This document shows, piece after piece, positions 1 to 64,000 of a stretch of 64,000 bases of DNA. How positions within the stretch are numbered: position 1 is the stretch's first letter; each line of letters begins with the position of its first letter. Both the position numbers and the translations under genes were made by a program. Below the pieces are notes generated by a model that had not been told where the DNA came from, made no database searches, and was given only the letters and a program-made list of their open reading frames with translations. Origin of the DNA: Patescibacteria group bacterium (lineage in GTDB: Bacteria > Patescibacteriota > Minisyncoccia > Minisyncoccales > JANBVM01); NCBI GenBank assembly GCA_024238995.1, contig JANBVL010000003.1:6098-70097 (forward strand), in the 5' to 3' direction.

Positions 1-1736
1 AAGTCAGAAAGCCTGACAATTACGTCTTTAGGATAAAATGCAGCTGCAATTTGAGAAATGCCTTCAGCCAATTCATCAATAAAATATTGTTTTTTGTCTT
101 TGTAACCAATAGTTAATTCTTGAATTTGGGATTTTAATTTCTTATCTTTTAAGTTATTAAAGTGATAAAGGGCCAAAGGATGGATCCTTATCTTCTCAGC
201 AATTATGAATTCCTGCCTTGCCAAACCCACTCCGTCAACGGGCAAAAATGATTTTTTAAAAGCAATTTCAGGCACCCCTAGATTCAAACTAATACTAACT
301 GGCAACTTAGGAATCTTTTTTAAATTATATCTTTTAACTTTAAAAGGGACTATTCCTTCAAAAACTCTTGCTTTTGTACAGTCAACAGTAATATTTTGTC
401 CTGTTTTTAAAATCTTGGTTGCTTTTTTTGTTCCAACAATGCAGGGAATACCTAATTCTCTTGAAATAATAGCAGCGTGAGCCGTTTTCCCTCCTTCATC
501 AGTAATAATTGCTGACGCTAATCTCATTATTGGCACCCAATCAGGATCAGTCATTTTTGTTACCAATACTTCACCTTTTTTAAATTGATTTATTTTAGCC
601 ACATCAGAAATAACTCTTACTTTACCTTGACCAACCTTATCACCAATACCAATACCTGTTAAAACAGGCTTTTTATTAATCTTAATCTCATATTCTTCAT
701 AAATGTTTTTAGCTTGGGGACTATGAACTGTTTCTGGCCTGGACTGAACAATAAATAACTTGTTTGATTTGCCGTCCTTTGCCCATTCAATATCCTGGGG
801 AAAATCATAGTGCTTTTCAATTTTTAAAGCCCAATCAGTTAAAGTTAAGATTTCTTTTTCACTTAAAGAGAATTCCTGCTGCTGTTTTTTGTCAACAGTT
901 TTTTCTTTTAATCCCCCTTTTTCATTGTAAACATACTTTTTAGTTTTTCTTCCCAGGTCTTTGACAATTATTGACTTGTAGCCTTTTTCAAAAGTAGGCT
1001 TGAAAACATAAAACTCATCAGGAGTTATTTTTCCCTTAACAATTAGTTCTCCTATCCCAAAAATAGAATTAATTAAAACAACATCCTTAAACCCGCTTTC
1101 AGTATCAATAGTAAACATTACGCCAGACGAACCCAAGTCAGACCTTACCATTTTCTGAACTCCAATTGAGATTGCTATCTTCAAATGGTCAAATCCTTTC
1201 TCCTCCCTGTAAGAAATGCCCCTGTCAGTAAACAAAGAAGCCATGGATTTTTTAATGGCTCTTAAGAGCTGTTTCTCACCTTTAATATTTAAATAAGTTT
1301 CCATCTGGCCAGCAAAACTAGCTGTTTTTAAATCTTCAGCAGTAGCTGATGAACGAACTGCAACATCAGTTTGAGCATCATCGTATTTCTCTGATAATTT
1401 TTTGTAATTTCTAATAATTTCTTTTTGCAAGTCTTGAGGAAACTTACCTTTTAAAATCAATTCTCTAGCTGATTTTCCTGTTTTTTTCAAACTGGCTATG
1501 CTCTTGGGATTAAAACTTTGAAAAATCTTTTTTAATTCTTTATCAACAACATTGCTTTTCAAAAAATATCGATAAGCACTTGAGGTTGTAGCAAAACCAT
1601 TTGGAATATTAATTCCTTTTTTTGTTAATTTAGAAAACATCTCGCCCAAAGATGCATTTTTACCCCCAACCAGTTTGCCTTGATTCTTTGAAATATCTTT
1701 AAACCAAACAATATATTTTTTTGATTTTGGACTCAT
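1..1736 (-). CDS. ppsA: phosphoenolpyruvate synthase (pyruvate, water dikinase), first ~578 codons; 3' end lies beyond the window edge
   Basis: Absent from the ORF track because it runs off the window. Hand translation from ATG (1736-1734) gives MSPKSKKYIVWFKDISKNQGKLVGGKNASLGEMF... The phospho-His swivel motif GGKTAHAAIISRELGIPCIVGT is read at ~420-485. Confidence 0.85.
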   Translation of the reverse strand, partial: MSPKSKKYIVWFKDISKNQGKLVGGKNASLGEMFSKLTKKGINIPNGFATTSSAYRYFLKSNVVDKELKKIFQSFNPKSIASLKKTGKSARELILKGKFPQDLQKEIIRNYKKLSEKYDDAQTDVAVRSSATAEDLKTASFAGQMETYLNIKGEKQLLRAIKKSMASLFTDRGISYREEKGFDHLKIAISIGVQKMVRSDLGSSGVMFTIDTESGFKDVVLINSIFGIGELIVKGKITPDEFYVFKPTFEKGYKSIIVKDLGRKTKKYVYNEKGGLKEKTVDKKQQQEFSLSEKEILTLTDWALKIEKHYDFPQDIEWAKDGKSNKLFIVQSRPETVHSPQAKNIYEEYEIKINKKPVLTGIGIGDKVGQGKVRVISDVAKINQFKKGEVLVTKMTDPDWVPIMRLASAIITDEGGKTAHAAIISRELGIPCIVGTKKATKILKTGQNITVDCTKARVFEGIVPFKVKRYNLKKIPKLPVSISLNLGVPEIAFKKSFLPVDGVGLARQEFIIAEKIRIHPLALYHFNNLKDKKLKSQIQELTIGYKDKKQYFIDELAEGISQIAAAFYPKDVIVRLSD

Positions 1737-1738
1737 AA

Positions 1739-3658
1739 TTATTCTTTAATGGTTTGTTTAATCTGCTTTACGCTTTCTGGGTTAGCTAAGGTTGAAAGAT
1801 CGCCTAATGGTTCTTTTGTAAATAATCTTTTCAAAATCCTTCTCATTATTTTGCCTGATCTTGTCTTGGGCAAGTCATCAACTAAATAAATCTTTTTAGG
1901 CAGAGCAATCGGCCCAATCTTTTCCCTGATTTCTAAAATTAACTCTTTTTCTAATTTTAATGCAGGAACCTTGCTTTTAGGAACAATGAATGCGACTGGC
2001 ACTTCTCCTTTTATTTTATCAGGTATGCCAACAATAGCGCACTCTGCAACATAAGCATGTTTTGAAAGGACATTTTCAAGCTCTCCTGTCGTAACTCTGT
2101 GGCCAGCCACTTTAATTACGTCATCAACTCTTCCAACAATCCTGATTAACCCATTTTTATCCCTGTAGGCTGCATCTGAGGTAAAATATATCTTGTCCCC
2201 ATAATCATTCCAATAAGTCTTTTTGTATTTTTTGGGATTTTTATAAACCATTCTCAATAGGCTTGGAGCAAAAGGAGACAGAAGAACTAAATTTCCTTTC
2301 TGATTTACTTTAACGGGTTTTCCTTTATCGTCTAAAATATCAAATCTAAATCCTGGGAAAGGAAGTCCTGTGTAGGCTGGTTTAAAAGGACCGATTCCAG
2401 GCAAAGATGTAATTAAAATTCCTCCTGTTTCTGTCTGCCACCAGGTATCAACTAAAGGACACTTTTCCCTCCCAACATTTCTAAAAAACCAATTCCAGGA
2501 ATGTTCATCAATTGGCTCACCCACTGAACCTAATAATCTCAAGGTTTTAAATTTAGTTCTGGAAAGCTTATCACACTGTTTTTTAAACATCCTTATAGCA
2601 GTTGGGGCAGTATAAAATATTGTTACTCCATGCTCTTCAATAATGTCTGCCCATCTATCAGGTTCTGGCCAGTTAGGCGCACCTTCAAACATTAAAAAAG
2701 TAGCGCCGTTTAACAAGGGCGAATAAACAGTATAAGTATGGCCTGTTATCCAGCCAACATCAGCTGTTGACCAGAAAATATCTTTATCATGCAAATCAAA
2801 AATCCACTTACCTGTAAAATAGGCTTGCACTGTATAGCCACCGCAAACATGGATACAGCCTTTAGGACGGCCAGTTGAGCCTGAAGTATAAAGTATGAAC
2901 TGGGTATCTTCACTGTTCATTTTTTCCGGCTCGCATTCATCTTTTTCATTTTCAATCAATTCATGCCACCACAAATCCCTGTTTTTTTTCATTATCACTT
3001 TATTATTGGCACGCTTAACAACAATAACTTTTTTAACCTTGCTTCCTTTTAAAGCCTTGTCAGCATTTTTCTTTAAATCAATGGCTTTTCCTTTTCTAAA
3101 ATACCCATCTGATGTTATTAAAACCTTGGCTTCAGTGTCTAATAATCTAATATTTAAGGCAGTTGAAGAAAAAGCAGAGAATACCACAGCATGAACTGCT
3201 CCAATTCTCGCACATGCCAGCATCGCAATTACAACCTCAGGAATCATTGGAAGATATATTCCAACCCTATCTCCTTTTTCAACTCCTAACCTCTTCAAAG
3301 CATTAGCGCACTTATTAACTTCTTTATACAGCTCGTAATAAGTTAAAAACCTTGTTTTCTCTTTTATTGGTTCTGGTTCCCAAATCAAAGCAACCTTGTT
3401 CTTCCTTTCTTCAAGGTTTTCATCCAAAGCATTATAAGTGATATTAAGCTTTCCTTTTTCAAACCATTTGAAATATGGCGGGTAGTGAGAAAATGTTTTT
3501 TTAGGCTTTTTAAACCAGTGGATTTCTTTTGCTAAATCCTCCCAGAATTTAACTGGATCTTTATTAGCTTTTTCATAAATAGACTCATCATTAATCCAGG
3601 CCTTTTCTTTAAAAGTCTTGCCAGGATAATACAGCTTGCCTTTTTTAATCATATACAT
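1739..3658 (-). CDS. acs: acetyl-CoA synthetase (AMP-forming)
   Basis: 639 aa with AMP-binding signature [11 protein letters not shown] and C-terminal [11 protein letters not shown]. The functional start may be the third codon (ATG at 3652-3650). Confidence 0.9.
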
Positions 3659-3668
3659 TTATTCTACC

Positions 3669-3688
3669 AAAAAACCGCGCTTTGCACG
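3669..3688 (-). terminator. weak intrinsic terminator after the coiled-coil gene
   Basis: The minus-strand RNA reads CGUGC-AAA-GCGCG followed by GUUUUUUGG. The stem is short (5 bp) and the loop is 3 nt. Confidence 0.3.
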
Positions 3689-3711
3689 ATTTTAAAATTA
3701 CCAGATTAAAA

Positions 3712-4050
3712 TTAACTTATTTTCTTTTCTAAAAATATCACTCTTTTTTCTAGATTTTCAAACTCATCTTGATCCACTTTTCGCTTAAGTCCTTGTTTTA
3801 TAAATTGAACATCTGATTTAATAATTTCAATATTCTCAGCATTCTTAGCCACCATCACGTGTAAGTTTTTCATACTTTCGGAGTTTTTAGCAACTATATT
3901 GCGTAAAACAACTAATTGCTCTTGAACGCCTAAAACAGATTCTGCTATCAGTTTATTTTGAGATTCTAATCGTTCAGCAACAACTCCAAAATAATTTTCA
4001 TATTGTTTTCTCTGCTCCTCCAAAATTATTTTTAGTTTCTGTTCATCCAT
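3712..4050 (-). CDS. hypothetical coiled-coil protein (112 aa)
   Basis: The ORF-track version (to 4137) overlaps gap by 68 nt. The internal ATG at 4050 (MDEQKLKIILEEQRKQ...) removes the overlap. Heptad-rich sequence with no recognisable catalytic motif. Confidence 0.5.
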   Translation of the reverse strand: MDEQKLKIILEEQRKQYENYFGVVAERLESQNKLIAESVLGVQEQLVVLRNIVAKNSESMKNLHVMVAKNAENIEIIKSDVQFIKQGLKRKVDQDEFENLEKRVIFLEKKIS

Positions 4051-4069
4051 ACGCTTAATATTAATATTA

Positions 4070-5092
4070 TTATAATTTCTTTCCAATAAACTCAGCAAAT
4101 TCAGCCAACCTGCAGGCATAACCATATTCATTATCATACCAGGCAGTAATTTTAACTAAATTATCTTTTACTTTTGTCAAAGGCGAATCAATAATTGCTG
4201 AAAAAGAATTGCCAATATAGTCTGTTGAAACTAAAGGAGCGTCTTCAACTCCTAAAATCCCCTTAAATTTTATATTTTGAGATGCTTTTTTAAAAATATA
4301 ATTCACGTCTTGAGAAGTTGTTTTTTTCTCAACCTCACAAACTAAATCCAACAAAGAAACAATTGGCACTGGAATCCTGAAAGCCAAACCATCAAGTTTT
4401 CCATTAATCTCTGGGATAACATAGCCTATTGCCTCACTTGCTCCGGTTGTTGTTGGAACAATGTTTAAAGCTGCTGCCCTTGCCCTTCTTAAATCCTTAT
4501 GAGGAAAGTCTAAAATTCTCTGGCTTGTTGTATATGAATGGATTGTAGTCATAAATCCCTTAATAATCTTAAAATTATCATTTAAAACCTTAACAATTGG
4601 AGCCAAGCAATTGGTAGTACAAGATGCCATGTCAACAATATCATGTTTTTTAGAATCATATTTTTCTTCATTGACGCCCAAAACAAAACAAGGTATTTTT
4701 TCTTTGTCTTTTGATGAAGCTGAGATAACAACCTTTTTGGCGCCAGCTTTTAAGTGTTTTTTAGCGCCGTCATAATCCCTAAAAACACCAGTGCACTCTA
4801 AAACAACGTCAATGCCTAATTCTTTCCAAGGAAACTTAGAAGGATCTTTTTCATTAAGAACCTTTATCTTCATTCCTTTATTTGTTCCATCAACTAAAAT
4901 AGAATGATCAACTGCTTTAATTGTTTTTTTATAAATCCCGTAAATACTATCATATCTTAAAAGATGAGCTAAAGTCTTGGCGTCAGTTAAATCATTTACA
5001 GCCACCAACTCTAAATCAGAACGGTTTTCTAAAATCTTTTTAAAAACAGCTCTGCCAATTCTTCCTAAGCCATTGATAGCAACTTTAATCAT
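4070..5092 (-). CDS. gap: glyceraldehyde-3-phosphate dehydrogenase, type I
   Basis: 340 aa with N-terminal INGLGRIGR Rossmann motif and catalytic ASCTTNCLAP. Confidence 0.92.
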   Translation of the reverse strand: MIKVAINGLGRIGRAVFKKILENRSDLELVAVNDLTDAKTLAHLLRYDSIYGIYKKTIKAVDHSILVDGTNKGMKIKVLNEKDPSKFPWKELGIDVVLECTGVFRDYDGAKKHLKAGAKKVVISASSKDKEKIPCFVLGVNEEKYDSKKHDIVDMASCTTNCLAPIVKVLNDNFKIIKGFMTTIHSYTTSQRILDFPHKDLRRARAAALNIVPTTTGASEAIGYVIPEINGKLDGLAFRIPVPIVSLLDLVCEVEKKTTSQDVNYIFKKASQNIKFKGILGVEDAPLVSTDYIGNSFSAIIDSPLTKVKDNLVKITAWYDNEYGYACRLAEFAEFIGKKL

Positions 5093-5109
5093 AAATGTTT
5101 TAAAAAAAA

Positions 5110-5349
5110 TTACTCTTTAATTCCTAAAAGTTCTGAGATTTTTTTCTTATCAAATCCAATTACAAACTGGCCACCAATTTCTATTACAGGTACTCCCATT
5201 TGTTTTGTTTTCTCAACCATTTCTTTTCTTGCTTCTTCATTTTCAGAAACATCTAAATCTTCAAACTCAATTTTATTATCATTTAAAAACTGCTTTAAAA
5301 CAATACAATAAGGACAAACTTTAGTGGAAAAAACCCTTGTTTTAGACAT
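5110..5349 (-). CDS. glutaredoxin-like small redox protein (NrdH/YruB-like)
   Basis: 79 aa with a CPYC active-site motif near the N-terminus and a GVPVIEIGG motif. Confidence 0.75.
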   Translation of the reverse strand: MSKTRVFSTKVCPYCIVLKQFLNDNKIEFEDLDVSENEEARKEMVEKTKQMGVPVIEIGGQFVIGFDKKKISELLGIKE

Positions 5350-5373
5350 TTTATGCTTCTAATTTTTTAATTA

Positions 5374-6345
5374 TTATAAACTACAGCTTTGACCATTAGA
5401 AGTGCCGCCTACTTCTAAACCAAATCCAGAAGAATAAACTGTGCTGGAAAGAATCTGAGAGCACTCTTCTGGTATCTGGGAAAACGCATTACAAACAACC
5501 TGCTTAAATGCTTCTGGTGAACGTGAACTTAAACTGACAATTTGATCATTTACAATAATTGTGGGTGATCCTTGCACCCCATAAGACTGATTCAAGGCGC
5601 TGTGTAGATCAAACTTAGGAAACTGTCCATCAATCCAAGTATCTTCGTCCTGATACTGAGAATAAATACTAAATTCCTCATCTATAGTATCAATACAGCT
5701 CAAAAGACTATCCTCATTAATTCCTGCTTCTGAAAGACAAGTTTGAGAATCATCATCTTTTACAAAACATGATAAATACTCACTATACTTTTCTCTTTGG
5801 TCTTTCTGAATGCAGTACTGAGTCAAGTTCTCGTCTATTTCCTTTTTGCCATGCATTATATAATCTACAAAATAAACACCCATTTCTGCTTTATTTTTTA
5901 ATAAATCATAAACTGGTAAAAACGCTTTCTGGGTCTGAAGACCATAAGGACAATAACTCATTACAAAAAGTTTAACATCTGGCATTTCTCGTTTTGAGGT
6001 CTCCTGCTGGATTTGTCCTTCATCTCCAGCATTAAAGTCCAACTCATAACCATCAGGGAATAAGTATTTTCCATCTTTGCTGACATAAGACTGATATTCA
6101 GTTCCTTGGACATCCAAGCGAATCTTATAAACATCACCTTCTTCAGTAATGTCAATCAAAGACGCAGTAATACCTTCGGGCAATATATTTGTATTAACAA
6201 AGCTTAATGCTTTTTCGCTTATCTCTTCTGGAGACAAATGTTTTTGATTAAATACATCCTGATTTAGATATAAAAATACTCCTAAAACTGAAAGTATAAT
6301 AATTGGGATCAAGAAAATTGATAAGTCTTTGAGATTTTGGTTCAT
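5374..6345 (-). CDS. membrane-anchored, Cys-rich thioredoxin-fold-like protein
   Basis: 323 aa with an N-terminal TM helix (LSIFLIPIIILSVLGVFLYL). It has FVMSYCPYGLQ (CPYG, a monothiol variant of CxxC) and GSPTIIVND (a cis-Pro-loop-like motif), plus many additional Cys. Confidence 0.45.
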   Translation of the reverse strand: MNQNLKDLSIFLIPIIILSVLGVFLYLNQDVFNQKHLSPEEISEKALSFVNTNILPEGITASLIDITEEGDVYKIRLDVQGTEYQSYVSKDGKYLFPDGYELDFNAGDEGQIQQETSKREMPDVKLFVMSYCPYGLQTQKAFLPVYDLLKNKAEMGVYFVDYIMHGKKEIDENLTQYCIQKDQREKYSEYLSCFVKDDDSQTCLSEAGINEDSLLSCIDTIDEEFSIYSQYQDEDTWIDGQFPKFDLHSALNQSYGVQGSPTIIVNDQIVSLSSRSPEAFKQVVCNAFSQIPEECSQILSSTVYSSGFGLEVGGTSNGQSCSL

Positions 6346-6451
6346 GAATTCTTTTATTGTTTTAATATATAATTTAAATTATCACACCTTTAATTCTTTG
6401 TAAAATATATCTTACTATAACCATAACGGCTTTACAAACTATCCATATAAG

Positions 6452-6658
6452 TTATTTTTTCTTGGAATTTTTGTTTAAGGCAGCAAGCAGTTTATCAGCA
6501 TCAATCCCATACATTTTGCAAATATCCCCTATTTTTAATTCCTCCATTTCCATATCTGCTAAAGGGCAAGTTAAACAAGGCAAATTATATTTTACTAGAA
6601 TTTTTTCATTATCAGGATTTTTTAAAATCTTAAATAAAGTTGTATCTTTGTTAAACAT
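6452..6658 (-). CDS. DUF1858 / hybrid-cluster-protein-associated redox disulfide domain protein
   Basis: 68 aa. LPCLTCPLA (CxxC) followed by MYGIDADKLLAALN matches the remembered signature of this small domain. Confidence 0.6.
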   Translation of the reverse strand: MFNKDTTLFKILKNPDNEKILVKYNLPCLTCPLADMEMEELKIGDICKMYGIDADKLLAALNKNSKKK

Positions 6659-6665
6659 TAAACTA

Positions 6666-7424
6666 TTACATTGCTAAATACCCGCCATCAACAACTATTA
6701 TAGAGCCCGTCATATAAGAAGACTTGTCAGAAGCTAAAAACACAACTGCATTTGAAACTTCTTCTGGCTTTCCCATTCTGTGCATTGGGATCCTGGCTAA
6801 AGACTGTTCTAGAGTCTTTGGGTCTTGTTTTATCGCATCTACCATTGGAGTATCTATTGCTCCTGGTGCAATAGCATTAACTCTAATATTCAATGGTGTC
6901 AGTTCCAAAGACATTGCTTCTGTCATTGCAGTAATGCCTCCTTTTGAAGCGCAATAATGAACAATTTGAGCATAACCAACTCCAACCTGACCCATGGCAA
7001 TAGAGCTAATATTAATAATTGAGCCTGATTTTTGTTTTGCCATTTCTTTTGCACAAGCCTGAGCACATAAAAAATATCCTCTTAAATTAACTGCCATCGT
7101 TTTATCCCAATCCTGTTCAGTTAATTCTAAAAACGGCTTGAATTGTAAAATCCCAGCATTATTTACTAAAATATCTATTTTGCCAAACTCATCTAAAGTC
7201 TTTTTCACCATTCCATCAATTTCCTTTTTGCTTATAACATCACATTTCACTGCTACTGCCTGACCTCCTGAAGATTTAATTTCATCAGCCACTTTCTGAC
7301 AATCTTCTAATGATATGTCAGAAACAACTACTTTAGCGCCTTCTTTTGCCAAAGCCAAGGCATGAGTTCTTCCCATTCCTCTTCTTGCTCCTGTAACAAT
7401 TGCTATTTTATCTTTTAATTGCAT
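6666..7424 (-). CDS. short-chain dehydrogenase/reductase (FabG-like)
   Basis: 252 aa with TGARRGMG cofactor motif, NNAG, and catalytic YCASKGG (YxxxK). Confidence 0.85.
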   Translation of the reverse strand: MQLKDKIAIVTGARRGMGRTHALALAKEGAKVVVSDISLEDCQKVADEIKSSGGQAVAVKCDVISKKEIDGMVKKTLDEFGKIDILVNNAGILQFKPFLELTEQDWDKTMAVNLRGYFLCAQACAKEMAKQKSGSIINISSIAMGQVGVGYAQIVHYCASKGGITAMTEAMSLELTPLNIRVNAIAPGAIDTPMVDAIKQDPKTLEQSLARIPMHRMGKPEEVSNAVVFLASDKSSYMTGSIIVVDGGYLAM

Positions 7425-7492
7425 ATTTATTTATTAATTAAATTATTAAATCAACCTTTGAAAATTATTAATAGTATTTCATTAATTATATC

Positions 7493-8653
7493 TTATTTTA
7501 AAATTGTTAAAAGCTTCGTCGATTCAAGAGCTTTCTCAATCAATTCTTCAACATCAAGCTTTTTTTCTTCTGATTTTACCTGTTTTAAATCAGCTTTTGT
7601 CTCAACGCGGGCTGGTAAAAACCTGGCGCAGCAGTCTTGATGAGGAAGAATTGAAACATCAAAGGTGTCAATTTTCTTTGCTAAATCAATTATTTCTTCC
7701 TTATCAAATCCAATCAAAGGTCTTAGAATGGGCATATTCACTGCTTCTGAAATCACAAATATATTTTCTAAAGTCTGGGAAGCAACTTGACCGATACTAT
7801 CACCAGTAACAAGCGCCAAAGCTTTTTCTTTTTTCGCAACAACTTCAGCAATTTTCATCATTAATCTGCGGTAAAAAATGACACGAAGCCTAGCTGATAC
7901 TTTTAAAAGAATCTGTTTTTGAACATCAGCAAAAGGTATTAAATAAAGTTTTGAATTGAATTGAAACTTATTAAGAATTTTAACAATTCTTTTAACCTTG
8001 TCGATTGAAGCTTCATCTGTATAAGGACGGGCATGGAAATGAACAAAAATAGCTTTTACCCCTCTTTTCATTGTCAAAAAGCCAGCAACAGGCGAATCAA
8101 TCCCTCCTGATAACAAAACTACTGCCTTGTTCCCAACACCAACAGGTAAGCCACCATAAGCACTAATTTTCTCTGTGTATAAAAATGCATGATTCCTGGT
8201 TATTTCAATAAATAAAGTTATGTCTGGATTCTCCAGCTTAACTTTCTTTTTTAAATTCTTAACAATAAAAGCACCAACAGTTTCACTGACTTTCGGAGAT
8301 TTTAGAGGAAAATCCTTGTCAGATCTTTGAGTTCGAATCCTAAAAGTTTTAAATTTTTCTTGCTCTAAAATTTCAAGAGCTTTTTTATTAATGATTTTGA
8401 TTTCTGGTTTAACATTACAAGCGAAAATAAAAAACACCATTCCAAAAACATTTTTCAAAGATTTTTTAATCTTGTCTTTTTGCTTTAAGCCTGTATCAGT
8501 TAATTTCACAATTATTCTTCCTGAGATTCTTTTTACAAACTCAAAACTATCTTTTGGTAAAGATTTTTTAATGTTTTCAACTAATTTTTCTTCAAAAAAC
8601 TTTCTATTTTTCCCTTTTAATCCTATTTCGTGATAATGACAAACTATATACAT
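7493..8653 (-). CDS. thiI: tRNA 4-thiouridine synthase ThiI
   Basis: 386 aa with a THUMP-like N-terminal half and PP-loop SGGIDSPVA. Confidence 0.85.
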   Translation of the reverse strand: MYIVCHYHEIGLKGKNRKFFEEKLVENIKKSLPKDSFEFVKRISGRIIVKLTDTGLKQKDKIKKSLKNVFGMVFFIFACNVKPEIKIINKKALEILEQEKFKTFRIRTQRSDKDFPLKSPKVSETVGAFIVKNLKKKVKLENPDITLFIEITRNHAFLYTEKISAYGGLPVGVGNKAVVLLSGGIDSPVAGFLTMKRGVKAIFVHFHARPYTDEASIDKVKRIVKILNKFQFNSKLYLIPFADVQKQILLKVSARLRVIFYRRLMMKIAEVVAKKEKALALVTGDSIGQVASQTLENIFVISEAVNMPILRPLIGFDKEEIIDLAKKIDTFDVSILPHQDCCARFLPARVETKADLKQVKSEEKKLDVEELIEKALESTKLLTILK

Positions 8654-8658
8654 TGTAT

Positions 8659-9723
8659 TTAAACAATTACTCCCCCACCAACTAACTTGTTTTTATCGTA
8701 AAGCACTGCTGATTGGCCAGGAGTAATCGCAATTTGTGGCTTTTTAAACTTTAACACATATTTTGTTTTTATTTTAGAAATAACAGCCTCCACTGATTTA
8801 TGCCCGTATCTTATCTTAACTTTTACTTTTAAAGGCAGGTTGGGTTTTTTAGAAGAAATCCAGCTTACATTTTTCAAACTTAGTTCTTTTTCATACAAAT
8901 CTTTTTTGTTTTTACTAATAATTAACCTGTTTTTCTTTTTATCTTTATCAACAACATAATATGGCCCGCCAGAAAGCTTAATTCCTTTTCTCTGGCCAAT
9001 TGTATAAAACCATAGCCCCTGATGTTCTCCTAAAACTTTACTATTTTTATCAACAATTTTCCCTGGTTTAATTTTAAGATATTTTCTTAAAAACTCATTG
9101 GTTGTTTTATCAATAAAGCAAACTTCCTGGGAATCTGGCAGGTCAGAAACAGGAAGCTTAAAATCTTTAGCCATTTTCCTAACTTCATTTTTTAAGTAAC
9201 CACCAACTGGAAATAAAATGTGTTTTAACTGATTTTGGCTTAATTTCCATAAAAAGTAAGATTGGTCTTTTTTCTTATCTTTTGCCTTTATTAGGGCTAG
9301 TTCACCGCTTTCTTTTTTAATCCGAGCATAATGGCCAGTAGCAATAAAATCAGCACCCAAGCTTTTCGCTTTTTTCAAAAGCAGTCCAAACTTAATCTTT
9401 TTATTACAAACAACACAGGGATTAGGAGTTAGGTTTTTTCCGCAATCAACTAAAAAAGGATCAACTATTTTACTTTTAAATTCTTTTTTAAAATCAATGA
9501 CATAAAAAGGAATCTTTAAAATGCTTGCCACTTTTCTTGCTCTTTTTTCTGATTCTTTAGAGCAGCACCTATTGTACTGTTTGTTTAAATCATCTCCTGC
9601 CCAGAATTTCATAAAAACACCAATTACATCAAAACTAGCTTCTTTTAACAAAGCTGTGGCAACTGATGAATCAACTCCGCCTGACATGGCAGATACAACT
9701 CTTAACGCTGGTTTTTGTTTCAT
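8659..9723 (-). CDS. mnmA: tRNA-specific 2-thiouridylase MnmA
   Basis: 354 aa with PP-loop SGGVDSSV, conserved CC and CVVCN cysteines, and ATGHYAR. Confidence 0.9.
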   Translation of the reverse strand: MKQKPALRVVSAMSGGVDSSVATALLKEASFDVIGVFMKFWAGDDLNKQYNRCCSKESEKRARKVASILKIPFYVIDFKKEFKSKIVDPFLVDCGKNLTPNPCVVCNKKIKFGLLLKKAKSLGADFIATGHYARIKKESGELALIKAKDKKKDQSYFLWKLSQNQLKHILFPVGGYLKNEVRKMAKDFKLPVSDLPDSQEVCFIDKTTNEFLRKYLKIKPGKIVDKNSKVLGEHQGLWFYTIGQRKGIKLSGGPYYVVDKDKKKNRLIISKNKKDLYEKELSLKNVSWISSKKPNLPLKVKVKIRYGHKSVEAVISKIKTKYVLKFKKPQIAITPGQSAVLYDKNKLVGGGVIV

Positions 9724-10214
9724 TTCTTTTTCAATAAATCTTTATACCTTTCCTCAATAACTTCTAATTCCTTTTTAATGATTTCATGATTTTTTTCAAG
9801 CTTTTTAGGTATGCTTTTTTTATTCTTTGTAAGGTAATCATAAATCGCTTCAGACAAAGCATCAATTGCCAAAAAAGAACAATGTATTTTTATTTGAGGC
9901 AAACCTCCTAAAGACTTAACAATATCATCTTTTTTAAGTTCAAGAGCTTTGTTTAAAGTTTTTCCTTTTGCCAAATCAGTAACAACACTGCTTGTAGCTA
10001 AAGCTGCCACACAACCAAATGTCTCAAACTTAATGTCTTTAATAATCTTTTCTTTCTTTTTATTCTCTCCAACTTTAATATATATATGCATCACATCTCC
10101 GCAGACCAGATTTCCGACCTTGCCTATTCCATCTGGATTTTTAATATTTCCCAAGTTATGCGGGTTTTTAAAATGCTCCATTACTTTTTTTGTATATATT
10201 TTATTTTGACTCAT
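9720..10214 (-). CDS. nifU: Fe-S cluster scaffold protein NifU/IscU-like
   Basis: 164 aa carrying the three scaffold Cys contexts LVCGDVM, FGCVAALA and IHCSFLA. Confidence 0.85.
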   Translation of the reverse strand: MSQNKIYTKKVMEHFKNPHNLGNIKNPDGIGKVGNLVCGDVMHIYIKVGENKKKEKIIKDIKFETFGCVAALATSSVVTDLAKGKTLNKALELKKDDIVKSLGGLPQIKIHCSFLAIDALSEAIYDYLTKNKKSIPKKLEKNHEIIKKELEVIEERYKDLLKKK

Positions 10215-11383
10215 TTTCTTACCTTATAAGGAGAAATTTCTCTTAATTTATTAACAACGCCTGGCAAGACCTTTAAAACATAATCAATATCGCTCTTCTT
10301 TGTCCATCTGCCCAGAGTGAATCTCATAGATCCATGAATCTGATAAGGCTTTAATTTTATTGCAGTTAAAACATGGCTTGGCAAAAGTTTGTCAGAAGAG
10401 CAAGCTGAACCGGTTGACACAGCCACCCCCAGCATATCAAGCTGAATTAAAAGTGATTCGCCCTCAACAAATGAAAAAGAAAGATTAATATTATTAGGCA
10501 GTCTTTTTTTTGAATGACCATTAAGTTTTACATCTTTAATATTTTTTAATACTCCATTAATCAATTTTTCTCTTAAAATTATCTGTCTTTTTGATTCTTT
10601 TTTCATTTCCTTTTTGCAAAGCTCAACTGCTTTTGCGAAACCAACAATACCACTGACATTAACAGTTGCACTCCTTAAACCTGCTTCATGACCACCGCCA
10701 TGAAGTAAAGGATCTATCTTTGTCCCCTCTCTTACAAATAACAAACCAACCCCTTTAGGGCCATATAATTTATGAGCACTTGCGCTTAACAGGTCAATAT
10801 TCATTTTATCAACGTCAATAGGTATTTTCCCAAAAGCCTGAGTCGCATCAGTATGAAAATATACATCTTTGATTTTGCAAAGTTTTCCAATTTCTTCAAT
10901 CGGCTGAATTGTTCCTATTTCATTATTAGCATGCATTACTGAAACTAAAATTGTTTCTTTTTTAATCAAGTTTTCTATTTCTTTTAAATCAACCATGCCA
11001 TGCTTATCAGCCTTTAACCTGCTTATTTCAAACCCATTTTTCTCAAGCCAATTACTGGCTTCAATAATACAAGGATGTTCAACTGAAGAAATAATGATAT
11101 GATTTCTTTTAGCTTTATTTGCAAAAGCAATGCCCTTTAAAGCTAAATTATTACTTTCAGTAGCAGAGCTGGTGAAAATTATTTCATTGGACTTAGCGCC
11201 AATCAAACTGGCAATGCTTGCTCTTGACTCTTCTAAAGCTAACTTTGCCTCTTGGCCAAAGCTATGAAGAGACATTGTATTGCCAAACTTTTTATCAAAA
11301 TAAGGCATCATTGCTTTTATAACTTTTGAATCAGTTGGGGTAGTTGCCCCATAATCTAAATAAACTCGTTTATTTTTTACCAT
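10211..11383 (-). CDS. nifS: cysteine desulfurase (NifS/IscS class)
   Basis: 390 aa with PLP-lysine context SAHKLYGPKG and catalytic-loop GSACSS. Confidence 0.9.
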   Translation of the reverse strand: MVKNKRVYLDYGATTPTDSKVIKAMMPYFDKKFGNTMSLHSFGQEAKLALEESRASIASLIGAKSNEIIFTSSATESNNLALKGIAFANKAKRNHIIISSVEHPCIIEASNWLEKNGFEISRLKADKHGMVDLKEIENLIKKETILVSVMHANNEIGTIQPIEEIGKLCKIKDVYFHTDATQAFGKIPIDVDKMNIDLLSASAHKLYGPKGVGLLFVREGTKIDPLLHGGGHEAGLRSATVNVSGIVGFAKAVELCKKEMKKESKRQIILREKLINGVLKNIKDVKLNGHSKKRLPNNINLSFSFVEGESLLIQLDMLGVAVSTGSACSSDKLLPSHVLTAIKLKPYQIHGSMRFTLGRWTKKSDIDYVLKVLPGVVNKLREISPYKVRK

Positions 11384-11397
11384 AATTTTTAAAATTA

Positions 11398-11811
11398 TTA
11401 TTTAATTAAATCAGCTAATGTTATTGAATTTAAAGTAGAATTTAAAGAATCCTGAACTTTTTGCCAAACAGAAACAGTTCTACAAACCTTTTTCCTAGGA
11501 CACTTGTATTTATTTTCTTTTTCAACAACAAGACACTGAACAGGAGCTATTGTTCCTTCTAATATCTTAATAATCTCACCTACTTTAATTTTTCTAGGAT
11601 TACGAGCCAAACAATATCCTCCTTTAATACCTCTTTTTGATTTAACAAGCTTGTTCTTTTCCAGTTTTGAAATTATTTTCTCTAAATAATCAAAAGAAAT
11701 ACCTTCTTCTTTTGAAATCTCTCTTAATGAAAAAACCTTGTCTTTTTTAAAGACATCTGCCAAAAAAGCCATTGCTCTTAATCCATATTGTGTTTTTTTG
11801 GAAATTCTCAT
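11398..11811 (-). CDS. Rrf2-family transcriptional regulator (IscR-like)
   Basis: The ORF-track start at 11817 is TTG. ATG at 11811 gives the canonical MRISKKTQYGLRAMAFLA N-terminus. It heads the nifS-nifU-mnmA-thiI operon. Confidence 0.85.
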   Translation of the reverse strand: MRISKKTQYGLRAMAFLADVFKKDKVFSLREISKEEGISFDYLEKIISKLEKNKLVKSKRGIKGGYCLARNPRKIKVGEIIKILEGTIAPVQCLVVEKENKYKCPRKKVCRTVSVWQKVQDSLNSTLNSITLADLIK

Positions 11812-11826
11812 ATTCAATAAAACTAT

Positions 11827-11851
11827 AAAACCGACATTATTGGTCGGTTTT
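11827..11851 (-). terminator. intrinsic terminator after the ferredoxin gene
   Basis: The RNA reads AAAACCGAC-CAAUAAU-GUCGGUUUU followed by AUAGUUUUAUU. Confidence 0.55.
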
Positions 11852-11889
11852 AAGTATATCGTGAAATAAAACTATATGTCAATATTTAA

Positions 11890-12078
11890 CTATTCTTGTT
11901 TCTCAATTGCTTCGTAAGGGCAGATAGATTCCCCTCCGCATTTTTCTACTTCATCTGAGTCTTTAATCATGGACTTCCCATCTGTATCCCACTCTGCTCC
12001 TTTAGGGCAAACTGAGATACAAGCACCACAACTAATACATTTTTCTTTGTTTACTTTATAATCAGCCATATTATTCAC
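11890..12078 (-). CDS. 4Fe-4S ferredoxin
   Basis: 62 aa with CISCGACISVCP plus a second cysteine cluster, CGGESICP. Confidence 0.75.
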   Translation of the reverse strand: MNNMADYKVNKEKCISCGACISVCPKGAEWDTDGKSMIKDSDEVEKCGGESICPYEAIEKQE

Positions 12079-13264
12079 CTATAAACTTAACTTTAGATAT
12101 TTTAGATATTTCTAAGCTTAAAGCTCTTAGATGACCTTTATTTAAATTAAAAATATTATTTTCTCCACAAGCACCAGCAACCATTTTAATTTCTTCAGTA
12201 GAGTTTTTAATAAAATTAGCAACATTTGAAGCAGCTTGATCCACATCAAGTTTTCTTCTCAATTCTTTATCTTGAGTGGCTATTCCTTTAGGGCATTTAC
12301 CAAGATAACATAGCCCGCACTGAATACAACCCATAGCAATAAGCAAGGCACTTCCACAAAACACTTTGTCAGCCCCCAGCGCTAATGCTTTGGCAAAATC
12401 TGCTGGCTTGTTTAATCCCCCTCCAATCCAAAGCTCTTGTTTTGCATTTATTTTATCTAAAACTTCTCTTGCTTTGACTAATGCGGCTAAAGTTGGAATG
12501 CCCATATCATTTAAAACAGTGGTAGGCGCTGCCCCTGTTCCTCCTTCCATTCCATCAATCGCAATAATATCAGAATTAGTTTGAACTGCTAAAGGCAAAT
12601 CTTTCTCAATATCTCCTGCTGCAATTTTTATTATAATTGGAACTCCTCCTGTGATTTTTCTTAGTTTTTCAATTCTTTGCTTTAATTCTTTTATATCTTT
12701 TATATCCTGATGATATGCTGGCGAATGAATATCCTTTCCCATTTCTATTTTCCTAACTCTTGCAACTTCTTCTGTCACTTTATCAGCAGGAAGCAAGCCT
12801 CCCATTCCCCCTTTTGCTCCTTGTCCGATTTTAACTTCTATTACATCTGCTTTTTTTAATATTTCCTCACTAATCCCAAATCTTCCTGTTGAATATTGAA
12901 TTGTTAAATTACCTGCAAATTCTCTTTCTTCATTTAACATTCCTCCTTCTCCAGTATTTGCTATTGTCCCTGCTAATTTCGAGGCTTTTGCTAATACAAT
13001 CTTTGCTTCTTTACTTAAAGAACCAAAACTCATGGCACCAAAAACAATTGGCGTTTGAATTGTAACTGGTTTTTTGCTATTTTTTCCAACAACACTTTCA
13101 GTAGTTATTGTTTCTCTGTAATAATCAACGGGTCTTTTATTTAACTGAGCAGGAACAAAAACAAGGTCATCAAAACTAATTCTCCCTAGTTTGTTTGATC
13201 TCCCGCTTGAAACTGATACTTGTTTTGTTCTTTTTTGAATTTCTCTTACTAGATTTTGATCCAT
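12071..13264 (-). CDS. FMN-binding glutamate synthase family protein (GltB domain-2 only, archaeal-type)
   Basis: 397 aa with GEGGM, KIGQGAKGGMGGLLP and IDGMEGGTGAAP motifs, plus the Cys cluster CIQCGLCYLGKCP. Confidence 0.8.
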   Translation of the reverse strand: MDQNLVREIQKRTKQVSVSSGRSNKLGRISFDDLVFVPAQLNKRPVDYYRETITTESVVGKNSKKPVTIQTPIVFGAMSFGSLSKEAKIVLAKASKLAGTIANTGEGGMLNEEREFAGNLTIQYSTGRFGISEEILKKADVIEVKIGQGAKGGMGGLLPADKVTEEVARVRKIEMGKDIHSPAYHQDIKDIKELKQRIEKLRKITGGVPIIIKIAAGDIEKDLPLAVQTNSDIIAIDGMEGGTGAAPTTVLNDMGIPTLAALVKAREVLDKINAKQELWIGGGLNKPADFAKALALGADKVFCGSALLIAMGCIQCGLCYLGKCPKGIATQDKELRRKLDVDQAASNVANFIKNSTEEIKMVAGACGENNIFNLNKGHLRALSLEISKISKVKFIGE

Positions 13265-13267
13265 AGC

Positions 13268-14467
13268 TTATTTTTTTAAAATTTTACTCATTAATTTGAT
13301 TTGTTTGAATTTTTTAAGTTTTCCATTTTTGCAACTTTTTTCTGAAAATTTAATTTTTCTCTTTTTAGATTCCTGATGTTTGTAAATTAAAACAGGAATC
13401 AATTCAGTGCAGTGCTTTTTAGTTTCACAACAAGTTGAATGGTCTGCTGTTATGACAATTCTTATATCTTTAATATTTAACAAAGACTTAATGCTTTTGT
13501 CAATTCTTTCGATAAATTTCATTTTACCAAAACAATCTCCATTTTCTGACAAAATATCTGCTGTTTTTATATGACAAAAAATAAAATCGTATTTTTTAAT
13601 GTTTTTCTTGATGCTAGAAATTTTTCCAAAAAGATTTGTATCAACGTCACCTGTTGTTCTTTGTACATTAATCAAATCCATGCCTAAAATCTTTGCTATG
13701 CCCTTGTAAACATGACCTGCTGCGATACAGCCTGCTTTAAGCTTGTGTTTTTCATAAAAACTAGGTGTCTTCCTAAACTCTCCTGCTCCCCTTACTAAAA
13801 GATAATTAGCAGGTAGAAGTCCTTGTTTCTTTCTTTTTTTATTCAAAGGATGATTTTTTAAAATATCATGAGCTTGTTTTAAAAATTCATTTAAAACTTC
13901 TGCTGTAAATTTTGCTTTTTTAGATTTATTTAAAGCAATAATATTTTTAGCCTTTATCCCAATATTCTTATCAGTATCACCACCACCAATATTCGAAGAT
14001 AACCCCTTTCCTTTTAAAACTAAAACTGCTCTGTGGCCCAAAGATTCAGCTACTGAGAATTTAATTCCTTTAATCTTTATCCCAGAGATCGCTTTAATCA
14101 AAGCACCAGTATTGTTAATTCTACCTGCCCTTCTATCAAGAATCTTTAGGTTTTTATCTACCGTGGCAAAGTTTGCCCTTAAAGCTACATCTCCTTTCTT
14201 CATTTTTATATTCTCTCCAATTGCTTCATAAACACCCCTACCTAAGTAATAAGTTTTGGGGTCATAACCAAATAAAGCTAAGTGAGCAGTGTCTGAACGA
14301 GGATATTTTTGCCAGGGAAAATAAAACGGCTCAATAAGACCGCACACACCATTACTAGCTAAATAATCTAGATTTGGAGTTTTTGCTGATTCTAAAGGGG
14401 TTTTATTGTTAAATTTTTTAATAGGCTTATCTGATAAGCCATCAAGAATAATTAATACAGTTTTCAT
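13268..14467 (-). CDS. apgM: cofactor-independent phosphoglycerate mutase, archaeal-type (ApgM)
   Basis: 399 aa with N-terminal ILDGLSDKP, TPNLDYLA and C-terminal ITADHSTCC metalloenzyme motifs. It sits next to eno. Confidence 0.8.
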   Translation of the reverse strand: MKTVLIILDGLSDKPIKKFNNKTPLESAKTPNLDYLASNGVCGLIEPFYFPWQKYPRSDTAHLALFGYDPKTYYLGRGVYEAIGENIKMKKGDVALRANFATVDKNLKILDRRAGRINNTGALIKAISGIKIKGIKFSVAESLGHRAVLVLKGKGLSSNIGGGDTDKNIGIKAKNIIALNKSKKAKFTAEVLNEFLKQAHDILKNHPLNKKRKKQGLLPANYLLVRGAGEFRKTPSFYEKHKLKAGCIAAGHVYKGIAKILGMDLINVQRTTGDVDTNLFGKISSIKKNIKKYDFIFCHIKTADILSENGDCFGKMKFIERIDKSIKSLLNIKDIRIVITADHSTCCETKKHCTELIPVLIYKHQESKKRKIKFSEKSCKNGKLKKFKQIKLMSKILKK

Positions 14468-15714
14468 TTCTCTAGCTCCTGCTCAATTTTTAATAATCTA
14501 TTGTATTTTGCTATTCTTTCTCCTCTCGCCGGAGCACCAGCTTTAATAAAATCTGCACTAACACCAGTAGCGAAATCAGAAATAAAATCATCGTTGGTTT
14601 CTCCTGACCTATGAGAAACAACTGTTTTCCACTTGTATTGCTTTGCTAATTTTACTGCTTCTAAAGCTTCTGAAACTGTTCCGATCTGATTTATTTTTAT
14701 TACCGTAGAATTGACAGCATTTTTCTGCTTTGCTGTTTTCATTCTTTCAAGATTTGTCACTAATAAATCATCGCCAATTATTAAAATATTTTTTCCGAAC
14801 TTTTTATTAATATCTTGAAATCCCTGCCAATCATCTTCAGAAAAAGGATCTTCTAATCCTAAAATCTGATATTTTGAAATTAAATCTGAATAATATCTTA
14901 AAAACCCTTGTCTTGTGAAAACTCCTGCGCCCATTTTATATTTTCCATCTTCAAAGAATTGGGAAGCAGCGACATCTAAAACAATTTTTATTTTATAGTT
15001 CAGGTCTTTTGCTGCTTGAAAAATAAAATCTAATGCTTGTTCTGTAATTAAAAAAGGAGGAACAAAACCGCCTTCATCTCCTATATTAACCGCTAATTTG
15101 CCAAATCTTTTTAAAAGCGAGTTTCTAAGCTGATTATAAATTTCAAAAATAGTTTCTAGTTTTTGAGAAAATGAATCTTTATCTATAGCAACCATAAATT
15201 CCTGAACACTTAAGCTGCTCTTGGAATGCGCTCCGCCATTAATAATATTAAATAGAGGATCCGGTAATTTTGGTTCAACTTTTAATTCGTATGTTGTTTT
15301 TAAAATCTCATTTATATATTTAAAAAGCTTTAACTTCTTAGAACCTGCTCCTGCCCTACATACTGCTAAAGAAACTCCGCAAATCGCATTAACTCCCAAG
15401 CTGGATTTATCATTTGTTCCGTCAAGCTTAATCATTAAATCATCAATTTTCTTTTGTGAAGTAACATTCATTCCTTTAATTTTTGGACCAATAATCTTAT
15501 TCACATTTTCAACTGCCCCTGACACCCCTTTCCCAAAATATCTTTTTCCTCCATCTCTAAATTCAATTGCTTCGTGTTTTCCAACTGAAGCACCAGAAGG
15601 AACTGAAGCATAAAAAATCCCTAATTTTGTTTCCAGCATAACCTCAATAGTAGGATTGCCGCGGGAATCCAATATTTCTCTTGCCGTAATGTTTTTAATC
15701 TCAGAGTTTTTCAT
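14464..15714 (-). CDS. eno: enolase
   Basis: 416 aa with signature SHRSGETNDDFISDFA and N-terminal AREILDSRGNPTIEV. Confidence 0.93.
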   Translation of the reverse strand: MKNSEIKNITAREILDSRGNPTIEVMLETKLGIFYASVPSGASVGKHEAIEFRDGGKRYFGKGVSGAVENVNKIIGPKIKGMNVTSQKKIDDLMIKLDGTNDKSSLGVNAICGVSLAVCRAGAGSKKLKLFKYINEILKTTYELKVEPKLPDPLFNIINGGAHSKSSLSVQEFMVAIDKDSFSQKLETIFEIYNQLRNSLLKRFGKLAVNIGDEGGFVPPFLITEQALDFIFQAAKDLNYKIKIVLDVAASQFFEDGKYKMGAGVFTRQGFLRYYSDLISKYQILGLEDPFSEDDWQGFQDINKKFGKNILIIGDDLLVTNLERMKTAKQKNAVNSTVIKINQIGTVSEALEAVKLAKQYKWKTVVSHRSGETNDDFISDFATGVSADFIKAGAPARGERIAKYNRLLKIEQELEK

Positions 15715-15734
15715 ACCTTAATTCTAAACTAAAA

Positions 15735-15755
15735 CAACATTTTTTAAAAATGTTG
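15735..15755 (-). terminator. AT-rich hairpin terminator between trxB and eno
   Basis: The RNA reads CAACAUUU..AAAUGUUG (a near-perfect palindrome) followed by UUUUAGUUU. Confidence 0.4.
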
Positions 15756-15785
15756 ACGAAAAAGATGGAATGATCTCTATATTTT

Positions 15786-16709
15786 TTAATTATGTTTTTT
15801 TAAATAATCAAAAACAGCTAAAAATGTTTTTGCCCCTTCACCACAACTAGCAACAATTTGTTTGTACTTTCCTTCATTAACATCACCTGCAGCAAAAAGT
15901 CCTGGTGTTTTTGTTTCACAACTCTCTGGTTTAACTTTAATTTCATTTCTTTCATTAAAATCAACTAAGTCTTTAACAATTGAACCTGCTGGGACCAACC
16001 CTATTTCAACAAAAACTCCTTCAACCTTTAAGGTCTTTTCTTGCTTAGTAACTCTGTCTTCGTAAACTAAAGAGTGAACAAATTCACCGCCTTTAATCTC
16101 TTTTAATTGAGTATTGGTAATGATTTCAGTTTTTTTATTCTTCTTAACTATCTCTTGACTTTCTTGATCAGCTTTTGGCTCAGAGCCATACTCTAAGATA
16201 TATATTTTCCTGGCAATATTGCTCAAGAAAAGAGCTGTTTCAAACCCAGAATTCCCTCCTCCAACCACAGCTACATCTTTATTGGTAAATATTGCACCAT
16301 CGCAAACAGCGCAAAAACTAACTCCCTTTCCAATAAACTCTTCTTCTCCTGGAATATTTAAAGCTTTTGGACCAGCTCCTGTGGCAATAATAACAGTTTT
16401 TGCTTTAAATTTAATATTATCTTTTGTACAAATTAAAAAAACATCTCCTTGTTTTTCGACTTTCACTATCTCTTCCATTTTAATCTCAACCTGGTCTTTA
16501 AATTTTCTTAAATGATTTTCAAATTTTTTAATCAAATCTAAACCCGTGATTTCTTCAAATCCAGGATAATTCTCTATTGCTACAGCTTTTTTTGTAATCT
16601 GCCCTCCAAAGTTTTTAGTGACAAGAAGTGTTTTAACTTTTTGTCTTGCTGCGTAAATACCAGCCGTAATGCCAGCTGGCCCTCCGCCAATTATAATTAA
16701 ATCGTACAT
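15786..16709 (-). CDS. trxB: thioredoxin reductase
   Basis: The ORF-track start (16760) overlaps ftsZ. ATG at 16709 gives MYDLIIIGGGPAG. Redox-active CAVCDG and NADPH motif GGGNSG are present. Confidence 0.9.
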   Translation of the reverse strand: MYDLIIIGGGPAGITAGIYAARQKVKTLLVTKNFGGQITKKAVAIENYPGFEEITGLDLIKKFENHLRKFKDQVEIKMEEIVKVEKQGDVFLICTKDNIKFKAKTVIIATGAGPKALNIPGEEEFIGKGVSFCAVCDGAIFTNKDVAVVGGGNSGFETALFLSNIARKIYILEYGSEPKADQESQEIVKKNKKTEIITNTQLKEIKGGEFVHSLVYEDRVTKQEKTLKVEGVFVEIGLVPAGSIVKDLVDFNERNEIKVKPESCETKTPGLFAAGDVNEGKYKQIVASCGEGAKTFLAVFDYLKKHN

Positions 16710-16714
16710 AATTA

Positions 16715-18136
16715 TTAGTCTTGAGATGCTTTTCTTCTCAGGAAAGCAGGTGCTTCCCAAAGTTTTTCTTTAGAAACTATCTCAGCCTCTTCATTTTCTA
16801 TGTCTTTTTTAATTTGCAATGCATTTTTCCTTACCCTATTTGACGTTAACGAAGCTTGAGACGTTTTTTCTAAAATAGGAACTTCTGACTTCTCAACTTT
16901 AATTTTAATTTTTCTTTTCTTTCTAATTAGTTTAACCTTTTTAATATTTTGTTTTTGCACTATTTTGGGCTGAGCTTTTGGTTTAACTTCTGATTCAATT
17001 TTTGTAATTATATCTTTTCCGTTACAACCTGTTGCCAATAAACTTATTTTTATTTTTGAAGATTTACTTCCACGAGAAACTCCAAAGATAATTTTTGCTT
17101 CTTTGCTTACTAATTTAGCAATAGATTCAGAAATGTGATTTACCTGAAGCAGGGAAAGATCACTCTGTCCTGAAATATTAAATACAACTCCTTTAGCACC
17201 ATCAATACCATAAGGATAAATTGGATAATTAATTATCTTATCAAGCGCATCTTTATCGTCATCTTTTGAAAGTTCCATTGAGTTTAAATAAGTCAGTTTT
17301 CCTTTGCCATCAAAAATAGTTTTTAAATCAGCAAAATCAATATTAATTATCCCAGCTTTATATATTATTTCAATCAAACCTTGAATGCTGTTTGTTAAGT
17401 GCTTGTTTATTGCTGATAAGGCTTTTTTTAACGGCGCACTTTTATCAACAATATGGAAAATTCTTTCATTTGGAATAACAGAAAAAGCATTTAATTCTGT
17501 TTTCAATTTTTCCAAAGATTTTTTAGCAGTATCCATTTTTTTCTCGCCTTCAAATTTAAAGGGCAAAGTAAAAATACCGTAAGTCAAATTATTCAAGTTC
17601 TTTGAAACTCTTGCAAAAATTGGAGCAGCTCCAGAACCCAATCCTCCTCCTAAACAAGCAACTAAAATAACTAAATCCTGACCTTCTAACATTTCCTTAA
17701 TCTTATCTCTTTCTTGCTTGGCAATTTCCTCACCCATAATGGAATTTGTTCCTGTTCCTAAGCCATGAGTCAAGGCTTCACCAAGCTGCCATTTTTTAAC
17801 CTTTTTACCTAAAGAATTTAAAGCTTTAATATCTGAATTTGCTGCATAAAAAGTAGTTCCTTTAATTCTTTGAGCGATTTCGGAAACAATAGAACTACCA
17901 CCGCCGCCAATTCCAATCAATCTGATTTTTATCTTTTTTATTGACTCTTCACCTTTTTCAATCTTTGTCTTTTTAGGCCTTCCTCTTTTCCTAGGTCGCC
18001 CTCTTCCTTTAGACCCTCCTGTCTTTTTAGGCCTTCCTCTTTTCCTAGGTCGCCCTCTTCCTTTTCTTGAAATAGCTTTTTTACGATAAATTCTTGATTT
18101 TCTCCTTTTTCTTGTTGTTTTTTTTCTTTTAACCAT
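16715..18136 (-). CDS. ftsZ: cell division protein FtsZ with N-terminal AT-hook-like basic repeats
   Basis: 473 aa. The tubulin/FtsZ core is marked by GIGGGGSS and GGGLGSGAAP. The C-terminal peptide is WEAPAFLRRK. The first ~60 residues carry four GRP motifs (GRGRPRKRGRPKK, twice). Confidence 0.9.
   Translation of the reverse strand: MVKRKKTTRKRRKSRIYRKKAISRKGRGRPRKRGRPKKTGGSKGRGRPRKRGRPKKTKIEKGEESIKKIKIRLIGIGGGGSSIVSEIAQRIKGTTFYAANSDIKALNSLGKKVKKWQLGEALTHGLGTGTNSIMGEEIAKQERDKIKEMLEGQDLVILVACLGGGLGSGAAPIFARVSKNLNNLTYGIFTLPFKFEGEKKMDTAKKSLEKLKTELNAFSVIPNERIFHIVDKSAPLKKALSAINKHLTNSIQGLIEIIYKAGIINIDFADLKTIFDGKGKLTYLNSMELSKDDDKDALDKIINYPIYPYGIDGAKGVVFNISGQSDLSLLQVNHISESIAKLVSKEAKIIFGVSRGSKSSKIKISLLATGCNGKDIITKIESEVKPKAQPKIVQKQNIKKVKLIRKKRKIKIKVEKSEVPILEKTSQASLTSNRVRKNALQIKKDIENEEAEIVSKEKLWEAPAFLRRKASQD
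17967..18064 (-). repeat. in-frame 54-bp tandem duplication encoding the FtsZ AT-hook pair
   Basis: 44 nt are identical at 17967-18010 and 21-18064 offset by 54 bp (18021-18064), i.e. 18 aa per unit (KTGGSKGRGRPRKRGRPK). Confidence 0.9.
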
Positions 18137-18142
18137 TACTTA

Positions 18143-18171
18143 AGTATACGAATTTGACCAAAAACGGTCAA
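18143..18171 (-). promoter_or_regulatory. sigma70-type promoter of ftsZ-trxB, leaderless geometry
   Basis: On the minus strand: TTGACC (18171-18166), 17 bp, TATACT (18148-18143), 6 nt, then ATG (18136). The -35 lies in the palindrome TTGACC-N6-GGTCAA (18153-18171). Confidence 0.5.
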
Positions 18172-18198
18172 ACACCTTAAAGTTGCTGTAAAATAACT

Positions 18199-18226
18199 TT
18201 GTAATTTTTACATTTTTTTGTATAAT
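18199..18226 (+). promoter_or_regulatory. candidate promoter of the ABC exporter gene
   Basis: TTGTAA (18199-18204), 16 bp, TATAAT (18221-18226). The ATG lies 40 nt downstream. Confidence 0.4.
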
Positions 18227-18266
18227 ATATAAGTTTAACTTCTAAAAGAAACATTTTTTCTAATTT

Positions 18267-20012
18267 ATGCTCAAGATTTTTAAAACATTTTACAAATTCA
18301 TATTTAATTATAAAAAAAGATACATTATCTTTATTTTTATAATGACCTCTGCTGCAATTGTAAGCAATCTTATACCGCTTGTTTATAAGGCCTTGATTGA
18401 TGCAATTCCTTCTTATGATTATCAACTGCTGCTAAAAATTATAATGCTGTTTGTTGGTGTAAGGCTTGTTGGTAACTGGCTGCAAACTCTAAGCCGCTAT
18501 CTAGGAGATAAAATAATTCTTCCAGCAAGCAGAGATGTTAGAATACGCGTGTTCAAGCGCATTCAAGACTTAGATTTTGCTTTTCATGTTAATAAAAGCA
18601 CTGGTTCTTTAATTAGTGCTTTCAAAAGAGGAGATTCTGCATTTCATCATATTTTCAATAACCTGCATTTTAGCATTGCCCAGACAATAATAAGTTTGAT
18701 TATAGTAATATTTTTCTTTAATAGAATCACGCCTTTAATTTCCCTTTTAATGGTAGTGATATTTATAATCAATGGTTTAATTAGCTGGTTTTTAATTAAA
18801 TTCAATATTAAAAAAAGAAAGGCTTTTTTGAAGTCTGAAGATAATATCTCGGGCATTATTGCTGATAACATGATTAATTACGAAACAGTTAAATTCTTTG
18901 CCCAAGAAAAAAGAGAAGAAAACAGATTAAAAAAACAATTTAAAAATTGGCTTAAAAAACTCTGGGAATATGCAAACAGTTTTCGTTTAATGGAGATATC
19001 TATTGGAACTTTGTCCAATATCGGAATATTCGCTATTTTTTATATTGTTATTAACAAGCTGGTCAATGCTGAAATCACTATTGGTGATTTAGTTCTAGTT
19101 ATTAGCTTTACTACTGCTTTTTATTTTAGATTCTTTGACCTGCTTCATCGCTTAAGAGATATTGCTCAAAATTATGCTGATATTGAACGTTACTTTTCTG
19201 TTCTAGATGAAAATATATTAATCAAAGATCCAGTAAAACCTGTTAAAGTTAAAGAAATAAATGGAGAAATTCAATTTAATAATGTCAGTTTTAGTTATCC
19301 AGATAATGAAAAAGATCTGCTGTGTGATATTAATCTGCACATTAAACCTGGAGAATCAGTTGCTTTTGTAGGCCGTTCTGGTGTAGGGAAAACAACCATA
19401 ATTAGAATGCTTTTGAGATTTTACGATGTTAATAAGGGAAAAATATTAATTGATGGAATTAATATACGCGACCTAACCAAATCACAGCTCAGAAGCTTCA
19501 TTGGTGTTGTGCCCCAGGAACCAATTCTTTTTAATAATACAATTGGTTTTAATATCAGTTATGGCAATCCAACGGCAAAAAAAGATGACATCAAACAAGT
19601 TGTAAAAATGGCCAATCTTGACCGTTTTATCGGCAGTTTGTCCTTAGGTTATGAAACAATGGTTGGTGAAAGAGGAATTAAATTATCAGGTGGTCAAAAA
19701 CAACGATTGGCAATTGCCAGAATGCTTTTAATTAATCCGAAAATTATTATTTTCGATGAAGCAACCAGTAATCTTGATTCTGAATCAGAACGTTTGATTC
19801 AAGACGCTTTGTGGAAAATAGCTCGGAACAGAACAATTTTAATAATTGCTCATCGTTTTTCAACAATAAGGCGCGCTGATAAAATTATTGTTTTAGAACA
19901 AGGGAGAATCGTTGAATCAGGAACTCATCATGAATTAATTAAAAAAGCAGGCCTTTACTCCTACTTATGGAAACTCCAATCAAAAGAAAAAGAAACAGAA
20001 CTTTTACTATAA
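18267..20012 (+). CDS. ABC exporter, fused permease/ATPase (MsbA-like)
   Basis: 581 aa with a six-TM N-terminal half, Walker A GRSGVGKTT, signature LSGGQKQR and Walker B IIIFDEATS. Confidence 0.85.
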   Translation: MLKIFKTFYKFIFNYKKRYIIFIFIMTSAAIVSNLIPLVYKALIDAIPSYDYQLLLKIIMLFVGVRLVGNWLQTLSRYLGDKIILPASRDVRIRVFKRIQDLDFAFHVNKSTGSLISAFKRGDSAFHHIFNNLHFSIAQTIISLIIVIFFFNRITPLISLLMVVIFIINGLISWFLIKFNIKKRKAFLKSEDNISGIIADNMINYETVKFFAQEKREENRLKKQFKNWLKKLWEYANSFRLMEISIGTLSNIGIFAIFYIVINKLVNAEITIGDLVLVISFTTAFYFRFFDLLHRLRDIAQNYADIERYFSVLDENILIKDPVKPVKVKEINGEIQFNNVSFSYPDNEKDLLCDINLHIKPGESVAFVGRSGVGKTTIIRMLLRFYDVNKGKILIDGINIRDLTKSQLRSFIGVVPQEPILFNNTIGFNISYGNPTAKKDDIKQVVKMANLDRFIGSLSLGYETMVGERGIKLSGGQKQRLAIARMLLINPKIIIFDEATSNLDSESERLIQDALWKIARNRTILIIAHRFSTIRRADKIIVLEQGRIVESGTHHELIKKAGLYSYLWKLQSKEKETELLL

Positions 20013-20018
20013 ACCTTT

Positions 20019-21203
20019 TTAATGAAGACTTGACATAGCCCGACGGGCTGAAAAAATAGCCAAAATTATTCCTATAGCTCCTAAAGAGAAAATTATTACC
20101 CAAGAGACTCCAAGAGAAAAAAGAAAGAAAAGCAACGATAGGGCCAATATTCTTCCTGCACCCAAAGCAATTTCGCGACGAATTATAAACTCAAAAGGGT
20201 GAGCATTTTTTAAAGATTGTTCATACATAAAAATACTGAAAGGAATAGCAAAGAATATCCAAGCTCCTTGCTGTAAGGAATCAAAGATGAAAAGACTAAT
20301 CGGGGTTTGAGCAAAAGCTTTAAAAAACCAAATTATAGCAGCTATTGTTCCTCCCCAAAGAATGGCTTTTTTTTCTTTCCCTTTTTGAGCTAATCTGGAA
20401 GATTGAGTTAAGAGAATTAAAGAAAAGAAAACAGCTCCTGAGGTTAATACTCCCAAGGACTGGTAAGAATCTAAAATAGAAAAGGCAAAGAGAGGCCAGC
20501 AAACACTCCAGACAACTTGGTTTATTCCTTGGCCAAAAAAGGAAACGAGGAGATTTTGGTTATTTTTTTTCTTTAATCCTTTAATGATTCTTTTAGGAGA
20601 AGGAACTCCGTAGTCTTTATGGTGATGAGTAATAAATAGAGGAATAGAAGAAAGAAAAACAAGTAAGGCCGCCAAAGAATAAACAAGCGGAAAACCTGCT
20701 TGGCTAATAAGCACACCGCCAAGAAAAGGAGCGAGAGCCGAAGAAAAACGAAGAAGCATTCTTTCAATTTTTACATCTTCCTCAAACCCTCCTTCTGCCC
20801 CGTCTTCGGTAAAAATCAAATGATAAGGAAGCCAATAGAAAATAGTTTCCAAAGCTGAAAGAGCAGCCGCCGGAATCAAAAACAAAATATTGTTTTTAGC
20901 AAAGATTAAAAAAACAAATTTTAGAATAAGGATAAGGTTAGAAAACAAAATTGATCTGCGAAACCGAAGGCGGTATACAAGGGGGGCTACAAATATAGTT
21001 AACAAAAAGTTTCCTCCCCAAGAAATAGTGAAATATAAAAGAACCCAGAATAAGCTTTTGGTAAGATAAAAAATATAAAGAGGGACAAAAATTCCTGCCA
21101 ATGAAAGGGCTGTTTTTCGGAAAAAAATATTTAGATATAAAGAAGAAGGTTTCCCTCGGCGTAAATGATTGTCAAAAAAGTTTAAAAAATTATGAAAAGC
21201 CAT
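20019..21203 (-). CDS. polytopic membrane transporter, MFS-like
   Basis: 394 aa with about 12 hydrophobic segments and a central basic loop. No specific signature was recognised. Confidence 0.5.
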   Translation of the reverse strand: MAFHNFLNFFDNHLRRGKPSSLYLNIFFRKTALSLAGIFVPLYIFYLTKSLFWVLLYFTISWGGNFLLTIFVAPLVYRLRFRRSILFSNLILILKFVFLIFAKNNILFLIPAAALSALETIFYWLPYHLIFTEDGAEGGFEEDVKIERMLLRFSSALAPFLGGVLISQAGFPLVYSLAALLVFLSSIPLFITHHHKDYGVPSPKRIIKGLKKKNNQNLLVSFFGQGINQVVWSVCWPLFAFSILDSYQSLGVLTSGAVFFSLILLTQSSRLAQKGKEKKAILWGGTIAAIIWFFKAFAQTPISLFIFDSLQQGAWIFFAIPFSIFMYEQSLKNAHPFEFIIRREIALGAGRILALSLLFFLFSLGVSWVIIFSLGAIGIILAIFSARRAMSSLH

Positions 21204-21241
21204 ATTATACCTTTACTGAATCTCTTTGCCTCAATTTTATC

Positions 21242-21267
21242 AAAAAATCGCCCAAAGAGCGATTTTT
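21242..21267 (-). terminator. intrinsic terminator after tRNA-Gln
   Basis: The RNA reads AAAAAUCGC-UCUUUGG-GCGAUUUUUU followed by GAUAAAAUU. Confidence 0.55.
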
Positions 21268-21273
21268 AATTTG

Positions 21274-21344
21274 CTGGAGGGCTAGGATTCGAACCTAGAT
21301 CCCAGGTGCCAGAAACCTGTCGCCTACCATTAGCATACCCTCCA
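21274..21344 (-). tRNA. tRNA-Gln (anticodon CUG)
   Basis: Folded by hand into a 71-nt cloverleaf. Acceptor stem UGGAGGG/CCCUCCA with the U1-A72 pair typical of bacterial tRNA-Gln. Anticodon stem-loop CAGGU-UUCUGGC-ACCUG. T-arm CUAGG-UUCGAAU-CCUAG. CCA is not encoded. Confidence 0.9.
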
Positions 21345-21348
21345 ATAA

Positions 21349-22257
21349 TTAAACTTTAAGATATTTTTTAATTGCAATATTGCTAGACATTATTCCCAAC
21401 CCTATTCCAGTAAACAGCTGGATAAAAAGTAATAACCAGAAATTACTAACAAATAGTTGGAATATATCAAGCCCGTAGAACAAACTTTCAAATCTTGAGG
21501 CCAATGACCAACTTAACAAACCAAACAATAAAAGACAAATTAAACTACCAACCAGCCCTGCTAAGGCTCCTTGGATTAGAAATGGCCCTTTAATTGACAA
21601 GTTAGATGCACCAACAAGCCTTTGAATCTTAATCTCTTCGCTTGAGTTATAAATAGAGAGCCTGATAGTATTGAAAGTTGTTAAAGCTGCAGTTGCAATT
21701 AAAGCCAAGGCAGCAAGAATTCCAATCCTGTAAGCAGCAGAAGTTAATGATGCAATTTTTTCAATAATTGATTTTCTTTCAAAATAATCAATCTTTTCAA
21801 TCATGTCTCCGAAATCAGCTGTTTGTAAAAAATTAGATACTATTCCATACTGACTTGGTTCCCAAGCTTTAATCGTTAAAGACGCTAAAAAAGGATTTCT
21901 ACCAACTTCTTCGACTGATTCTATTAATGTTGGATCATTCTCATGACGCTCAATAAATTCTACTAAAGCCTGGTCAGGAGAAACATATTCTACTTTTTTA
22001 ACTTCAGGAAATTTAGATATTTCTTTCTGAATTCCTAAAATATCATTTTCATCTGTTTCTTCTTTGAAATACACTGAAATATCAATTTTTTCTTGAGTGC
22101 TTGCAATTATAAATTGGCTTGTCTTGGCAAAAAGAAAAAGAGAACTAACTAAACAAGCTGCTAAAAACAAAGTAAAAATGGTAGCTAAAGCAATTTCTTT
22201 ATCTCTTGAAAAAATATTCCAACCTGAACGAATTATTCTTTTAATTGGGGTGAACAT
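21349..22257 (-). CDS. ftsX: cell division permease FtsX
   Basis: 302 aa with FtsX topology (TM, extracytoplasmic domain, then 3 TM). It lies immediately downstream of ftsE. Confidence 0.85.
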   Translation of the reverse strand: MFTPIKRIIRSGWNIFSRDKEIALATIFTLFLAACLVSSLFLFAKTSQFIIASTQEKIDISVYFKEETDENDILGIQKEISKFPEVKKVEYVSPDQALVEFIERHENDPTLIESVEEVGRNPFLASLTIKAWEPSQYGIVSNFLQTADFGDMIEKIDYFERKSIIEKIASLTSAAYRIGILAALALIATAALTTFNTIRLSIYNSSEEIKIQRLVGASNLSIKGPFLIQGALAGLVGSLICLLLFGLLSWSLASRFESLFYGLDIFQLFVSNFWLLLFIQLFTGIGLGIMSSNIAIKKYLKV

Positions 22258-22277
22258 AGTTTTATTAGCTATTAGTT

Positions 22278-22976
22278 TTAAAGTATGAATCTTCCTCTTT
22301 TTTCATCTCTTGTAATTTTTCCATCTTCTAAAGTAATCACTCTTTTACCCAGCTTATTGATAACCTCCTTGTCATGAGTAGACAGTACAACTGTTGTTCC
22401 CATTTTATTTATTTTTACTAAAAGTTCAATAATATCCAAAGTATGATATGGATCTAAATTTCCTGTTGGCTCATCAGCTAAAATAATTTCAGGCCTATGA
22501 ATTAAAGCCCGGGCAATAGCTGCTCTTTGTTTTTCTCCTCCTGAAAGCTGAGTTGGGAAATTGTCTGCCTTGTCCTTCAATCCAACTATTTCTAAAATTA
22601 TTGGCACAGCTCTTTTAATTTCCTTGTCTGAAGCGCCAATTGTTTCAAGAATATAGCTGACATTTTCATAAGTTGTTTTTGAAGAAAGAAGCTTGTAATC
22701 CTGAAATACTGCACCTATTTTTCTTCTTAAATATGGCAAATCTTCTGATTTAATTTTATGAACATCTTGATCTTTAAAAAACACCCTTCCTTTTGTTGGT
22801 TCTTCTTCAGCTAAAAGAAGTTTAAGCAAGGTTGTTTTGCCAGCGCCTGATTTTCCAACAATTGAAATAAAATCTTTTGCCTTTATTTCAAAAGATACGT
22901 CTGCTAAAGCTATTGTTGGCTTGGAATTAACTGTACAGGCTGGATAAATTTTAGAAATATTTTCAAATTTAATCAT
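22278..22976 (-). CDS. ftsE: cell division ATP-binding protein FtsE
   Basis: 232 aa with Walker A GKSGAGKTT, LSGGEKQR and ILADEPTGNLD. Confidence 0.9.
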   Translation of the reverse strand: MIKFENISKIYPACTVNSKPTIALADVSFEIKAKDFISIVGKSGAGKTTLLKLLLAEEEPTKGRVFFKDQDVHKIKSEDLPYLRRKIGAVFQDYKLLSSKTTYENVSYILETIGASDKEIKRAVPIILEIVGLKDKADNFPTQLSGGEKQRAAIARALIHRPEIILADEPTGNLDPYHTLDIIELLVKINKMGTTVVLSTHDKEVINKLGKRVITLEDGKITRDEKRGRFIL

Positions 22977-24037
22977 TTTTTAATTTAATTTCAGCTTCAA
23001 TAAATTCATCTAATTTGCCGTTTAGCACCTCATCTACTTGGGCAGTTTCAATGTTAGTTCTTAAATCTTTAACCAGCTTATATGGATGAAGCACATAACT
23101 TCTTATTTGATTTCCCCAGCTGGCAGAAGTTTTTTCACCTTTTACTTTGGAAACTTCTTTCTTCTGTTTCTCCTTATAGAACTTATAAAGCCGTGAATAA
23201 AGAACCTCTGTTGCCTTTTTTTTATTATTAGCCTGTGATCTTTCCGACTGACAGGACGCAATAATCTTAGTTGGTAAATGAGTAATCCTTACTGCTGTTT
23301 CACGCTTGTTAACATACTGACCCCCTGGACCTGATGCCCTGAAATACTCAGTCCTTAAATCTTCTGGTTTTACTTCAATATCTTTTTCATCAAGCTTTTT
23401 TACCTCAGGCATTACTTCCACTGAAGCAAAAGAAGTGTGTCTTAATTTTTTAGGAGAAAAGGGCGAAAGTCTGACTAATCTATGAGTCCCATTTTCATTT
23501 TTCAAAATTCCATAAGCAAACCTTCCTTTAATTTCCAGCGTCACTGATTTTGTACCAATTCTTCCTTCAGGTCCTCCTCCTTCGCCAAAAGATTGATCCA
23601 GTATTTTTATTTTAAAATCCTTGTCTTCACAATATCTTTCATACATTCTTAAAAGCATTGTTGCCCAGTCTTGAGCATCTTGTCCTCCAGCACCAGAATA
23701 AATTGATAAAATTGCATTTCCTTTGTCATATTTTCCAGAAAAAAGAACTTGAATCTCTTTTTCTTTTAATTTGCCTTCAATTTCTTCAATCTTTTCTTCA
23801 GTTTTAATATTTTCAATTTCTTTTTTTAATGAATCAAACTCAATTAATTCATCAGTTAATTGGCTGAATTCCTGATTTAATTCTATCGCTTTTTCTTTAT
23901 TTTTCCAAAGATCTGGATCTTGAACTTGTTTTTCTAGCTCTTTTAACCTTGTGCGCCTATTTTCAATGTCAAAGATAGTCCTCTAAAAAGAGGTGTTTAT
24001 TTTTTAAACCTTGAATTTTCTCACTTAAGTTTTCCAT
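22969..24037 (-). CDS. prfB: peptide chain release factor 2, requires programmed +1 frameshift
   Basis: Frame 0 runs from ATG 24037 (MENLSEKIQGLKNKHLFLEDYL) to the in-frame TGA at 23971-23969. The +1 frame runs from GAC at 23970 and was translated by hand with no stop down to 22969. It contains the SPF (RLSPFSPKK) and GGQ (SGPGGQYVN) motifs. The ORF track shows only the C-terminal 229 aa. Confidence 0.93.
23968..23983 (-). promoter_or_regulatory. RF2 autoregulatory +1 frameshift site
   Basis: The mRNA reads GAG GAC UAU CUU UGA C. This is the canonical CUU UGA C slippery/stop context with a purine-rich GAGGA element 3 nt upstream. Confidence 0.85.
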
Positions 24038-24085
24038 ATTAAAAACATTATCATAAATTTATGTAAAATAAAAGAGAAATTTTTG

Positions 24086-24158
24086 AGCCAGTGGTCAGGA
24101 TTGAACTGACGGCCTAATACTTACGAAGTATTTGCTCTACCAACTGAGCTACACTGGC
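24086..24158 (-). tRNA. tRNA-Thr (anticodon CGU)
   Basis: 73-nt cloverleaf: GCCAGUG-UA-GCUC-AGUUGGUA-GAGC-A-AAUAC-UUCGUAA-GUAUU-AGGCC-GUCAG-UUCAAUC-CUGAC-CACUGGC-U. Confidence 0.9.
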
Positions 24159-24165
24159 AGCTATA

Positions 24166-24236
24166 AGCAGGTGACGGGAATCGAACCCGCGTAACTTGCT
24201 TGGGAAGCAAGCACACTGCCATTATGTTACACCTGC
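24166..24236 (-). tRNA. tRNA-Gly (anticodon CCC)
   Basis: 71-nt cloverleaf with acceptor GCAGGUG/CACCUGC, anticodon arm CUUGC-UUCCCAA-GCAAG and T-loop UUCGAUU. Confidence 0.9.
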
Positions 24237-24240
24237 AACA

Positions 24241-24645
24241 TTAGTTATTAAAAAAACTTTTAATGCCTTCAAATATTTTTTGAAAAAAGTTTTGTTCTGT
24301 AGATGATTCCTGAACCTCGCTTTGCTCTGATCCTAAAATCACAACCTGCTCTTCGCCCTCCTTAACATAACCTTGCTCCCTTATCTTTTCTTCCCAATAA
24401 ATGTCTTTCTGGGTCTGGGAAATCCCAGCCTCAAGATTCTGCCTTTCAGCTTCCAAGGCTTGTATTTCTTCTGTTAACTCTTCAATTTTTTCATTTAACA
24501 CTCCTCTTTTTTTAATAATTCTGTAATTTGAAACAATCAAAAAACCTGCCAAAAAAACAATTAAGAAAATAAAAATACCCTGAAAAATAGTATCTTCATT
24601 GATTCTAAATTTACTCTTTTTTTGTTTTTTAGATTTTGCTATCAT
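24241..24645 (-). CDS. septum formation initiator family protein (FtsB/DivIC-like)
   Basis: 134 aa with a basic N-terminus, a single TM, a coiled coil (EELTEEIQALEAERQNLEA), then EEKIREQGYVKEGEEQVVIL, which is typical of DivIC/FtsB. Confidence 0.7.
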   Translation of the reverse strand: MIAKSKKQKKSKFRINEDTIFQGIFIFLIVFLAGFLIVSNYRIIKKRGVLNEKIEELTEEIQALEAERQNLEAGISQTQKDIYWEEKIREQGYVKEGEEQVVILGSEQSEVQESSTEQNFFQKIFEGIKSFFNN

Positions 24646-24655
24646 AAGTTAATGT

Positions 24656-24763
24656 ATGAATAAAAATCAATCTCAGAAATTATTTAAAACAGTTTGGATT
24701 TTCATAGTGGTTTTGGTTGTTTTAAGCATGCTTTCATTCCTACTTGCTCCTTTGCTTCAATAA
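24656..24763 (+). CDS. possible small membrane protein (35 aa)
   Basis: An unlisted ORF encoding MNKNQSQKLFKTVWIFIVVLVVLSMLSFLLAPLLQ, i.e. a basic N-terminus plus one TM. It fills an otherwise empty 139-bp gap. Coding status is unproven. Confidence 0.25.
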   Translation: MNKNQSQKLFKTVWIFIVVLVVLSMLSFLLAPLLQ

Positions 24764-24784
24764 TAATAAAGCTTTAAGCTAATA

Positions 24785-26578
24785 TCAACCCTGTTTAAAC
24801 ATTTCCAAAAAAACTTTTGAAGGGATACTTACTTGCCCTCTTGCTTTAAGTTTCTTTTTTCCTTTTTTCTGTCTTTCTAAAAGCTTTCTTTTTCTTGTCA
24901 CATCACCTCCATATAAAGGCGCGGTAACATCTCTTCTCCTTGCTTTTATTGTTTCTCTGGCAATAATTTTTCCTGAAATTACTGCCTGAACTGGAACAGA
25001 AAATAATTGAGCTGGTAAAATCTCTTTTAATTTTGAAACTATTTTCTTTCCTTCGCTATGCGCATCAGACTGTTCAACAACTCTTGAAAAAACACTTTCT
25101 TTCTTTCCTGCAATTAAAACATCAAGTTTTATTAAATTAGCAGGCCTGTAGCCTAAAACCTCATAATTCATTGAAGCAAAACCCTGGCTTATTCCTTTTA
25201 GCTTATCAAAAAACCCAACAATTATTTTTCTAAGTGGTATTTCATAAATTAAAATCAATCTTTCATTGCTTAAATATTTGTTTTCAATTTGAATTGCTTT
25301 TGATTCTTTTAAAAGATCTGAAACTACTCCCAGATAATTGACTGGCGTAATTACTTCCAACATTACCCAGGGTTCTTGTGTCTCATTGATGGTGCTTCTA
25401 TCTGGCCAATCACTAGCAGAATAAATGAACTTTTCATTATTTTTTTTATCAATTATTTTATAAACAACAGATGGAGTTGAAATTATTAAATCCAGGCTGA
25501 ATTCTCTTTTTAATCTTTCGCAAATTATCTCAGCATGAAGTGAGCCTAAAAATCCACAACGAAAACCTCTGCCTAAAAATTCTTTTCTTTCTTTTTCAAA
25601 AACAAACGATGCGTCATTTAGTTTTAATTTTTTAAAAGCATCTGAAAGCACTTCAAAATCATTTGGGTTCTCAGGATAAATTGAAGCAAAAACCATTGAC
25701 TTTGGCTCTTTATACCCAGGAAAAGCTGAAATTTCTTTAGTTGTTGTAGTTGTGATTGTTTCTCCCACTCTTACGCTTGCAGTCTCTTTAACTCCAGTAG
25801 CAATGTATCCAATCTCCCCTGCTCTAAGTTCATCACAAACCTTAAGCTCTGGTGAAAAATATCCTACTTCTTTTACCTGAGTTTGGATTTTAGTTTGAAC
25901 TAAATAAATTTTGTCACCGGCTTTAACTTTTCCATCAAACAACCTTACATAAGCAATTACTCCTTTGTAAGAATCGTATTTTGAATCAAATACCAATGCC
26001 CTTAAAGGCTTATCTTCATCTCCTTCTGGCGCAGGGATTTTTAAAACAGTCGCCTTTAAAAGACTTTCGACATTGGTTCCAGTTTTACCTGAAATAGCAA
26101 AAATCTCATTTTGAGAAATATTGAGCAAATTAGATATGTCTTGCTTTGTTTCTTCAACTTGGGCATGAGCAAGGTCAATTTTATTGGCAGCTGAAATAAT
26201 AACCACATTTTGTTTTTGAGCCAAATCTAAATTAGCCAGCGTTTGAGCTTGGATTCCTTTTGTTGCATCAACAAGTAAGATCCCGCCTTCCACTGCTGCC
26301 AAACTGCGGGAAACTTCATAATTAAAATCAACATGACCAGGAGTATCTATTAAATTAAGCATGTATTGCTTTCCATCAATAGTCCAGTTCATCCTCACTG
26401 GCTGCATTTTAATTGTAATTCCTTTTTCTCTTTCTAAGTCCATCATGTCTAGAAAACGAGAACGCATCTTATCAGAAGGTATGGTCTTTGTAATTTCTAA
26501 AAACCTATCAGCTAAAGTTGATTTTCCATGGTCAATGTGGGAAAAAATAACAAAGTTTCTAATATTGTTCATAATCAT
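24785..26578 (-). CDS. lepA: elongation factor 4 (LepA)
   Basis: 597 aa with GTPase motifs HIDHGKSTL, DTPGHVDF and NKID, plus a LepA-type C-terminal domain. Confidence 0.93.
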   Translation of the reverse strand: MIMNNIRNFVIFSHIDHGKSTLADRFLEITKTIPSDKMRSRFLDMMDLEREKGITIKMQPVRMNWTIDGKQYMLNLIDTPGHVDFNYEVSRSLAAVEGGILLVDATKGIQAQTLANLDLAQKQNVVIISAANKIDLAHAQVEETKQDISNLLNISQNEIFAISGKTGTNVESLLKATVLKIPAPEGDEDKPLRALVFDSKYDSYKGVIAYVRLFDGKVKAGDKIYLVQTKIQTQVKEVGYFSPELKVCDELRAGEIGYIATGVKETASVRVGETITTTTTKEISAFPGYKEPKSMVFASIYPENPNDFEVLSDAFKKLKLNDASFVFEKERKEFLGRGFRCGFLGSLHAEIICERLKREFSLDLIISTPSVVYKIIDKKNNEKFIYSASDWPDRSTINETQEPWVMLEVITPVNYLGVVSDLLKESKAIQIENKYLSNERLILIYEIPLRKIIVGFFDKLKGISQGFASMNYEVLGYRPANLIKLDVLIAGKKESVFSRVVEQSDAHSEGKKIVSKLKEILPAQLFSVPVQAVISGKIIARETIKARRRDVTAPLYGGDVTRKRKLLERQKKGKKKLKARGQVSIPSKVFLEMFKQG

Positions 26579-28226
26579 GAATCCTAGACAAAAACTTATC
26601 AGAAATCAAAGACTTAATACTTTTTATTTCCGGAGAACCTAAAATATTAGTGATTAAAATATATGCTAAAGATCCAACCAAGCCAATAACTACAATCTGA
26701 TAAATCATAAACTTCGTGGTTTGATTTGCAAAAAATGACTCAAAATTAGAAAACATAAGGCTAATTGAAACTATCATTAAAAAACCAGCAACCACTGTTT
26801 TATAAAAAGAATTAAGTATCTCTTGTATTTTAAAATCACCAATCCTTTTTTTAAGAAAAACAATAAACAAGCTAAATTCAAGGCTTAAGCTAACCAAATA
26901 AGCCAAGGGGAAAGCTAAAACAGAAATGTCACTTATCCCATAAAGAGAAAACTTATCAACCAAAAACCCATGCAAGTTTTGATAGTTAGGCATTTGCAGT
27001 GCTTTTATTAAAAACAAACTTATCCAAATATTTAAAACTACAAAAATCAAAGCTAAAATAGTTGGTGTTTTTGTATCTTTAATTGAAAAGAATGCTCTGA
27101 AAAATAAAGGTCTAAGTGTCGCAAATAAAGTGCCAAAACAAAACAATCCAATACTAGCAGCAACAAGATTTGCAGCTTCAGCACTAAATTGACCATGTTT
27201 TAGAATAAGGCCAACAATCTGATTTCTTAAAAAAAATATTAAAATACTTGTTGGCACTATCAAATAAATAATTTGGCGAAAGGTAGAAGAAAAATTATCA
27301 ATAAACACTCTTTTATCATTGTTAACTTGGGATTTTGACAGTTTGGGGAAAATTGCTGTTGCCAAAGAAACACCAACAATAACAATTGGGAAAAGCCTAA
27401 TATTATTTGCAAAATTAAAAATAGAAATAGAACCAATCGCCAAGGTTGAAGCAATAGCATTAATAATAATGGCATTAATCTGCAAACTTGAAACGCCAAA
27501 AACCCTGGGACCCATTAAAAGAAATATTTTTTTAATCTTTTTATCTTTTAAATTAAAAATTGGTCTGTATTTAAATCCAGAGTTTATTGCCGCAGGAACC
27601 TGTATTAAAAAATGCAAAAAAGCACCAGCAACAACGCCGATGGCAACTCCTAAAATGCCAAAAGATTTTGAAAAAAATAAAATTCCAAATATTATTGATA
27701 TGTTATAAATAATTGGAGCAAGACTATAAACTAAAAATCTATTGAAATATTGTAAAACACCAGAAAAAATTGAGCTTATTCCAAAAAATATTGGGCTTAA
27801 CAACATTAACCTTGTAAGAAATATTGTTTTATTAAGTTGTTCTGGATTAAAACCAGGAAGAATAAGTTTGGTCAATACAGGAGCAAAAACAAAAATAATT
27901 AAAGAAAAACAAATTAAAAAAAATAAAAAAACATTTAAAAAATTTGAAACAAAATCCCATGTTTTTTCTTTTTCTTTTGAAAAATACTCTGAAAACAAAG
28001 GCAAAAAAGCTGCTACCACTCCTCCTAAAATAAACATGTAGTAAACAAGGTCAGGAATTTTAAAAGCAGCAAAATAAATATCAAGCTCTTGTCCAGCCCC
28101 AAAGTTCTTAGCAAGCAGCCAATCTCTTGCCACACCTAAAACCCTGCTTATTAAATACGATGCTGCCAAAATCACTGCAGCTGAACCAGTTCTCTTTGTC
28201 TGATGGTTAAGAAAATTAAGACTCAT
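26559..28226 (-). CDS. murJ: lipid II flippase MurJ
   Basis: 555 aa, about 14 TM, with a MurJ/MviN-type N-terminus (SRVLGVARDWLLAKNFGAGQELDIYFAAFKIPD). Confidence 0.85.
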   Translation of the reverse strand: MSLNFLNHQTKRTGSAAVILAASYLISRVLGVARDWLLAKNFGAGQELDIYFAAFKIPDLVYYMFILGGVVAAFLPLFSEYFSKEKEKTWDFVSNFLNVFLFFLICFSLIIFVFAPVLTKLILPGFNPEQLNKTIFLTRLMLLSPIFFGISSIFSGVLQYFNRFLVYSLAPIIYNISIIFGILFFSKSFGILGVAIGVVAGAFLHFLIQVPAAINSGFKYRPIFNLKDKKIKKIFLLMGPRVFGVSSLQINAIIINAIASTLAIGSISIFNFANNIRLFPIVIVGVSLATAIFPKLSKSQVNNDKRVFIDNFSSTFRQIIYLIVPTSILIFFLRNQIVGLILKHGQFSAEAANLVAASIGLFCFGTLFATLRPLFFRAFFSIKDTKTPTILALIFVVLNIWISLFLIKALQMPNYQNLHGFLVDKFSLYGISDISVLAFPLAYLVSLSLEFSLFIVFLKKRIGDFKIQEILNSFYKTVVAGFLMIVSISLMFSNFESFFANQTTKFMIYQIVVIGLVGSLAYILITNILGSPEIKSIKSLISDKFLSRIHDYEQY

Positions 28227-28259
28227 GAATATATGGCTATTTTACATTAATTATCCAAT

Positions 28260-28288
28260 TTGACAAACTAAGACAAATTTAGTACAAT
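28260..28288 (+). promoter_or_regulatory. near-consensus sigma70 promoter of rnpB
   Basis: TTGACA (28260-28265), 17 bp, TACAAT (28283-28288). The predicted start falls about 7 nt downstream, at the 5' strand of the P1 helix. Confidence 0.7.
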
Positions 28289-28295
28289 ATATTTA

Positions 28296-28649
28296 TCCTA
28301 ACAAGCCGGGTAATTACTCTTTATTGAAAAATAAAGGGAGGAAAGTCCGAACACTTACTCTCCATTTGTTGGGGGTTAAAAAGATAGCGGCTAACAGCCG
28401 TCGCTCTGGATAATATAACTAGAGTAGAGGTGCGAACAGAGACGTGTTAAGTTGAAAAACTTAGCAACCCGCAATAGCGGGATAGCCCTACAGCAATGTA
28501 GGGGTGAAACGGCTAAATCCTTATCAGGTGCAAGAACAAATCTTTTGGTAAACCCAAAAGAGCAAAGTAGTTCGCATGAGCTCTGAGGCAACTCAAAGCC
28601 AAGATAAATGATTACCTAAAACAGAATTCGGCTTATGGGCTTGTTAGGA
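28296..28649 (+). ncRNA. rnpB: RNase P RNA, bacterial type A
   Basis: Universal motifs GGAGGAAAGUCCGAAC (CR-I/P4) and ACAGAAUUCGGCUUAU (CR-V) are present. P1 pairs UCCUAACAAGCC (28296-28307) with GGCUUGUUAGGA (28638-28649). Confidence 0.9.
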
Positions 28650-28650
28650 T

Positions 28651-28686
28651 AACCAAAAACCGCGTCGTTACACGTGGTTTTTGGTT
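28651..28686. terminator. bidirectional hairpin terminator between rnpB (+) and rnhA (-)
   Basis: A 14-bp stem AACCAAAAACCGCG / CGUGGUUUUUGGUU (one G-U pair) with an 8-nt loop. The U-rich 3' arm is present in either orientation. Confidence 0.6.
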
Positions 28687-28697
28687 AGAATGGAAAA

Positions 28698-29141
28698 TTA
28701 AAACAGTTTCTGGGCTTTGGCTTTTTGATCCAGCGCTTGATTAGCCAAAGCATCAGCTTTTTTGTTTTTGTTCCTTGAAATATGAACGAATTTCATTTTT
28801 TTAAAATCAAGTCTTAAGTTCCAAATTTCAATAAAAAACTCCTGGATTCTCTTATTTGAAAGTTTGTATTTTCCAGTTAATTGTTTAACTAACAGTTCTG
28901 AATCAGACTTTAATTCAACTTCACTTGTTTTTGCCATTTTTTTTCCAAAAAGATGCTTAAACTTTTTCAAAGCAAAAATAACTGCTAAATATTCTGCTTC
29001 ATTGTTTGTAAGCTTTTTCCCTAGGAAATGAGCATATTCTTTAAAAGGCTGGCCTTTTTCATTTTCAAAAACAATTCCTGCTCCTGCTGGACCAGGATTG
29101 CCCCTTGAAGCACCATCAGTATATATTGTTATCTTTTTCAT
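28698..29141 (-). CDS. rnhA: ribonuclease HI
   Basis: 147 aa with N-terminal IYTDGASRGNPGPAGAG, NNEAEY and KADALAN, matching the RNase H catalytic pattern. Confidence 0.85.
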   Translation of the reverse strand: MKKITIYTDGASRGNPGPAGAGIVFENEKGQPFKEYAHFLGKKLTNNEAEYLAVIFALKKFKHLFGKKMAKTSEVELKSDSELLVKQLTGKYKLSNKRIQEFFIEIWNLRLDFKKMKFVHISRNKNKKADALANQALDQKAKAQKLF

Positions 29142-30315
29142 ATTTTAAAGCGTTTTCTATTAAACAATTTTTAAATTTTTCCAGGTTTTCATTTTTTAAT
29201 CTAAAACCTGATGCCCGGGCATGTCCACCATAGGTTATAACATAGTCTTTACATTTTCCCATTAAAACAACGCTGTCAATATCAGAAGTAGACCTTACTG
29301 TTCCCTGGCTTTCTGTTTCAAACTTCTTATAAATAAAGACTGGCTTTTTAAAATAATTACAAAGCAAAGATGCAATTGGTGAGATTATTGCAAAGTCTAA
29401 TGATTCATTTCCTTTAAAAATAATTGGTGAATCACTTTTTAAAGCTTCTTTTTTAATATTATCAACAATGTTTCTAATGTCTAGTTTTTTTCGCTTTGTT
29501 TTTTCTAAAAGCTCTGGAATCATTGCCCTTACTTCTTCAAAATCAGGATTAGTTAAAATTCTGAAAGGAACAGGCAGTCCATCCTTAACATCACGAACAT
29601 TCAAAATTGAAATAACTTTTGAAACTTTCTCACGTAAACTATAATCTTTTAAAAGTTCAGTTGCAAAAAGAGCTCTTATTCCTGGCCGTAGAGATTGCTC
29701 AATTGTACTTAACCCCTCTTCAATAAATAATTTATTCTCGTCAATTTGCGGCATCATATCAGCAATAGTTGCCAGAGCAACCAGCTCCAAAAAGCTTGTT
29801 TTCAGACCTTTGCCCATTTTATTTTCAAACAATAGCTTTGAAAGTCTGAAAACAATACCAACAGTAGCGAAATCTTGGAAAGAATAAATTTCGCTTGGTT
29901 GTTTTGGATCAACAACAATATCAGCGCCAGGCAGTTTATCTAAAATCTTATGATGATCAATCACTATTACATAAAATCCGAGCTCTTTTGCCAGCTCTAT
30001 TTCTTTAAAATTACCAATTCCGCAGTCAACAGTTATTAAAAGTGCTGGTGAAAACTCTTTTAATTTCCCTAAAGCCTTTTCAGTTATCCCGTAACCTTCA
30101 ATTTCTCTGTCTGGAAAATAAAGCGCTGACACCTTGCCACCTAATGTTGTAATTGTTTCTTTTAAAATAATAACTGAACCTGCACCATCTAAATCATTAT
30201 CACCATAAAGAATGATTTTCTCTTTATCTTTTATTGCTTTTAGAATTCTTTTAGAAACCTTTTTTAGATTCTTAATCTCCATATATTTGTTTTTATCCGT
30301 GGTTAAGAGCTTCAA
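29116..30315 (-). CDS. DHH-family phosphoesterase, short RecJ-like exonuclease
   Basis: 399 aa with DHH motifs DNDLDGAGS, TVDCG and VIVIDHH, and DHHA1 GGHARASG. An alternative start at 30282 (MEIKNLKK) would remove the 23-nt overlap with pgk. Confidence 0.75.
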   Translation of the reverse strand: MKLLTTDKNKYMEIKNLKKVSKRILKAIKDKEKIILYGDNDLDGAGSVIILKETITTLGGKVSALYFPDREIEGYGITEKALGKLKEFSPALLITVDCGIGNFKEIELAKELGFYVIVIDHHKILDKLPGADIVVDPKQPSEIYSFQDFATVGIVFRLSKLLFENKMGKGLKTSFLELVALATIADMMPQIDENKLFIEEGLSTIEQSLRPGIRALFATELLKDYSLREKVSKVISILNVRDVKDGLPVPFRILTNPDFEEVRAMIPELLEKTKRKKLDIRNIVDNIKKEALKSDSPIIFKGNESLDFAIISPIASLLCNYFKKPVFIYKKFETESQGTVRSTSDIDSVVLMGKCKDYVITYGGHARASGFRLKNENLEKFKNCLIENALKYEKDNNIY

Positions 30316-31438
30316 TGCCAGGAAGTTTTTCTTCAGCTAAAAATTTTAACATTGCGCCCCCACCAGTAGAAATAAAATTAAACTTTTCTTTTAAATTAAA
30401 CTTATCAATGGCCATAATAGTTTCTCCCCCGCCAGCAACCTTAAAAGCAGATTTATTTTCAGTAATTGCTTGAGCAATTTCTTTTGTTCCTTTCTCAAAC
30501 CTCTTGTCTTCATACATTCCCAGTGGTCCGTTCCATAGAATTGTTTTAGCGCGACTGATCACTTCTTTAAAGAGCCCTATTGTTTCTGGGCCGATGTCAT
30601 AAATATCTTCTTGTTTTTTAACAGTCCCTATTCCCCCTTCCCTGAGATTATCAATTGAATCTTTTAAAGCAATAATGCCGTCCAAAGGCAAATGAAGTCT
30701 TTTATCTGTTAAGTCAATTTGAGCTATTAAGCCATCTTCTTGAGCCTGCCTCTCTTTTAATATTCCTTTATAAGCTAAAATTGCTTCACCGATTTTGCCT
30801 CCTATTAGTAGGTAATCGCTTTTTTTCAAAAGATTTAAAATTGTTTTAATTTTTGTTTTTATTTTAACTCCTCCAATAATAATTACAAAAGGTTGTTCTG
30901 GTCTTTCTTTCAACTTAGACAGGGTTAATATTTCTTTTTTAAATAAAAGCCCAGCTGCTTTTGGCAAGTATTGAGCAATAGAAACAATTGAAGCATGATT
31001 TCTATGGGAAACAGAAAAAGCTTCATTTATAAAAACATCTCCAAAGCTAGCTAGTTTTTTTGCAAATTCTTGGTCATTATCTTTTTCCTGATCATAGAAC
31101 CTTAAATTTTCAAAAAGAACTACTTTATTGGAATTCAACATCTCAGCAATTTCTTTCTGGTCTTTTTCAAAATAATCAGAAACTAATTCTATTTTGTCAT
31201 TTAACAGCTCTTTTAATCTAGAAACAATCAAACTCAAGCTTTTATTCTCACCTTTAGTTTCTAAATGACTCATTAAAATGACCTTTGCATTTTTATCAAT
31301 CAAATACTTTATTGTTGGAATCACTGACTGAATCCTGAAATCATTTAAAATATCCCCATTTTTTGAAATGGGGACATTGAAATCACACCTCAGCAGCACT
31401 GTTTTGTTTTTTAAATCAAGTTCAGTAATTTTTTTCAT
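30293..31438 (-). CDS. pgk: phosphoglycerate kinase
   Basis: 381 aa with RCDFNVP, SHLETKG and C-terminal STGGGAMLKFL motifs. Confidence 0.92.
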   Translation of the reverse strand: MKKITELDLKNKTVLLRCDFNVPISKNGDILNDFRIQSVIPTIKYLIDKNAKVILMSHLETKGENKSLSLIVSRLKELLNDKIELVSDYFEKDQKEIAEMLNSNKVVLFENLRFYDQEKDNDQEFAKKLASFGDVFINEAFSVSHRNHASIVSIAQYLPKAAGLLFKKEILTLSKLKERPEQPFVIIIGGVKIKTKIKTILNLLKKSDYLLIGGKIGEAILAYKGILKERQAQEDGLIAQIDLTDKRLHLPLDGIIALKDSIDNLREGGIGTVKKQEDIYDIGPETIGLFKEVISRAKTILWNGPLGMYEDKRFEKGTKEIAQAITENKSAFKVAGGGETIMAIDKFNLKEKFNFISTGGGAMLKFLAEEKLPGIEALNHG

Positions 31439-33054
31439 TTTTCTTTTTTAAGTGCTTTTTCTAAATTCTTTTTCAACTTATCCAAATCAATCTGGCTTTT
31501 CTCTCTTTTTGGCTTTTCTTTATCAACAATTTTTCTTGTAGAAGAGAATGAAAGAGGTTCTATTCTTTTAACTTGATCTAAAGAAAGCTTCTCATCCTTT
31601 TTTCTCCTTTTCTTTAAACAATCTTTGCAGTAAACAGGCCTTCCTGGTTCTGGTTTAAAATTAACTTTAATCTGCTTTGAACATGAAGAACAAACCGCAT
31701 CATGCATTGGACTTGATTTTTTTTCTGAATAAAAGGTTTCAGAAACTTTTTCTTCTTCCATCCAGCGCTTTATCTTTTCTTCAACAACACTTCTTTCAAT
31801 ACTGTACCTTTCTCTTGCAACCATAATAATTTTGTCTTTATGCGACTGATCAGGAAATTTATAAGGCTCAAGAGTGTGAGCTGAAAAAGGTCTTCCTGCC
31901 ACACCATCAATCATTAATTTTATATACACATTATACTTGGCTAAATTAACAAAATCTTCAGCGGTTATTTCTGGTACAAATTCTTTTTCTAGATACTCGG
32001 CATCTTCAGCTCCTACTCTAAAAACTATAAAAGTGCCAACATTACCGAACACAGCATCTCTTACCTTGGTACTTCTTCCTAATGCTGTCATTTCTTCAAG
32101 CTGAGCCATATACTGATTTGCTAAAACCAAAGATAACCTGTACTTTCTTGCCTCAGATAAAATATTGGCAAATGCTTCAGTTGCAAAGTTTTGAAACTCA
32201 TCAACATATAAAAAGAAATCTTTTCTTTGTTTTTCGGGTATATCAACCCGCGACATTGCTGCTAACTGAAGCTTTGTAATAAGCAAGGCTCCTAAAAGCC
32301 TTGAATTCTCCTCACCTATTTTTCCTTTTGATAAGTTAGCTATTAAAATCTTGCCGTCGTCCATTAGTTCTCTCATATTAAGCCGAGATTTAACTTGGCC
32401 AATAATATTTCTAATTAAGGGATTGGAGATTAACTGCCCAATTTTGTTTTGAATAGCAGCAGTTGCTTCAACTTCATATCTTTGGGTATAGCGGGCAAAT
32501 TCATTATTCCAGAAAGACTTAACCATTGGATCTTTAACTTTTGCAACAATTTGTTTTCTGTATTCTGGATCAGCCAGCATCCTGTTAACGCCCAGCAGTG
32601 TTGAATTGGGATCTTCTAAAAGTGCTAAAATAGAATTGCTTAAAATATATTCCATTCTAGCTGACCAAACATCAGGCCAGATTTTCTTAAACACTTCCAT
32701 TAGTCCTGATGCAACTAAGTGTCTGTACTCAGGATCAACTTTCTCCATTACATTAAAAGGCATAGGATAATTCAAGTCAGCAGGATTAAAATAAATAACA
32801 TCATTAATTCTTTCTGCAGGAATAAAATCCAATATTTTTTCTGCAGCTTCTCCATGAGGATCAACAACACCAACCCCTTTTCCATCTCTGATGTCTTGGA
32901 TTACCATGTTTTCTAAAAGTGCGGTTTTCCCCATGCCTGTTTTCCCAACAACATAGACATGGCGACGCCTGTCATCAGTTTTAATTCCAAATCTCTTTCT
33001 TTGATTTCTAAAAGTTGTTTCTCCTAAAAGAGTTATTTTGTTTTCTTTACTCAT
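31435..33054 (-). CDS. FtsK/HerA/TraD-superfamily P-loop ATPase (type IV coupling-protein-like) with C-terminal CxxC-x17-CxxC zinc ribbon
   Basis: 539 aa with Walker A GKTGMGKT and Walker B FFLYVDEFQNF. No TM segment. The C-terminus reads CSSC-x17-CKDC (..PGRPVYCKDC) followed by a Lys-rich tail. Confidence 0.7.
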   Translation of the reverse strand: MSKENKITLLGETTFRNQRKRFGIKTDDRRRHVYVVGKTGMGKTALLENMVIQDIRDGKGVGVVDPHGEAAEKILDFIPAERINDVIYFNPADLNYPMPFNVMEKVDPEYRHLVASGLMEVFKKIWPDVWSARMEYILSNSILALLEDPNSTLLGVNRMLADPEYRKQIVAKVKDPMVKSFWNNEFARYTQRYEVEATAAIQNKIGQLISNPLIRNIIGQVKSRLNMRELMDDGKILIANLSKGKIGEENSRLLGALLITKLQLAAMSRVDIPEKQRKDFFLYVDEFQNFATEAFANILSEARKYRLSLVLANQYMAQLEEMTALGRSTKVRDAVFGNVGTFIVFRVGAEDAEYLEKEFVPEITAEDFVNLAKYNVYIKLMIDGVAGRPFSAHTLEPYKFPDQSHKDKIIMVARERYSIERSVVEEKIKRWMEEEKVSETFYSEKKSSPMHDAVCSSCSKQIKVNFKPEPGRPVYCKDCLKKRRKKDEKLSLDQVKRIEPLSFSSTRKIVDKEKPKREKSQIDLDKLKKNLEKALKKEK

Positions 33055-33056
33055 AA

Positions 33057-34391
33057 TTATTCTATTGGTAATTCAGGAGGTGCAGCTCTTTTCACTTCAG
33101 CCCTTGAAATAGTAGGTGTTGGTGCTACCCGCCAAGATGGAAAATGAAATAAAGATGCTAATTCTTCGGTATTTAAAATAAACTTGGCTTCTTTTGGAGG
33201 CGTTCTTGGAAAAACAGGACCAAGTCTGCTCAAATAATTTCTAAACATTCTTCTGTTTTTCAGATAAAGCCTTCTTGGTATTAAAGCATTAATAGGCAAA
33301 AATCTGCCTTTTTTAACTTTGCTAATAGTTGGACTAAAAGGAACTAAGGCATTTAAATCAAGAGTTGAATAACTTGAAAAAAAAGTAAACCCAAGCCTAA
33401 AATTGCCTTTATTAAAAACATCTCTTTTACCTAAAAAGATAAATCTAATATTGGTTTCGAAAAGTGGTTTAGAGTTTTTCTGTTCCAAAGCATAAACAAT
33501 ATCCCTTTCACCAGGAGTAAGTTTCATTTCAGGAGGAAAAAATGGTTTTTTTTCTTCAGGTTCTTCGCTTTCAGGCACTTTACCTGTTATAAGAATATCT
33601 GCTGCTTCTAAAAGCATTGGTTTGGTTGCTGTTGATGGTTTTACTTCTCTTTTTGCTAATTTATCTCTTTCTTCTTCAGAAGCCTTAACCCACTTTTCTG
33701 CATTCTTTTCTGAAATAGGCTTGCATGCTATTTGAACCCAAAATTGCTCTCCTGGTTTTACTTTTGACAAAGCTTCTAAAAGCGTTGCTACTGGATCAAC
33801 TCTTCTTTCTTCAACACCCTCTTGTTCTGTCTCAAACTTCTTATAAGTTAAAATTGGATAAAAATCAGGTTTGACTAATTTGTAATCAGTTGCCCACATA
33901 TTCCAATTGTCATTAGGAATATCCTGAGGCACTGCTTTTGTATAATCATCAGCTACACTAATTTCAGCATCAGGGTATTGAGCATAAATACTTGCTTCAA
34001 TTGCATCTCTGTAACCATCATGGCACCTAATAAAAAAATGGATTTCTCCTCCAAAAGACGCAACTTCAAAAACAATTGATGTCTGAACCTGACCATCAAT
34101 CCATATCTCCCACCAGTTAGGAGGATGATAAGTAGCGCCATGGAAACTTGCAATTACATCTTCCATTGCTCTAATTGGCTTGATACTTTCCTTTGGAAGT
34201 TTTATTTCTAAAAGTACTGGCTTGTAAACTGTTCTTATCCACCAGTAAGCTCTCCATTGATGCCATAAAAAAACAAATGGTTTCCATAAAATAAAAGGAG
34301 CAGGCAGCCACCACCAATTTCTAAAGATCTGCCACAAAAAGCCAAATATTGGAGATAGAAAAGAAAATGTTGAAGGGGGCGCTGCTATCAT
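33057..34391 (-). CDS. membrane protein partner of the coupling-protein-like ATPase (function unknown)
   Basis: 444 aa with a Trp-rich N-terminal membrane segment (FLWQIFRNWWWLPAPFILWKPFVFLW) and then a large soluble domain. Its stop lies 2 nt before the ATPase start. Confidence 0.55.
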   Translation of the reverse strand: MIAAPPSTFSFLSPIFGFLWQIFRNWWWLPAPFILWKPFVFLWHQWRAYWWIRTVYKPVLLEIKLPKESIKPIRAMEDVIASFHGATYHPPNWWEIWIDGQVQTSIVFEVASFGGEIHFFIRCHDGYRDAIEASIYAQYPDAEISVADDYTKAVPQDIPNDNWNMWATDYKLVKPDFYPILTYKKFETEQEGVEERRVDPVATLLEALSKVKPGEQFWVQIACKPISEKNAEKWVKASEEERDKLAKREVKPSTATKPMLLEAADILITGKVPESEEPEEKKPFFPPEMKLTPGERDIVYALEQKNSKPLFETNIRFIFLGKRDVFNKGNFRLGFTFFSSYSTLDLNALVPFSPTISKVKKGRFLPINALIPRRLYLKNRRMFRNYLSRLGPVFPRTPPKEAKFILNTEELASLFHFPSWRVAPTPTISRAEVKRAAPPELPIE

Positions 34392-34448
34392 AAATTATAT
34401 AGTTTTGATTATTATTATTTTATTATACATATCTAAGATAAAAGAAAA

Positions 34449-34471
34449 AGAGCTCTTTTAGATAGAGCTCT
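34449..34471 (-). terminator. intrinsic terminator after the sigma-r4/HARE-HTH gene
   Basis: The RNA reads AGAGCUCU-AUCUAAA-AGAGCUCU followed by UUUUCUUUU. Confidence 0.6.
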
Positions 34472-34486
34472 CTTTCTTCTTTCAAT

Positions 34487-35476
34487 TTAAACTTCTTTTA
34501 TCGTATATCTTCCCTTTGGATCCTTAACAAAATGGGTTTTATTATTTAAGTTTAGCAAAACTGTGTTTTGTTTAACCATTCTTTGCTTTAGAACTTGTTT
34601 TAAAATTTCTTCTTTTGTTAAGGATTTTTGAGCTTGTTTTAAGATGCTTAAAATCACATCTTTTACCTGACCCGAGGAATATCCCCATTCTGACAAGGCA
34701 TAAATTCCCCTTCCAACTAAAACAAATCTTGAATCTTTAATTAATTCATTGTGAACAGTTTGAATGTGAGCATTTTCAATTAATTTTGTCACTTCCTTAA
34801 AGTGAAGTGGTTTATTGATTTTCTTAAAAACTAAATATGCCCTGTCTTTAACGCCGCGAGGATTAATTTCTGGCCAGCTTGAAAGTCCATATAACCCTTG
34901 GTCATTTTTCTCAATCTTTTTAGAAACATCTAAAGCGGAAATCAAAGCTTTTCCTTTTAAACTTGCTTTTAGGTTTTTAATAATTAAAGGCTCTTTAGCT
35001 TTTTTAAGCTGAGAATGTAAAGAATTAATTGTTTTTTTAGCAGAATCAAAACTATCTTTGTTTATTGTCCAGAAAGAATGAAAATCATTGCTTTCATTAA
35101 TTCTTTTAAATGGTTGTTTTAGAGCCAAAAGAAAAGAAACTTCATTTTCATTACCACTTTCTCCTAACTCTTCCAATAGAAAATCTTCTTTTCTTAAACC
35201 TCCAAAAGTTTTTAAATACCTAGTAAAAGCTTGAAAAACTTCATTGTATTTTTCAGCTTTTGAATTGATTTTTTCTAAACTAGCAGATTGAACCTGACGA
35301 ACCCTTTCTCTGCAAATGCCAAAATCCTTGCCAATTGCTTCCAAGGTCTCTTTCTTTGCTTTCCTTAAACCAAATCTGCGAATTATAATTTCTTTTTGTT
35401 TGCTAGTTAAACTATTAAGTAAATCTGAGCAAATGTATCTGTAATCAAAGTTCTTCATATGTTTATATTTAACCAT
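34487..35476 (-). CDS. DNA-binding protein with sigma-70 region-4-like HTH plus HARE-HTH/winged-helix domains
   Basis: 329 aa. The N-terminus LTSKQKEIIIRRFGL..ETLEAIGKDFGICRERVRQVQSASLEKI resembles sigma region 4.2. The C-terminal half PLHFKEVTKLI..HNELIKDSRFVLVGRGIYALSEWGY resembles the HARE-HTH of RNAP delta. No sigma region 2 was seen. Confidence 0.6.
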   Translation of the reverse strand: MVKYKHMKNFDYRYICSDLLNSLTSKQKEIIIRRFGLRKAKKETLEAIGKDFGICRERVRQVQSASLEKINSKAEKYNEVFQAFTRYLKTFGGLRKEDFLLEELGESGNENEVSFLLALKQPFKRINESNDFHSFWTINKDSFDSAKKTINSLHSQLKKAKEPLIIKNLKASLKGKALISALDVSKKIEKNDQGLYGLSSWPEINPRGVKDRAYLVFKKINKPLHFKEVTKLIENAHIQTVHNELIKDSRFVLVGRGIYALSEWGYSSGQVKDVILSILKQAQKSLTKEEILKQVLKQRMVKQNTVLLNLNNKTHFVKDPKGRYTIKEV

Positions 35477-35510
35477 TTTATCTTAGAATAGTCAACCTTC
35501 AGTTTTCCCC

Positions 35511-36173
35511 CTAGAATCCAGACAGCAGGGCTGAGACAACGCCAACTAATAATATTCCATCAAAAACCCCTGCTCCGCCAATTGAAAGATACCCTCTGTA
35601 ATTTCTGATTCTTGGTATGTTCAAAAGATCAGCGCCAATCAAAACCCCTAAAACTCCTGAAATAAAAGCACAGGCTGCAGCATAATTTGGCGCTAAAATC
35701 AAAGCAAATAAGCTTGAGAAAATTGGAGGGATAAAACCTGAGATAACAACTCCTTTGCCTGGAACGATTTTAGATAAAGACTTAGAAACAATTGTCATTA
35801 AACCAATAGCTATGAAAACAGGTTTAAGTGCAAATCCATAAGAATAAATTCTAAACAGAAAATACAAACAAAGCAGAATTGGGATTATTCCTCCGCCCAA
35901 ATTAATTGCCAAATACCTGCTTTCTATTTTGGGAGCTGAGAATAAACCAAAAAACCTTGATTCCTGAACTAAAATTAATTTCTTTTTTGTTAAAGGAATG
36001 TTAATCACAGAACCAATTAAAATAGAGTAAAGAATAAACATTGTTGCTCCAGGAGAAATGCCTAAAGATTCAAATCCAACAACAATGATATGGAAATAAC
36101 CAAGAATAAATAAAGCAGGTAAAAACAGTATAAAGAAAATAAATATTAGAAAAGCAAAAGGTAAGAAGAACAT
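35511..36173 (-). CDS. polytopic membrane protein (DUF1614-like)
   Basis: 220 aa with about 6 TM, and the motifs INLGGGIIP and IGGAGVFDGI. The family assignment is from memory only. Confidence 0.4.
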   Translation of the reverse strand: MFFLPFAFLIFIFFILFLPALFILGYFHIIVVGFESLGISPGATMFILYSILIGSVINIPLTKKKLILVQESRFFGLFSAPKIESRYLAINLGGGIIPILLCLYFLFRIYSYGFALKPVFIAIGLMTIVSKSLSKIVPGKGVVISGFIPPIFSSLFALILAPNYAAACAFISGVLGVLIGADLLNIPRIRNYRGYLSIGGAGVFDGILLVGVVSALLSGF

Positions 36174-36192
36174 TTTTCTATATTCAATGTAT

Positions 36193-36432
36193 TTAAAATT
36201 TATAAGTGTCTTCTCGACGACGATCTATAACAAGAATAAAAATATCATCATTCTCAAGACGATAAATCACTCTTAAATCACCTTTTCTTATCCTGAAAAT
36301 GTCATCTCTTCCTTTAAGTTTCTTTATATCCAAGCCTTGAACATTTTTAGAATGTAATTTCTTTAAAACAAACTCAATCTGCTTTTTCTCTTTAGCATTA
36401 AATTTTTGTAATGCCTTTCTGATTTCATCCAT
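36193..36432 (-). CDS. type II toxin, RelE/ParE family
   Basis: 79 aa. FRIRKGDLRVIYRLENDDIFILVIDRRREDTYK is the typical RelE-fold C-terminal pattern. The gene lies 5 nt downstream of the antitoxin. Confidence 0.8.
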   Translation of the reverse strand: MDEIRKALQKFNAKEKKQIEFVLKKLHSKNVQGLDIKKLKGRDDIFRIRKGDLRVIYRLENDDIFILVIDRRREDTYKF

Positions 36433-36437
36433 AGAAA

Positions 36438-36659
36438 CTACAAACGAGAAAGTAATTTATCAATAGGAACTCCCTTTTTTTCTATTTTTGTAAAATCAAC
36501 AACACGTTCCCATAATTCAGGCTCATCTTCAGGAGAAGATATTTTAAGTACTGGTTTGGAACGACGAACTACAATAAAAGATTTTCCTTTTTTAACCTCG
36601 GAAAGATAAGTTTCTATATTCTCTCTTAATTCTTTTAATCCTACGATTGAATTTTTCAT
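36438..36659 (-). CDS. type II antitoxin, Phd/YefM family
   Basis: 73 aa with a Phd/YefM-like N-terminus, LKELRENIETYLSEVKKGKSFIVVRRSKPVLKI. Confidence 0.75.
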   Translation of the reverse strand: MKNSIVGLKELRENIETYLSEVKKGKSFIVVRRSKPVLKISSPEDEPELWERVVDFTKIEKKGVPIDKLLSRL

Positions 36660-36686
36660 AAAAACATTGAATTAATACTAATATTT

Positions 36687-36715
36687 AAGTTTATCTTAAG
36701 ATAAACTTATGTCAA
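36687..36715 (-). promoter_or_regulatory. TA promoter with overlapping 22-bp perfect palindrome (candidate operator)
   Basis: The palindrome AAGTTTATCTT|AAGATAAACTT spans 36687-36708. On the minus strand: TTGACA (36715-36710), 16 bp, TAAACT (36693-36688). The palindrome covers the spacer and the -10. Confidence 0.45.
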
Positions 36716-36722
36716 GGTAAAC

Positions 36723-39173
36723 TTATTTATTCATACAGCACTTTTTATATTTCTTTTTTGAACCACATGGACATGGTTCATTTCTTCCAATCTTTTTTTT
36801 AGCCTGAGGAACATAACGTTGGGCTGGCGCATCAGGAGCTGGACCAAGCTTTGCATTTAAAATACTGAAGGTAACAGTTTTCTCTAAAGTATCAAGTAAT
36901 TTCTTAAACATTTTATGACCTTCTTTTTTATACTCTACTAAAGGATTTTTCTGACCATAAGCTCTTAAACTTACTGAATCTTTTAAATATTCCATATTAT
37001 CCAAATGCCCCACCCAAAGCATATCTAAAACTCTAAAGTAAAGGGATTTAAAAACATTGTCAGCATTTTCCCCAAATTCCTTTTCTTTTTTTTCATAATC
37101 TTCCTGCTTTAACTTTGAATTCTTAAACATTTCTAGAATAAATGGTTTTAATTCTTTATTCTGAGCTTTTTCTAAAAATTCCCTTCTTTTTTTATAAACA
37201 ACATCACGATGTTTGTTAATAACATCATCATATTCTAAAACATGTTTTCTAGCATCAAAGTTCATTCCTTCAATTCTTGACTGGGCATCTTCAATTGCTT
37301 TTGATATTAAATTAGCTTCAATGGGCTGGTCGTCAGGAAGATTTAATTTTGTAATTAATTTTTTCAATCTTTCTCCCCCAAAAATTCTCATTAAATCATC
37401 TTCTAAAGATAAAAAGAACTGACTTGATCCAGAATCGCCCTGTCTTCCTGATCTTCCCCTTAACTGATTATCAATACGCCTTGCTTCATGCCTTTCAGTT
37501 CCAATAACATGAAGGCCGCCTAATTGTTTTACCTTTTCAGCTTGTTCTTTAGTTACTGGATTTCCTCCTAGGACTATATCAACTCCTCTTCCAGCCATGT
37601 TAGTGGCAATTGTAACAGCATCTAGCTTTCCAGCTTGAGCAATAATCTCACCTTCTTTTTGATGATTTTTAGCGTTTAAAACTTGGTGTTTAATCCCTTG
37701 TCTTTGCAGTAGCTTTGACAAGTATTCATTTTTTTCGATTGAACGAGTTCCAACCAGCACTGGCTGACCTAGCTCATTTCTTTTTTTAATTTCATTTACA
37801 ATCTCCTGATACTTTACTTGCTCAGTCTTGTAAATCTTATCAGCTAAAGCAATTCTTATTAACTTTTTATTTGTAGGAACAACAATGACATCCAAACCAT
37901 AAACTTTTTCGAATTCCTCAGCTGATGTTAAGGCTGTTCCAGTCATTCCAGCAAGTTTTTTATACATTCTAAATAAATTCTGAAAAGTAATAGAAGCCAG
38001 TGTTACTGATTCTGGCCTAATATACAATCCCTCTTTTGCTTCTATCGCCTGATGGAGCCCTTTTGACCAGCGCCTGCCAGGCATCAGTCTTCCAGTAAAT
38101 TCATCAACAATTATTATCTCTCCATTTTTAACTACATAATGAACATCTTTAATAAATAGTGGTTTTTTGTCTGATACTTTACGAGCTTGAGCTCTTAAAG
38201 CTTGCTCTAAATATCTTAGATATCTTATTCCTTTGGACTCATAAATATTTTCAATTTTTAAAATCTTTTCAACTTTATTAATTCCTTTTTCTGTTAAAGA
38301 AACTGTTTTTGATTTTTCATCAACCTCATAATCAATTTCTGAATCTAACTTTGGAATTATTCCTGCAAAATCCTTGTACCACCTTGAGCTTTCCATATCA
38401 GGAGCTGAAATAATTAAAGGAGTTCTTGCTTCATCAATTAAAATTGAATCAATTTCATCAATAATTGCAAAATTAAAATCTCTTTGAACACGCTGACTTA
38501 AATCATAAATCATGTTATCCCTTAAATAATCAAAGCCGAACTCATTATTAGTTCCATAAGTTATATCAGCACTATAGGCTTGCCTTCTTTCACATGGTCT
38601 TAAAAAATCTTCAACAACATAAAAACCACCTAGCTCATCTCTTTTTTGATCTTTTTCTTCTTCTGATTTTTTAAACTCAGGATCATAAATAAAAGACTGT
38701 TGGTGGTTAATGCATCCTATACTCAAACCTAAAGCATGATAAATCTGACCCATCCAAACAGCATCACGCCTGGCTAGATAATCATTAACAGTAATTAAAT
38801 GTGCTCCTTTCCCCGTTAAGGCGTTTAAGTATAAAGGAAGAGTTGCTGCCAAGGTTTTTCCCTCACCTGTTTTCATTTCAGCAATCTTTCTTTGATGAAG
38901 CACAATTCCTCCTATAATTTGAGAATCATAAGGACGCTGGTTTAAAGTCCTTTTTGATGTTTCTCTTATAGCTGCAAAAGCTTCTGGTAAAATATTATCT
39001 AAAGTTTCTTCTTTTTCTAATCTTTTTTTAAATTCAGTAGTTTTTTCTTTTAACTGTTCATTAGAAAAACCTTCAAATTCTTTTTCAAGGGAATTGATTT
39101 TTTCAACTATGGATTTAATTTTTTCTAAATATTTTTCATTAGGTTTTCTGAAAACCCTATCTAAAATTGACAT
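36723..39173 (-). CDS. secA: preprotein translocase ATPase SecA
   Basis: 816 aa with Walker A MKTGEGKTL, a DEAD-like motor and C-terminal zinc finger CPCGSKKKYKKCC. Confidence 0.95.
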   Translation of the reverse strand: MSILDRVFRKPNEKYLEKIKSIVEKINSLEKEFEGFSNEQLKEKTTEFKKRLEKEETLDNILPEAFAAIRETSKRTLNQRPYDSQIIGGIVLHQRKIAEMKTGEGKTLAATLPLYLNALTGKGAHLITVNDYLARRDAVWMGQIYHALGLSIGCINHQQSFIYDPEFKKSEEEKDQKRDELGGFYVVEDFLRPCERRQAYSADITYGTNNEFGFDYLRDNMIYDLSQRVQRDFNFAIIDEIDSILIDEARTPLIISAPDMESSRWYKDFAGIIPKLDSEIDYEVDEKSKTVSLTEKGINKVEKILKIENIYESKGIRYLRYLEQALRAQARKVSDKKPLFIKDVHYVVKNGEIIIVDEFTGRLMPGRRWSKGLHQAIEAKEGLYIRPESVTLASITFQNLFRMYKKLAGMTGTALTSAEEFEKVYGLDVIVVPTNKKLIRIALADKIYKTEQVKYQEIVNEIKKRNELGQPVLVGTRSIEKNEYLSKLLQRQGIKHQVLNAKNHQKEGEIIAQAGKLDAVTIATNMAGRGVDIVLGGNPVTKEQAEKVKQLGGLHVIGTERHEARRIDNQLRGRSGRQGDSGSSQFFLSLEDDLMRIFGGERLKKLITKLNLPDDQPIEANLISKAIEDAQSRIEGMNFDARKHVLEYDDVINKHRDVVYKKRREFLEKAQNKELKPFILEMFKNSKLKQEDYEKKEKEFGENADNVFKSLYFRVLDMLWVGHLDNMEYLKDSVSLRAYGQKNPLVEYKKEGHKMFKKLLDTLEKTVTFSILNAKLGPAPDAPAQRYVPQAKKKIGRNEPCPCGSKKKYKKCCMNK

Positions 39174-39191
39174 AATTTATTCATCTTAAAT

Positions 39192-39221
39192 AAAAAAAAA
39201 CAGAAGAGCAAGACTTCTTCT
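39192..39221 (-). terminator. intrinsic terminator ending the polyamine operon
   Basis: The RNA reads AGAAGA-AGUCUUGC-UCUUCU followed by G and nine U. Confidence 0.5.
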
Positions 39222-39234
39222 AGCAAGAAGTAAA

Positions 39235-40212
39235 TCAGGATCTCTTTAAAGAAACTTGGATTTTAATCTGAGAAATGATCTTTTCAAACAGTCCTTTATT
39301 ATCTTGACCTAATTGTTCTGGAAAAAACAATCCTTTTTGAGAAATATTTTTACTCAAAACTTCTTTTGCTAAAACTGTTGGGAAAATTGCTGTAATTTTT
39401 TGCATTGAATTTAATGATTCATTTTTCTTTGAAATTGATTTCATCTTCCAAGTAATTTGTTTTTTATCAGTTTTAATTTTAATTATTCCAACAGTTAAAT
39501 TATCTTGTTTCTTAGACTCTAATTTTTTTGCTGTAGATCCAATATTCTCATCTTTTAATAGATTTTTATTATTTAAAGATTTAAAAAATTCATGAAAACC
39601 TAAATTCCTAATTATCCTATAACTCATATTTTTAACCTTTAAATTATCGATTAAAGAGCCTAATCCTTCAGCCAAATATGTTTCAGAATTAATTCCTTGA
39701 ATTTTTTGTTTCTTATAATCAGAAAAAGGTTTTACTTTAACTTTTTTTCCATTTTTAATTAATATTGGCTCTAGCTGATGTCCTTCTATTAAATCTTCAA
39801 AGCACCATAGGAATGGAAATGAGTTTTTTTGTCCTGACAAACTTCCTGCTGAAATTTCGATTTGTTTAACTTTATTCTGTCTTGCTTCCCTGCCACATAT
39901 AAAATTAATAAGTCCTGGAGAAAAACCAGCAAAAGGAATTACTAAAATTCCTGCTTTTTTAATTTTGTTTTCGTTTTCTAAATAAAATTCATAATCTAAA
40001 TCAGAAATATCAATAAAATCTTTCTTATGCTTCAAAGCTAGTTTCAAACCAAGCTCTCCGATATCACCAGGCAAAGCTGAAATTATTAAATCAGCATTTT
40101 TAACATTTTCTTCTGAATTAAAAAAACAAGCTTTTGTCTTGCTTTTTTCACGCCTTAAATAATGAATAAGTGCTTTCCCTATTCTTCCTTTCCCCAGAAT
40201 TAAAACTTTCAT
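39235..40212 (-). CDS. saccharopine-dehydrogenase-family NAD(P) oxidoreductase, polyamine-operon associated
   Basis: 325 aa with an N-terminal Rossmann motif (KVLILGKGRIGKA) and GFSPGLINF, typical of saccharopine or carboxy(nor)spermidine dehydrogenase folds. Its start overlaps the speE stop (ATGA). Confidence 0.5.
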   Translation of the reverse strand: MKVLILGKGRIGKALIHYLRREKSKTKACFFNSEENVKNADLIISALPGDIGELGLKLALKHKKDFIDISDLDYEFYLENENKIKKAGILVIPFAGFSPGLINFICGREARQNKVKQIEISAGSLSGQKNSFPFLWCFEDLIEGHQLEPILIKNGKKVKVKPFSDYKKQKIQGINSETYLAEGLGSLIDNLKVKNMSYRIIRNLGFHEFFKSLNNKNLLKDENIGSTAKKLESKKQDNLTVGIIKIKTDKKQITWKMKSISKKNESLNSMQKITAIFPTVLAKEVLSKNISQKGLFFPEQLGQDNKGLFEKIISQIKIQVSLKRS

Positions 40213-41102
40213 TTTATTTTATAAGCTTCAGGTAAAACCATACTAGCTTTATGGATTTCTGGAGAATAATATTTAAACTTGTGTTTTTTAGCTAATTTAT
40301 CAAACTTACCTTGTATTTTTTTAAAATTAATTTTTCCCAAATCTATGCTTTCAGAACCAGCAATAAAACTATATTCTCCGCAATGATAAGACGGCACAGT
40401 AAATCTGTAAATAACAGTGTTAGAAAAGATTGCTTTTATTCCTTTAAAAATCTTTTTAATTAGAGTATTAAAATCTAAAAAAGAAGCTCCCAAAGTAATA
40501 ATAATTCCATGTTTAGTCAAAGATTTTAAAACCTGATTATAAAACACTTTAGTGTATAAAGGAGAAGACAAGCCCTGATATTCTAAATTCGTACAATCAA
40601 TAATTACTGCATCATAATGATTAATATGTTTTTTAATAAAATCTTGCCCTGGTTCAATGTAAACATTAACCCTTTTATCAGAAAAAGATTTTTTATTAAT
40701 AGAAATAAGATGTTTTTTACAAATCTTTATAAACTCCTCATCCAGCTCAACTAAATCTACTTTTTTAACATTATGCTTTAAAACTTCTCTTAAAATACAA
40801 CCATCACCTCCCCCAATAATTAAAATATTTTTAGGGTTGGGGTGGGAAAACATTACTGGATGAACCATTATCTCGTGGTAAATAAACTCATCTTTTTGAG
40901 ATAATTGATTGATGCCATCTAAAAAAAGAATTCTACCATATAAGTCATTATCAAAAATCAAAACATTCTGGAACTTGGTTTTTCCTTTAAATATTAATTT
41001 ATCAATAGAAAAACAATGTTCTATTGTTTTTTTTCGTTTTCCAGGAAGTGATTTTTCACAAAACCACTTTTTTTTAGAGATAGGCATAAAACGGCTTATC
41101 AA
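40209..41102 (-). CDS. speE: spermidine synthase (polyamine aminopropyltransferase)
   Basis: 297 aa with IIGGGDGCILREVLKH, DLVELDEEF and DAVIIDCTN motifs. Confidence 0.85.
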   Translation of the reverse strand: MISRFMPISKKKWFCEKSLPGKRKKTIEHCFSIDKLIFKGKTKFQNVLIFDNDLYGRILFLDGINQLSQKDEFIYHEIMVHPVMFSHPNPKNILIIGGGDGCILREVLKHNVKKVDLVELDEEFIKICKKHLISINKKSFSDKRVNVYIEPGQDFIKKHINHYDAVIIDCTNLEYQGLSSPLYTKVFYNQVLKSLTKHGIIITLGASFLDFNTLIKKIFKGIKAIFSNTVIYRFTVPSYHCGEYSFIAGSESIDLGKINFKKIQGKFDKLAKKHKFKYYSPEIHKASMVLPEAYKIK

Positions 41103-42201
41103 ACTTAACTCTTCTTGGTCTTTTACCCAGATAATTGAAAATGTATAAAGCAGCGCCTAATTTAGGTGATTTTTCAATAGTTTTTTTATTAATAAATTTA
41201 GTCATTCTTTTTAAAACAACTTCATCTTCCTTGTACAACTTAATATGAGGGTAATAAACTTTATTTAGAATCAATTCATTAATAATTAGATTATTTTTTG
41301 AAAAGAATTCTTGCAGAAACAAAAACCTATTTCCTATTGCCTCATCTCCTATCTCTAAAAACACAAAGCCACCATCTTTTCCTAACTGATCTGTGCCAAA
41401 CTTAATAAATGTTTTGATTCCATCTTCTGTATAAATTGGGTTGGCTAAAAATCCAACAAAGTTTTCTTTTAAATCTTTTTTCTTACTTAAATCAACTTTT
41501 TTAGTTTTAATTTTTAAGTCAAACTTCTTGGCCAAGATATCAATACATTCTAAAAGTTGAGTATCAATGTCAATTGCCAGGCATTCAATATTTGGATCAG
41601 CTAAAGTCAGAATAACTGAAATAAAGTCATCATCACCGACAAGTAGAAACTTTTTGTTAAAAGGAATCTTTGCAAGTATTTTCTCTGCAACAAAAAATGC
41701 AGATTCAGCTGATATTGGCATTTGGTCCCATTTAGCTTTAACTTTAAATCTTTCAAACTTTTTAAATAAATTAATAACTGCTTGTTTGTCTTGAGCTTTA
41801 ATTTTTAATTTCTTTTCAACAACACTTTTAATCTGTTTGGCGGTTTGAGGTTTGGGAATAAACTTTTCAATTCTTTTTTTAAGTAAAGTAGTTTTTCCAT
41901 TTCTTGAAACTTTAATTATTTTTTCATCTGTTAAAAGTTTCAGATAAGGATATAGATCCCAGTCTTCTAAGGCTTCTTTTGTAATAAATTCAAAAACATT
42001 GTCAGAATAAATTATTGTTTTGATGTCATGCAAAAACCCTAAGAATGTAGGTTTGTAATAATTATCATAAAACTCACCAAGAATCTTATCTGACACCTTC
42101 AAATCCTCAAGGCTTGTTGAGTGCTTTTTTCTGTCTTCAATAAACCTTGTTTTCTGAGATTTTAAAAATCTGATATATAGTTTTTTAAAATATTTTTCCA
42201 T
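41074..42201 (-). CDS. DUF43/BpsA-like aminopropyltransferase (branched-chain polyamine synthase homologue)
   Basis: 375 aa. LLVGDDDFISVILTL, LAIDIDTQLLECI and FVGFLANPIYTEDGIKTFIKFG align by eye with the recalled BpsA blocks VLGDDDLTSVAL, VLDIDERL and FDTFITDPPETVEAIRAFVGRG. The DPP triad is replaced by NPI. Confidence 0.6.
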   Translation of the reverse strand: MEKYFKKLYIRFLKSQKTRFIEDRKKHSTSLEDLKVSDKILGEFYDNYYKPTFLGFLHDIKTIIYSDNVFEFITKEALEDWDLYPYLKLLTDEKIIKVSRNGKTTLLKKRIEKFIPKPQTAKQIKSVVEKKLKIKAQDKQAVINLFKKFERFKVKAKWDQMPISAESAFFVAEKILAKIPFNKKFLLVGDDDFISVILTLADPNIECLAIDIDTQLLECIDILAKKFDLKIKTKKVDLSKKKDLKENFVGFLANPIYTEDGIKTFIKFGTDQLGKDGGFVFLEIGDEAIGNRFLFLQEFFSKNNLIINELILNKVYYPHIKLYKEDEVVLKRMTKFINKKTIEKSPKLGAALYIFNYLGKRPRRVKFDKPFYAYL

Positions 42202-42205
42202 TGTT

Positions 42206-42601
42206 TTAAGCTTTGCCTCTTTTTACTTTCTGAATTTCAATTTTCTTAGGGACAAATACACTTTTTAAATAATCTAAAGCCTTATCGGGAGCAGATTTAT
42301 CACCACAAGTAAAAATATCAATAGCAACATAATTGTATTCAGGCCAAGAATGAAGTGTAAGATGACTTTCAGCTAATAAAACAACCCCAGTGATTCCCTG
42401 CGGTTCAAATTTATGGATTACAATTTTTAAAGGAGTACAATTAGCTTTTTTTACTGCTCTGATGAGAATTTCTTTGATTTCTTTCTTATCTTCAATAATT
42501 CTGCCATTCCAAAATTCAGCGATCAGATGAACGCCTGCGTGTTGAAATTTATTTTTTGTATCTATGGTCCATTTAATAGACCTCTTTGTTTTTGTGTTCA
42601 T
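42206..42601 (-). CDS. speH: S-adenosylmethionine decarboxylase proenzyme (class 1, SpeH/SpeD)
   Basis: The ORF-track start (42613) is TTG. ATG at 42601 gives MNTKTKRS... The self-processing site LLAESHLTLHSWPE (E|S cleavage yields the pyruvoyl group) is present. Confidence 0.85.
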   Translation of the reverse strand: MNTKTKRSIKWTIDTKNKFQHAGVHLIAEFWNGRIIEDKKEIKEILIRAVKKANCTPLKIVIHKFEPQGITGVVLLAESHLTLHSWPEYNYVAIDIFTCGDKSAPDKALDYLKSVFVPKKIEIQKVKRGKA

Positions 42602-42610
42602 AGTTTTAGT

Positions 42611-42705
42611 CAATCGCTTTATCTTTCAGCACTAATTAATGCTGAAAAACTCGCTCAACAACTTGTAGGTTGTTGAGAAAAACAAAGAGTTAAAAAAAGC
42701 GATTG
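42611..42705 (-). promoter_or_regulatory. structured three-way-junction RNA leader upstream of speH
   Basis: There are three perfect helices. P1 is 10 bp (42611-42620 with 42696-42705). One hairpin is 9 bp (42654-42662 with 42669-42677). The other is 8 bp (42624-42631 with 42640-42647). The P1 3' strand ends 9 nt before the AUG. Confidence 0.4.
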
Positions 42706-42737
42706 AGGTTACCTTAAAATGAAGTTCATCTTAAGGA

Positions 42738-43175
42738 TCAGATTCCTTCTTCTAAATTTCTTTCTCGTTTATGAAATCTAGCAGAAGGAGAAATTTTGGA
42801 TTCTTTTTTTGATACTCGACTTTTTCTTTTAAATTTTGCAGTCATTTTTGCTTTCTGACTCCTTAATTGCCTTTGGAGATCAGCTCTAACATCGTCTAAA
42901 GCAGTTCTAATGTCAGCTGAAATAGCTTCTGAACGAATAGTTCCCCCTGGAAACCTCAATTGACATCCTGCTTTAAAAAAAAGGCCTTTTTTGTGATGAG
43001 TGCCTTTTTCGATCTCAACAAAAGCTTCCAATGATGGTTTAATCTTGCCAGAAAGACTGCGATAATTATTATTAGCAAATCTAGTGAATTTTTCAAGAGG
43101 GCTTATTTTTTTCTCAATAAACTTATAAATACTAGGAACCAACTTTATTTTGGTAGTTTTAATATTTATCTTCAT
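42738..43175 (-). CDS. hpf: ribosome hibernation promoting factor (HPF/RaiA family) with basic C-terminal tail
   Basis: 145 aa. The N-terminal ~105 aa fit the S30AE/HPF pattern (MKINIKTTKIKLVPSIYKFIEKKISPLEKF ... DIRTALDDVRADLQRQL). Confidence 0.7.
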   Translation of the reverse strand: MKINIKTTKIKLVPSIYKFIEKKISPLEKFTRFANNNYRSLSGKIKPSLEAFVEIEKGTHHKKGLFFKAGCQLRFPGGTIRSEAISADIRTALDDVRADLQRQLRSQKAKMTAKFKRKSRVSKKESKISPSARFHKRERNLEEGI

Positions 43176-43263
43176 AAAAAAGGAAAACCCCCACGCTTTT
43201 TCTAGTGTATCATTTTAAAAAACTTTTACAAGTTTGAAATGATTAAGGTGGGGGAAAGGCTTT

Positions 43264-43446
43264 TTATCTCTTTTTTCTTCTTCTCTTTGCTGGTTTTCTT
43301 TTAGTTGCTTTCTTTCTTTTCTTTGCTGGCTTTCTTTTTCTTGCGACTTTTCTTCTCTTTGCTGGCTTTCTTTTTCTTGCGACTTTTCTTCTTTTAGTTG
43401 TTTTCCTTTTTTTTGGTGCAGCTTTCTTTCTTTTTCTTTTTACCAT
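43264..43446 (-). CDS. histone-H1-like Lys/Arg/Pro/Ala repeat protein (60 aa)
   Basis: About 70 percent K+R, with the repeated unit KRKPAKRRKVAR. It is encoded by a tandem DNA repeat. Confidence 0.6.
   Translation of the reverse strand: MVKRKRKKAAPKKRKTTKRRKVARKRKPAKRRKVARKRKPAKKRKKATKRKPAKRRRKKR
43321..43392 (-). repeat. two perfect 36-bp tandem copies inside the H1-like gene
   Basis: ctttgctggctttctttttcttgcgacttttcttct occurs at 43321-43356 and again at 43357-43392. Degenerate copies flank both sides. Confidence 0.9.
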
Positions 43447-43705
43447 AATTTTGAAAAAAAATTATTTATTTTCATTGGCAGATAGTCGACTTCCCTATCG
43501 CCTTTTTTAGAAATTAATTTTAAAAAATTTTTAAAACAAAAAACTTTTTTAATTTTTAATTTATTATTATATTTTTTCATTTACAAAATTAATGTCAAGT
43601 GTTAAAAACTATTTTTTGTAACTTTTTTAAAAAAAATTTGATTTTGAAACAAAAAAAACAAACTTTTTAGTTTTGTTCTTTAGTTTTTTAAAAGTTTCAA
43701 CAAGT

Positions 43706-44689
43706 TTAAAAATTAAAATATTGAATTTCTTCTTCTAAAATAATTCCAAATTTGTTTTTAACTTTAGTTTTTATTAATTCAATTAATTTTTTTACATCTT
43801 TTGCTTTTGCATTTCCTAAATTAACAATAAAGTTTGCGTGTTTTTCTGAAACTTTTGCTTCTCCAATAATTTTTCCTTTTAAATCGCATTTATCAATTAA
43901 ATAACCTGCGGATATTGTTCTCTTCTCAATAAATTTTTCTAATTCTGGAAATTCTTTTAAAAGCTTCTTATCAAAATTAGAAATTTTTGATTTTGTTAAC
44001 GCATAATTTTTAAAGATACTTCCTATAGAAGGAAAGCTTAAAGGTTGTGTTTTTTTACGATAAGCTAGATATGCTTTCATTTTCTTTTCAATTTCTATTT
44101 TATCTTCTTCTTTTAACTGAATTACACAAGATAAAACAATCAAATTAGGATTTTCTTTAAAAATACTGGTCCTATAATTAAATTTACAATCTTTGTTTTT
44201 AAAGATTTTGACTTCCTCTTTTTCTCTGTCAAAAACTTCTACCTGTTTTATAACATCTCCTATTGAGCCCCTTATTGAACCACCAGAAGCACCAGCATTT
44301 CCTCTTGTAGCTCCTCCTACTGTTCCTGGAATCCCTGTTAATGGTTCTAAGCCGGTTAAATTATTCTCTAAAGCAATGTTTACTAACGTTGCTGTTGATA
44401 AGCCTGCCTCTGTTAAAATTTCATTGTTTTGAATTTTAAATTCTGACATCTGAATTTTTATAACCAATCCTTGATACTCTTTATCTGATATTAATAATTT
44501 GCTTCCGCCTCCTAAAATAAAAAACAACAAGTTATATTTCCTTGCTAATTTTACAGCTTTTATTAAATCCTGTTTTTTTCTGACTACAAAAAAATATTTT
44601 GTTTTCCCTCCAACTCTAAATGTAGAATGATTCTTTAACGAAACATTTAATTGTACACCAGAAAGATCGCTTTCAAATTCTTGGCCCAT
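43706..44689 (-). CDS. murB: UDP-N-acetylenolpyruvoylglucosamine reductase
   Basis: 327 aa with an FAD-binding N-terminal domain (FRVGGKTKYFF, ILGGGSKLL) and a MurB C-terminal domain (AGYLIDKCDLKG, SEKHANFIVN). Confidence 0.88.
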   Translation of the reverse strand: MGQEFESDLSGVQLNVSLKNHSTFRVGGKTKYFFVVRKKQDLIKAVKLARKYNLLFFILGGGSKLLISDKEYQGLVIKIQMSEFKIQNNEILTEAGLSTATLVNIALENNLTGLEPLTGIPGTVGGATRGNAGASGGSIRGSIGDVIKQVEVFDREKEEVKIFKNKDCKFNYRTSIFKENPNLIVLSCVIQLKEEDKIEIEKKMKAYLAYRKKTQPLSFPSIGSIFKNYALTKSKISNFDKKLLKEFPELEKFIEKRTISAGYLIDKCDLKGKIIGEAKVSEKHANFIVNLGNAKAKDVKKLIELIKTKVKNKFGIILEEEIQYFNF

Positions 44690-44781
44690 ACGTTCTAATT
44701 AGGCGATTGCTTAATGAAAACGTATGGGCCAGAAGAGTTACTCCTATTCTAAGTCTTTAGTGAGTGCTATCCTCCTGACCC
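44683..44781 (-). promoter_or_regulatory. murB leader with start-codon-sequestering hairpin and a competing upstream helix
   Basis: A 12-bp perfect stem pairs GGCCCAUACGUU (44730-44719) with AACGUAUGGGCC (44694-44683), which contains the AUG. The alternative helix GGGUCAG (44781-44775) / CUGGCCC (44732-44726) uses the same GGCCC. Confidence 0.4.
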
Positions 44782-44830
44782 ACTTATATTCTAAAACATT
44801 ATTTTAAAAAAGAAAAGATTTATCATAAAA

Positions 44831-44859
44831 GCAAAAACCCCGTAAAACGGGGCTTTTGC
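44831..44859 (-). terminator. intrinsic terminator after the secreted peptidase-like gene
   Basis: The RNA reads GCAAAAGCCCCG-UUUUA-CGGGGUUUUUGC followed by UUUUAUGAU. Confidence 0.75.
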
Positions 44860-44941
44860 CGACTAGGAATGGAGTTCTAAAAACAGAACCGCACTCACTA
44901 ATTCAATATTAACAATATTTTTGTTTTTTGTCAATACTAGG

Positions 44942-46657
44942 CTAATCAGACAACTGATTGATTTTAGTTCTTGTCATTGGTCCAACAAAACCAGTTCCTG
45001 ATTCTAAACCTATTGGAGTTAAAATCTCACTGGAATATTTGTCTTGAAAACGGATAACGGCTTGTTTTGTTAAAGAAAGAAAGTTTCCTGTGATTAAACC
45101 TTCAGGATAAATGTCTGTTCCTTGAGATTTTAAAAATTCCTGCAAACATTTTATTTCATTATCATTTGTCATGCCATAATAAAGGTTTTTATCAAAACTA
45201 GTACAATCTCCATTTGACACTGAACCTGTGCCTAAAAGCGCATCTAATTGCGCTTGAAGTCTTGTTATCTCTTTTCTAAGTTCATCAATTTGAGCTAAAA
45301 GCTTAGCTGTTAATTCATCTTCTTGCGGCTCTTCTGATTCTTCGACAGTAGAAGCTGACCAGAAAAAAGAAATAGAAGGTTCTGAATCTAAAAAATTAGA
45401 AGTTTTATTTTGAGCAGAAGGAATAATTGTTAAAGAAATATTTGAAGAACCGAATCCAGAAACATAGATATTTGCCTTGCCATCACTATCTGGTTCTAAA
45501 AAAGTAATTGATAGTTCGCCTTGATCATTTTGAACTAAATAAGGGATCTTGAACTTAGTCAAAGAAGAAGTTATAAATTCCACTTTCAAATCTCCGTGAT
45601 TGCCACCAATGAATTTATGCCAGTTTCCTGCCCAGTCTTTAGTTGTATTTGTAACTGATAAGGTGCTTTTTCCAATTGAAGGAAGATAATTGATTAAAGG
45701 ATTAAGTTTCAGATTTTTTAAGTTGTTATTTAAATAACAATATTTATTAAATAAAGAACAATCATTAATTAAAATAGCAATGGTCCAATCAGTAAAAATC
45801 TGACTAAAATCTTCCTCAAATCCAGCTTTCATTAATGCAGAATTTAAACTCTGGATGCCTGTCTGCGAACTTTTTAAGGAATCTATTAAAATCCTTACAC
45901 CATAATGGTCAACTAAATAATGTATAAATAAACTTGCCACCCCATAATCATAAGAAAGATTTCTCCATTCAGTTAAAGAATCATAAGGTTTGTCTAAAAA
46001 ATTCTGTATCCTTCTTTGTAAATCACTTCCTTCAAAAACTTCATTATATCCTAACATGCTTGATACATATTCTGAACGCGCTTCATTTAACCAAATATCT
46101 TCAGAAACCCCATAAATTTTTTCTTTCTGATTAAAAGAAATCAAATGCTGAAACTCATGAGCTAAAAAGCTTTTTGCTAAATCACTACCTAAATTCAAAG
46201 CATTAAAATAAATCATCTCTTTCTCGTTTGAAGTAAGGATTTGAGATTTTGGAAATTCATCAGCGCTGTTAAAATAACTGCCGACCTGCTCATTCATTGG
46301 ATGCATTAAGATTGTAATCCTTAAGTCTTTATCTATCCCTGGCTTCCATTCAGAGCCAAAATTCTGAGTTAAAACAGGATAAATATTGGTTGTGAATTCT
46401 TGAGACAAGGCAGTTATTGCGTTATTCATTTCAAACTGTTCGTTTTCTTCTAATCCATCCCACCAGCCATTATCTACATACCAATATGCTGTTTGGGAAA
46501 TTTCTCTTAAAGTAGCCTGAATTTGTTCTCTTTTTAAAGAATCATAAGAAGATTCAATATAAAAACTAGCTGAATCCCCTAGGACTTGTTCAGCTTTAAC
46601 AAAAATAGGTAAAAAAACAATGATTAAAATGATTGAAATAAAAGTTAAATTTTTCAT
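44942..46657 (-). CDS. secreted zinc-metallopeptidase-like protein with C-terminal peptidoglycan-binding domain
   Basis: 571 aa with signal peptide MKNLTFISIILIIVFLPIFVKA. The gluzincin-like motif is HEFQH-x20-E within WLNEARSEY. A coiled coil follows, then a PG_binding_1-like C-terminus (CLQEFLKSQG..GNFLSLTKQAVIRFQDKY). Confidence 0.6.
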   Translation of the reverse strand: MKNLTFISIILIIVFLPIFVKAEQVLGDSASFYIESSYDSLKREQIQATLREISQTAYWYVDNGWWDGLEENEQFEMNNAITALSQEFTTNIYPVLTQNFGSEWKPGIDKDLRITILMHPMNEQVGSYFNSADEFPKSQILTSNEKEMIYFNALNLGSDLAKSFLAHEFQHLISFNQKEKIYGVSEDIWLNEARSEYVSSMLGYNEVFEGSDLQRRIQNFLDKPYDSLTEWRNLSYDYGVASLFIHYLVDHYGVRILIDSLKSSQTGIQSLNSALMKAGFEEDFSQIFTDWTIAILINDCSLFNKYCYLNNNLKNLKLNPLINYLPSIGKSTLSVTNTTKDWAGNWHKFIGGNHGDLKVEFITSSLTKFKIPYLVQNDQGELSITFLEPDSDGKANIYVSGFGSSNISLTIIPSAQNKTSNFLDSEPSISFFWSASTVEESEEPQEDELTAKLLAQIDELRKEITRLQAQLDALLGTGSVSNGDCTSFDKNLYYGMTNDNEIKCLQEFLKSQGTDIYPEGLITGNFLSLTKQAVIRFQDKYSSEILTPIGLESGTGFVGPMTRTKINQLSD

Positions 46658-46682
46658 GTATTCATTTACTTTTCCACAAAAA

Positions 46683-48683
46683 CTAATCTAATTCAATGCC
46701 TAAAGCTTTGTAAATTTCAGTTACTTTTTTAACATCTTCTGCGTTATTTCTCCAATTATAGCCAGCTGCTTCTGCATCTTTAACTTTCTCAAGGGCTTGC
46801 TCGTATTGACCTGTTATGTAATAAACCGTGGCTAAATACCAATGGGATCGGGCCATTCTTGGCTCCAATTCAATTGCCTTTTTAAACAAATCAAAAGTTG
46901 CTTGACTTTCACCTTGCGCCAGCTTCACTTCAGCTAAATGCCAGTAACCCTGCTGATTGGTAGGGCTTAATTCTATTGCTTTTTCAAAAACCCGTTCTGC
47001 TGAATCCAATTTTTCCTTGTCAAGACTAAAACGATAATCAGTGAAATAAAGTCTGCCTAAAAAAAGATAGGGGCGGAAATCTAAAGAATTCTTTCTAATG
47101 CTTTCCTCCATTTGCTCTTCACCGATATCAAAAGCTAGTTTCACAGCCTCTTTATCATTTTGAGAATTAAAAGTAGACTGATAAATTTTCAAAGCAAACT
47201 GTTCTCTAATTTCATATTTTTCCATTAAAGTGTTTAATGATTTTTTATAAGCCACCGTCATCTCTTCTGGATTATCAGAAGCAATAACTATTTCAACAAC
47301 ACTTACAGCGCTTGAAAATGGCTGGATATTGCCAAAATAAAGAAGCAAAGTAGTTAATGATATGATAAGGCCAAAAACAATATTTCGTCCCAATCCTTCT
47401 TTAATAAAATTAGATGGCTCTTCAGCTGAATCTGAAAAGGAATATTTTTCTTCATTTATTAAAAAACTAACAAATCCTAAACTTAAAAAGAATACTGTAT
47501 AGCTTGAAATCATATCAAAAACAAGCAGATTTTGGGCAAAGTAAATAATTAATAAAGCTGCCATTATTAAACAAGGCATCATGTTTTCTTCTTTTTTTAA
47601 ACAGATTTTAAAAAGTGCGAAAATGGAAACTGCGAAAATCAATAAATGACTTAAAAGCCCGATTACCCCACTATTTACCAAAGTATCTAAGACAATATTA
47701 TGAACCCTGTCAAACCAAATCTCTCCCCCGCACTCTGATAGGAATACACAGGGATTAAAGAATTTAGTAAAAACTACATTAAAATTCTCTGGCCCCCAAC
47801 CAAAGATTGGTTTTTCTAAAAATCCTTTCCAGCCTTTTTCCCAAACAACAAATCTTGGCTTCATGTCTTTTAAGACGTTTCCAACTCTGTCTTTAAGAAA
47901 AGAGGGTTGAATAACCAGTGCAGCAATGGCTAAAATCACTAAACAAAGAATCAAACCAGTTCCTATTTTTTGAAGCTTTTTTTTCTTAGAAAACAGTAAA
48001 TAACCCAATAATATTAGAAACAGACCAAACCAAAAAGAAATAATTGCTCCTCTAGCAGTAGATATTAATAAGGTTGGAATCAAGAAAAGCAGAGATATTC
48101 CAGAAAAAATTCGTAAAAATGAGCTTTTTTTTGTTAAGAACAAGACTAAAGCAAAGAAAATGTCGAAAAGCAGATAAGCTGCCAGAAAAGAGGTATTGCC
48201 AATTGCTCCTCCTCCTCTGCTAGAAAGTTGACTGTTAGTTAAGACACCAATACAAAGAATAATTCCCACCAACACTGACACAGCAAGAATCTTTTCCCAA
48301 TCTTCTCTTTTTTTGAAAGTGCTTGTTAGAATAACAAAAAAAGCTAAGAGGTGAAGAAAAGTAAAAATCCCTGTCATTCTTTCGTAAGTACTCCAAAAAC
48401 TCCTTTCAAAATTAATACCCAAAACAGATGTTACTATCAATACAAAAATGAAGGTCAAAATAGCAGTAAGTATAATATTAGGTTTTGGCCGATAACGAGG
48501 AAACAATAATATCAGGATTAGATAAGCAGCCAGCATAATCTCCACTAAAATCCTGAAATAAATAGTCTTTGGAGTAACAAAAGGAAAAAAAGAATAACGG
48601 TAAACAATTACTGGAGCAAACAAGGCTAAATATGCTCCTGTTTTGATTATGAAAAGACAAATTTTTTTCAATGCTTGAATCAT
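46683..48683 (-). CDS. O-antigen ligase family (Wzy_C) membrane protein fused to C-terminal TPR repeats
   Basis: 666 aa with about 12 TM and the GWGPENF motif after the ligase loop. The C-terminal ~200 aa are TPR-like (AIELSPTNQQGYWHLAEVKLAQG.., AIELEPRMARSHWYLATVYYITGQYEQA). Confidence 0.75.
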   Translation of the reverse strand: MIQALKKICLFIIKTGAYLALFAPVIVYRYSFFPFVTPKTIYFRILVEIMLAAYLILILLFPRYRPKPNIILTAILTFIFVLIVTSVLGINFERSFWSTYERMTGIFTFLHLLAFFVILTSTFKKREDWEKILAVSVLVGIILCIGVLTNSQLSSRGGGAIGNTSFLAAYLLFDIFFALVLFLTKKSSFLRIFSGISLLFLIPTLLISTARGAIISFWFGLFLILLGYLLFSKKKKLQKIGTGLILCLVILAIAALVIQPSFLKDRVGNVLKDMKPRFVVWEKGWKGFLEKPIFGWGPENFNVVFTKFFNPCVFLSECGGEIWFDRVHNIVLDTLVNSGVIGLLSHLLIFAVSIFALFKICLKKEENMMPCLIMAALLIIYFAQNLLVFDMISSYTVFFLSLGFVSFLINEEKYSFSDSAEEPSNFIKEGLGRNIVFGLIISLTTLLLYFGNIQPFSSAVSVVEIVIASDNPEEMTVAYKKSLNTLMEKYEIREQFALKIYQSTFNSQNDKEAVKLAFDIGEEQMEESIRKNSLDFRPYLFLGRLYFTDYRFSLDKEKLDSAERVFEKAIELSPTNQQGYWHLAEVKLAQGESQATFDLFKKAIELEPRMARSHWYLATVYYITGQYEQALEKVKDAEAAGYNWRNNAEDVKKVTEIYKALGIELD

Positions 48684-48689
48684 TCAATT

Positions 48690-48717
48690 ATTTTAGCCAA
48701 TATGTAAGATATTGCAA
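48690..48717 (-). promoter_or_regulatory. promoter of the ligase gene, leaderless geometry, shared -35
   Basis: On the minus strand: TTGCAA (48717-48712), 16 bp, TAAAAT (48695-48690), 6 nt, then ATG (48683). Confidence 0.55.
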
Positions 48718-48740
48718 ATTTTAACGCTTTTTACTAAAAT
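48712..48740 (+). promoter_or_regulatory. promoter of the plus-strand glycan operon, leaderless geometry, shared -35
   Basis: TTGCAA (48712-48717), 17 bp, TAAAAT (48735-48740), 6 nt, then ATG (48747). Confidence 0.6.
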
Positions 48741-48746
48741 ATATCT

Positions 48747-50051
48747 ATGTCAAGTATGAGGAAAATCCTTGTTTTTTTGGGGGATATTTTCTTAATCTAT
48801 CTCTCACTTTTTCTAACCTTATTGTTAGGGTTTTTTGGTGAATTTAGTTTTGAAATATTCTCTTTGCATGTGTTGCCTTTTTCCATTATTTATGTTTTTT
48901 GGTTCATTATTTTCTATATTTTCGGCCTTTACGACCTTCATTTGATTAAAACTAAAACCTCTTTTTATGCCAATACTCTTGGGGCCCTTGCTGTAAGTTT
49001 AGTTCTGGGAATGCTTTTCTTTTATACAGTTCCTTTTTTTGAAATTGCTCCAAAAACCAATTTAGTAATAAATATTTTAATTTTTGGAATCTTGTTTTTA
49101 GGCTGGCGCAGATTATTTTATTCTCTGTTTTCAGTGCACTTTTTAAACAGAACCATAATAATGGGGAAAGGTTCTGAAGTTGAAATATTAAAAGAAGAAA
49201 TTAATGAAAAACCTTATCTCGGCTATAAGATAATTTCAATAGATATAAATAAAGATCTTTTTTCTCAGATTCAAAAACATAACATTGACACAGTGATTTT
49301 CACAGAAGAATTTGAATCAAACCCTGAAATGCTTAAAGCCCTTTATTTTTGTTTACCAGCTAGAGTAAACTTTTTAGAATTTGCTAAAGCTTATGAATTG
49401 ATTTATGAAAAAATTCCGGTCTCAACAGTTTCTCAATCCTGGTTTTTAGAGAATATAAAGGAAAGAGAGAAAAGTTTTTATGATGAAACAAAAAGGATTT
49501 TTGATATAATTTCAGCCAGCTTTTTATTCATTCTAACTCTCCCCCTTTGGCCTTTTATTGCCATGGCTATTAAATTAGAAGATAAAGGTTATGTATTTTA
49601 TTCTCAGAAAAGAATTGGAAAAGACAGAAATTCTTTTGTTTTATATAAATTCAGGTCAATGAAAGTTGGAGCAGAAAAAGAGAATGCTGTTTGGGCAGAA
49701 AAAGAAGACAAAAGAATAACTAAAGTTGGAAAGTTTTTAAGACAAAGTCATTTAGATGAAATCCCTCAAATGATAAATGTAATAAAAGGAGATATTTCTT
49801 TGGTTGGACCAAGACCAGAAAGGCCAGAGTTTGTTGAAAAACTAGAGAGAGAAATTCCCCATTATCATTTAAGACATCTAGTAAAACCTGGGTTTACAGG
49901 CTGGGCCCAGATAAAATTCAGGTATGGAAGGTCTTTTATAGACAGCCGTAAAAAATTTCAGTATGATTTATATTATTTGAAAAATAGAAACTTTTTGCTT
50001 GATATAGGAATTTTACTTAGAACTTTTCAATTATTTTTTAAAAAAGAATAA
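48747..50051 (+). CDS. polyprenyl-phosphate glycosyl-1-phosphate transferase (WbaP/bacterial sugar transferase family)
   Basis: 434 aa with 4-5 N-terminal TM. The C-terminal Bac_transf domain carries KRIFDI, LYKFRSM, DEIPQMINVIKGDISLVGPRPE. Confidence 0.88.
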   Translation: MSSMRKILVFLGDIFLIYLSLFLTLLLGFFGEFSFEIFSLHVLPFSIIYVFWFIIFYIFGLYDLHLIKTKTSFYANTLGALAVSLVLGMLFFYTVPFFEIAPKTNLVINILIFGILFLGWRRLFYSLFSVHFLNRTIIMGKGSEVEILKEEINEKPYLGYKIISIDINKDLFSQIQKHNIDTVIFTEEFESNPEMLKALYFCLPARVNFLEFAKAYELIYEKIPVSTVSQSWFLENIKEREKSFYDETKRIFDIISASFLFILTLPLWPFIAMAIKLEDKGYVFYSQKRIGKDRNSFVLYKFRSMKVGAEKENAVWAEKEDKRITKVGKFLRQSHLDEIPQMINVIKGDISLVGPRPERPEFVEKLEREIPHYHLRHLVKPGFTGWAQIKFRYGRSFIDSRKKFQYDLYYLKNRNFLLDIGILLRTFQLFFKKE

Positions 50052-50052
50052 A

Positions 50053-50910
50053 ATGAATCAAATAAAAACATCGATCATTATACCAGCCTATAATGAAGAA
50101 AAGGGAATTGAAAAAGTAATTGCGAATGTCAAAAAACATCTTAACCAAGAATGCGAAATAATAGTAGTTAATGACGGTTCCACTGATAGAACTAAAAACA
50201 TACTGGAACAAATGCCTAGTATTAAAGTTATCAATCATCTCGAAAACCGCGGTTATGGAGCGGCTCTTAAGTCTGGTATCCAAAAGGCCCGAGGAGGATA
50301 TGTTCTAATTATTGATGCTGATGGTACCTATCCAACAGAAAGTATCTCTGATTTACTTAACCAAAAAGAGCGTTACGATATGGTAGTTGGAGCTAGAATA
50401 AATCCTCAGAGTCAAATACCTCTTGCCAGAAAGCCAGTTAAATGGCTGCTTACCCAACTAGCCAACTATTTAACAGGAACCAAAATCCCGGATTTAAATT
50501 CCGGACTCAGAATAATTAAAGGAGATGTTTTAAACCAGTTTATTCATCTCTTGCCTGATGGATTTTCTTTTACTACCACCATTACTTTGGCTTTATTGAC
50601 CAATAACTATCAAGTTAAATACTTTCCCATCAATTATTATAAAAGAAAAGGTGAATCAAAGATAAAACCAATTAGAGATACTTTAAATTTTCTTCAACTA
50701 ATAATTAGAACTATCCTTTATTTTAATCCCCTCAAAGTCTTTATCCCAATTAGTTTAATTTTATTCTTGTTAAGTCTGGGAGTTCTAGTCTATAGCTATT
50801 TTTTCACGCCTCAAATAATGGATATTACTATTGTTATTTTTTTCATTTCAGCCATTCAAATATTGGCAATCGGCATGATAGCTGATTTAATTGTTAAAAG
50901 TAGAAAATAA
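50053..50910 (+). CDS. family-2 glycosyltransferase, polyprenol-phosphate sugar synthase-like (GtrB/ArnC/DPM1-like)
   Basis: 285 aa with SIIIPAYNEE, VVNDGSTD and IIDADG (DxD), plus two C-terminal TM helices. Confidence 0.8.
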   Translation: MNQIKTSIIIPAYNEEKGIEKVIANVKKHLNQECEIIVVNDGSTDRTKNILEQMPSIKVINHLENRGYGAALKSGIQKARGGYVLIIDADGTYPTESISDLLNQKERYDMVVGARINPQSQIPLARKPVKWLLTQLANYLTGTKIPDLNSGLRIIKGDVLNQFIHLLPDGFSFTTTITLALLTNNYQVKYFPINYYKRKGESKIKPIRDTLNFLQLIIRTILYFNPLKVFIPISLILFLLSLGVLVYSYFFTPQIMDITIVIFFISAIQILAIGMIADLIVKSRK

Positions 50911-50915
50911 TTATT

Positions 50916-52319
50916 ATGGACATTCTTTTCATTAATCCCCCATCACCGGACAACTCAATTATTATTAGAGATTTCAATCGTTCGGGCAGAACAAGCAAAG
51001 AAAGAATCATTTGGCCTCAAACTAGTTTGGCCTATTTAGCCGCTATGACCCCTGAAAATCTTAAAATAGAAATACTTGACTGTATAGCTGAAAAAATAAA
51101 CTGGGATAAATTTTTGAAGATATTGAATATTAAAAAACCTCGCTATGTGGTATCTCATGTCATAACCTCTACCGCCCGAAATGATTTAAGGGTGTTTGAA
51201 GAAGCAAAAAAGATAGGTGCCATTACTATAACCATGGGTCCTCATGTAACAGAGCTTCCTGAAAAAACATTACGAGAAAACCTTGACCTAGATTTTGTTA
51301 TTGTTGGTGAACCTGAAATTACTTTTAGAGAATTAATTAAAAATCTTGAAACTAAAATCCACGATTTTGGGAAAATAAAAGGTCTGGCCTATCGTATTCA
51401 GGAAAAAATAAAAATAAATGAAAGAAGAGAATTCTTAGCAAATTTAGATGAATTACCTATCCCCCGCCACGACCTGTTGCCTTTGAATAAATATGTTTTT
51501 CCTTTTATGGCTTCCAAATTTACTTTTGTCCTTTCTGAAAGAGGATGTCCTTTCCCTTGTACTTTCTGCCGTCAACCAATTATGTGGGAAAGAAAAATTA
51601 GACACAGATCTCCTGAAAGTATAATCAAAGAATTAAAAATCCTTAAAGAAATAGGATTAAAAGAGTTTATTTTCCATTCAGATACTTTTACCATAGATAA
51701 AGATATAGTTATGAAGCTTTGTCAAATGATGATTAATGAAAACTTTAATTTTAGATGGGCTTGTAATAGTCGAGTAGATACAGTAGACGAAGAAATGCTA
51801 AAATTAATGAAAAAAGCGGGTTGTTGGATGATTGCCTATGGCATTGAGTCAGGATCTCCAGAAATTTTAAAAAAATGTGAAAAGGAAGCCACAGTGGAAC
51901 AAGCAGAAAAAACTGTTAAATTAACTCACGAAAATGGCATTAAAGTCTATGGATATTTCATAATAGGGCTTCTCGGTGAAACCCAAAAAACCATTCAGGA
52001 AACAATTGAATTCTCCAAAAAACTACCTATTACTTTCGCTATTTTCCATATTGCCTCTCCTTATCCTGGAACTAAATTCTATCAACAAGTTAAAGAAAAA
52101 GGATGGTTGGTTTCAGAAAAATGGGAAAACATTGATCAGGGCAGAAATGCTCCTATTCATTATCCTCAACTCTCTGGAAAAGAAATAATGGCTGGAACTA
52201 AAAAAGCTTACAGGTCATTCTATCTAAGGCCAAAAGTAATTTTAAATATCCTATGCTCAATTCGTAATTTTGGAGACCTTGAAGCGCTTTTCCGAGCCGG
52301 AATAGCACAACTTTTCTAA
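50916..52319 (+). CDS. B12-binding-domain radical SAM enzyme (class B)
   Basis: 467 aa. A Rossmann-like domain of about 190 aa precedes the radical SAM cluster motif ERGCPFPCTFC (CxxxCxxC). Confidence 0.75.
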   Translation: MDILFINPPSPDNSIIIRDFNRSGRTSKERIIWPQTSLAYLAAMTPENLKIEILDCIAEKINWDKFLKILNIKKPRYVVSHVITSTARNDLRVFEEAKKIGAITITMGPHVTELPEKTLRENLDLDFVIVGEPEITFRELIKNLETKIHDFGKIKGLAYRIQEKIKINERREFLANLDELPIPRHDLLPLNKYVFPFMASKFTFVLSERGCPFPCTFCRQPIMWERKIRHRSPESIIKELKILKEIGLKEFIFHSDTFTIDKDIVMKLCQMMINENFNFRWACNSRVDTVDEEMLKLMKKAGCWMIAYGIESGSPEILKKCEKEATVEQAEKTVKLTHENGIKVYGYFIIGLLGETQKTIQETIEFSKKLPITFAIFHIASPYPGTKFYQQVKEKGWLVSEKWENIDQGRNAPIHYPQLSGKEIMAGTKKAYRSFYLRPKVILNILCSIRNFGDLEALFRAGIAQLF

Positions 52320-52322
52320 AAT

Positions 52323-53012
52323 ATGAACCAAAAAAATATAAATCAAGAATTAGCTCAATGGAATGATCAAATGGTTAAAAAACACCACTCAAAAGGTGTA
52401 CCCCTTGAAAGTAAAAATATATTTTTAAGAACTATTGAAAAGATGAGATTGAAAAAAATTATTCAACTAGCTCAACTTAAAAAAAATGACCTTGTTTTAG
52501 ACTTAGGATGCGGGGAGGGCTCTTTAATCTCTCTAATGCCTGACCTTCTCCAAAAAATAGTTGGACTTGATATTTCTAAAATTGCTCTAAGCAGAGCTAG
52601 AAAAAATTTAAAAGAAAAAGAGGGAGTTGAATTGAGATTAGGAAATGCCGAGAACTTAGATCTTCCAAATGAATCTTTTGATAAAATTATCTGTTCAGAA
52701 ATGCTCGAACACGTCCCTCGACCCAGAAAGGTTATGAAAGAAATACACAAAATCTTAAAAAACGATGGTCTTCTGGTTATTAGTGTGCCAGATGAAAAAA
52801 GAATACAATTTATTATGAAAATCGCTAAAATTCTCTATTTAAATAAAATATTGGGCGCTTGCCGAGAAGAAGAAGAATATGACTGGCATCTTCATCGAGC
52901 AGATAAAAAATTCATTACTGATATATCTAAAGGACTTTTTGAAATACAAAAAATCTATAGAATCCCGTCTATGATTGGATATCATTTTATAGCCACTCTT
53001 GCAAAAAAATGA
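52323..53012 (+). CDS. class I SAM-dependent methyltransferase
   Basis: 229 aa with motif I VLDLGCGEG and the post-I/II motifs DKIICSEMLEHV. Confidence 0.85.
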   Translation: MNQKNINQELAQWNDQMVKKHHSKGVPLESKNIFLRTIEKMRLKKIIQLAQLKKNDLVLDLGCGEGSLISLMPDLLQKIVGLDISKIALSRARKNLKEKEGVELRLGNAENLDLPNESFDKIICSEMLEHVPRPRKVMKEIHKILKNDGLLVISVPDEKRIQFIMKIAKILYLNKILGACREEEEYDWHLHRADKKFITDISKGLFEIQKIYRIPSMIGYHFIATLAKK

Positions 53013-53998
53013 AAATATCAGTTATTATTGCCACATACAATGATCCTCAACTTAAAAAATGTTTGGATTCTCTGTATGCATCTCAAGACGCAGATTTTGA
53101 AGTGATTGTAATTGATGATGGTTCAACTACGGTGGATGTAGAACAAGTTGTTAATAATTATTCTGCCTATTATTGTTTAAAACTTGAAAAAAACACAGGT
53201 CCGTCCATAAGTCGTAACTTTGGCGCCAAACAGGCTAAGGGTAAGATACTCTTTTTTCTTGATTCAGACGCCCAAGTTTATCCTGATACTTTAATTAAAA
53301 TTCAAAGGCGTTTTGAAAAAGAGCCAAAACTTCAAGGTTTATCTATTATCTGGAGTGATGAACCAATTAAAGACACTTTTTTTAATAAATTTAAAGCAAT
53401 AGAAATGAATTATAATTTTAAACACCTTTTTAATTGTAGCTGGGGCAGTAATGGCTCAGCAATTTATAAGGATATTTTTTTAGCAGAAGGAGGGTTTGAT
53501 GAGAAATTTAGAAAAGTTTATGGTGAAGATTTTTTTCTTGGGTTGAAATTGTTTGGTAAGGGTTATAATATTAGTCTTGATAAAAATATTTTAATGAAAC
53601 ATTGTTTTTATGAAAAATACTTTTTAGGTTTGAAAAAATATTCAATGCGGGCTTTTTTAAGAGCTAGAGAATTAGCTTCAGTAAAAAATAAGCTTGAAAC
53701 AAGCTATAATAGTAAAAGATTCCAGGCTCTTTATTTATTATCAATTTTTACAATATTTTTTGGAATCCTAGGTTTGTTCTTGTCTATACCCTTATTATGT
53801 TTAGTGGCTATTGGCTTGTATCTAATTTTCTTTAATTTAGTTCTTAAACTTTATGTTGCCTTTTATAAAAAGTATGGTCTAACTTTTTTTATTAAAGCTG
53901 TAATAACACATTACTTTTACATTTTATCAATTTCAATTTCAGGTATTTTAGGATTCCTGATTGGTAAGATGTTTAAGAAAAAATCTTATGAATTTTAA
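53009..53998 (+). CDS. family-2 glycosyltransferase with C-terminal membrane helices
   Basis: 329 aa with SVIIATYND, VIVIDDGS and FLDSDA (DxD). The C-terminal ~90 aa are hydrophobic. Confidence 0.8.
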   Translation: MKISVIIATYNDPQLKKCLDSLYASQDADFEVIVIDDGSTTVDVEQVVNNYSAYYCLKLEKNTGPSISRNFGAKQAKGKILFFLDSDAQVYPDTLIKIQRRFEKEPKLQGLSIIWSDEPIKDTFFNKFKAIEMNYNFKHLFNCSWGSNGSAIYKDIFLAEGGFDEKFRKVYGEDFFLGLKLFGKGYNISLDKNILMKHCFYEKYFLGLKKYSMRAFLRARELASVKNKLETSYNSKRFQALYLLSIFTIFFGILGLFLSIPLLCLVAIGLYLIFFNLVLKLYVAFYKKYGLTFFIKAVITHYFYILSISISGILGFLIGKMFKKKSYEF

Positions 53999-55061
53999 AA
54001 AGTATCTCCGTTGGGCAAAAGGTTATTTTGCCCAAATTCCATTTTATACTATTTTTTACATTACCTCGCGCTGTAATGCTCGCTGCGCGCACTGTTTTAA
54101 TTGGAGACTAATTGAAGATTCGCCTAATCGTAAAGAGTTAAGTTTAGAAGAAATAGAAAAAATTGCAAAGAATTGGGGTAATATGCTTATGATTAATCTA
54201 GGTGGTGGTGAGCCATATTTAAGAAATGATATTCCAGAAATTGTGGAGATTTTTAGAAAGTATACCGGAGTTGAAATTGTAGGCGTGCCGTCCAATGGTT
54301 TTTTAACAGAAAAAATCGTGGCTACAGCTGAAGAACTACTTAATCGTTTTACAGATATTCATTTCCGATTTACTTTTTCTATTGATGGTTTGAGTAAAAC
54401 TCATGATAAAATTCGCGGCGTGCCTGGTGGGTTTAAAAAAGTAATTCAAACAGCCAAAGGAGTTAAAAAACTAAAATCAAAATATAAAAATTTTACCTTA
54501 AATACTAATTCATGCTTTATGCAAAATAATCAAGATGAATTAATGGATTTGTTAAAGTACCTTAAAACAGAAATTGATCCTGATACTATGGGTGTAACTT
54601 ATATTCGCGGTGAAGCTAGATTAAGTGAGACTCAACAAAATCTTTATAATCAAAAATATAAAGAAGCGATTGACTATTTAACAGACTTGAAGTATGACAA
54701 ATTTAAAAATCACCCCCTAGCCAATTTTATCTGGGGGGCGACAACTCTTGCGCGACATAAAGTGTTTGAGAATTTAAAAACTGGTAAACGCAATTTTGAG
54801 TGTTATGTTATTAAAAAAATGATAGTTATTGATGACATGGGTGAAGTTAAAATCTGTGAGATGTTGCCAACTTCTCTAGGAAATTTACGTGAGCATGACT
54901 ATGATATTAAAAGAATTGTTACTTCAGATTTGGCTAAAAAAGAATATGAAAAAATAAAAAAACACCAATGCAACTGCACTTGGGAATGTGCCATCCGTAC
55001 AGGCGTAATGTATAATCCTAAAGAATATTTTTCAATTCTAAAATATTTCTTTAAGAAATAA
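53988..55061 (+). CDS. radical SAM protein with C-terminal Cys-rich (SPASM/twitch-like) region
   Basis: The ORF-track start at 53961 is TTG, and ATG at 53988 is preferred. Cluster motif CNARCAHC. SIDGLSKTHDKIRGVPGGF is present. The C-terminal cysteines are CEM...CNCTWECA. Confidence 0.75.
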   Translation: MNFKKYLRWAKGYFAQIPFYTIFYITSRCNARCAHCFNWRLIEDSPNRKELSLEEIEKIAKNWGNMLMINLGGGEPYLRNDIPEIVEIFRKYTGVEIVGVPSNGFLTEKIVATAEELLNRFTDIHFRFTFSIDGLSKTHDKIRGVPGGFKKVIQTAKGVKKLKSKYKNFTLNTNSCFMQNNQDELMDLLKYLKTEIDPDTMGVTYIRGEARLSETQQNLYNQKYKEAIDYLTDLKYDKFKNHPLANFIWGATTLARHKVFENLKTGKRNFECYVIKKMIVIDDMGEVKICEMLPTSLGNLREHDYDIKRIVTSDLAKKEYEKIKKHQCNCTWECAIRTGVMYNPKEYFSILKYFFKK

Positions 55062-55090
55062 TTTTTCCTTGTTAATGAGTCAATAATAAA

Positions 55091-56803
55091 ATGAAAAATA
55101 TTATAAAAATAACAATTTTGGGAGCAGTTATTTTCCTCTTAACCATTTCTGTCTGGTATTCGCTTGTTTTATTTAAAGGTTACACTCCTTATGGGGTGGA
55201 AGTAGGAACCGTTATTTTGGGTCGAAACCTGGCTCAAACCGGAGTATATGGAGCAGAAAACGATCTTAACGTCCTCCTCTCTTCTAATTTGGTTAAAAAT
55301 CAGGCTCATACTTCAGCTCAAGCCAATAAATTCGCCGCTCTGCTTTATGGAGAGTTTTTTAAAATAATGGGACCACTTAGTGAAGAGAATTTAGTTTTAT
55401 TTTCGATATCCCTTCATGCTCTCTCTTTAGTAATTTTCACCTTAATAATCTTTTATTTATTCGGCTTTAAATTATCGCTAATTTTTTCTCTAATCTATAT
55501 GTTATTGCCCTTTATTTGGCAACTTCCTTATCGTTTGGGTACTTACGAATTTGCTTTGTTATTTTTTTCTTTTTTCTTTTTATTTTATCTTTGTGGTACC
55601 AAACAAAAACGCAACTATATTTATTTGGGAATCTCGGGAATTTTCCTTGCTTTAGCTTGTTTATCCCGAGAAACTCTCTTGCTGTTTGTGCCATTTCTTT
55701 TTATCTATTTGTGGGTGGTTAAACAAAAGCGCTATTTACTTTATATTTTTATCCCTTTTATAGCTTTATTTAGTTATCTTTGGCTACCTAACGCCTTAAT
55801 GATTGGAGACGGAGGCAATGTTAATTTACTTCATTTTACTACCCAGTCACCAGACAAATTAAAATCAGCTGATTTTAGCCGTTACGGCCACCTCTTTCCT
55901 GATCCTTATACCTATCATTTCAATAAAGAGGAATTTCTAAAAGATTATCAAAATCAGTTGGACAACGAAAAAATAGATTTTTCTACTAAAGCATATTTAA
56001 TTAAATCCGCTTCCAATATTGGAATTAGATCTCCGGGTTTTTTAGAAAGAATGGGGGTGGGATTAGTTTTGTTTTCCGACCACCTTTTAAGATTCTTCTC
56101 TCTAGAAAAAATTGGAGGACCTTTTATCTTTTTGTTAATGATTTTGGGAATTTACAGCTTGAGGCAAAAAAATAAGCATCTATATGTTTTCACTTTAGGC
56201 TGGATTTTTTCTACTATTTTCCTCCTTTCTTTTTTCATCTTAGCTGCGAGATCACATCTAATGGATTTTGGCTGGGTAATCGCCCTCTTTATCTCCCTGG
56301 GACTAGTAACATTAATTAAAATACTAAATGAATATTTTGGTTTTAAACAAAAAAAATCAACAATTCTCTCCATTATAATTATTGTAATTTTGCTCCATCA
56401 TCTTCTACTGGTTAATCATGCGGCCTGGAACAGATTATTTGATCGGCATCGAATAGATTCGTTAGTCAGGGTATATAGCCAGAAAATTAAAGAATTCAAT
56501 GTTCCTGATGAAGGCGTTATTGCCTCTCCTCTTGAAGTTTCTCATCTCTATCGTCTGAATTATTTAAATAACAAATCTTTGGTCATTTTTCGAGTAGAAA
56601 CTATTGAAGATTTATTGAATAATGGAAAATTGAATTCTGTTTTTGAAAAATTTGAAGTGAAATACATTTTGGGTTATTCCGACGAATTTAGTAAAAAAAT
56701 TATTAATCAAACCCAAGTAGCTAATATTGCCACCGACTCAGCGAAGTTTTTCCAAATCAATGCATCTCTGAATAAAATTTGGTTATTAGATTTAATAAGA
56801 TAA
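55091..56803 (+). CDS. large polytopic membrane protein, possible GT-C-fold glycosyltransferase
   Basis: 570 aa with at least 10 TM and then a soluble C-terminal domain of about 130 aa. The call rests on topology and on context next to a GtrB-like GT2. No diagnostic motif was recognised. Confidence 0.4.
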   Translation: MKNIIKITILGAVIFLLTISVWYSLVLFKGYTPYGVEVGTVILGRNLAQTGVYGAENDLNVLLSSNLVKNQAHTSAQANKFAALLYGEFFKIMGPLSEENLVLFSISLHALSLVIFTLIIFYLFGFKLSLIFSLIYMLLPFIWQLPYRLGTYEFALLFFSFFFLFYLCGTKQKRNYIYLGISGIFLALACLSRETLLLFVPFLFIYLWVVKQKRYLLYIFIPFIALFSYLWLPNALMIGDGGNVNLLHFTTQSPDKLKSADFSRYGHLFPDPYTYHFNKEEFLKDYQNQLDNEKIDFSTKAYLIKSASNIGIRSPGFLERMGVGLVLFSDHLLRFFSLEKIGGPFIFLLMILGIYSLRQKNKHLYVFTLGWIFSTIFLLSFFILAARSHLMDFGWVIALFISLGLVTLIKILNEYFGFKQKKSTILSIIIIVILLHHLLLVNHAAWNRLFDRHRIDSLVRVYSQKIKEFNVPDEGVIASPLEVSHLYRLNYLNNKSLVIFRVETIEDLLNNGKLNSVFEKFEVKYILGYSDEFSKKIINQTQVANIATDSAKFFQINASLNKIWLLDLIR

Positions 56804-56877
56804 ACCTTGTTAGAGAATTGTTCTTTTTGTTTTTACTGTCATAATCTTTAACAGGGTAAAAATAAAGTTCCTAAGAT

Positions 56878-58167
56878 ATGTTTAATGCGTTAAAAATTAA
56901 AATCCGGCGTTTACTTATCTGGTCTCAAAAATATACTCAAACTGATATGATTTATCTAGCTAAAGGAGGGTCATGGCTAACTTTAGGGCAGATAATTTCA
57001 ACAGCTGCCTTTTTTTTGTTGGCAGTAGCTTTCGCTAATTTACTTGACCCTGTCACTTATGGAAATTATAGATATATCCTTTCTTTAGTTGGAGTTTTAG
57101 GTATCTTTACTCTCACTGGAATGAGAACGGCTATAATTCAAGCCGTAGCTCGAGGTTTAGAGGGTTCTTTTTATACTGGTTTTAAAACCAAATTAAAATG
57201 GGGGTTACTGGGAAGCTTAGTTGCCATAGGAGGAGCCATTTACTATTGGATCAAAGGAAATTCTCTTTTGCCTATTCCACTATTTATCTCAGCTATCTTT
57301 TTACCCTTAATGTTGGCTTCCCAAGTATACGGTGGTTTTCTAGTTGGGAAAAAATTATTTGATATTCAGGTAAAATACAATACCCTCAGTCAAATCGTTT
57401 CTGCTGGAACATTAATTGGTGCTCTATTTTTAACCAAAAACCTGTTTTGGTTAATTACAATTTATTTTGTTTCCCGCACCTTTTTAAATTACTTCTTTTA
57501 TTTCTTAACCAAATCAAAATTTAAACCAAACAAAAAAGAGGATCCTCAAACCCTCTCCTACGGAAAACATATGAGTTTGCTTGGAGTTTTAATTACCGGA
57601 GCTTTGTATCTGGACAGAATTTTAGTCTTCCATTACTTAGGAGCAGTTCCACTTGCAATTTATCATTTTGCTATCACCCCTGTTGAACAGCTTTGGTCCT
57701 TTTTAAAAAACTTTCAACCTCTAGCTTTATTCAAACTAACCATTAGAAGTAAAGAAGAAATTAACAAAAATCTATACAAAAGGACATTTCAGTTGCTATT
57801 CATCGGAGGAATAATTGTTTTAGCCTATGTTCTGATTGCTCCCTTTCTTTACAGAATATTATTTCCCAAATATTTAGAGTCAATTTTCTTTTCCCAATTA
57901 TTTTCCTTAACAATCCTATTTAAATTGGCTGGTCTTTTCGTTGGAACAATATTTCCCTCTCATAAATTAATAAAGTCCCAATATATCGGGGTAATTTCTT
58001 CTCATTTATTTCTAATTATATCTCTTTTAGTTTTGGGAGCTCTATGGGGAATTATCGGTATCATGACAGCTAAAATTTTATTTAGTTTTTTTGCTCTTAT
58101 TATTGATATTATTCTCTGGCAGAGAGAAATAAAAAAAGCACGAATCAAGAAAATCAAGCCTATTTAA
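56878..58167 (+). CDS. oligosaccharide flippase (Wzx/MOP superfamily)
   Basis: 429 aa with about 12 TM and a Wzx-like N-terminus (YLAKGGSWLTLGQIISTAAFFLLAVAFANLL). Confidence 0.65.
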   Translation: MFNALKIKIRRLLIWSQKYTQTDMIYLAKGGSWLTLGQIISTAAFFLLAVAFANLLDPVTYGNYRYILSLVGVLGIFTLTGMRTAIIQAVARGLEGSFYTGFKTKLKWGLLGSLVAIGGAIYYWIKGNSLLPIPLFISAIFLPLMLASQVYGGFLVGKKLFDIQVKYNTLSQIVSAGTLIGALFLTKNLFWLITIYFVSRTFLNYFFYFLTKSKFKPNKKEDPQTLSYGKHMSLLGVLITGALYLDRILVFHYLGAVPLAIYHFAITPVEQLWSFLKNFQPLALFKLTIRSKEEINKNLYKRTFQLLFIGGIIVLAYVLIAPFLYRILFPKYLESIFFSQLFSLTILFKLAGLFVGTIFPSHKLIKSQYIGVISSHLFLIISLLVLGALWGIIGIMTAKILFSFFALIIDIILWQREIKKARIKKIKPI

Positions 58168-59248
58168 CATAATTTTGGAAAACTTTTTCCAATTTATCAG
58201 TTGAACAATCCCAACCGAAATCCTGAATAAAATCATAGCCATTCTCTGCAATTTTCTTTCGTTCTTTTGGATTTTCTATTAATCTAATGATATTTTCTGA
58301 CATTGCTTTTACATCCTTAGGTTTAGAAACTAAAGCTGTTTTTCCCGGAATTGTATAATCAGGCACTCCCCCTACTTCGGTCGCCACCACAGCACATTTA
58401 CAAGCCATTGCTTCCATCGGAGGAAGACCAAATCCTTCGTTGTGGCTGGGAAAAACAAAAATGTCAGAGGAATTATAGATTTTTCTTAATTTCTCTCCAT
58501 AAGGCATTTTGTGGAATTCTATGTCTGAAGAGATTTTTTCTTTTGGCTCAGGTCCAAACATCACGATTTGAATGGTAGGATATCTTTGTTTTGCAATTTT
58601 GCAAGCCGCAAGCCCATCTTCTATACCTTTCCATTTTACTCTACGGTAAGGCAGTAAAATTCTGATTCTATCGCTCTTTCTCTTCATGTTCTCTGGGTAA
58701 AACTGCTCTAGATTAACACCGTTTGGTATTACCACTTCAATTTTTGCTTTTAACTTCTCTTTGAGAATCTCTTTTATCCAATTTGAAACAACAATATTGC
58801 GAAGCCCAAGTTGAGTGTAAGTAGCATTTACCTTATTTTCCGGACCGCACCAAATTTCGTAATGTTGAATGAAATAAAATTTTTCGCCTTTGTCTTGATG
58901 GTATTTACTCACTTCGTAAGCCGTTTCCCATCTAGTCGCTATCACTACATCAGCTTGAGGAATATACCTTTCATTAAAAGTCGGGACTTTAAGCAATTTT
59001 GCTTTTAAAGGAAACCATTTAACTGAATTCGGCCGAATAGAATTTAAAACTGAATTTTTGATTTTTCCGTATAATCTTTTAAAACTATAAAAATCAAAAC
59101 CCCATTTTCTTGAAGAAATAGATAAGGGCACTATAGGATATATTATGCAGACTTCGTGTCCTCGATTATGGAGACGATTAGCATGCTCAAACACAACCCT
59201 TACCCCTCCGCTTACTGCCGTGTTCTTTAAAAGAAAAATTATTCTCAT
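58160..59248 (-). CDS. family-4 (GT-B) glycosyltransferase
   Basis: 362 aa with the EX7E region FPSHNEGFGLPPMEAMACKCAVVATEVGG. Confidence 0.85.
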   Translation of the reverse strand: MRIIFLLKNTAVSGGVRVVFEHANRLHNRGHEVCIIYPIVPLSISSRKWGFDFYSFKRLYGKIKNSVLNSIRPNSVKWFPLKAKLLKVPTFNERYIPQADVVIATRWETAYEVSKYHQDKGEKFYFIQHYEIWCGPENKVNATYTQLGLRNIVVSNWIKEILKEKLKAKIEVVIPNGVNLEQFYPENMKRKSDRIRILLPYRRVKWKGIEDGLAACKIAKQRYPTIQIVMFGPEPKEKISSDIEFHKMPYGEKLRKIYNSSDIFVFPSHNEGFGLPPMEAMACKCAVVATEVGGVPDYTIPGKTALVSKPKDVKAMSENIIRLIENPKERKKIAENGYDFIQDFGWDCSTDKLEKVFQNYVK

Positions 59249-60354
59249 TATTTTTTATAAAATTTTCCTGTGAGTTTTTTTAGAAGAAGGTCTAGATGTT
59301 TAAAATTAAACATTAAATTAGGGAAAAAGCTAGAAGAAAAACTCCATCCTACGCCCCAAGAATTTAAACATCCTTTACAATTCTTTACACATTTCCTGGC
59401 ATTTTTAGCTTCTAAACTGTTCCATATTTCGGTAGGAGTTTTTTCTCTTACATTCCCAGCACTAGTCTCCCATAAACTCAAGCAAGGAACAATGTCTCCA
59501 TTGCATTTCAGAACGCAAAATGTATACATACCGAAACAATTAAATTTAATCGAACCTCCTTTTAGCCAATTAATCCACATGTCATTAAGAGGTTCGGTAG
59601 GAAGAGATTCTACAATTTTTATCATTTTCTCGCCAAGATGTTTCTTGTCAACTAAATCTCTTCCAACATTATCATAAAATGAAGATTCACTAAACCATTG
59701 AACCACCAATCCTACTTGCATTTTTTCAGCATAGTCTTTGACATCTTCAAAAGAATCAATTGTTAAATTTGAAAGAGTATATCCAATTACTGGAAAAACT
59801 TTATTTGTATTTTTCCTTAAAGCCACTAATTCTTTTAATAATCTGTCTGCATTTCTAAAGTTGCCTTTAACGCCTCTTACTGAATCATGCTTCTCTCCGA
59901 TTCCATCTATTGAAACTCCGACTTTTAAAGGAATGTCGTGAGAAATAACCTCATTAACTACTTTAATTACCCTGTCTACAGCTATACCATTGGTGCTTAA
60001 GTGCAACTGAGCATGTGGCAAGGCTTTATTTATTGCAAGATAAAATTCTACAATATCTGGACGTAGAACCACTTCTCCTCCAGAAATTATAATATATTTC
60101 AAATCAGAAAAAACAGGGTCTTTAAATGTGCGTTCTATCTCTTGTGGAGTTAATGAATTTTCTGTTGGCTTTTTTTTCCATATACTACAATGGGTACAAC
60201 GAGAATTGCACTTATCAGTAGCTTCAAACCACATCCATCTTGGCTTAAGAGAAGTTTTTTCCCCACTTCTTAAAATTAAGTGTTTAGCTCCTGAAAACGT
60301 ACCTTTAAAAAGTTTTTTAAAAAGTTTAGGGTAGATACCAAATTGTTTTTCCAT
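59248..60354 (-). CDS. radical SAM protein with C-terminal Cys-rich (SPASM/twitch-like) region, paralogue of 53988-55061
   Basis: 368 aa with cluster motif CNSRCTHC, SIDGIGEKHDSVRGVKGNF, and C-terminal cysteines CFGMYTFCVLKCNGDIVPC...CVKNCKGC. Confidence 0.75.
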   Translation of the reverse strand: MEKQFGIYPKLFKKLFKGTFSGAKHLILRSGEKTSLKPRWMWFEATDKCNSRCTHCSIWKKKPTENSLTPQEIERTFKDPVFSDLKYIIISGGEVVLRPDIVEFYLAINKALPHAQLHLSTNGIAVDRVIKVVNEVISHDIPLKVGVSIDGIGEKHDSVRGVKGNFRNADRLLKELVALRKNTNKVFPVIGYTLSNLTIDSFEDVKDYAEKMQVGLVVQWFSESSFYDNVGRDLVDKKHLGEKMIKIVESLPTEPLNDMWINWLKGGSIKFNCFGMYTFCVLKCNGDIVPCLSLWETSAGNVREKTPTEIWNSLEAKNARKCVKNCKGCLNSWGVGWSFSSSFFPNLMFNFKHLDLLLKKLTGKFYKK

Positions 60355-60377
60355 GTTATATCTTTATAAATATTATT

Positions 60378-61382
60378 TTAATAATCATTTTTTGACTTTC
60401 TGCTGGATACAAGCTCAATAACCATAACACCATTTTTAACTCTAGCAATTCTACCGAAGCCCCAGACAAGAAATGCAGGTATACCAGCAATAATAAAGTT
60501 CTTTAGTTTAGCTGCTTTTTGAACTAACCTAGTGAATAATTTAGGTCTAGACGGAAAATCCTGAGCAGGTTGAGTTTGAATACTAGAAATCTGTTTATTT
60601 TGAACAGGCTTATTATTTTTTTTAACTAAACCAAATCGAGCTTTTTCTGAAAATAACTCAAACAAATGAAAAAATTGATCAACATAATGAATGAACGATA
60701 TCTTAAAATCAATTTTTTTAAAAAGATTAGACATTGCCTCTTTGTTCCATCGACTTATATGCCATGGAGGAAAATCCCATTCATACATATCTGTCAAGAA
60801 CCTTTCCCTTGAAGGTGTACTTAAAACAATCTTGCCTTTGGGCGCCATGTGCCTTTTAATTCCTTGTATAAAACTTAAAGGATCATCTAAATGCTCAATT
60901 ACTTCAAAAGAAGTAATGATGTCAAATTTGGGCAAGTCTTTCTCTTGAAAAAATTCTTCAAGCTCCATGGCAAAAAGATTTTGGAGGTTGAATTTATCTT
61001 TTGCTGTCTTGATAGCTGATTTAGTAAGGTCAACTCCCCAGCATTCACAACCGCGCTTCTGAAGCTCATAAAGAAATTCGCCTCGTCCGCAACCTATATC
61101 TAAAACTTTTGTATTCTTAGGAAAGACAGGATATAGTGCTAAAAACTTTTTGTGATAACCTCGATAAAGACGGGGTTCTTTTGTAGTGGCAGTAGTGTAT
61201 TTTTCTTGAGCTTCATACCATTTAGCTCCTGGATTCTTGAATGGCTCCCAAAACTGAACGCTACATTTTACGCACTCATAAAGCGAAAAATCATTCTCTC
61301 TCAGTGAATAATCTCTTAAAAATTCAAAGTTGTTTCCTTCCTTACAGATTGGGCAAATTTTAGGTGATGGCTTTAAGGGCAT
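60378..61382 (-). CDS. class I SAM-dependent methyltransferase with N-terminal zinc ribbon
   Basis: 334 aa with CPICK..x..CVKC (a four-Cys ribbon), motif I VLDIGCGRGEF and ITSFEVIEHL. Confidence 0.8.
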   Translation of the reverse strand: MPLKPSPKICPICKEGNNFEFLRDYSLRENDFSLYECVKCSVQFWEPFKNPGAKWYEAQEKYTTATTKEPRLYRGYHKKFLALYPVFPKNTKVLDIGCGRGEFLYELQKRGCECWGVDLTKSAIKTAKDKFNLQNLFAMELEEFFQEKDLPKFDIITSFEVIEHLDDPLSFIQGIKRHMAPKGKIVLSTPSRERFLTDMYEWDFPPWHISRWNKEAMSNLFKKIDFKISFIHYVDQFFHLFELFSEKARFGLVKKNNKPVQNKQISSIQTQPAQDFPSRPKLFTRLVQKAAKLKNFIIAGIPAFLVWGFGRIARVKNGVMVIELVSSRKSKNDY

Positions 61383-61446
61383 AAATGCTTAATATTTTTA
61401 AAATATGATAAACATACTAACAAAAAAATAGAAGAAAGACAAACTT

Positions 61447-62478
61447 TTAAATTATCTTGATCAATTGTTTTGCAATTTGTTGAATTGAAAACTTTTTTTT
61501 AATATCGTTTTGAGCTTTTCTGCCTAATTTTTCCCGTAGTTTCTGGTCGGATAGCACTAATTTTATTTTTTCACACCATTCGTTAGTTGTATCTGCTAAA
61601 AAACCATTTTCTCTGTCTTTAATAATAAAACTATTTTCTCCGAAGTTAGATGCAATCGGAGGAACAGCACAAGCCATATATTCAATTGTTTTAGCATATT
61701 TAGCTCTATTTAAGTCATTTTCTATAAGCGGCATTATGCCGATATCAAATTTCTGAATTTCTCGAAAAACGTCTTTAGCACTAACCCAGTCGACAAATTC
61801 AACTTGTAGTCCTGTGATACTATTAAATAAATTGTAGATTCTTTTTTCACCTCTGGCTCCAATTAGTCGAAACTTAAACTTAACATTATCTTGTATTAAA
61901 TTATCAAAAACAGGCTTTAATAATTTAAGACTTTCGACATGAACAAGACCGTCGCCAACCCAACCAATTATAAGAGGAGTATTCTTTATTCCATAGTCTT
62001 TAGTGAAAGATGAATACATAGAAGAAGGGATAGCATCAGGAAGATAAAAAGATTGAGAATTATATTTCTTTACCCAATCTAAAACAAAATGACCCCCACA
62101 TGTTACTTTTTTGGCTAATTTTACGAAAATAAATGTTTTTATGGGAGAGTGGGTAAATATCGCATCGTCAAGATCAAAAATAAATTCTTTTCTGAAAAAG
62201 ATTCTTGCAAATATTACTGCCAGGAAGAAATATTTATTATAAATTGTCCGCTGTAAAAAACATGTATCGCCTTTTTTGAGAGAAATCAAGAGTTTTAAAT
62301 ATTTAAAAAAAGATTTTATGTTATCAAAGAATGAATTATTTTTTTTCCAGTCAAAATCTAACGGATAAACCTTTGCCTTATAACCCAGTCTGTTGAGCTC
62401 TTCAGCTAGAAAATAAGCTCTGTAACGAGAGCTGGCTATTTTTTTGTTGCCTTTTGAAAAAAAATATATTGTGCTCAT
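61447..62478 (-). CDS. GT-B-fold glycosyltransferase
   Basis: 343 aa. The C-terminal nucleotide-sugar-binding region KTIEYMACAVPPIASNFGENSFIIKDRENGFL resembles GT4/GT1. Confidence 0.6.
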   Translation of the reverse strand: MSTIYFFSKGNKKIASSRYRAYFLAEELNRLGYKAKVYPLDFDWKKNNSFFDNIKSFFKYLKLLISLKKGDTCFLQRTIYNKYFFLAVIFARIFFRKEFIFDLDDAIFTHSPIKTFIFVKLAKKVTCGGHFVLDWVKKYNSQSFYLPDAIPSSMYSSFTKDYGIKNTPLIIGWVGDGLVHVESLKLLKPVFDNLIQDNVKFKFRLIGARGEKRIYNLFNSITGLQVEFVDWVSAKDVFREIQKFDIGIMPLIENDLNRAKYAKTIEYMACAVPPIASNFGENSFIIKDRENGFLADTTNEWCEKIKLVLSDQKLREKLGRKAQNDIKKKFSIQQIAKQLIKII

Positions 62479-63716
62479 AAAATTTTAACTTCGGGCACTG
62501 GAATTATAAATTTGAGCCCCTGTTCCCTTAGATCTTTTTCCTTTTCCAAGATAGAGTCTTTATAATTCCAAGCTAAAAGAAGCGCATAGTCAAAAACTGT
62601 TTCTTTTATTTTTTGAGTAGAAAGCACTGGGACGTGAACACCGGGCGCATAAAGACCTTGTTTTAAGGAAGAATCATCAACAATAAACTCTAAAATGTTA
62701 TTATCTATTCCGCAATAATTTAATAAAATATTTCCTTTAGCAGGAGCCCCATAACCAATAATTTTCTTGTTTTCTTTTTTTAATTTTCTAAGTAAGGATA
62801 TTAACTCTTTTTTGTTTTTTTCTACTTTTTTAGCAAAACTGGAATAAGTTTGTACTTTATCCAGTCCTAACTCTTTTTCTTTTTTAAAAAACTCGTTAAC
62901 AGAAACTGAATCTTTTGAATTCTTCTTAATGTAAACCTGTAAAGACTGACCGTGGATAGGAATTAATTTAACATCAAAAATTTTTAAATTAAATTTATCA
63001 AACAATTTTTGGAGAGTCAATAAAGAAAAATAAGAAAGATGTTCATGATAAATTTGATCAAATCCTCCTACGCCTGCTAATCCTAACAAATTAGCAACCC
63101 AATGCACCTCAATCACGAAGACTCCTTTTTCTCCTATTAAAATTTTCACACCCTGGAGCACTTCTTCTAAATCGTCAATGTGTGCAAACACATTACTTGC
63201 AATAACAACTTTTGCCGAGCCGTATTTCTGAAAAATTTCCTTTGCTAATTCTTTGCTAAAAAAATCATTGATGGTATCTACTTCTTTTTCTTTAGAAATT
63301 TTCGCAATATTTTTTGCTGGTTCAATATTCAAAACTCGGCATTTGCTTTTAATGCTATTCAGTAGAACGGCGTCATTTCCACCAATATCTATTATTAAGT
63401 TATTTTTTGATTCAATAAATCTATCTAATAATTTCTTTCCCAACCCTATAAAATGGTTCACCAGAGGTAAACTGGTAGAAGTTTGGTAATAATACTGCCC
63501 GAAAAGCAGCTTGGGACTTACTATGTCTAAAACCTGAAGAAGACTGCAGTCTCTGCAGAAATAAACAACAAGAGGGAATTTTTTTTCCTCTTTATCTAGC
63601 TCTTGCTTTTTTAAAAAAGCGTTACTTAAAGGCATATTCCCTAAATCCAAGATTTTTACGAAATTTAATCCCCCACAAACCCTGCAACTTGTTTTGTGAA
63701 AAAAATCTTTATTCAT
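62475..63716 (-). CDS. NDP-hexose C-methyltransferase family protein (TylCIII-like)
   Basis: 413 aa with an N-terminal zinc motif CRVCGG...CRDC, a class I methyltransferase core (IIDIGGNDA) and a long C-terminal domain, as in sugar C-methyltransferases. Confidence 0.65.
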   Translation of the reverse strand: MNKDFFHKTSCRVCGGLNFVKILDLGNMPLSNAFLKKQELDKEEKKFPLVVYFCRDCSLLQVLDIVSPKLLFGQYYYQTSTSLPLVNHFIGLGKKLLDRFIESKNNLIIDIGGNDAVLLNSIKSKCRVLNIEPAKNIAKISKEKEVDTINDFFSKELAKEIFQKYGSAKVVIASNVFAHIDDLEEVLQGVKILIGEKGVFVIEVHWVANLLGLAGVGGFDQIYHEHLSYFSLLTLQKLFDKFNLKIFDVKLIPIHGQSLQVYIKKNSKDSVSVNEFFKKEKELGLDKVQTYSSFAKKVEKNKKELISLLRKLKKENKKIIGYGAPAKGNILLNYCGIDNNILEFIVDDSSLKQGLYAPGVHVPVLSTQKIKETVFDYALLLAWNYKDSILEKEKDLREQGLKFIIPVPEVKIL

Positions 63717-63717
63717 T

Positions 63718-64000
63718 TTATTTAAGAATTTCGAAACGAAAAGCGTCTGGCTGTTTAGGATTATAAATATCGCTTTGAGCGCTTACAAAATATGCTGTTT
63801 TCTTCCCTATATTTTTCACTGCATGAGAGATATGGGGAAGGAAAGTTATCACTTTTGGTTCTTTTTCAGAAAGCTGAAACGAAGTCTTTTCTTTTGTTTT
63901 TATATCCTGAAAAGCAAGCTTAACTTTTCCCGTAATAAGAAAAAACCATTCGATTCGTTTTGAGTGGTAGTGATTTCCTCTTACATGTCCTGGTTTAATT
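63718..64000 (-). CDS. cupin-fold sugar-nucleotide epimerase/isomerase-like protein, C-terminal 93 codons; 5' end beyond the window
   Basis: Not in the ORF track. Hand translation gives IKPGHVRGNHYHSKRIEWFFLITGKVKLAFQD...HAVKNIGKKTAYFVSAQSDIYNPKQPDAFRFEILK*, the cupin GxxRGxHxH...E...G pattern. The stop TAA is at 63720-63718. Confidence 0.6.
   Translation of the reverse strand, partial: IKPGHVRGNHYHSKRIEWFFLITGKVKLAFQDIKTKEKTSFQLSEKEPKVITFLPHISHAVKNIGKKTAYFVSAQSDIYNPKQPDAFRFEILK

Follow-up and report, generated by a model that had tools for sequence, protein, structure and literature searches.

An AT-hook array in the disordered N-terminal tail of an FtsZ from a clade of Patescibacteria

To our knowledge, FtsZ normally meets DNA only through adaptors such as Noc, SlmA and MatP-ZapB, and the typical FtsZ is an acidic protein with a short N-terminus. 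The gene described here, which lies in a 64-kb stretch of DNA from a Patescibacteria contig (hereafter the window), raises the question of whether a division protein may hold DNA by itself. Its open reading frame (16715-18136, on the (-) strand, as are all the features described below) opens with MVKRKKTTRKRRKSRIYRKKAISRKGRGRPRKRGRPKKTGGSKGRGRPRKRGRPKKTK, exactly as quoted in the initial annotation, where this sequence was read as an extension carrying four AT-hook-like motifs generated by a recent duplication.

Behind the extension there is, as had been claimed, a normal FtsZ GTPase core. The ftsZ CDS (16715..18136) encodes 473 aa plus a stop codon and is matched by Pfam Tubulin (PF00091, residues 70-230, E 1e-31) and FtsZ_C (PF12327, residues 293-371, E 1e-11), by TIGR00065 (positions 6-349 of 353, E 1e-78) and by FtsZ chains of the PDB (E 4e-63), 49 of whose FtsZ sequences are matched at E <= 1e-20. 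The TIGR00065 score, 264.9 bits, lies below the equivalog cut-off of 295.2, which is a naming threshold and reflects no structural feature. In the alignment with B. subtilis FtsZ (2vam), residue 13 stands opposite residue 70 of the query, and the globular core predicted by AlphaFold2 and the domain matches comprises residues 70-385 (16982..17929), with pLDDT mostly above 90. The T7 loop, N265-I-D267-F-A-D270 (signature N-x-D-x-x-D), is invariant or nearly so across the family, while the T4 loop reads GGGLGSG against the signature GGGTG(S/T)G, the Thr position being occupied in the family by L, V, T or A (T in 18 of 76 sequences). The core is followed by a basic, mostly disordered C-terminal linker (residues 386-456, 16769..16981; net charge +13), in which AlphaFold2 predicts disorder over residues 386-438 and a conserved helix over residues 439-460, with E447, E450 and E457 invariant, that spans the end of the linker and runs into the C-terminal peptide. 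In FtsZ, this peptide docks FtsA and other partners, and such an FtsA-type docking motif, EKLWEAPAFLRRKASQD (16718..16768), can be read from the sequence; the protein terminates in ...LWEAPAFLRRKASQD, where W460, P463, F465, L466 and R467 are invariant or nearly so in the family. The protein is basic throughout (pI 10.25 overall, 9.3 for the core). In some CPR genomes, a second, divergent FtsZ is also present (PMC9871819).

A start codon downstream of the extension had been considered unlikely, and this judgement stands: no ATG or GTG occurs in frame ahead of the core, the sole in-frame TTG is codon 73, within strand S1, and a promoter-like site, TTGACC-17 nt-TATACT (18143..18171, scored 10/12), ends 6 nt before the annotated ATG, so that a downstream start was ruled out. 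All 8 clade loci share this promoter layout, as do 29 of the 34 loci of the family, always with a gap of 6 nt. Neither a Shine-Dalgarno nor a GGAGG-like element was found upstream of the ftsZ ATG. The ftsZ mRNA is probably leaderless, with transcription starting at or beside the A of the ATG, as predicted from the match to the consensus promoter. A palindrome over the -35 element, TTGACCgtttttGGTCAA, was considered as an operator and set aside, as it is common only to the relative L048 and absent from the others. The tail shows a dN/dS of 0.21 at a dS of 0.50 (window against the relative L001), and its reading frame is preserved through all indels in 15 genes; on this comparison, the tail is under purifying selection. 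As far as sequence can tell, the annotated ATG is the real start and the tail is translated, since a conserved promoter of the leaderless type stands at a fixed distance, the dN/dS is low and there is no alternative start.

The tail comprises residues 1-69 (17930..18136), as characterised by AlphaFold2, charge count and dN/dS. A prediction of structure and disorder had been suggested for the extension, and in AlphaFold2 these residues come out disordered (pLDDT ~47-54), as is usual for AT-hook regions, with no secondary structure. Residues 1-62 include 34 K/R and a single D/E (net charge +33, pI 12), and 23 K/R fall within the first 40 residues, where the maximum among the other 51 proteins of the window is 12. 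There are almost no hydrophobic residues and no amphipathic element in the tail, and a signal peptide or Tat signal was ruled out, since it contains no hydrophobic segment. When the tail alone was searched against 5.8 billion proteins, 91 candidates and one meaningless match (E = 7) were returned, low-complexity words evidently not being indexed.

A canonical AT hook is defined by a G-R-P core, which in most hooks follows an R, and by basic residues at a distance of 1-5 aa (PMC4615771; PMC11354804). By this sequence definition (PMC4615771), the tail does contain the four motifs noted initially, namely R27-G-R-P30 (18047..18058), R33-G-R-P36 (18029..18040), R45-G-R-P48 (17993..18004) and R51-G-R-P54 (17975..17986), detected by motif scan and by Pfam AT_hook, the sole Pfam family that consistently matches the tail. 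Their GRP cores start at 18055, 18037, 18001 and 17983, all four are R-G-R-P, their flanks are basic on both sides (K-G-RGRP-RK and RK-RGRP-KK) and, within each pair, the hooks are 6 residues apart from start to start. A fifth hook appears to have decayed at residues 11-14 (18095..18106), where the window has RRKS (agg aga aaa tca) and L048 has RGRP (agg gga agg cca); in P0003, P0004 and L012, RGRP is found at the equivalent place, directly before the RIY motif. The isolated 34-residue array scores 24.3 bits against Pfam AT_hook (gathering score 17.4), in four stretches, whereas the 68-residue tail scores 9.6 bits, below the threshold of 17.4 and again in four stretches, and the full-length FtsZ gives no AT_hook match at E <= 1, the latter two results being a consequence of composition correction. 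Tails of other clade members were matched in 6 of 7 cases (E 0.004-0.13, 12.7-17.2 bits), and Lys-rich control tails in none of 3. The hook array found no match in a sequence search of the PDB, and RGRP was found neither in the rest of the 64-kb window nor in ~130 kb of the relatives' flanking DNA, a scarcity that argues against chance as the source of the motifs.

The history of the array is older than was initially thought. The perfect repeat is indeed perfect, although its exact length is 45 nt and not 44: copy 1 (18020..18064, K25-T39, KGRGRPRKRGRPKKT, a double AT hook) and copy 2 (17966..18010, K43-T57) are identical and lie 54 nt apart from start to start. These exact copies come from a direct-repeat search, while Tandem Repeats Finder picked up imperfect periods of 18 nt and missed the 54-nt unit. 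The proposed recent 54-bp duplication does not hold, as the two-unit layout, with a homologous spacer, is shared by L001/P0001 and L048, with 7 and 9 mismatches, respectively, between their 45-nt copies. Compared with L001 and L048, both window copies differ by 4-5 nt from copy 1 and by 7-8 nt from copy 2. Thus, among the window, L001 and L048, orthologous copies are more alike than paralogous ones and, consequently, the duplication must be older than these lineages. A simple recent tandem duplication was dropped in favour of an old duplication and a recent conversion, the recent event in the window being probably a homogenisation in which copy 2 was overwritten by copy 1 via gene conversion. 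The array would grow, shrink and be homogenised by slippage or gene conversion between its 54-bp units.

Comparison with relatives, which had been proposed as a check of how widespread the extension is and how its copy number varies, separates the tail from its hooks. A basic N-terminal tail is present in 120 of the 120 best FtsZ homologues (Paceibacteria family), with 9-73 residues ahead of the conserved strand-S1 lead-in and a median net charge of +7, so the tail itself is universal and not special to this organism. The AT hooks, by contrast, are confined to one small clade, of about 15 Nealsonbacteria-like sequences: among the 120 homologues, GRP occurs only in the closest 8, and the K/R-rich tails of the 112 more distant ones contain none. 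Hook number does vary among the clade relatives, from 1 to 5; of two complete genomes, CP179889.1 has 3 hooks and CP061210.1 a Lys-rich tail. On this distribution, the relatives have a basic tail in common, and the AT-hook tail is its lineage-specific form. Additionally, a double-hook DNA pattern searched in 241 million metagenome records gave 9 matches, 9/9 in this FtsZ clade.

Within the clade, all 30 hooks examined in 10 genes are R-G-R-P, while their codons vary synonymously at every position (AGA/AGG, GGA/GGG, CGA/AGG/AGA and CCT/CCC/CCA) and the flanks toggle between K and R. The R:K ratio is 95:87 in the clade tails and 218:1049 in the other tails. This use of Arg runs counter to AT mutational bias, and the clade loci, with 30-35% G+C, are among the most AT-rich in a family whose median is 37%. 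Judging from these alignments, RGRP is selected as such, beyond its charge, because it is invariant in 30/30 hooks despite synonymous changes and because the shift from K to R opposes the AT mutational bias.

We propose, with a probability of roughly 0.45, that the disordered polycationic tail, rebuilt in this clade from a Lys-rich sequence into an AT-hook array, holds AT-rich DNA at the inner face of the ring. From the motif, we infer DNA as the ligand of the tail, and the orientation and cellular role given here are likewise our reading of the protein. In this genome, the array would act as two RGRPRKRGRPKK double hooks, the RGR core of each hook entering A/T tracts, which should be abundant at 32% G+C, by way of their narrow minor groove. 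A polymerised FtsZ filament would display a multivalent row of hooks and, if the N-terminus exits the protofilament opposite the membrane-directed C-terminal peptide, these hooks would be turned towards the cytoplasm and link the nucleoid to the inner face of the ring. According to PMC5797765, Osawa and Erickson (2011) obtained inside-out rings when the membrane tether of FtsZ was transferred from its C-terminal to its N-terminal side, which puts the N-terminus on the side that faces away from the membrane. This argument is not decisive, because a flexible tail of 69 residues could reach round the filament. The outcome would be either a chromosome-divisome link without an adaptor or a role for DNA, as a polyanion, in scaffolding or braking the assembly of FtsZ. 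More tentatively still, the filaments of this clade may be tied directly to DNA through cytoplasm-facing AT hooks, and the basic FtsZ proteins and polycationic tails of Paceibacteria may form a nucleic-acid-coupled cytoskeleton suited to ultra-small cells without nucleoid-free space, a built-in counterpart of nucleoid-occlusion and Ter-linkage systems.

The strongest competitor, which we consider somewhat less likely, is that the tail is a generic polycation in which the hooks are incidental, RGRP being one way to supply a charge whose electrostatic target may be any polyanion or FtsZ itself. Possible effects of such a tail include the bundling of protofilaments, contacts with the linker and the conserved acidic helix of a neighbouring subunit, and condensates with RNA, DNA or polyphosphate; the C-terminal variable region of B. 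subtilis FtsZ, also basic, would be comparable. In fact, basic tails are found in all 120 of the best homologues and GRP only in the closest 8, and the ancestral function therefore needs only charge, since plain Lys-rich tails suffice in the wider family; the hooks may thus be a neutral or quantitative variant of the charge function. The free variation of tail length and hook number (1-5) is typical of low-specificity multivalent modules, and helix 439-460, with its invariant E447, E450 and E457, is a possible intramolecular partner. Furthermore, an affinity for nucleic acids may not be peculiar to the hooks, because the whole protein is basic, and some canonical AT hooks bind RNA (PMC4615771). 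A precedent may be found in CarD, whose orthologues reportedly exchange an HMGA-type hook domain for a functionally equivalent, Lys-rich one of histone H1 type, going by the title of a paper that PMC4374960 cites (Garcia-Heras et al. 2009), which mirrors the two types of FtsZ tail. However, charge alone would not lead us to expect that G and P remain invariant in 30/30 hooks with synonymous turnover, nor that K is replaced by R against mutational bias. Moreover, the attraction between tail and body is less obvious than in acidic FtsZs, because core (pI 9.3) and linker (net +13) are themselves basic.

Less probable by far than a DNA-holding or generic polycationic tail is that it serves as a membrane anchor, binding anionic phospholipids directly and supplementing or replacing FtsA-type tethering. 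Lineage-specific N-terminal extensions are known from other core division proteins: that of mycobacterial FtsK, likewise basic and disordered but without AT hooks, binds cardiolipin and phosphatidic acid but showed no DNA binding in EMSA (PMC13277299), which also weighs against DNA as the ligand of the FtsZ tail, and that of the second FtsZ of Atribacter laminatus has been proposed to bind membranes (PMC7736352). The location of ftsZ away from ftsA would also be consistent with such a role. By contrast with the Atribacter extension, which is a predicted amphipathic helix on a second FtsZ copy and also has no AT hooks (PMC7736352), the tail described here has no amphipathic or hydrophobic element and no helix predicted by AlphaFold2. 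At the C-terminus, the canonical docking peptide is conserved and intact, which implies that the filament is tethered in the conventional way, on the opposite face, and an N-side tether would reverse the curvature relation (PMC5797765). In addition, lipid binding would leave the conservation of RGRP unexplained. An artefact at the level of annotation or mRNA, with a start further downstream or with an A-rich 5′ coding region that keeps the leaderless mRNA unstructured while the peptide has no function, may invoke the probable lack of a leader and the AAA/AGA-rich first codons of the whole family, but it is highly improbable, given that there is no in-frame ATG or GTG, that a TTG73 start would cut strand S1 with loss of the nearly invariant K67, K70 and R72, that the frame is kept through indels in 15 genes with a dN/dS of 0.21, and that the hooks use G+C-rich codons and 69 residues far exceed the needs of an effect on initiation.

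Chromosomal DNA is coupled to FtsZ or the divisome in other bacteria by Noc, SlmA and MatP-ZapB-ZapA, through separate, sequence-specific DNA-binding proteins; the putative DNA-binding element described here differs in lying within FtsZ itself and in its presumably low sequence specificity (A/T tracts). Other FtsZ proteins bear short charged or extra termini that tune lateral association and polymerisation, for instance the basic C-terminal variable region in B. subtilis and an N-terminal peptide in cyanobacteria, but the former is much shorter than this tail and at the other terminus, the latter is not polycationic, and neither has a DNA-binding motif. The closest likeness is to HMGA1/2 (PF02178), which share the R-G-R-P core, K/R within 1-5 residues and several hooks per disordered segment. 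In fact, GRGRPRK and RGRPKK are, we take it, identical to HMGA1 hook cores, GRGRPRK presumably to hook 1 of human HMGA1a. HMGA hooks are more widely spaced than the 6-residue pairs of this FtsZ. HMGA is, however, an acidic-tailed chromatin protein, while the hooks described here stand at the N-terminus of a cytoskeletal GTPase and their binding is predicted from the motif.

Among bacteria, DNA-binding RGRP hooks have been described in CarD (PMC4374960) and WhiB7 (PMC11354804). As in the FtsZ tail, the hooks of WhiB7 and of Myxococcus xanthus CarD (four RGRP hooks) are disordered, and they lend DNA binding to a domain that does not bind DNA (PMC4374960; PMC11354804). By contrast, these proteins are transcription factors that work with RNA polymerase and have C-terminal hooks, whereas those of FtsZ are N-terminal and belong to the division cytoskeleton. 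We found no paper describing an AT-hook FtsZ, which is a real and new combination of two known modules. There is a whole class of uncultured ultra-small bacteria with a basic FtsZ and a polycationic N-terminal tail, one clade of which appears to have turned this tail into a canonical AT-hook array under selection. If the tail binds DNA, this would be the first case of a division cytoskeleton that directly holds the chromosome, and it would offer a testable handle on the coordination between division and nucleoid in Patescibacteria; the series of 1-5 hooks and the Lys-rich relatives constitute a natural allelic series. If it does not, the locus would still present concerted evolution in a coding micro-repeat and a conserved ftsZ that is predicted to be leaderless.

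Regarding the genomic context, the window contains no Min or Noc-like genes, as originally reported, among ORFs of at least 120 aa, which carries little weight because the window covers only some 10% of the genome, whose size is put at ~650 kb from the complete genomes of relatives. The neighbourhood of ftsZ itself is conserved, as prfB-ftsE-ftsX ... ftsZ-trxB-eno, and ftsA is not adjacent.

The ftsZ gene (16715..18136, minus strand) encodes a protein of 473 amino acids that begins with the basic sequence noted initially. Residues 70-385 form a confident FtsZ core matched by both Pfam Tubulin and FtsZ_C, and TIGR00065 aligns with the protein from end to end (E 1e-78), at a score of 264.9 bits that lies below its equivalog cut-off of 295.2. 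As residue 70 is aligned opposite residue 13 of B. subtilis FtsZ, the extension reaches approximately 57 residues beyond the standard N-terminus. In the disorder prediction proposed by the initial annotation (AlphaFold2, 76-sequence alignment), residues 1-69, hereafter the tail, are disordered (pLDDT about 50), as is the linker, and the core is well ordered. Additionally, a confidently predicted conserved helix, RKNALQIKKDIENEEAEIVSKEKLWE (residues 439-460, window 16757-16822), directly precedes the conserved C-terminal docking peptide with which the protein ends (...LWEAPAFLRRKASQD); R436, K437, N438, E447, E450 and E457, in or near this helix, are invariant or nearly so. Within the core (16982-17929), the T4 signature (residues 163-169) is GGGLGSG instead of GGGTG(S/T)G, its Thr position being occupied by L in 28, V in 21, T in 18 and A in 7 of the 76 family sequences. 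Model FtsZs are acidic; by contrast, this FtsZ is basic as a whole, with a pI of 10.25 for the whole protein and 9.3 for the core.

Alignment against relatives, also proposed initially, revealed a basic N-terminal extension in all of the 120 best homologues, which belong to the Patescibacteria (Nealsonbacteria, Paceibacterales, Portnoybacteria). Counted without the conserved strand-S1 lead-in, these tails are 9-73 residues long; their median net charge is +7, and the tail in the window, at +33, has the highest. GRP is found only in the nearest eight homologues, which form one clade with the window protein in a core-domain tree. Approximately 15 distinct hook genes, with 1, 2, 3, 4 or 5 hooks, were collected from homologues, genomes in GTDB and a pattern scan of metagenomes, where 9/9 matches to the double-hook DNA pattern belong to this FtsZ clade; one relative, L012, is encoded in a complete Candidatus Nealsonbacteria genome of 647.5 kb.

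The four GRP motifs that had been noticed in the extension are indeed present, each as R-G-R-P, and agree both with the definition of the AT hook as a G-R-P core flanked within 1-5 positions by basic residues (PMC4615771) and with Reeves's consensus, TPKRPRGRPKK (PMC11354804). Pfam AT_hook, found in four stretches, is the sole family matched by the tail; against a gathering score of 17.4, it reaches 24.3 bits on the isolated array and 9.6 on the whole tail (the full protein also falls short), with 12.7-17.2 bits on the clade tails and no match in Lys-rich control tails. Without exception, the 30 hooks of 10 genes read R-G-R-P, although each of their codons varies synonymously, and the positions beside them switch between K and R. 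Judged from sequence, this invariance in the face of synonymous change is the strongest argument for AT-hook identity. No RGRP was found in other window ORFs or in about 130 kb of relatives' flanks.

We consider, with a probability of roughly 0.45, that the hooks bind nucleic acid, most likely the minor groove of chromosomal A/T tracts, and that they would be displayed multivalently by polymerised FtsZ. From the experiment with inside-out rings that PMC5797765 summarises, the N-terminus is expected to exit the protofilament on the face opposite the membrane-directed C-terminus, so the hooks should face the nucleoid; the ring may thereby be anchored, positioned, scaffolded or restrained. Somewhat unlikely, by comparison, are generic polycation effects of the tail (bundling, condensates or RNA binding), which are favoured by the relatives with Lys-rich tails; the R:K ratio, contrary to AT bias, is 95:87 in clade tails versus 218:1049 in other tails, and charge alone is no explanation for such arginine usage. 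Binding of the tail to anionic lipids seems improbable. Mycobacterial FtsK offers a direct cautionary precedent, as its own extension bound lipids and not DNA. FtsZ and the AT hook are both well known and their fusion is new: full-text searches found no literature linking the two, and none on the basic N-tail of Patescibacteria FtsZ.

The hooks come from two perfect copies of a 45-nt repeat (one nucleotide longer than initially annotated), whose starts lie 54 nt apart on the minus strand: copy 1 at 18020-18064 and copy 2 at 17966-18010. The 54-bp duplication had been regarded as recent. Nevertheless, the same two-unit architecture and a homologous spacer (TGGS, TTGL, AGGS) are common to the window and two near relatives, L001 (85% identical in the alignment) and L048 (87%, 5 hooks), whose copies differ from each other by 7 and 9 nt out of 45. 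The first copies of L001 and L048 are only 3 nt apart, so the duplication precedes these lineages. Each of the window's copies lies nearer to the first copy of these relatives, with 4-5 differences, than to the second, with 7-8, and the best reading is an old duplication, followed in the window's lineage by recent conversion of copy 2 by copy 1 or by loss and re-duplication. Other sub-branches hold four-hook arrays with other spacers (IGIL, IGML, IGVL, MNML) beside 2- and 3-hook genes, and window residues 11-14 are a decayed hook (RRKS, versus RGRP in L048); consequently, the array is dynamic in both directions.

As far as sequence can show, the tail is translated. No in-frame ATG or GTG lies ahead of the core and the sole in-frame TTG is codon 73, within strand S1, which agrees with the initial view that a downstream start is unlikely. 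That the tail is artefactual or matters at the mRNA level alone is very improbable, its dN/dS against the sister sequence L001 being 0.21 at dS 0.50 (core, 0.10). A promoter-like site, TTGACC-17-TATACT (within 18134-18171, minus strand), ends exactly 6 nt ahead of the ATG, upstream of which there is no Shine-Dalgarno sequence. This layout, with its constant 6-nt gap, is kept in 8/8 close relatives with diverged flanks and in 29/34 evaluable family loci (L001, L003-L004, L006-L016, L018-L024 and others); as such fixed spacing is a leaderless signature, the ftsZ transcript is apparently leaderless and starts at the AUG. Shine-Dalgarno sequences are also missing from most window genes (25 nt upstream inspected). 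A perfect palindrome, TTGACCgtttttGGTCAA (18154-18171), overlaps the -35 hexamer; it also occurs in the closest relative, L048, is missing from L001 and the others, and may be either an operator or fortuitous.

The ftsZ neighbourhood is conserved (prfB-ftsE-ftsX ... ftsZ-trxB-eno-pgm) and lies away from any dcw cluster. FtsA, Min, Noc and ParB are absent among window ORFs of at least 120 aa. The initial remark on Min and Noc thus holds for these ORFs, but it carries little weight, because the window is about one tenth of such a genome and some CPR genomes have a second FtsZ (PMC9871819). Compared with three relatives (L003, L008, L011), the window carries an insertion between ftsX and ftsZ (18267-21344) with genes for an ABC transporter (divergent from ftsZ and also in L006), an MFS-like membrane protein and tRNA-Gln. 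The listed TTG start (16760) of the thioredoxin-reductase-like gene (15786-16760, minus strand) overlaps the ftsZ end; since relatives' proteins have 307 aa, the gene probably begins at ATG 16709 (MYDLIIIGGG...), 5 nt past the ftsZ stop. In one relative, L010 (CP061210.1, 10296-12395), the thioredoxin-reductase gene downstream of ftsZ contains an intein in which Pfam identifies a LAGLIDADG homing-endonuclease domain. The release factor 2 gene, prfB (22969-24037, minus strand), is split by a classic programmed +1 frameshift: a 22-codon piece ends ...EDYL-TGA before the +1 frame, at CTT TGA C (about 23965-23971), with a Shine-Dalgarno-like AGAGGA just upstream.

Elsewhere in the window, a VirD4/TrwB-like coupling ATPase, which has a treble-clef zinc finger at its C-terminus, adjoins a 444-aa protein without a Pfam match (31435-34391 for both, minus strand), and the pair may be left over from a DNA-transfer or DNA-uptake system. 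A cluster for polyamine biosynthesis at 39235-42613 (minus strand) consists of four consecutive genes (S-adenosylmethionine decarboxylase, a BpsA-like branched-chain polyamine synthase, spermidine synthase and a saccharopine-dehydrogenase-like protein). Finally, a large cluster of sugar transferases, glycosyltransferases, radical-SAM/B12 enzymes, methyltransferases and a flippase (48747-63716) is probably a locus for cell-surface polysaccharide or glycan modification.

What the first reader, a model, noticed from the sequence alone, without database searches (positions are those of the whole stretch)
39235..42601. Four-gene polyamine operon combining SpeH and SpeE with a BpsA-like (DUF43) enzyme and a saccharopine-dehydrogenase-like protein
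The gene order is speH, bpsA-like, speE, SDH-like, with overlapping or near-touching boundaries and a terminator at 39192-39221. BpsA homologues make branched-chain polyamines and are best known from hyperthermophiles, so finding one in this genome type is unexpected. Here the recalled DPP triad is NPI (FLANPIYTEDG), which suggests altered chemistry. The short SDH-family oxidoreductase could add a carboxy(nor)spermidine- or homospermidine-like step. Together they predict long-chain, branched or otherwise non-standard polyamines.
Basis: partly seen in the sequence, partly recalled or inferred. Interest (0 to 1): 0.55.

Follow-up and report, generated by a model that had tools for sequence, protein, structure and literature searches.

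The report
Aminopropyl operon with two uncharacterised enzymes
A tiny-celled groundwater-type bacterium (Patescibacteria) carries a real, conserved four-gene operon that makes the aminopropyl donor and passes it to two transferases and an unusual dehydrogenase; two of these enzymes belong to unstudied subfamilies, so the product is probably a non-standard polyamine-like compound.

Summary
On the minus strand lie speH (42206-42601), a DUF43/BpsA-superfamily gene (41074-42201), speE (40209-41087) and a short saccharopine-dehydrogenase-family gene (39235-40212). The boundaries show a 4-nt gap, a 14-nt overlap and a 4-nt overlap. The claimed terminator is only a weak hairpin plus T9.

The DUF43 protein is homologous to BpsA and keeps the GDDD donor motif, Glu259 and Tyr290 equivalents. 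It belongs, however, to a separate Patescibacteria-type clade. That clade has an NP(P/I)YT motif instead of DP(P/V)ET, and a basic tail instead of the acidic aminopropyl-carrier tail. Its most constant neighbour is AdoMetDC (57 of 66 loci).

The dehydrogenase is not CASDH- or HSS-like. It is a trimmed relative of archaeal L-lysine 6-dehydrogenase (3ABI, TM 0.85-0.88). It lies directly after a special speE subclade in 54 of 55 genomes across several phyla, and in one genome it is fused to SpeE. Outside Patescibacteria a SET-domain gene follows it.

Best reading: two dcSAM-fed modules (speH + BpsA-like, speE + LysDH-like) make modified, possibly branched, polyamine-type products. The chemistry is untested. 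I found no paper describing either subfamily.

The parts
42206..42601 (-). speH: class 1b pyruvoyl S-adenosylmethionine decarboxylase, which makes dcSAM. The ORF is also open from a TTG at 42613.
   Evidence: PF02675 E=3.9e-37 and TIGR03330 equivalog 135 bits against a cutoff of 75.65. The processing and catalytic residues of T. maritima AdoMetDC (S63, H68, C83) and the AdoMetDC-specific Pro are all present in ESHLTLHSWPE...FTCGD (criteria from PMC10407285).
41074..42201 (-). BpsA-like (DUF43/PF01861) protein of a Patescibacteria-type clade. Predicted dcSAM-dependent aminopropyltransferase with an altered acceptor site.
   Evidence: PF01861 73 bits. AF2 model pLDDT 86.8. Foldseek top hits are BpsA structures 2qm3, 6j27 and 5xnc at E~1e-11. 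hhalign against canonical BpsA-type proteins gives probability 99.6%. GDDD 189-192 is invariant. N254-P-I-Y-T replaces D225-P-P-E-T. The C-terminal tail is basic.
40209..41087 (-). speE: aminopropyltransferase of the subclade that is always followed by the SDH-like gene. The ORF is also open from a TTG at 41102.
   Evidence: PF01564/PF17284, NF002010 and TIGR00417 just above their cutoffs. Best PDB matches are the B. subtilis and E. coli spermidine synthases, E~4e-49. Signature PSYHCGEY replaces P(T/S)YPSG, and the acceptor loop reads DCTNLE..GLS instead of DSTDPVGP.
39235..40212 (-). Short LysDH-like member of the saccharopine dehydrogenase family, and an obligate partner of speE. Predicted NAD(P)-dependent C-N oxidoreductase.
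   Evidence: PF16653 E=3e-09. 3ABI sequence match E=2e-30, or 1.9e-46 with the profile. AF2 pLDDT 92.4. Foldseek 3ABI TM 0.85-0.88, CASDHs TM ~0.78-0.80. Directly downstream of speE in 54 of 55 species genomes. Fused to SpeE in L063.
42654..42677 (-). Terminator-like hairpin after the upstream HPF gene. It marks the 5' boundary of the operon.
   Evidence: 9-bp stem with 4 GC pairs plus a T-rich tail, found by the consensus scan; sequence.
39192..39236 (-). Weak hairpin(s) followed by T9, between the SDH-like stop codon and the secA start (39173). Possible but unproven terminator.
   Evidence: Sequence. MFE -7.9 kcal/mol, z = -0.75 against shuffles. Not reported by the terminator scan.

Best explanation
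This is a real operon for aminopropyl-group metabolism, built from two modules that share one donor.

- SpeH decarboxylates SAM to dcSAM. This is shown at the level of family and catalytic residues.
- Module 1 is speH plus the BpsA-like protein. That protein is a dcSAM-dependent aminopropyltransferase of the DUF43/BpsA superfamily. Its donor site is conserved (GDDD, DQ, the ribose-binding Asp). Its acceptor site is remodelled: NP(P/I)YT replaces DP(P/V)ET, and a conserved basic/aromatic C-terminal tail, KFKKPxYAYL, replaces the acidic aminopropyl-carrier tail. I infer that it transfers the aminopropyl group directly, not through the BpsA ester-relay. The acceptor would be an amine that is less cationic than, or differently shaped from, spermidine's N4.
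- Module 2 is speE plus the short LysDH-like dehydrogenase. SpeE aminopropylates a primary amine. The dehydrogenase, translationally coupled to SpeE and elsewhere fused to it, makes or breaks a C-N bond with NAD(P)(H) in SpeE's substrate or product. It keeps the arginine that binds the substrate carboxylate in lysine dehydrogenase and saccharopine reductase. Its aldehyde partner is therefore most likely an amino-acid semialdehyde (ASA- or AASA-type) or a lysine-like skeleton.

The net product is a non-canonical, possibly branched or carboxylated, polyamine-type compound. Gene identities, synteny and residue conservation are shown. Substrates, reaction direction and products are inferred.
For: - Family assignments and catalytic residues.
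- BpsA homology: Foldseek ranks the BpsA structures four orders of magnitude ahead of generic methyltransferases. hhalign gives probability 99.6%, E=7e-25, over columns 91-365. GDDD is invariant, and the Glu259 and Tyr290 equivalents (E287, Y317) are conserved.
- dcSAM link: speH is the gene directly upstream of the BpsA-like gene in 57 of 66 metagenome loci with enough upstream sequence and in nearly all genome loci. A non-Patescibacteria DUF43 (P0413) is also glued to an AdoMetDC gene.
- Remodelled acceptor site: motif IV is NP(P/I/M)Y(T/N) in 33 of 41 clade representatives, against DPPYT or DPVET elsewhere. The 25-aa tail holds 0.9 acidic and 5.5 basic residues, against 4.6 acidic in canonical BpsA-type proteins. 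Residue roles are taken from PMC12979288.
- SpeE-SDH coupling: adjacency in 54 of 55 genomes, in Patescibacteria, Omnitrophota, Desulfobacterota/delta-proteobacteria, Spirochaetales, Nannocystaceae and Saprospiraceae. The genes have overlapping start and stop codons. L063 carries an SDH::SpeE fusion ORF. The SpeE signature PSY(H/S)CG is found in the SDH-linked SpeEs and is absent from the SpeE of L003, which has no SDH-like gene.
- LysDH-like nature. R202 aligns with R242 of LysEDH, the alpha-carboxylate binder (PMC6697735), and with R247 of saccharopine reductase. The aligned CASDH 4INA has no Arg at that position.
Against: - No enzymology exists for either subfamily. Every substrate statement is inference.
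- The two features that define the BpsA mechanism and specificity, Asp225 and the acidic C-terminal carrier, are missing. The protein may therefore not act on polyamines at all.
- An NPPY-type motif, a winged-helix N-domain and a mean net charge of +18 would also fit a macromolecular (nucleobase or protein) amine acceptor.
- In the more distant part of the clade, speH-bpsA pairs occur without speE or SDH nearby. The four genes are therefore not an indivisible unit.
- Two invariant arginines in the SDH-like protein argue against a purely cationic polyamine substrate.
- Archaeal LysDH homologues are not linked to polyamine genes.
- I could not check whether these genomes lack a diamine source.
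Confidence: 0.6

Rival explanations
1. The DUF43 protein is a functional BpsA orthologue that converts SpeE-made spermidine into N4-aminopropylspermidine and N4-bis(aminopropyl)spermidine. Branched-chain polyamines would then occur in a non-thermophilic Patescibacteria bacterium.
For: - Closest solved structures and profile matches are BpsA.
- GDDD and the Glu259 and Tyr290 equivalents are conserved.
- The gene sits in an operon with speH and speE, which would supply both substrates.
Against: - Asp225 is replaced by Asn across the clade.
- The acidic C-terminal carrier and specificity tail is replaced by a basic tail. PMC12979288 calls that tail the true aminopropyl carrier.
- The clade is separate from Tk/Tth BpsA and nearer to uncharacterised DPPYT DUF43 proteins.
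- Many clade members have speH but no speE nearby.
Confidence: 0.2
2. The BpsA-like protein aminopropylates (or alkylates) an exocyclic amine of a macromolecule, such as a nucleobase in RNA or DNA or a protein side chain, rather than a free polyamine.
For: - Motif IV is NPPY(T), the consensus of amino-group methyltransferases. That resemblance is from my own knowledge; the motif counts are.
- Foldseek also returns the tRNA m6A methyltransferase TrmM and small methyltransferase domains at TM ~0.5-0.6 (target-normalised).
- The protein has an N-terminal winged-helix-like domain and is very basic (mean net charge +18). Its tail is basic rather than acidic.
Against: - The strict GDDD motif and the near-constant speH neighbour point to dcSAM and the polyamine world.
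- High basicity is common in low-GC Patescibacteria proteomes (Lys 11% in this window).
- Canonical BpsA also has the winged-helix domain.
- No nucleic-acid aminopropylation of this kind is known.
Confidence: 0.1
3. The SDH-like protein is a carboxy(nor)spermidine or carboxyspermine dehydrogenase, or a homospermidine synthase. The operon would then be a hybrid dcSAM/ASA pathway of the kind described by Li et al. 2025.
For: - It belongs to the same superfamily. CASDH structures match at TM 0.78-0.80.
- Hybrid clusters that combine SpeD/SpeE with CASDH-type enzymes exist (PMC11999265).
- A carboxylate-binding Arg is retained.
Against: - The CASDH His-Glu-Glu triad aligns to A-(S/E)-G here (triad from PMC10413350).
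- Identity to CASDHs is only 14-16%, and the protein is about 70 aa shorter.
- No decarboxylase family recurs next to it in 55 loci.
- HSS is not among the top 50 structural matches.
- The closest relative by far is LysDH, at 27% identity.
Confidence: 0.1
4. The SDH-like protein is simply an L-lysine 6-dehydrogenase of amino-acid metabolism, and its position next to speE has no functional meaning.
For: The best sequence and structure match is the P. horikoshii enzyme annotated as L-lysine 6-dehydrogenase.
Against: - Adjacency to speE in 54 of 55 genomes across phyla, overlapping reading frames, and one fusion protein.
- The archaeal LysDH-type homologues lack this context.
- The family has its own invariant motifs (FPFLWCFED, LNSMQKIT, R199) and a trimmed Rossmann domain.
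- The Thr that binds the alpha-amino group in LysEDH is hydrophobic here.
Confidence: 0.03

Closest known systems
BpsA, N4-bis(aminopropyl)spermidine synthase (T. kodakarensis TK1691, T. thermophilus; PDB 5XNC, 6J27; Pfam PF01861)
   Same: - PF01861 catalytic domain, and the best fold match.
- Profile-profile homology that includes part of the N-terminal winged-helix domain.
- GDDD donor motif and the Glu259 and Tyr290 equivalents.
- A dcSAM context.
   Different: - Asn replaces Asp225 and Tyr replaces Glu in motif IV (NPIYT against DPPET).
- There is no acidic C-terminal carrier tail. A conserved basic/aromatic tail takes its place.
- About 90 extra N-terminal residues, and no CxxC element.
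- Only 16-19% identity.
- A separate monophyletic clade.
- The hosts are groundwater- or sediment-type Patescibacteria, not thermophiles.
L-lysine 6-dehydrogenase PH1688 of Pyrococcus horikoshii (PDB 3ABI) and G. stearothermophilus LysEDH
   Same: - Overall fold: TM 0.85-0.88, 26-27% identity.
- GxGxxG/A and GF(S/A)PGL motifs.
- The RxxG(F/H) arginine that binds the substrate carboxylate.
   Different: - The Rossmann domain lacks about one beta-alpha unit (22-35 residues).
- Own invariant motifs: WCFED, LNSMQKIT, and a second Arg.
- The Thr that binds the alpha-amino group is replaced by Ile or Val.
- Always encoded directly after speE, which the archaeal homologues are not.
Hybrid dcAdoMet/ASA polyamine clusters with CASDH/CAPADH + CASDC (Li et al. 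2025, PMC11999265)
   Same: An SDH-superfamily oxidoreductase is co-encoded with AdoMetDC and an aminopropyltransferase.
   Different: - No decarboxylase partner.
- The CASDH HEE triad is absent.
- The protein is much shorter and is of the LysDH type.
Canonical speD/speH-speE spermidine operon (e.g. E. coli speED, B. subtilis speE)
   Same: AdoMetDC plus a SpeE whose best PDB matches are the B. subtilis and E. coli spermidine synthases.
   Different: - Two extra enzymes are intercalated or appended.
- SpeE carries PSYHCGEY and a DCTN..E acceptor loop instead of P(T/S)YPSG and DSTDP.
Omnitrophota-type cluster speH-speE-SDH-like-SET (found here, uncharacterised)
   Same: The same speH, speE subclade and SDH-like family.
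   Different: A SET-domain methyltransferase follows the SDH-like gene in 41 of 55 loci, and no BpsA-like gene is present. Two metagenome contigs have both.

Membership tests
BpsA (EC 2.5.1.128) sensu stricto | PF01861 catalytic domain and BpsA fold | tested here: met
   73.3 bits against a cutoff of 27, although only model positions 12-191 of 243 are matched. Foldseek top 9 hits are BpsA structures at E~1e-11. hhalign probability 99.6%.
BpsA (EC 2.5.1.128) sensu stricto | GDDD motif (Tk G157-D160) that positions the dcSAM aminopropyl group | tested here: met
   G189-D190-D191-D192 is invariant in 24 of 24 aligned homologues and present in 39 of 41 clade representatives.
BpsA (EC 2.5.1.128) sensu stricto | Asp225 in motif IV (DPP/DPV-ET), which activates the acceptor amine | tested here: not met
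   Asp225 aligns with Asn254. The clade motif is NPPYT, NPIYT or NPPYN in 32 of 41 representatives.
BpsA (EC 2.5.1.128) sensu stricto | Glu259 and Tyr290 of the acceptor site | tested here: met
   E287 aligns with Glu259. It is at least 90% conserved in the close family and present in 28 of 41 across the clade. Y317-P318 is invariant and aligns with the canonical xYP. The Tyr316 equivalent is unclear.
BpsA (EC 2.5.1.128) sensu stricto | Flexible acidic C-terminal cluster (Tk E339-E345; a DEE motif in Tth) that carries the aminopropyl group | tested here: not met
   The last 25 residues hold 0.9 acidic and 5.5 basic residues on average (KFKKPxYAYL). BpsA-type proteins hold 4.6 acidic residues there (FYxD(D/E)ExW).
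BpsA (EC 2.5.1.128) sensu stricto | Groups phylogenetically with the characterised Tk and Tth BpsA | tested here: not met
   The clade is monophyletic and separate (41 representatives, no outsiders). Nearest neighbours are DPPYT-type DUF43 proteins at distance 0.75-0.78, against 0.85-0.91 to the Tk/Tth-like representatives. E-values jump from 1e-34 to 1e-22. The NJ tree is rough.
BpsA (EC 2.5.1.128) sensu stricto | Catalyses N4-aminopropylation of spermidine by a ping-pong mechanism | not testable with these tools
   Needs enzyme assays.
Class 1b AdoMetDC (SpeH/SpeD) | Equivalog-level family match, the pyruvoyl-forming Ser, catalytic His and Cys, and the AdoMetDC-specific Pro | tested here: met
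   TIGR03330 135 bits against 75.65. The S, H(+5), P(+8) and C(+20) pattern is present (criteria). The diagnostic residues for the ODC type could not be mapped, because that figure is not held.
SpeE aminopropyltransferase | Family models, the GGGDG dcSAM motif and the catalytic Asp of the D-(S/C)-T motif | tested here: met
   NF002010 and TIGR00417 are just above their cutoffs. GGGDG and IIDCT are present. The second acidic residue of DSTDP is Asn here, and 4 extra residues are inserted, so the acceptor specificity is uncertain.
Carboxy(nor)spermidine dehydrogenase (CASDH/CANSDH) | His-Glu-Glu catalytic triad (BfCASDH 228-230) | tested here: not met
   The HEE of 4INA aligns with A-(S/E)-G in this family (triad from PMC10413350).
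Carboxy(nor)spermidine dehydrogenase (CASDH/CANSDH) | Partner decarboxylase (CASDC) encoded with it | tested here: not met
   No decarboxylase family appears among the recurrent neighbours in 55 loci, and there is none in the window operon. Genes elsewhere in the genome could not be checked.
L-lysine 6-dehydrogenase (PH1688 type) | Closest sequence and structure relative, with full-length Rossmann and catalytic domains | tested here: inconclusive
   Best hit is 3ABI: E=2e-30 (1.9e-46 with the profile), TM 0.85-0.88. However, the Rossmann domain lacks 22-35 residues, the family has its own invariant motifs, and the genomic context differs.
L-lysine 6-dehydrogenase (PH1688 type) | Residues that bind the lysine alpha-carboxylate (Arg) and alpha-amino group (Thr, Tyr, His in LysEDH) | tested here: inconclusive
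   The Arg is conserved (R202). The Thr equivalent is Ile or Val. There is an extra invariant R199. The mapping comes from a sequence alignment to 3ABI and from the LysEDH residue numbers in PMC6697735, not from a structure superposition.
Bacterial homospermidine synthase | HSS fold and sequence similarity | tested here: not met
   There is no HSS entry among the 50 best Foldseek matches or among the PDB sequence hits.

The most novel reading that the evidence does not exclude
SpeE and the LysDH-like enzyme form a two-enzyme cycle that builds polyamines from SAM and ammonia alone.

- SpeE aminopropylates a carrier amine, either the epsilon-amine of lysine or putrescine.
- The dehydrogenase then cleaves the C-N bond on the carrier side, with saccharopine-reductase-type chemistry. 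This releases 1,3-diaminopropane (or norspermidine).
- The dehydrogenase regenerates the carrier by LysDH-type reductive amination.

This would be a route to all-aminopropyl polyamines that needs no amino-acid decarboxylase and no PLP, in ultra-small host-dependent bacteria (Patescibacteria, Omnitrophota). The BpsA-like enzyme (or the SET enzyme in Omnitrophota) would then branch or methylate the product, giving branched or long-chain-type polyamines outside thermophiles. It would also supply a candidate for the 'unknown dehydrogenase' invoked for norspermidine formation (PMC11107197).
Probability: 0.1. Interest if true: 0.85.

Novelty: new variant of a known kind. Interest (0 to 1): 0.6.

Why it matters
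- Branched-chain polyamines and BpsA are currently presented as signatures of thermophiles (PMC12979288). Here a whole clade of BpsA-superfamily enzymes is wired to AdoMetDC in non-thermophilic, ultra-small bacteria, with a different acceptor site. Either branched polyamines are more widespread than thought, or the DUF43 fold has a second, unknown aminopropyl-transfer function.
- Independently, the pairing of SpeE with a LysDH-like enzyme defines a candidate new step in polyamine metabolism. The pairing holds in 54 of 55 genomes across several phyla, includes one fusion, and has a SET or BpsA-like add-on.
- Omnitrophota are reported to lack PLP biosynthesis (PMC10407285), and I assume Patescibacteria are similarly limited.
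- Polyamine workers have explicitly postulated 'unknown dehydrogenases'.
- Both predictions can be tested directly with the E. coli delta-speD/speE expression and LC-MS system already used in the field.

Tried and rejected
- **Terminator at 39192-39221.** Folded and scanned. It is not better than shuffles, so I keep it only as 'possible'.
- **Riboswitch or other RNA element in the operon.** The Rfam gathering scan of the window found only RNase P RNA and three tRNAs.
- **LysDH-type enzymes as generally polyamine-linked.** The neighbourhoods of PH1688 and two other archaeal homologues hold no polyamine genes. Rejected.
- **CASDH or HSS membership for the SDH-like protein.** Rejected on the triad, the missing partner and the similarity levels.
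- **The speH gene as a neofunctionalised ornithine or arginine decarboxylase.** Catalytic residues, the Pro marker, the equivalog score and the SpeE/DUF43 partnership all favour a true AdoMetDC. The ODC-diagnostic positions could not be mapped.
- **Growth temperature from proteome composition.** The IVYWREL fraction of 0.406 gives about 45 C. This is ambiguous for a 31% GC genome and shows only that the organism is not hyperthermophile-like.
- **Naming the nearest non-Patescibacteria DUF43 relatives.** The cluster look-up returned no organism names or informative protein names. One relative (P0413) sits next to AdoMetDC, and another (P0411) is not polyamine-linked.
- **Literature.** Eight full-text searches found no paper on Patescibacteria BpsA-like proteins or on a SpeE plus short-SDH pair. 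The original LysDH structure paper is not held.
- **P0456.** This Thermococcales-like BpsA representative has an aberrant C-terminus, so I did not use it for the tail comparison.

Full report
**What is there**

The window is low-GC (about 31%). An exact protein match shows that it comes from a Patescibacteria (CPR) metagenome-assembled genome. Four ORFs lie head to tail on the minus strand.

- speH, 42206-42601. The ORF is also open from a TTG at 42613.
- A DUF43/BpsA-like gene, 41074-42201.
- speE, 40209-41087. The ORF is also open from a TTG at 41102. The ATG at 41087 reproduces the 14-nt overlap seen in the Nealsonbacteria homologue L001.
- A 325-aa saccharopine-dehydrogenase-family gene, 39235-40212.

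The boundaries are a 4-nt gap, a 14-nt overlap and a 4-nt ATGA-type overlap.

The family matches are strong:

| Gene | Matches |
|---|---|
| speH | PF02675 3.9e-37; TIGR03330 135 bits against a 75.65 cutoff |
| BpsA-like | PF01861 2.4e-20 |
| speE | PF01564 7.7e-46; NF002010 and TIGR00417 just above cutoff |
| SDH-like | PF16653 3.1e-09 |

A terminator-like hairpin after the upstream ribosome-hibernation-factor gene (42654-42677) marks the 5' edge of the operon. The scan did not detect it, and it is not more stable than shuffled sequence (z = -0.75). secA starts only about 19 nt after the T-run.

**Is the arrangement conserved?**

Yes. bpsA-speE-SDH, nearly always preceded by speH, recurs in 12 species genomes of Patescibacteria and in 28 metagenome contigs. 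Variants exist:

- speH-speE-bpsA without the SDH-like gene (L003).
- Tandem bpsA-like duplicates (L040, L114).
- Plain speH-bpsA pairs, in the more divergent part of the clade.

speH is directly upstream of the BpsA-like gene in 57 of 66 loci that have at least 450 nt of upstream sequence. In the close subclade (at least 380 bits to the window protein), speE follows in 18 of 22 loci and the SDH-like gene in 17 of 22 loci that have enough downstream sequence. In the distant subclade, speE follows in only 4 of 22.

**The BpsA-like protein**

It is a real but remote relative of BpsA.

- Single-sequence PDB hits are marginal (E~0.007). A family profile reaches 2.4e-09.
- An AlphaFold model (pLDDT 86.8) has the BpsA structures 2QM3, 6J27 and 5XNC as its top nine Foldseek hits, at E~1e-11. 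Generic methyltransferases start at 2e-07.
- hhalign against 14 canonical BpsA-type proteins gives probability 99.6% over columns 91-365.

A search of all 1.84 billion representative proteins shows a discrete clade. There are 49 clusters at E<=1e-30, and the full-length ones among them match across nearly the whole protein. A gap then follows down to 1e-22, where only the catalytic domain of other DUF43 proteins aligns.

In a rough NJ tree the clade is monophyletic. It lies nearer to uncharacterised 'DPPYT' DUF43 proteins than to the Tk/Tth BpsA-like representatives.

I took the residue roles from the 2026 BpsA review (PMC12979288) and compared them:

| BpsA feature | State here |
|---|---|
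| GDDD donor motif | Invariant |
| Glu259 and Tyr290 | Have equivalents (E287, Y317) |
| Asp225 | Asn254; clade motif IV is NPPYT/NPIYT, against DP(P/V)ET in BpsA proper |
| Acidic C-terminal aminopropyl-carrier tail | Replaced by a conserved basic/aromatic tail, KFKKPxYAYL (0.9 against 4.6 acidic residues in the last 25) |

The protein fails two defining BpsA features while keeping the donor site. Together with the near-constant AdoMetDC neighbour, this supports a dcSAM-dependent aminopropyltransferase with a different acceptor, and probably a direct rather than ester-relay mechanism. Whether the product is branched is open.

**The dehydrogenase**

Its best relative is the P. horikoshii L-lysine 6-dehydrogenase 3ABI.

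- Sequence: E=2e-30, or 1.9e-46 with the profile.
- Structure: the model has pLDDT 92.4 and matches at TM 0.85-0.88 with 27% identity.
- CASDHs, saccharopine reductase and AASS follow at TM 0.74-0.80 and 13-17% identity. No homospermidine synthase appears in the top 50.

Compared with 3ABI, its Rossmann domain lacks roughly one beta-alpha unit. It keeps GxGxxG/A and GFSPGL, and it has family-specific invariant motifs: FPFLWCFED, LNSMQKIT, R199 and R202.

The CASDH His-Glu-Glu triad (PMC10413350) aligns to A-(S/E)-G. R202 aligns with LysEDH R242, the alpha-carboxylate binder (PMC6697735), and with saccharopine reductase R247. The Thr that binds the alpha-amino group is Ile or Val here. This suggests a substrate that carries a carboxylate, such as an amino-acid semialdehyde or a lysine-like skeleton. 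That is an inference.

**The strongest new fact**

In a scan of one genome per species, 55 loci encode this short SDH-like family. In 54 of them it lies immediately downstream of speE on the same strand, usually with overlapping reading frames. The 55th locus begins at a contig end.

The hosts are Patescibacteria, many Omnitrophota, Desulfobacterales/delta-proteobacteria, Spirochaetales, Nannocystaceae and Saprospiraceae.

Further observations on this pairing:

- In the Nannocystaceae MAG, the SDH-like domain and a SpeE domain are fused in one 655-aa ORF.
- An AdoMetDC::SpeE fusion occurs in L056.
- The partner SpeEs share a signature, PSY(H/S)CG(C/S)EY, in place of the canonical P(T/S)YPSG. 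The L003 SpeE, which has no SDH-like partner, lacks it.
- Most of the Patescibacteria SpeEs that follow a BpsA-like gene, including the one in this window, also have a DCTN..E acceptor loop with a 4-residue insertion, instead of DSTDPVGP.
- Outside Patescibacteria, a SET-domain protein follows the SDH-like gene in 41 of 55 loci. Two metagenome contigs have both the BpsA-like and the SET gene.
- Archaeal LysDH homologues show no such context.
- No decarboxylase recurs in these neighbourhoods.

**How it most likely works**

- SpeH makes dcSAM. Its catalytic Ser, His and Cys and the AdoMetDC-specific Pro are present (criteria in PMC10407285).
- Two transferases draw on the dcSAM. SpeE aminopropylates a primary amine.
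- The LysDH-like enzyme is coupled to SpeE and sometimes fused to it. It performs an NAD(P)(H)-dependent C-N bond formation or cleavage on SpeE's substrate or product.
- The BpsA-like enzyme adds aminopropyl group(s) to a further amine.

Candidate reactions for the dehydrogenase, none of them tested:

- Reductive condensation of an amino-acid semialdehyde with a polyamine, giving carboxy-polyamine-type products.
- Cleavage of an N-aminopropylated carrier to release 1,3-diaminopropane or norspermidine. This would fit the 'unknown dehydrogenase' postulated in the polyamine literature (PMC11107197) and the PLP-poor lifestyle reported for Omnitrophota (PMC10407285).

**Comparison with what is known, and novelty**

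NCBI already labels the gene 'bis-aminopropyl spermidine synthase family protein'. Hybrid clusters of SDH-family and SpeE enzymes with CASDH and CASDC are published (PMC11999265). In eight full-text searches I found no paper on the Patescibacteria DUF43 clade or on the SpeE plus short-LysDH-like module.

I classify the finding as a new variant of a known kind: a polyamine-type operon that contains two uncharacterised enzyme subfamilies.

The host is not hyperthermophile-like. The IVYWREL fraction is 0.406, which gives about 45 C and is ambiguous for this GC content. Related MAGs come from groundwater, lake sediment and peat, judging by their record titles.

**Limits**

- There is no enzymology and no metabolite data.
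- Whole genomes could not be inspected for a diamine source.
- Residue mappings rest on sequence or profile alignments and on review text, not on superposed coordinates.
- The DUF43 tree is a quick NJ tree on 174 columns.

Noticed in passing
window 43264-43446 (-): A 60-aa ORF made almost entirely of Lys, Arg, Pro and Ala. It has a 36-bp (12-aa) tandem repeat, 3.2-3.8 copies at 84-88% matches. It lies between murB and the HPF gene. Small ORFs of 54-57 aa sit at the same place in L001 and L003. No Pfam match.
   Followed up: partly
window 36193-36659 (-): A ParE-toxin / Phd-YefM-antitoxin pair is inserted between the DUF1614 gene and secA. In the related locus L003, secA is followed directly by the DUF1614 gene, so the toxin-antitoxin pair looks like a local insertion.
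   Followed up: partly
L063 6001-7968 (Nannocystaceae MAG): A single 655-aa ORF fuses the short SDH-like domain to a divergent SpeE domain, and it is preceded by another speE. This is a Rosetta-stone link between the two families.
   Followed up: yes
L056 4526-5950 (Omnitrophota-type MAG): An AdoMetDC domain and a SpeE domain lie in one open reading frame, an apparent SpeH::SpeE fusion, directly upstream of the SDH-like gene.
   Followed up: partly
L007, L008, L030 and 38 other genome loci; L114 and L116: A 175-190-aa SET-domain protein is encoded immediately after the SDH-like gene in 41 of 55 genomes, all of them loci without a BpsA-like gene. Two metagenome contigs carry speH-bpsA-speE-SDH-SET. 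Its substrate is unknown. It may methylate the pathway product.
   Followed up: partly
L009, L029, L034, L043, L060: A second, distinct SpeE type (YE(F/Y/H)VYHEM ... CFPFDEC) sits upstream of the SDH-linked SpeE in several Desulfobacterales and Omnitrophota loci. In L060 it is the only SpeE next to the SDH-like gene.
   Followed up: no
L068 4525-6086: A non-Patescibacteria DUF43 protein (P0413, motif IV EPSDT) lies 3 nt after an AdoMetDC gene, with no speE within 5 kb. This suggests that DUF43 proteins can be the sole aminopropyltransferase partner of AdoMetDC.
   Followed up: partly
L003 7566-8366: A SAM hydroxide adenosyltransferase-family gene (PF01887/PF20257) lies just downstream of the speH-speE-bpsA cluster in a related Patescibacteria contig. 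It is another SAM-handling enzyme.
   Followed up: no
window 28298-28651 (+); 21273-21344, 24085-24236 (-): A bacterial class A RNase P RNA (115 bits) and tRNA-Gln, tRNA-Thr and tRNA-Gly genes. The RNase P RNA is on the strand opposite to most of the genes.
   Followed up: no
whole window: There is strong strand bias: 42 of 51 long ORFs are on the minus strand. GC skew is negative over most of the window, and it flips to about zero or positive at 18-20 kb and 48-56 kb.
   Followed up: no

Follow-up and report, generated by a model that had tools for sequence, protein, structure and literature searches.

How two divergent transcription units can be started from an intergenic gap of only 63 bp is the question raised by a locus in the window, i.e., in the stretch of 64,000 nucleotides analyzed here (GC content 32%). 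The closest relatives of the window are genomes of Candidatus Nealsonbacteria (Patescibacteria/CPR), with 90% protein identity between the window and the complete genome CP179889.1 (0.65 Mb). Leftwards from the gap, a membrane protein of the Wzy_C family is encoded, and rightwards a polyprenyl-phosphate sugar transferase of the Bac_transf family, for which an exact-sequence database lookup gave no match. The transferase gene heads an operon that reaches to position ~58167, with intergenic gaps of -38 to 74 nt. According to Pfam, the transferase is followed by a GT2 protein, a B12-binding radical SAM enzyme, a methyltransferase and a second GT2 protein, and the later genes encode a second radical SAM enzyme, an unknown protein and a Wzx-like flippase. 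The gene content of both divergent units thus points to two arms of one Wzx/Wzy-type surface-glycan pathway. Note that the leftward gene had originally been called a ligase gene; this stands as a family label (Pfam Wzy_C) but not as a specific function, as Wzy_C spans polymerases, ligases and O-oligosaccharyltransferases. Relatives of the locus were gathered by pattern scans of genome and metagenome collections, which yielded 73 loci. An Rfam search revealed no RNA family in or near the gap. Elsewhere, the window carries a bacterial class A RNase P RNA (115 bits; 28298-28651, plus strand, within the 471-bp gap 28226/28698) and three tRNA genes (21273-21344, 24085-24158 and 24166-24236, minus strand).

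Features of the divergent gap and of its flanking genes (positions in the window)
Feature	Position	Strand	Remark
Wzy_C (O-antigen polymerase/ligase family) membrane protein, 666 aa, C-terminal TPR repeats	46683-48683	-	Pfam Wzy_C 6.4e-16 and TPR families
ORF downstream of the Wzy_C gene, 25 nt on	44942-46657	-	ORF list
Start codon of the minus-strand gene, CAT on the plus strand	48681-48683	-	predicted mRNA 5' end
Left discriminator tcaatt (aattga on the minus strand)	48684-48689	-	6 nt, from -10 to ATG
Leftward -10, atttta = TAAAAT on the minus strand	48690-48695	-	sequence read
Spacer of the leftward promoter, 16 bp	48696-48711	.	holds AATAT-N5-ATATT and a -10-like TAAGAT (+)
Palindromic TTGCAA, predicted -35 element for both directions	48712-48717	.	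sequence read
Spacer of the rightward promoter, 17 bp	48718-48734	.	sequence read
Rightward -10, TAAAAT	48735-48740	+	its TAA doubles as in-frame stop
Right discriminator atatct, 6 nt	48741-48746	+	sequence read
Start codon ATG of the plus-strand gene	48747	+	sequence read
Bac_transf polyprenyl-phosphate sugar transferase (initiating enzyme), 434 aa	48747-50051	+	Pfam

The original prediction had read the whole gap as CAT-6-ATTTTA-16-TTGCAA-17-TAAAAT-6-ATG, and this parse of positions 48684-48746 is exact to the base. TTGCAA is the sole palindromic hexamer that gives TTG from both 5' ends. It matches the -35 consensus in 4/6 positions and lies 16 and 17 bp from its two -10 boxes, which both match their consensus in 5/6 positions, including A at position 2 and T at position 6; each promoter scores only 9/12 against the consensus in our promoter scan. 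The -35 boxes of other promoters in the window are of the TTG type as well (TTGACC, TTGACA, TTGTAA, TTGTCA). For the minus-strand promoter, a second register, TTTGCA with a 17-nt spacer, fits equally well as TTGCAA with a 16-nt spacer, so that the two -35 elements either coincide or overlap by 5/6 bp. The -10 boxes are 39 bp and the predicted start sites 64 bp apart. Furthermore, an in-frame TGA immediately precedes the minus-strand ATG (at -3) and the TAA within the rightward -10 box is in frame 12 nt before the plus-strand ATG; the frame of the latter opens at -9. Therefore, neither start codon can lie further upstream. As each -10 box ends 6 nt before an ATG, transcription is predicted to start at its A or within ~2 nt. 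Counting from the plus-strand -10 box, the A of ATG comes seventh, with a T before it, which is a favoured context for initiation; the minus-strand ATG is preceded by a purine, and transcription possibly starts 1-2 nt upstream of this ATG.

The gap is thus probably a compact back-to-back pair of sigma-70-type promoters that share TTGCAA and give leaderless transcripts on both sides. RNA polymerase would use TTGCAA together with either TAAAAT, in opposite directions, and would initiate at the A of either start codon or at most ~2 nt from it; the resulting leaderless mRNAs, that of the Wzy_C gene leftwards and that of the transferase operon rightwards, would be translated without a Shine-Dalgarno (SD) sequence, on which no gene start of this genome appears to rely. 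We infer the use of these elements by polymerase, the exact starts, leaderless translation and any competition between polymerases from the DNA sequence. The proposal of two sigma-70-type promoters on one palindromic TTGCAA (or on -35 boxes overlapping by 5/6 bp) is supported by geometry, rarity and conservation, and the promoters are predicted ones. For the further proposal that transcription begins at or next to the A of ATG, the 6-nt geometry is present on both sides and conserved, which makes leaderless transcripts a strong prediction.

The layout is kept in close relatives and in the locus L030 (72% amino acid identity), while the spacers drift; in this comparison, which had originally been suggested as a check, the architectural reading thus held up. 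The alignment of close relatives comprised nine sequences with a 63-bp gap (the window, L001, L002, L024-L028 and L032), which are interdependent, so that the sample effectively represents one clade plus L030. In these nine sequences, only one of the 18 columns of the three hexamers is variable (TAAAAT to TAAGAT in the leftward -10 box of L026), compared with 13/33 spacer columns (left 6/16, right 7/17), 2/12 discriminator columns and 50/80 third codon positions in the first 80 transferase codons. Variation in the hexamers is thus lower than in the spacers (p = 0.009) and at the third codon positions (p = 7e-6). Both discriminators are fixed at 6 nt, the left one being invariant and the right one variable in 2/6 columns. 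TTGCAA is invariant across the ten sequences of the close set and L030. The rightward -10 box is invariant in the same sequences, and the leftward one is kept in 8/9 and in L030; both genes start with ATG in every relative. L030 has a gap of 65 bp, CAT-8-ATTTTA-16-TTGCAA-16-TAAAAT-7-ATG, in which all 18 hexamer bases are retained and roughly a third (~35%) of the spacer bases differ. Two other -10-like hexamers in the gap, TAAGAT (plus strand, 48705-48710) and TAAAAT (minus strand, 48718-48723), vary among the relatives; they were rejected as promoters and serve as an internal negative control. Conservation runs 3-4 nt past TTGCAA on each side, forming the block ATATTGCAAATTTT, and in the AATAT-N5-ATATT repeat of the left spacer the arms are conserved and the loop is variable.

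The N-terminus of the Wzy_C/TPR protein differs among otherwise close relatives, its first 10-20 residues being replaced or extended (window 48624-48683; L026-L028, L032). Indels alter it right after the ATG: the window protein starts with MIQALKKICL and that of L026 with MYKKNKQPENRYLEKTCL. Beside this changing N-terminus, CAT, tcaatt and atttta are invariant, and the ATG has the same place in all nine sequences. The distance between ATG and -10 box is thus fixed through N-terminal indels, and the ATG appears to be bound to the promoter more than to the protein. On the other side, the first ATG is the sole start candidate of the transferase gene in L026-L028.

The divergent gene pair persists in farther relatives, with gaps of 45-241 bp that cannot be aligned. 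Upstream of the transferase gene, similar arrangements recur independently: we found TTGATT-17-TAAACT-6-ATG (L031 and L033), TTGAAT-17-TAAGAT-7-ATG (L034), TTGTAT-17-TAAAAT-7-ATG (L008, L035 and L036), TAAAAT-6-ATG (L037) and TATAAT-9-ATG (L004 and L029). The full transferase pattern has a null rate of ~0.01 per lineage in shuffles, and its presence in at least four of eight lineages corresponds to a binomial probability of 3e-6. Upstream of the Wzy_C gene, the elements are TTTACA-17-TAAAAT, 14-18 nt from ATG (L003, L004 and L031), TTGTGA-17-TAAAAT at 15 nt (L034) and TTGTAT-17-TAAAAT at 13 nt (L008). The distances of 13-18 nt between -10 box and Wzy_C start codon in these sister lineages imply short leaders. 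A relative with 57% identity carries the same gene pair around a gap of only 45 bp (L008, 3935-3979; same in L035 and L036), which contains a perfect 10-bp inverted repeat, TTGTATTTTA-N13-TAAAATACAA. This gap reads as two interdigitated promoters, each -35 box overlapping the -10 box of the other, and would be another answer to the space constraint. As the promoters of the sister lineages are separate or interdigitated, sharing of the -35 box with both sides leaderless appears to be a derived state of one small clade. Still farther away within the CPR, Kuenenbacteria and other groups have promoters of the extended -10 type, followed by leaders of 8-30 nt.

It had been noted originally that neither start codon is preceded by an SD sequence. 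Both starts indeed lack one; as evidence, this does not count, since SD cores are present at 5/52 gene starts of the window versus 5.2 expected from random ATGs. With SD cores at chance level genome-wide, their absence from the 63-bp gap is not diagnostic; internal genes of this genome, too, are normally preceded by A-rich DNA without an SD sequence. The release factor 2 gene (~23660-24050, minus strand) contains the classical programmed +1 frameshift (...LEDYL* followed by CTT TGA C), with the shift site CTTTGAC at ~23974 and an SD-like GAGGAC-TAT before it; the anti-SD of the ribosome thus seems functional despite the chance-level SD cores. The established signature of leaderless transcription in bacteria is a Pribnow box 6-8 nt from the start codon (PMC6028130). 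In the gap, this distance is 6 nt on both sides, and it is 7 and 8 nt in L030.

The same geometry is found at ftsZ (16715-18136, minus strand), where the near-consensus TTGACC-17-TATACT-6-ATG is exactly kept in six genomes, i.e., in the window and in the five syntenic contigs retrieved for comparison (L074-L078), at 59-84% FtsZ identity. The bases of spacer and discriminator change between these genomes and the DNA further upstream cannot be aligned. FtsZ has a basic N-terminal extension with repeated GRPRKRGRPKK (AT-hook-like) motifs, and its tubulin domain begins at residue 70; conservation of this extension at the protein level identifies the first ATG as the start. A leadered contrast to ftsZ is provided by the gene of an Rrf2-family regulator (11398-11817, minus strand) that precedes cysteine desulfurase/NifU genes. 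Its promoter, TTGACA-18-TATACT, is equally conserved, except in L078 (best match TTGACA-16-TATATT), whereas the length of its leader wanders between 29 and 40 nt in the window and L074-L078. A fixed distance of 6 nt from -10 box to ATG is what a leaderless constraint predicts, and its presence at ftsZ in six genomes indicates that the leaderless geometry recurs in the Nealsonbacteria lineage. In the window, ~4 of ~25 transcription units have this geometry, and others have leaders of 28-43 nt. Our literature search for leaderless genes in Patescibacteria/CPR found incidental mentions and no paper reporting them. Beside ftsZ, a thioredoxin-reductase-like gene in L078 (12296-14395, CP061210.1) is split by a LAGLIDADG intein (Pfam Intein_splicing), and in L077 a free-standing ORF nearby (6965-7789) has a weak LAGLIDADG match.

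Could such an arrangement be due to chance, given that AT-rich DNA readily yields TAAAAT and TTGnnn and that the parse may have been picked for its appeal? Hexamer matches alone are no evidence: a generic promoter and terminator scan of the 46-51 kb region revealed 19 promoter-like sites compared with 19.0 ± 4.3 in shuffles, i.e., shuffle level at 32% GC, and -10-like hexamers are common 0-4 nt upstream of many starts owing to the A/T-rich upstream regions. We therefore scored the full geometry (-35 box with at least 4/6 matches, spacer of 16-18, -10 box with at least 5/6 matches including A2 and T6, exactly 6 nt, ATG). It is present at 5/1692 ATGs of the window, namely at 4/52 gene starts versus 1/1640 other ATGs, which is a 137-fold enrichment at gene starts (Fisher p = 3.9e-6). 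The four gene starts are those of the Wzy_C, transferase, FtsZ and enolase genes, and the fifth ATG heads a 3-codon ORF. Enolase was discarded as a second leaderless example, since no relative beyond the closest one retains its TAGAAT-6-ATG and eno directly follows the upstream gene elsewhere. In a simulation of 200,000 random 63-mers of intergenic dinucleotide composition, set between CAT and ATG, the one-sided pattern had a frequency of 1.4e-3 and the two-sided one of ~1e-5. The pattern of three hexamers is found only once in the window, where 0.19 matches would be expected if up to two mismatches are allowed. This rarity, the strong differential conservation among relatives, the retention of the pattern in L030 despite its diverged spacers and the recurrence of the same geometry at ftsZ make chance a highly improbable explanation.

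More serious, and still unlikely, is the possibility that leaderless transcription is limited to the rightward promoter and that the mirror symmetry is partly coincidental, the Wzy_C gene being transcribed from elsewhere, either from the weaker TAGATA-18-TAAAAT, whose -10 box at 48718-48723 would give a ~28-nt leader, or from a promoter within the transferase gene. In its favour, leaderless geometry is found again at the transferase gene of at least four lineages that cannot be aligned, whereas at the Wzy_C gene it is confined to the clade of the window, with 13-18 nt in sister lineages; moreover, the purine at -1 on the minus side is the less favoured start context, and a second minus-strand promoter candidate is in fact present in the gap. 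However, the alternative -10 box drifts to GAAAAT or CAAAAT in relatives, is not accompanied by a TTG-type -35 box and has become TGAAAT in L030, with loss of the essential A at position 2. The left -10 box with its discriminator is as conserved as the right one, the discriminator being invariant and thus above the adjacent coding sequence, and the Wzy_C ATG remains anchored to the -10 box through the N-terminal indels. Somewhat less probable still is the explanation that ATATTGCAAATTTT and AATAT-N5-ATATT form the operator of a regulator and that the promoters lie elsewhere and give AT-rich, SD-less leaders. The conserved flanks of TTGCAA and the conserved arms around a variable loop of the repeat would fit such an operator, and an SD-less leader would still be translatable here, where SD-less, A-rich upstream regions are usual. 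With 63 bp between the two start codons, another promoter would have to lie within the opposite gene. There are -10-like sites within the flanking genes (e.g., TGnTAGAAT at 48327, plus strand), but no promoter candidate of at least 9/12 within ~600 nt (plus) or ~900 nt (minus). An operator also leaves the 16-17 bp spacings, the 6-8 nt to both ATGs and the identical ftsZ geometry unexplained. Furthermore, AATAT-N5-ATATT is not clearly enriched in the window (2 sites, at 48699-48713 in the left spacer and at 44905-44919 in the gap upstream of murB, versus 0.58 expected), and the extended TTGCAA block gave no support for a regulon, with 4 sites versus 3.5 expected. A local operator at the repeat or at the extended TTGCAA block, instead of or besides a -35 function, could be present.

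If the gap is a pair of promoters sharing TTGCAA, two polymerases might compete for it. A textbook RNA polymerase footprint covers -55 to +20; two such footprints would overlap by ~47 bp including the -35 box, and simultaneous binding of two holoenzymes is therefore unlikely. From this geometry only, expression of the two units had been proposed to be "mutually exclusive or tightly balanced", which is probably an overstatement. The -35 boxes coincide or overlap by 5/6 bp, as in overlapping back-to-back promoters. For E. coli promoters that overlap, basal activity was too low for competition, and interference was seen only upon strong activation of one direction (PMC12825309). For modest promoters serving one common pathway, a switch between the two directions is less plausible than compact co-expression, and the likely outcome would be compact constitutive co-expression of the two glycan-pathway arms from one shared determinant. 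It is doubtful that TTGCAA acts as a time-shared docking site, which sigma region 4 would occupy in one orientation at a time so that the two units fire alternately. If it did, the shared -35 box would fix the ratio of Wzy_C to transferase operon or anticorrelate them from cell to cell, and the gap would be a minimal 63-bp module for bidirectional expression that arose by intergenic compression in a streamlined CPR genome, with SD-led initiation abandoned.

Several known systems share parts of this arrangement. Back-to-back divergent promoters with a leaderless transcript are found in phage lambda (PRM/PR, with leaderless cI mRNA from PRM and start sites ~82 bp apart) and in Tn1721 (tetR/tetA, with leaderless tetR mRNA); in these cases each promoter has a -35 box of its own, a leader is missing on one side only and control is mainly exerted through repressor operators. 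At mtrR/mtrCDE of Neisseria gonorrhoeae, as in the gap studied here, sigma-70 promoters on opposite strands are placed in a short region with adjacent or overlapping -35 hexamers, and the authors proposed that a base change in one -35 hexamer moves polymerase to the other promoter (bioRxiv 10.1101/448712). There, however, two neighbouring -35 boxes take the place of the single palindromic hexamer, the transcripts are not described as leaderless and the region binds MtrR and MtrA, whereas here both -10 boxes abut the start codons. The bidirectional promoters studied by Warman and Grainger likewise have symmetrical core elements that allow polymerase to bind in either orientation, one binding event excluding the other (PMC12825309, bioRxiv 10.1101/2020.01.31.928960). 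This family uses one pseudo-symmetrical -10 element for both directions, with a -35 box on either side and starts 18 bp (also 10 or 23 bp) apart. A model with a shared -10 element was rejected for the gap, which has two separate -10 boxes 39 bp apart and starts 64 bp apart. With the leaderless units of Actinobacteria and Deinococcus (GeneMarkS-2 group C), the locus has in common the Pribnow box 6-8 nt upstream (PMC6028130), the position as first gene in an operon, the lack of an SD sequence and the 5' AUG (PMC6028130, PMC4007540). It differs from them in belonging to CPR/Patescibacteria, with 32% GC, and in that only ~4 of ~25 units of the window have this geometry. A literature phrase search on overlapping -35 regions ("35 regions overlap") gave no match.

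The gap is thus a combination of known parts, overlapping divergent promoters and leaderless genes, put together in an unusually economical way in an understudied phylum, and is no new mechanism. Together with ftsZ, it provides sequence-level evidence for canonical -35/-10 promoters and leaderless mRNAs of some key genes of Nealsonbacteria; in the literature on Patescibacteria, we found no account of canonical promoters with leaderless mRNAs for key genes. In practical terms, the finding backs the start codons as annotated, and the gap could serve as a natural cassette of minimal size for bidirectional expression. It also gives a concrete model of how a reduced CPR genome of ~0.65 Mb may pack two transcription units into 63 bp.
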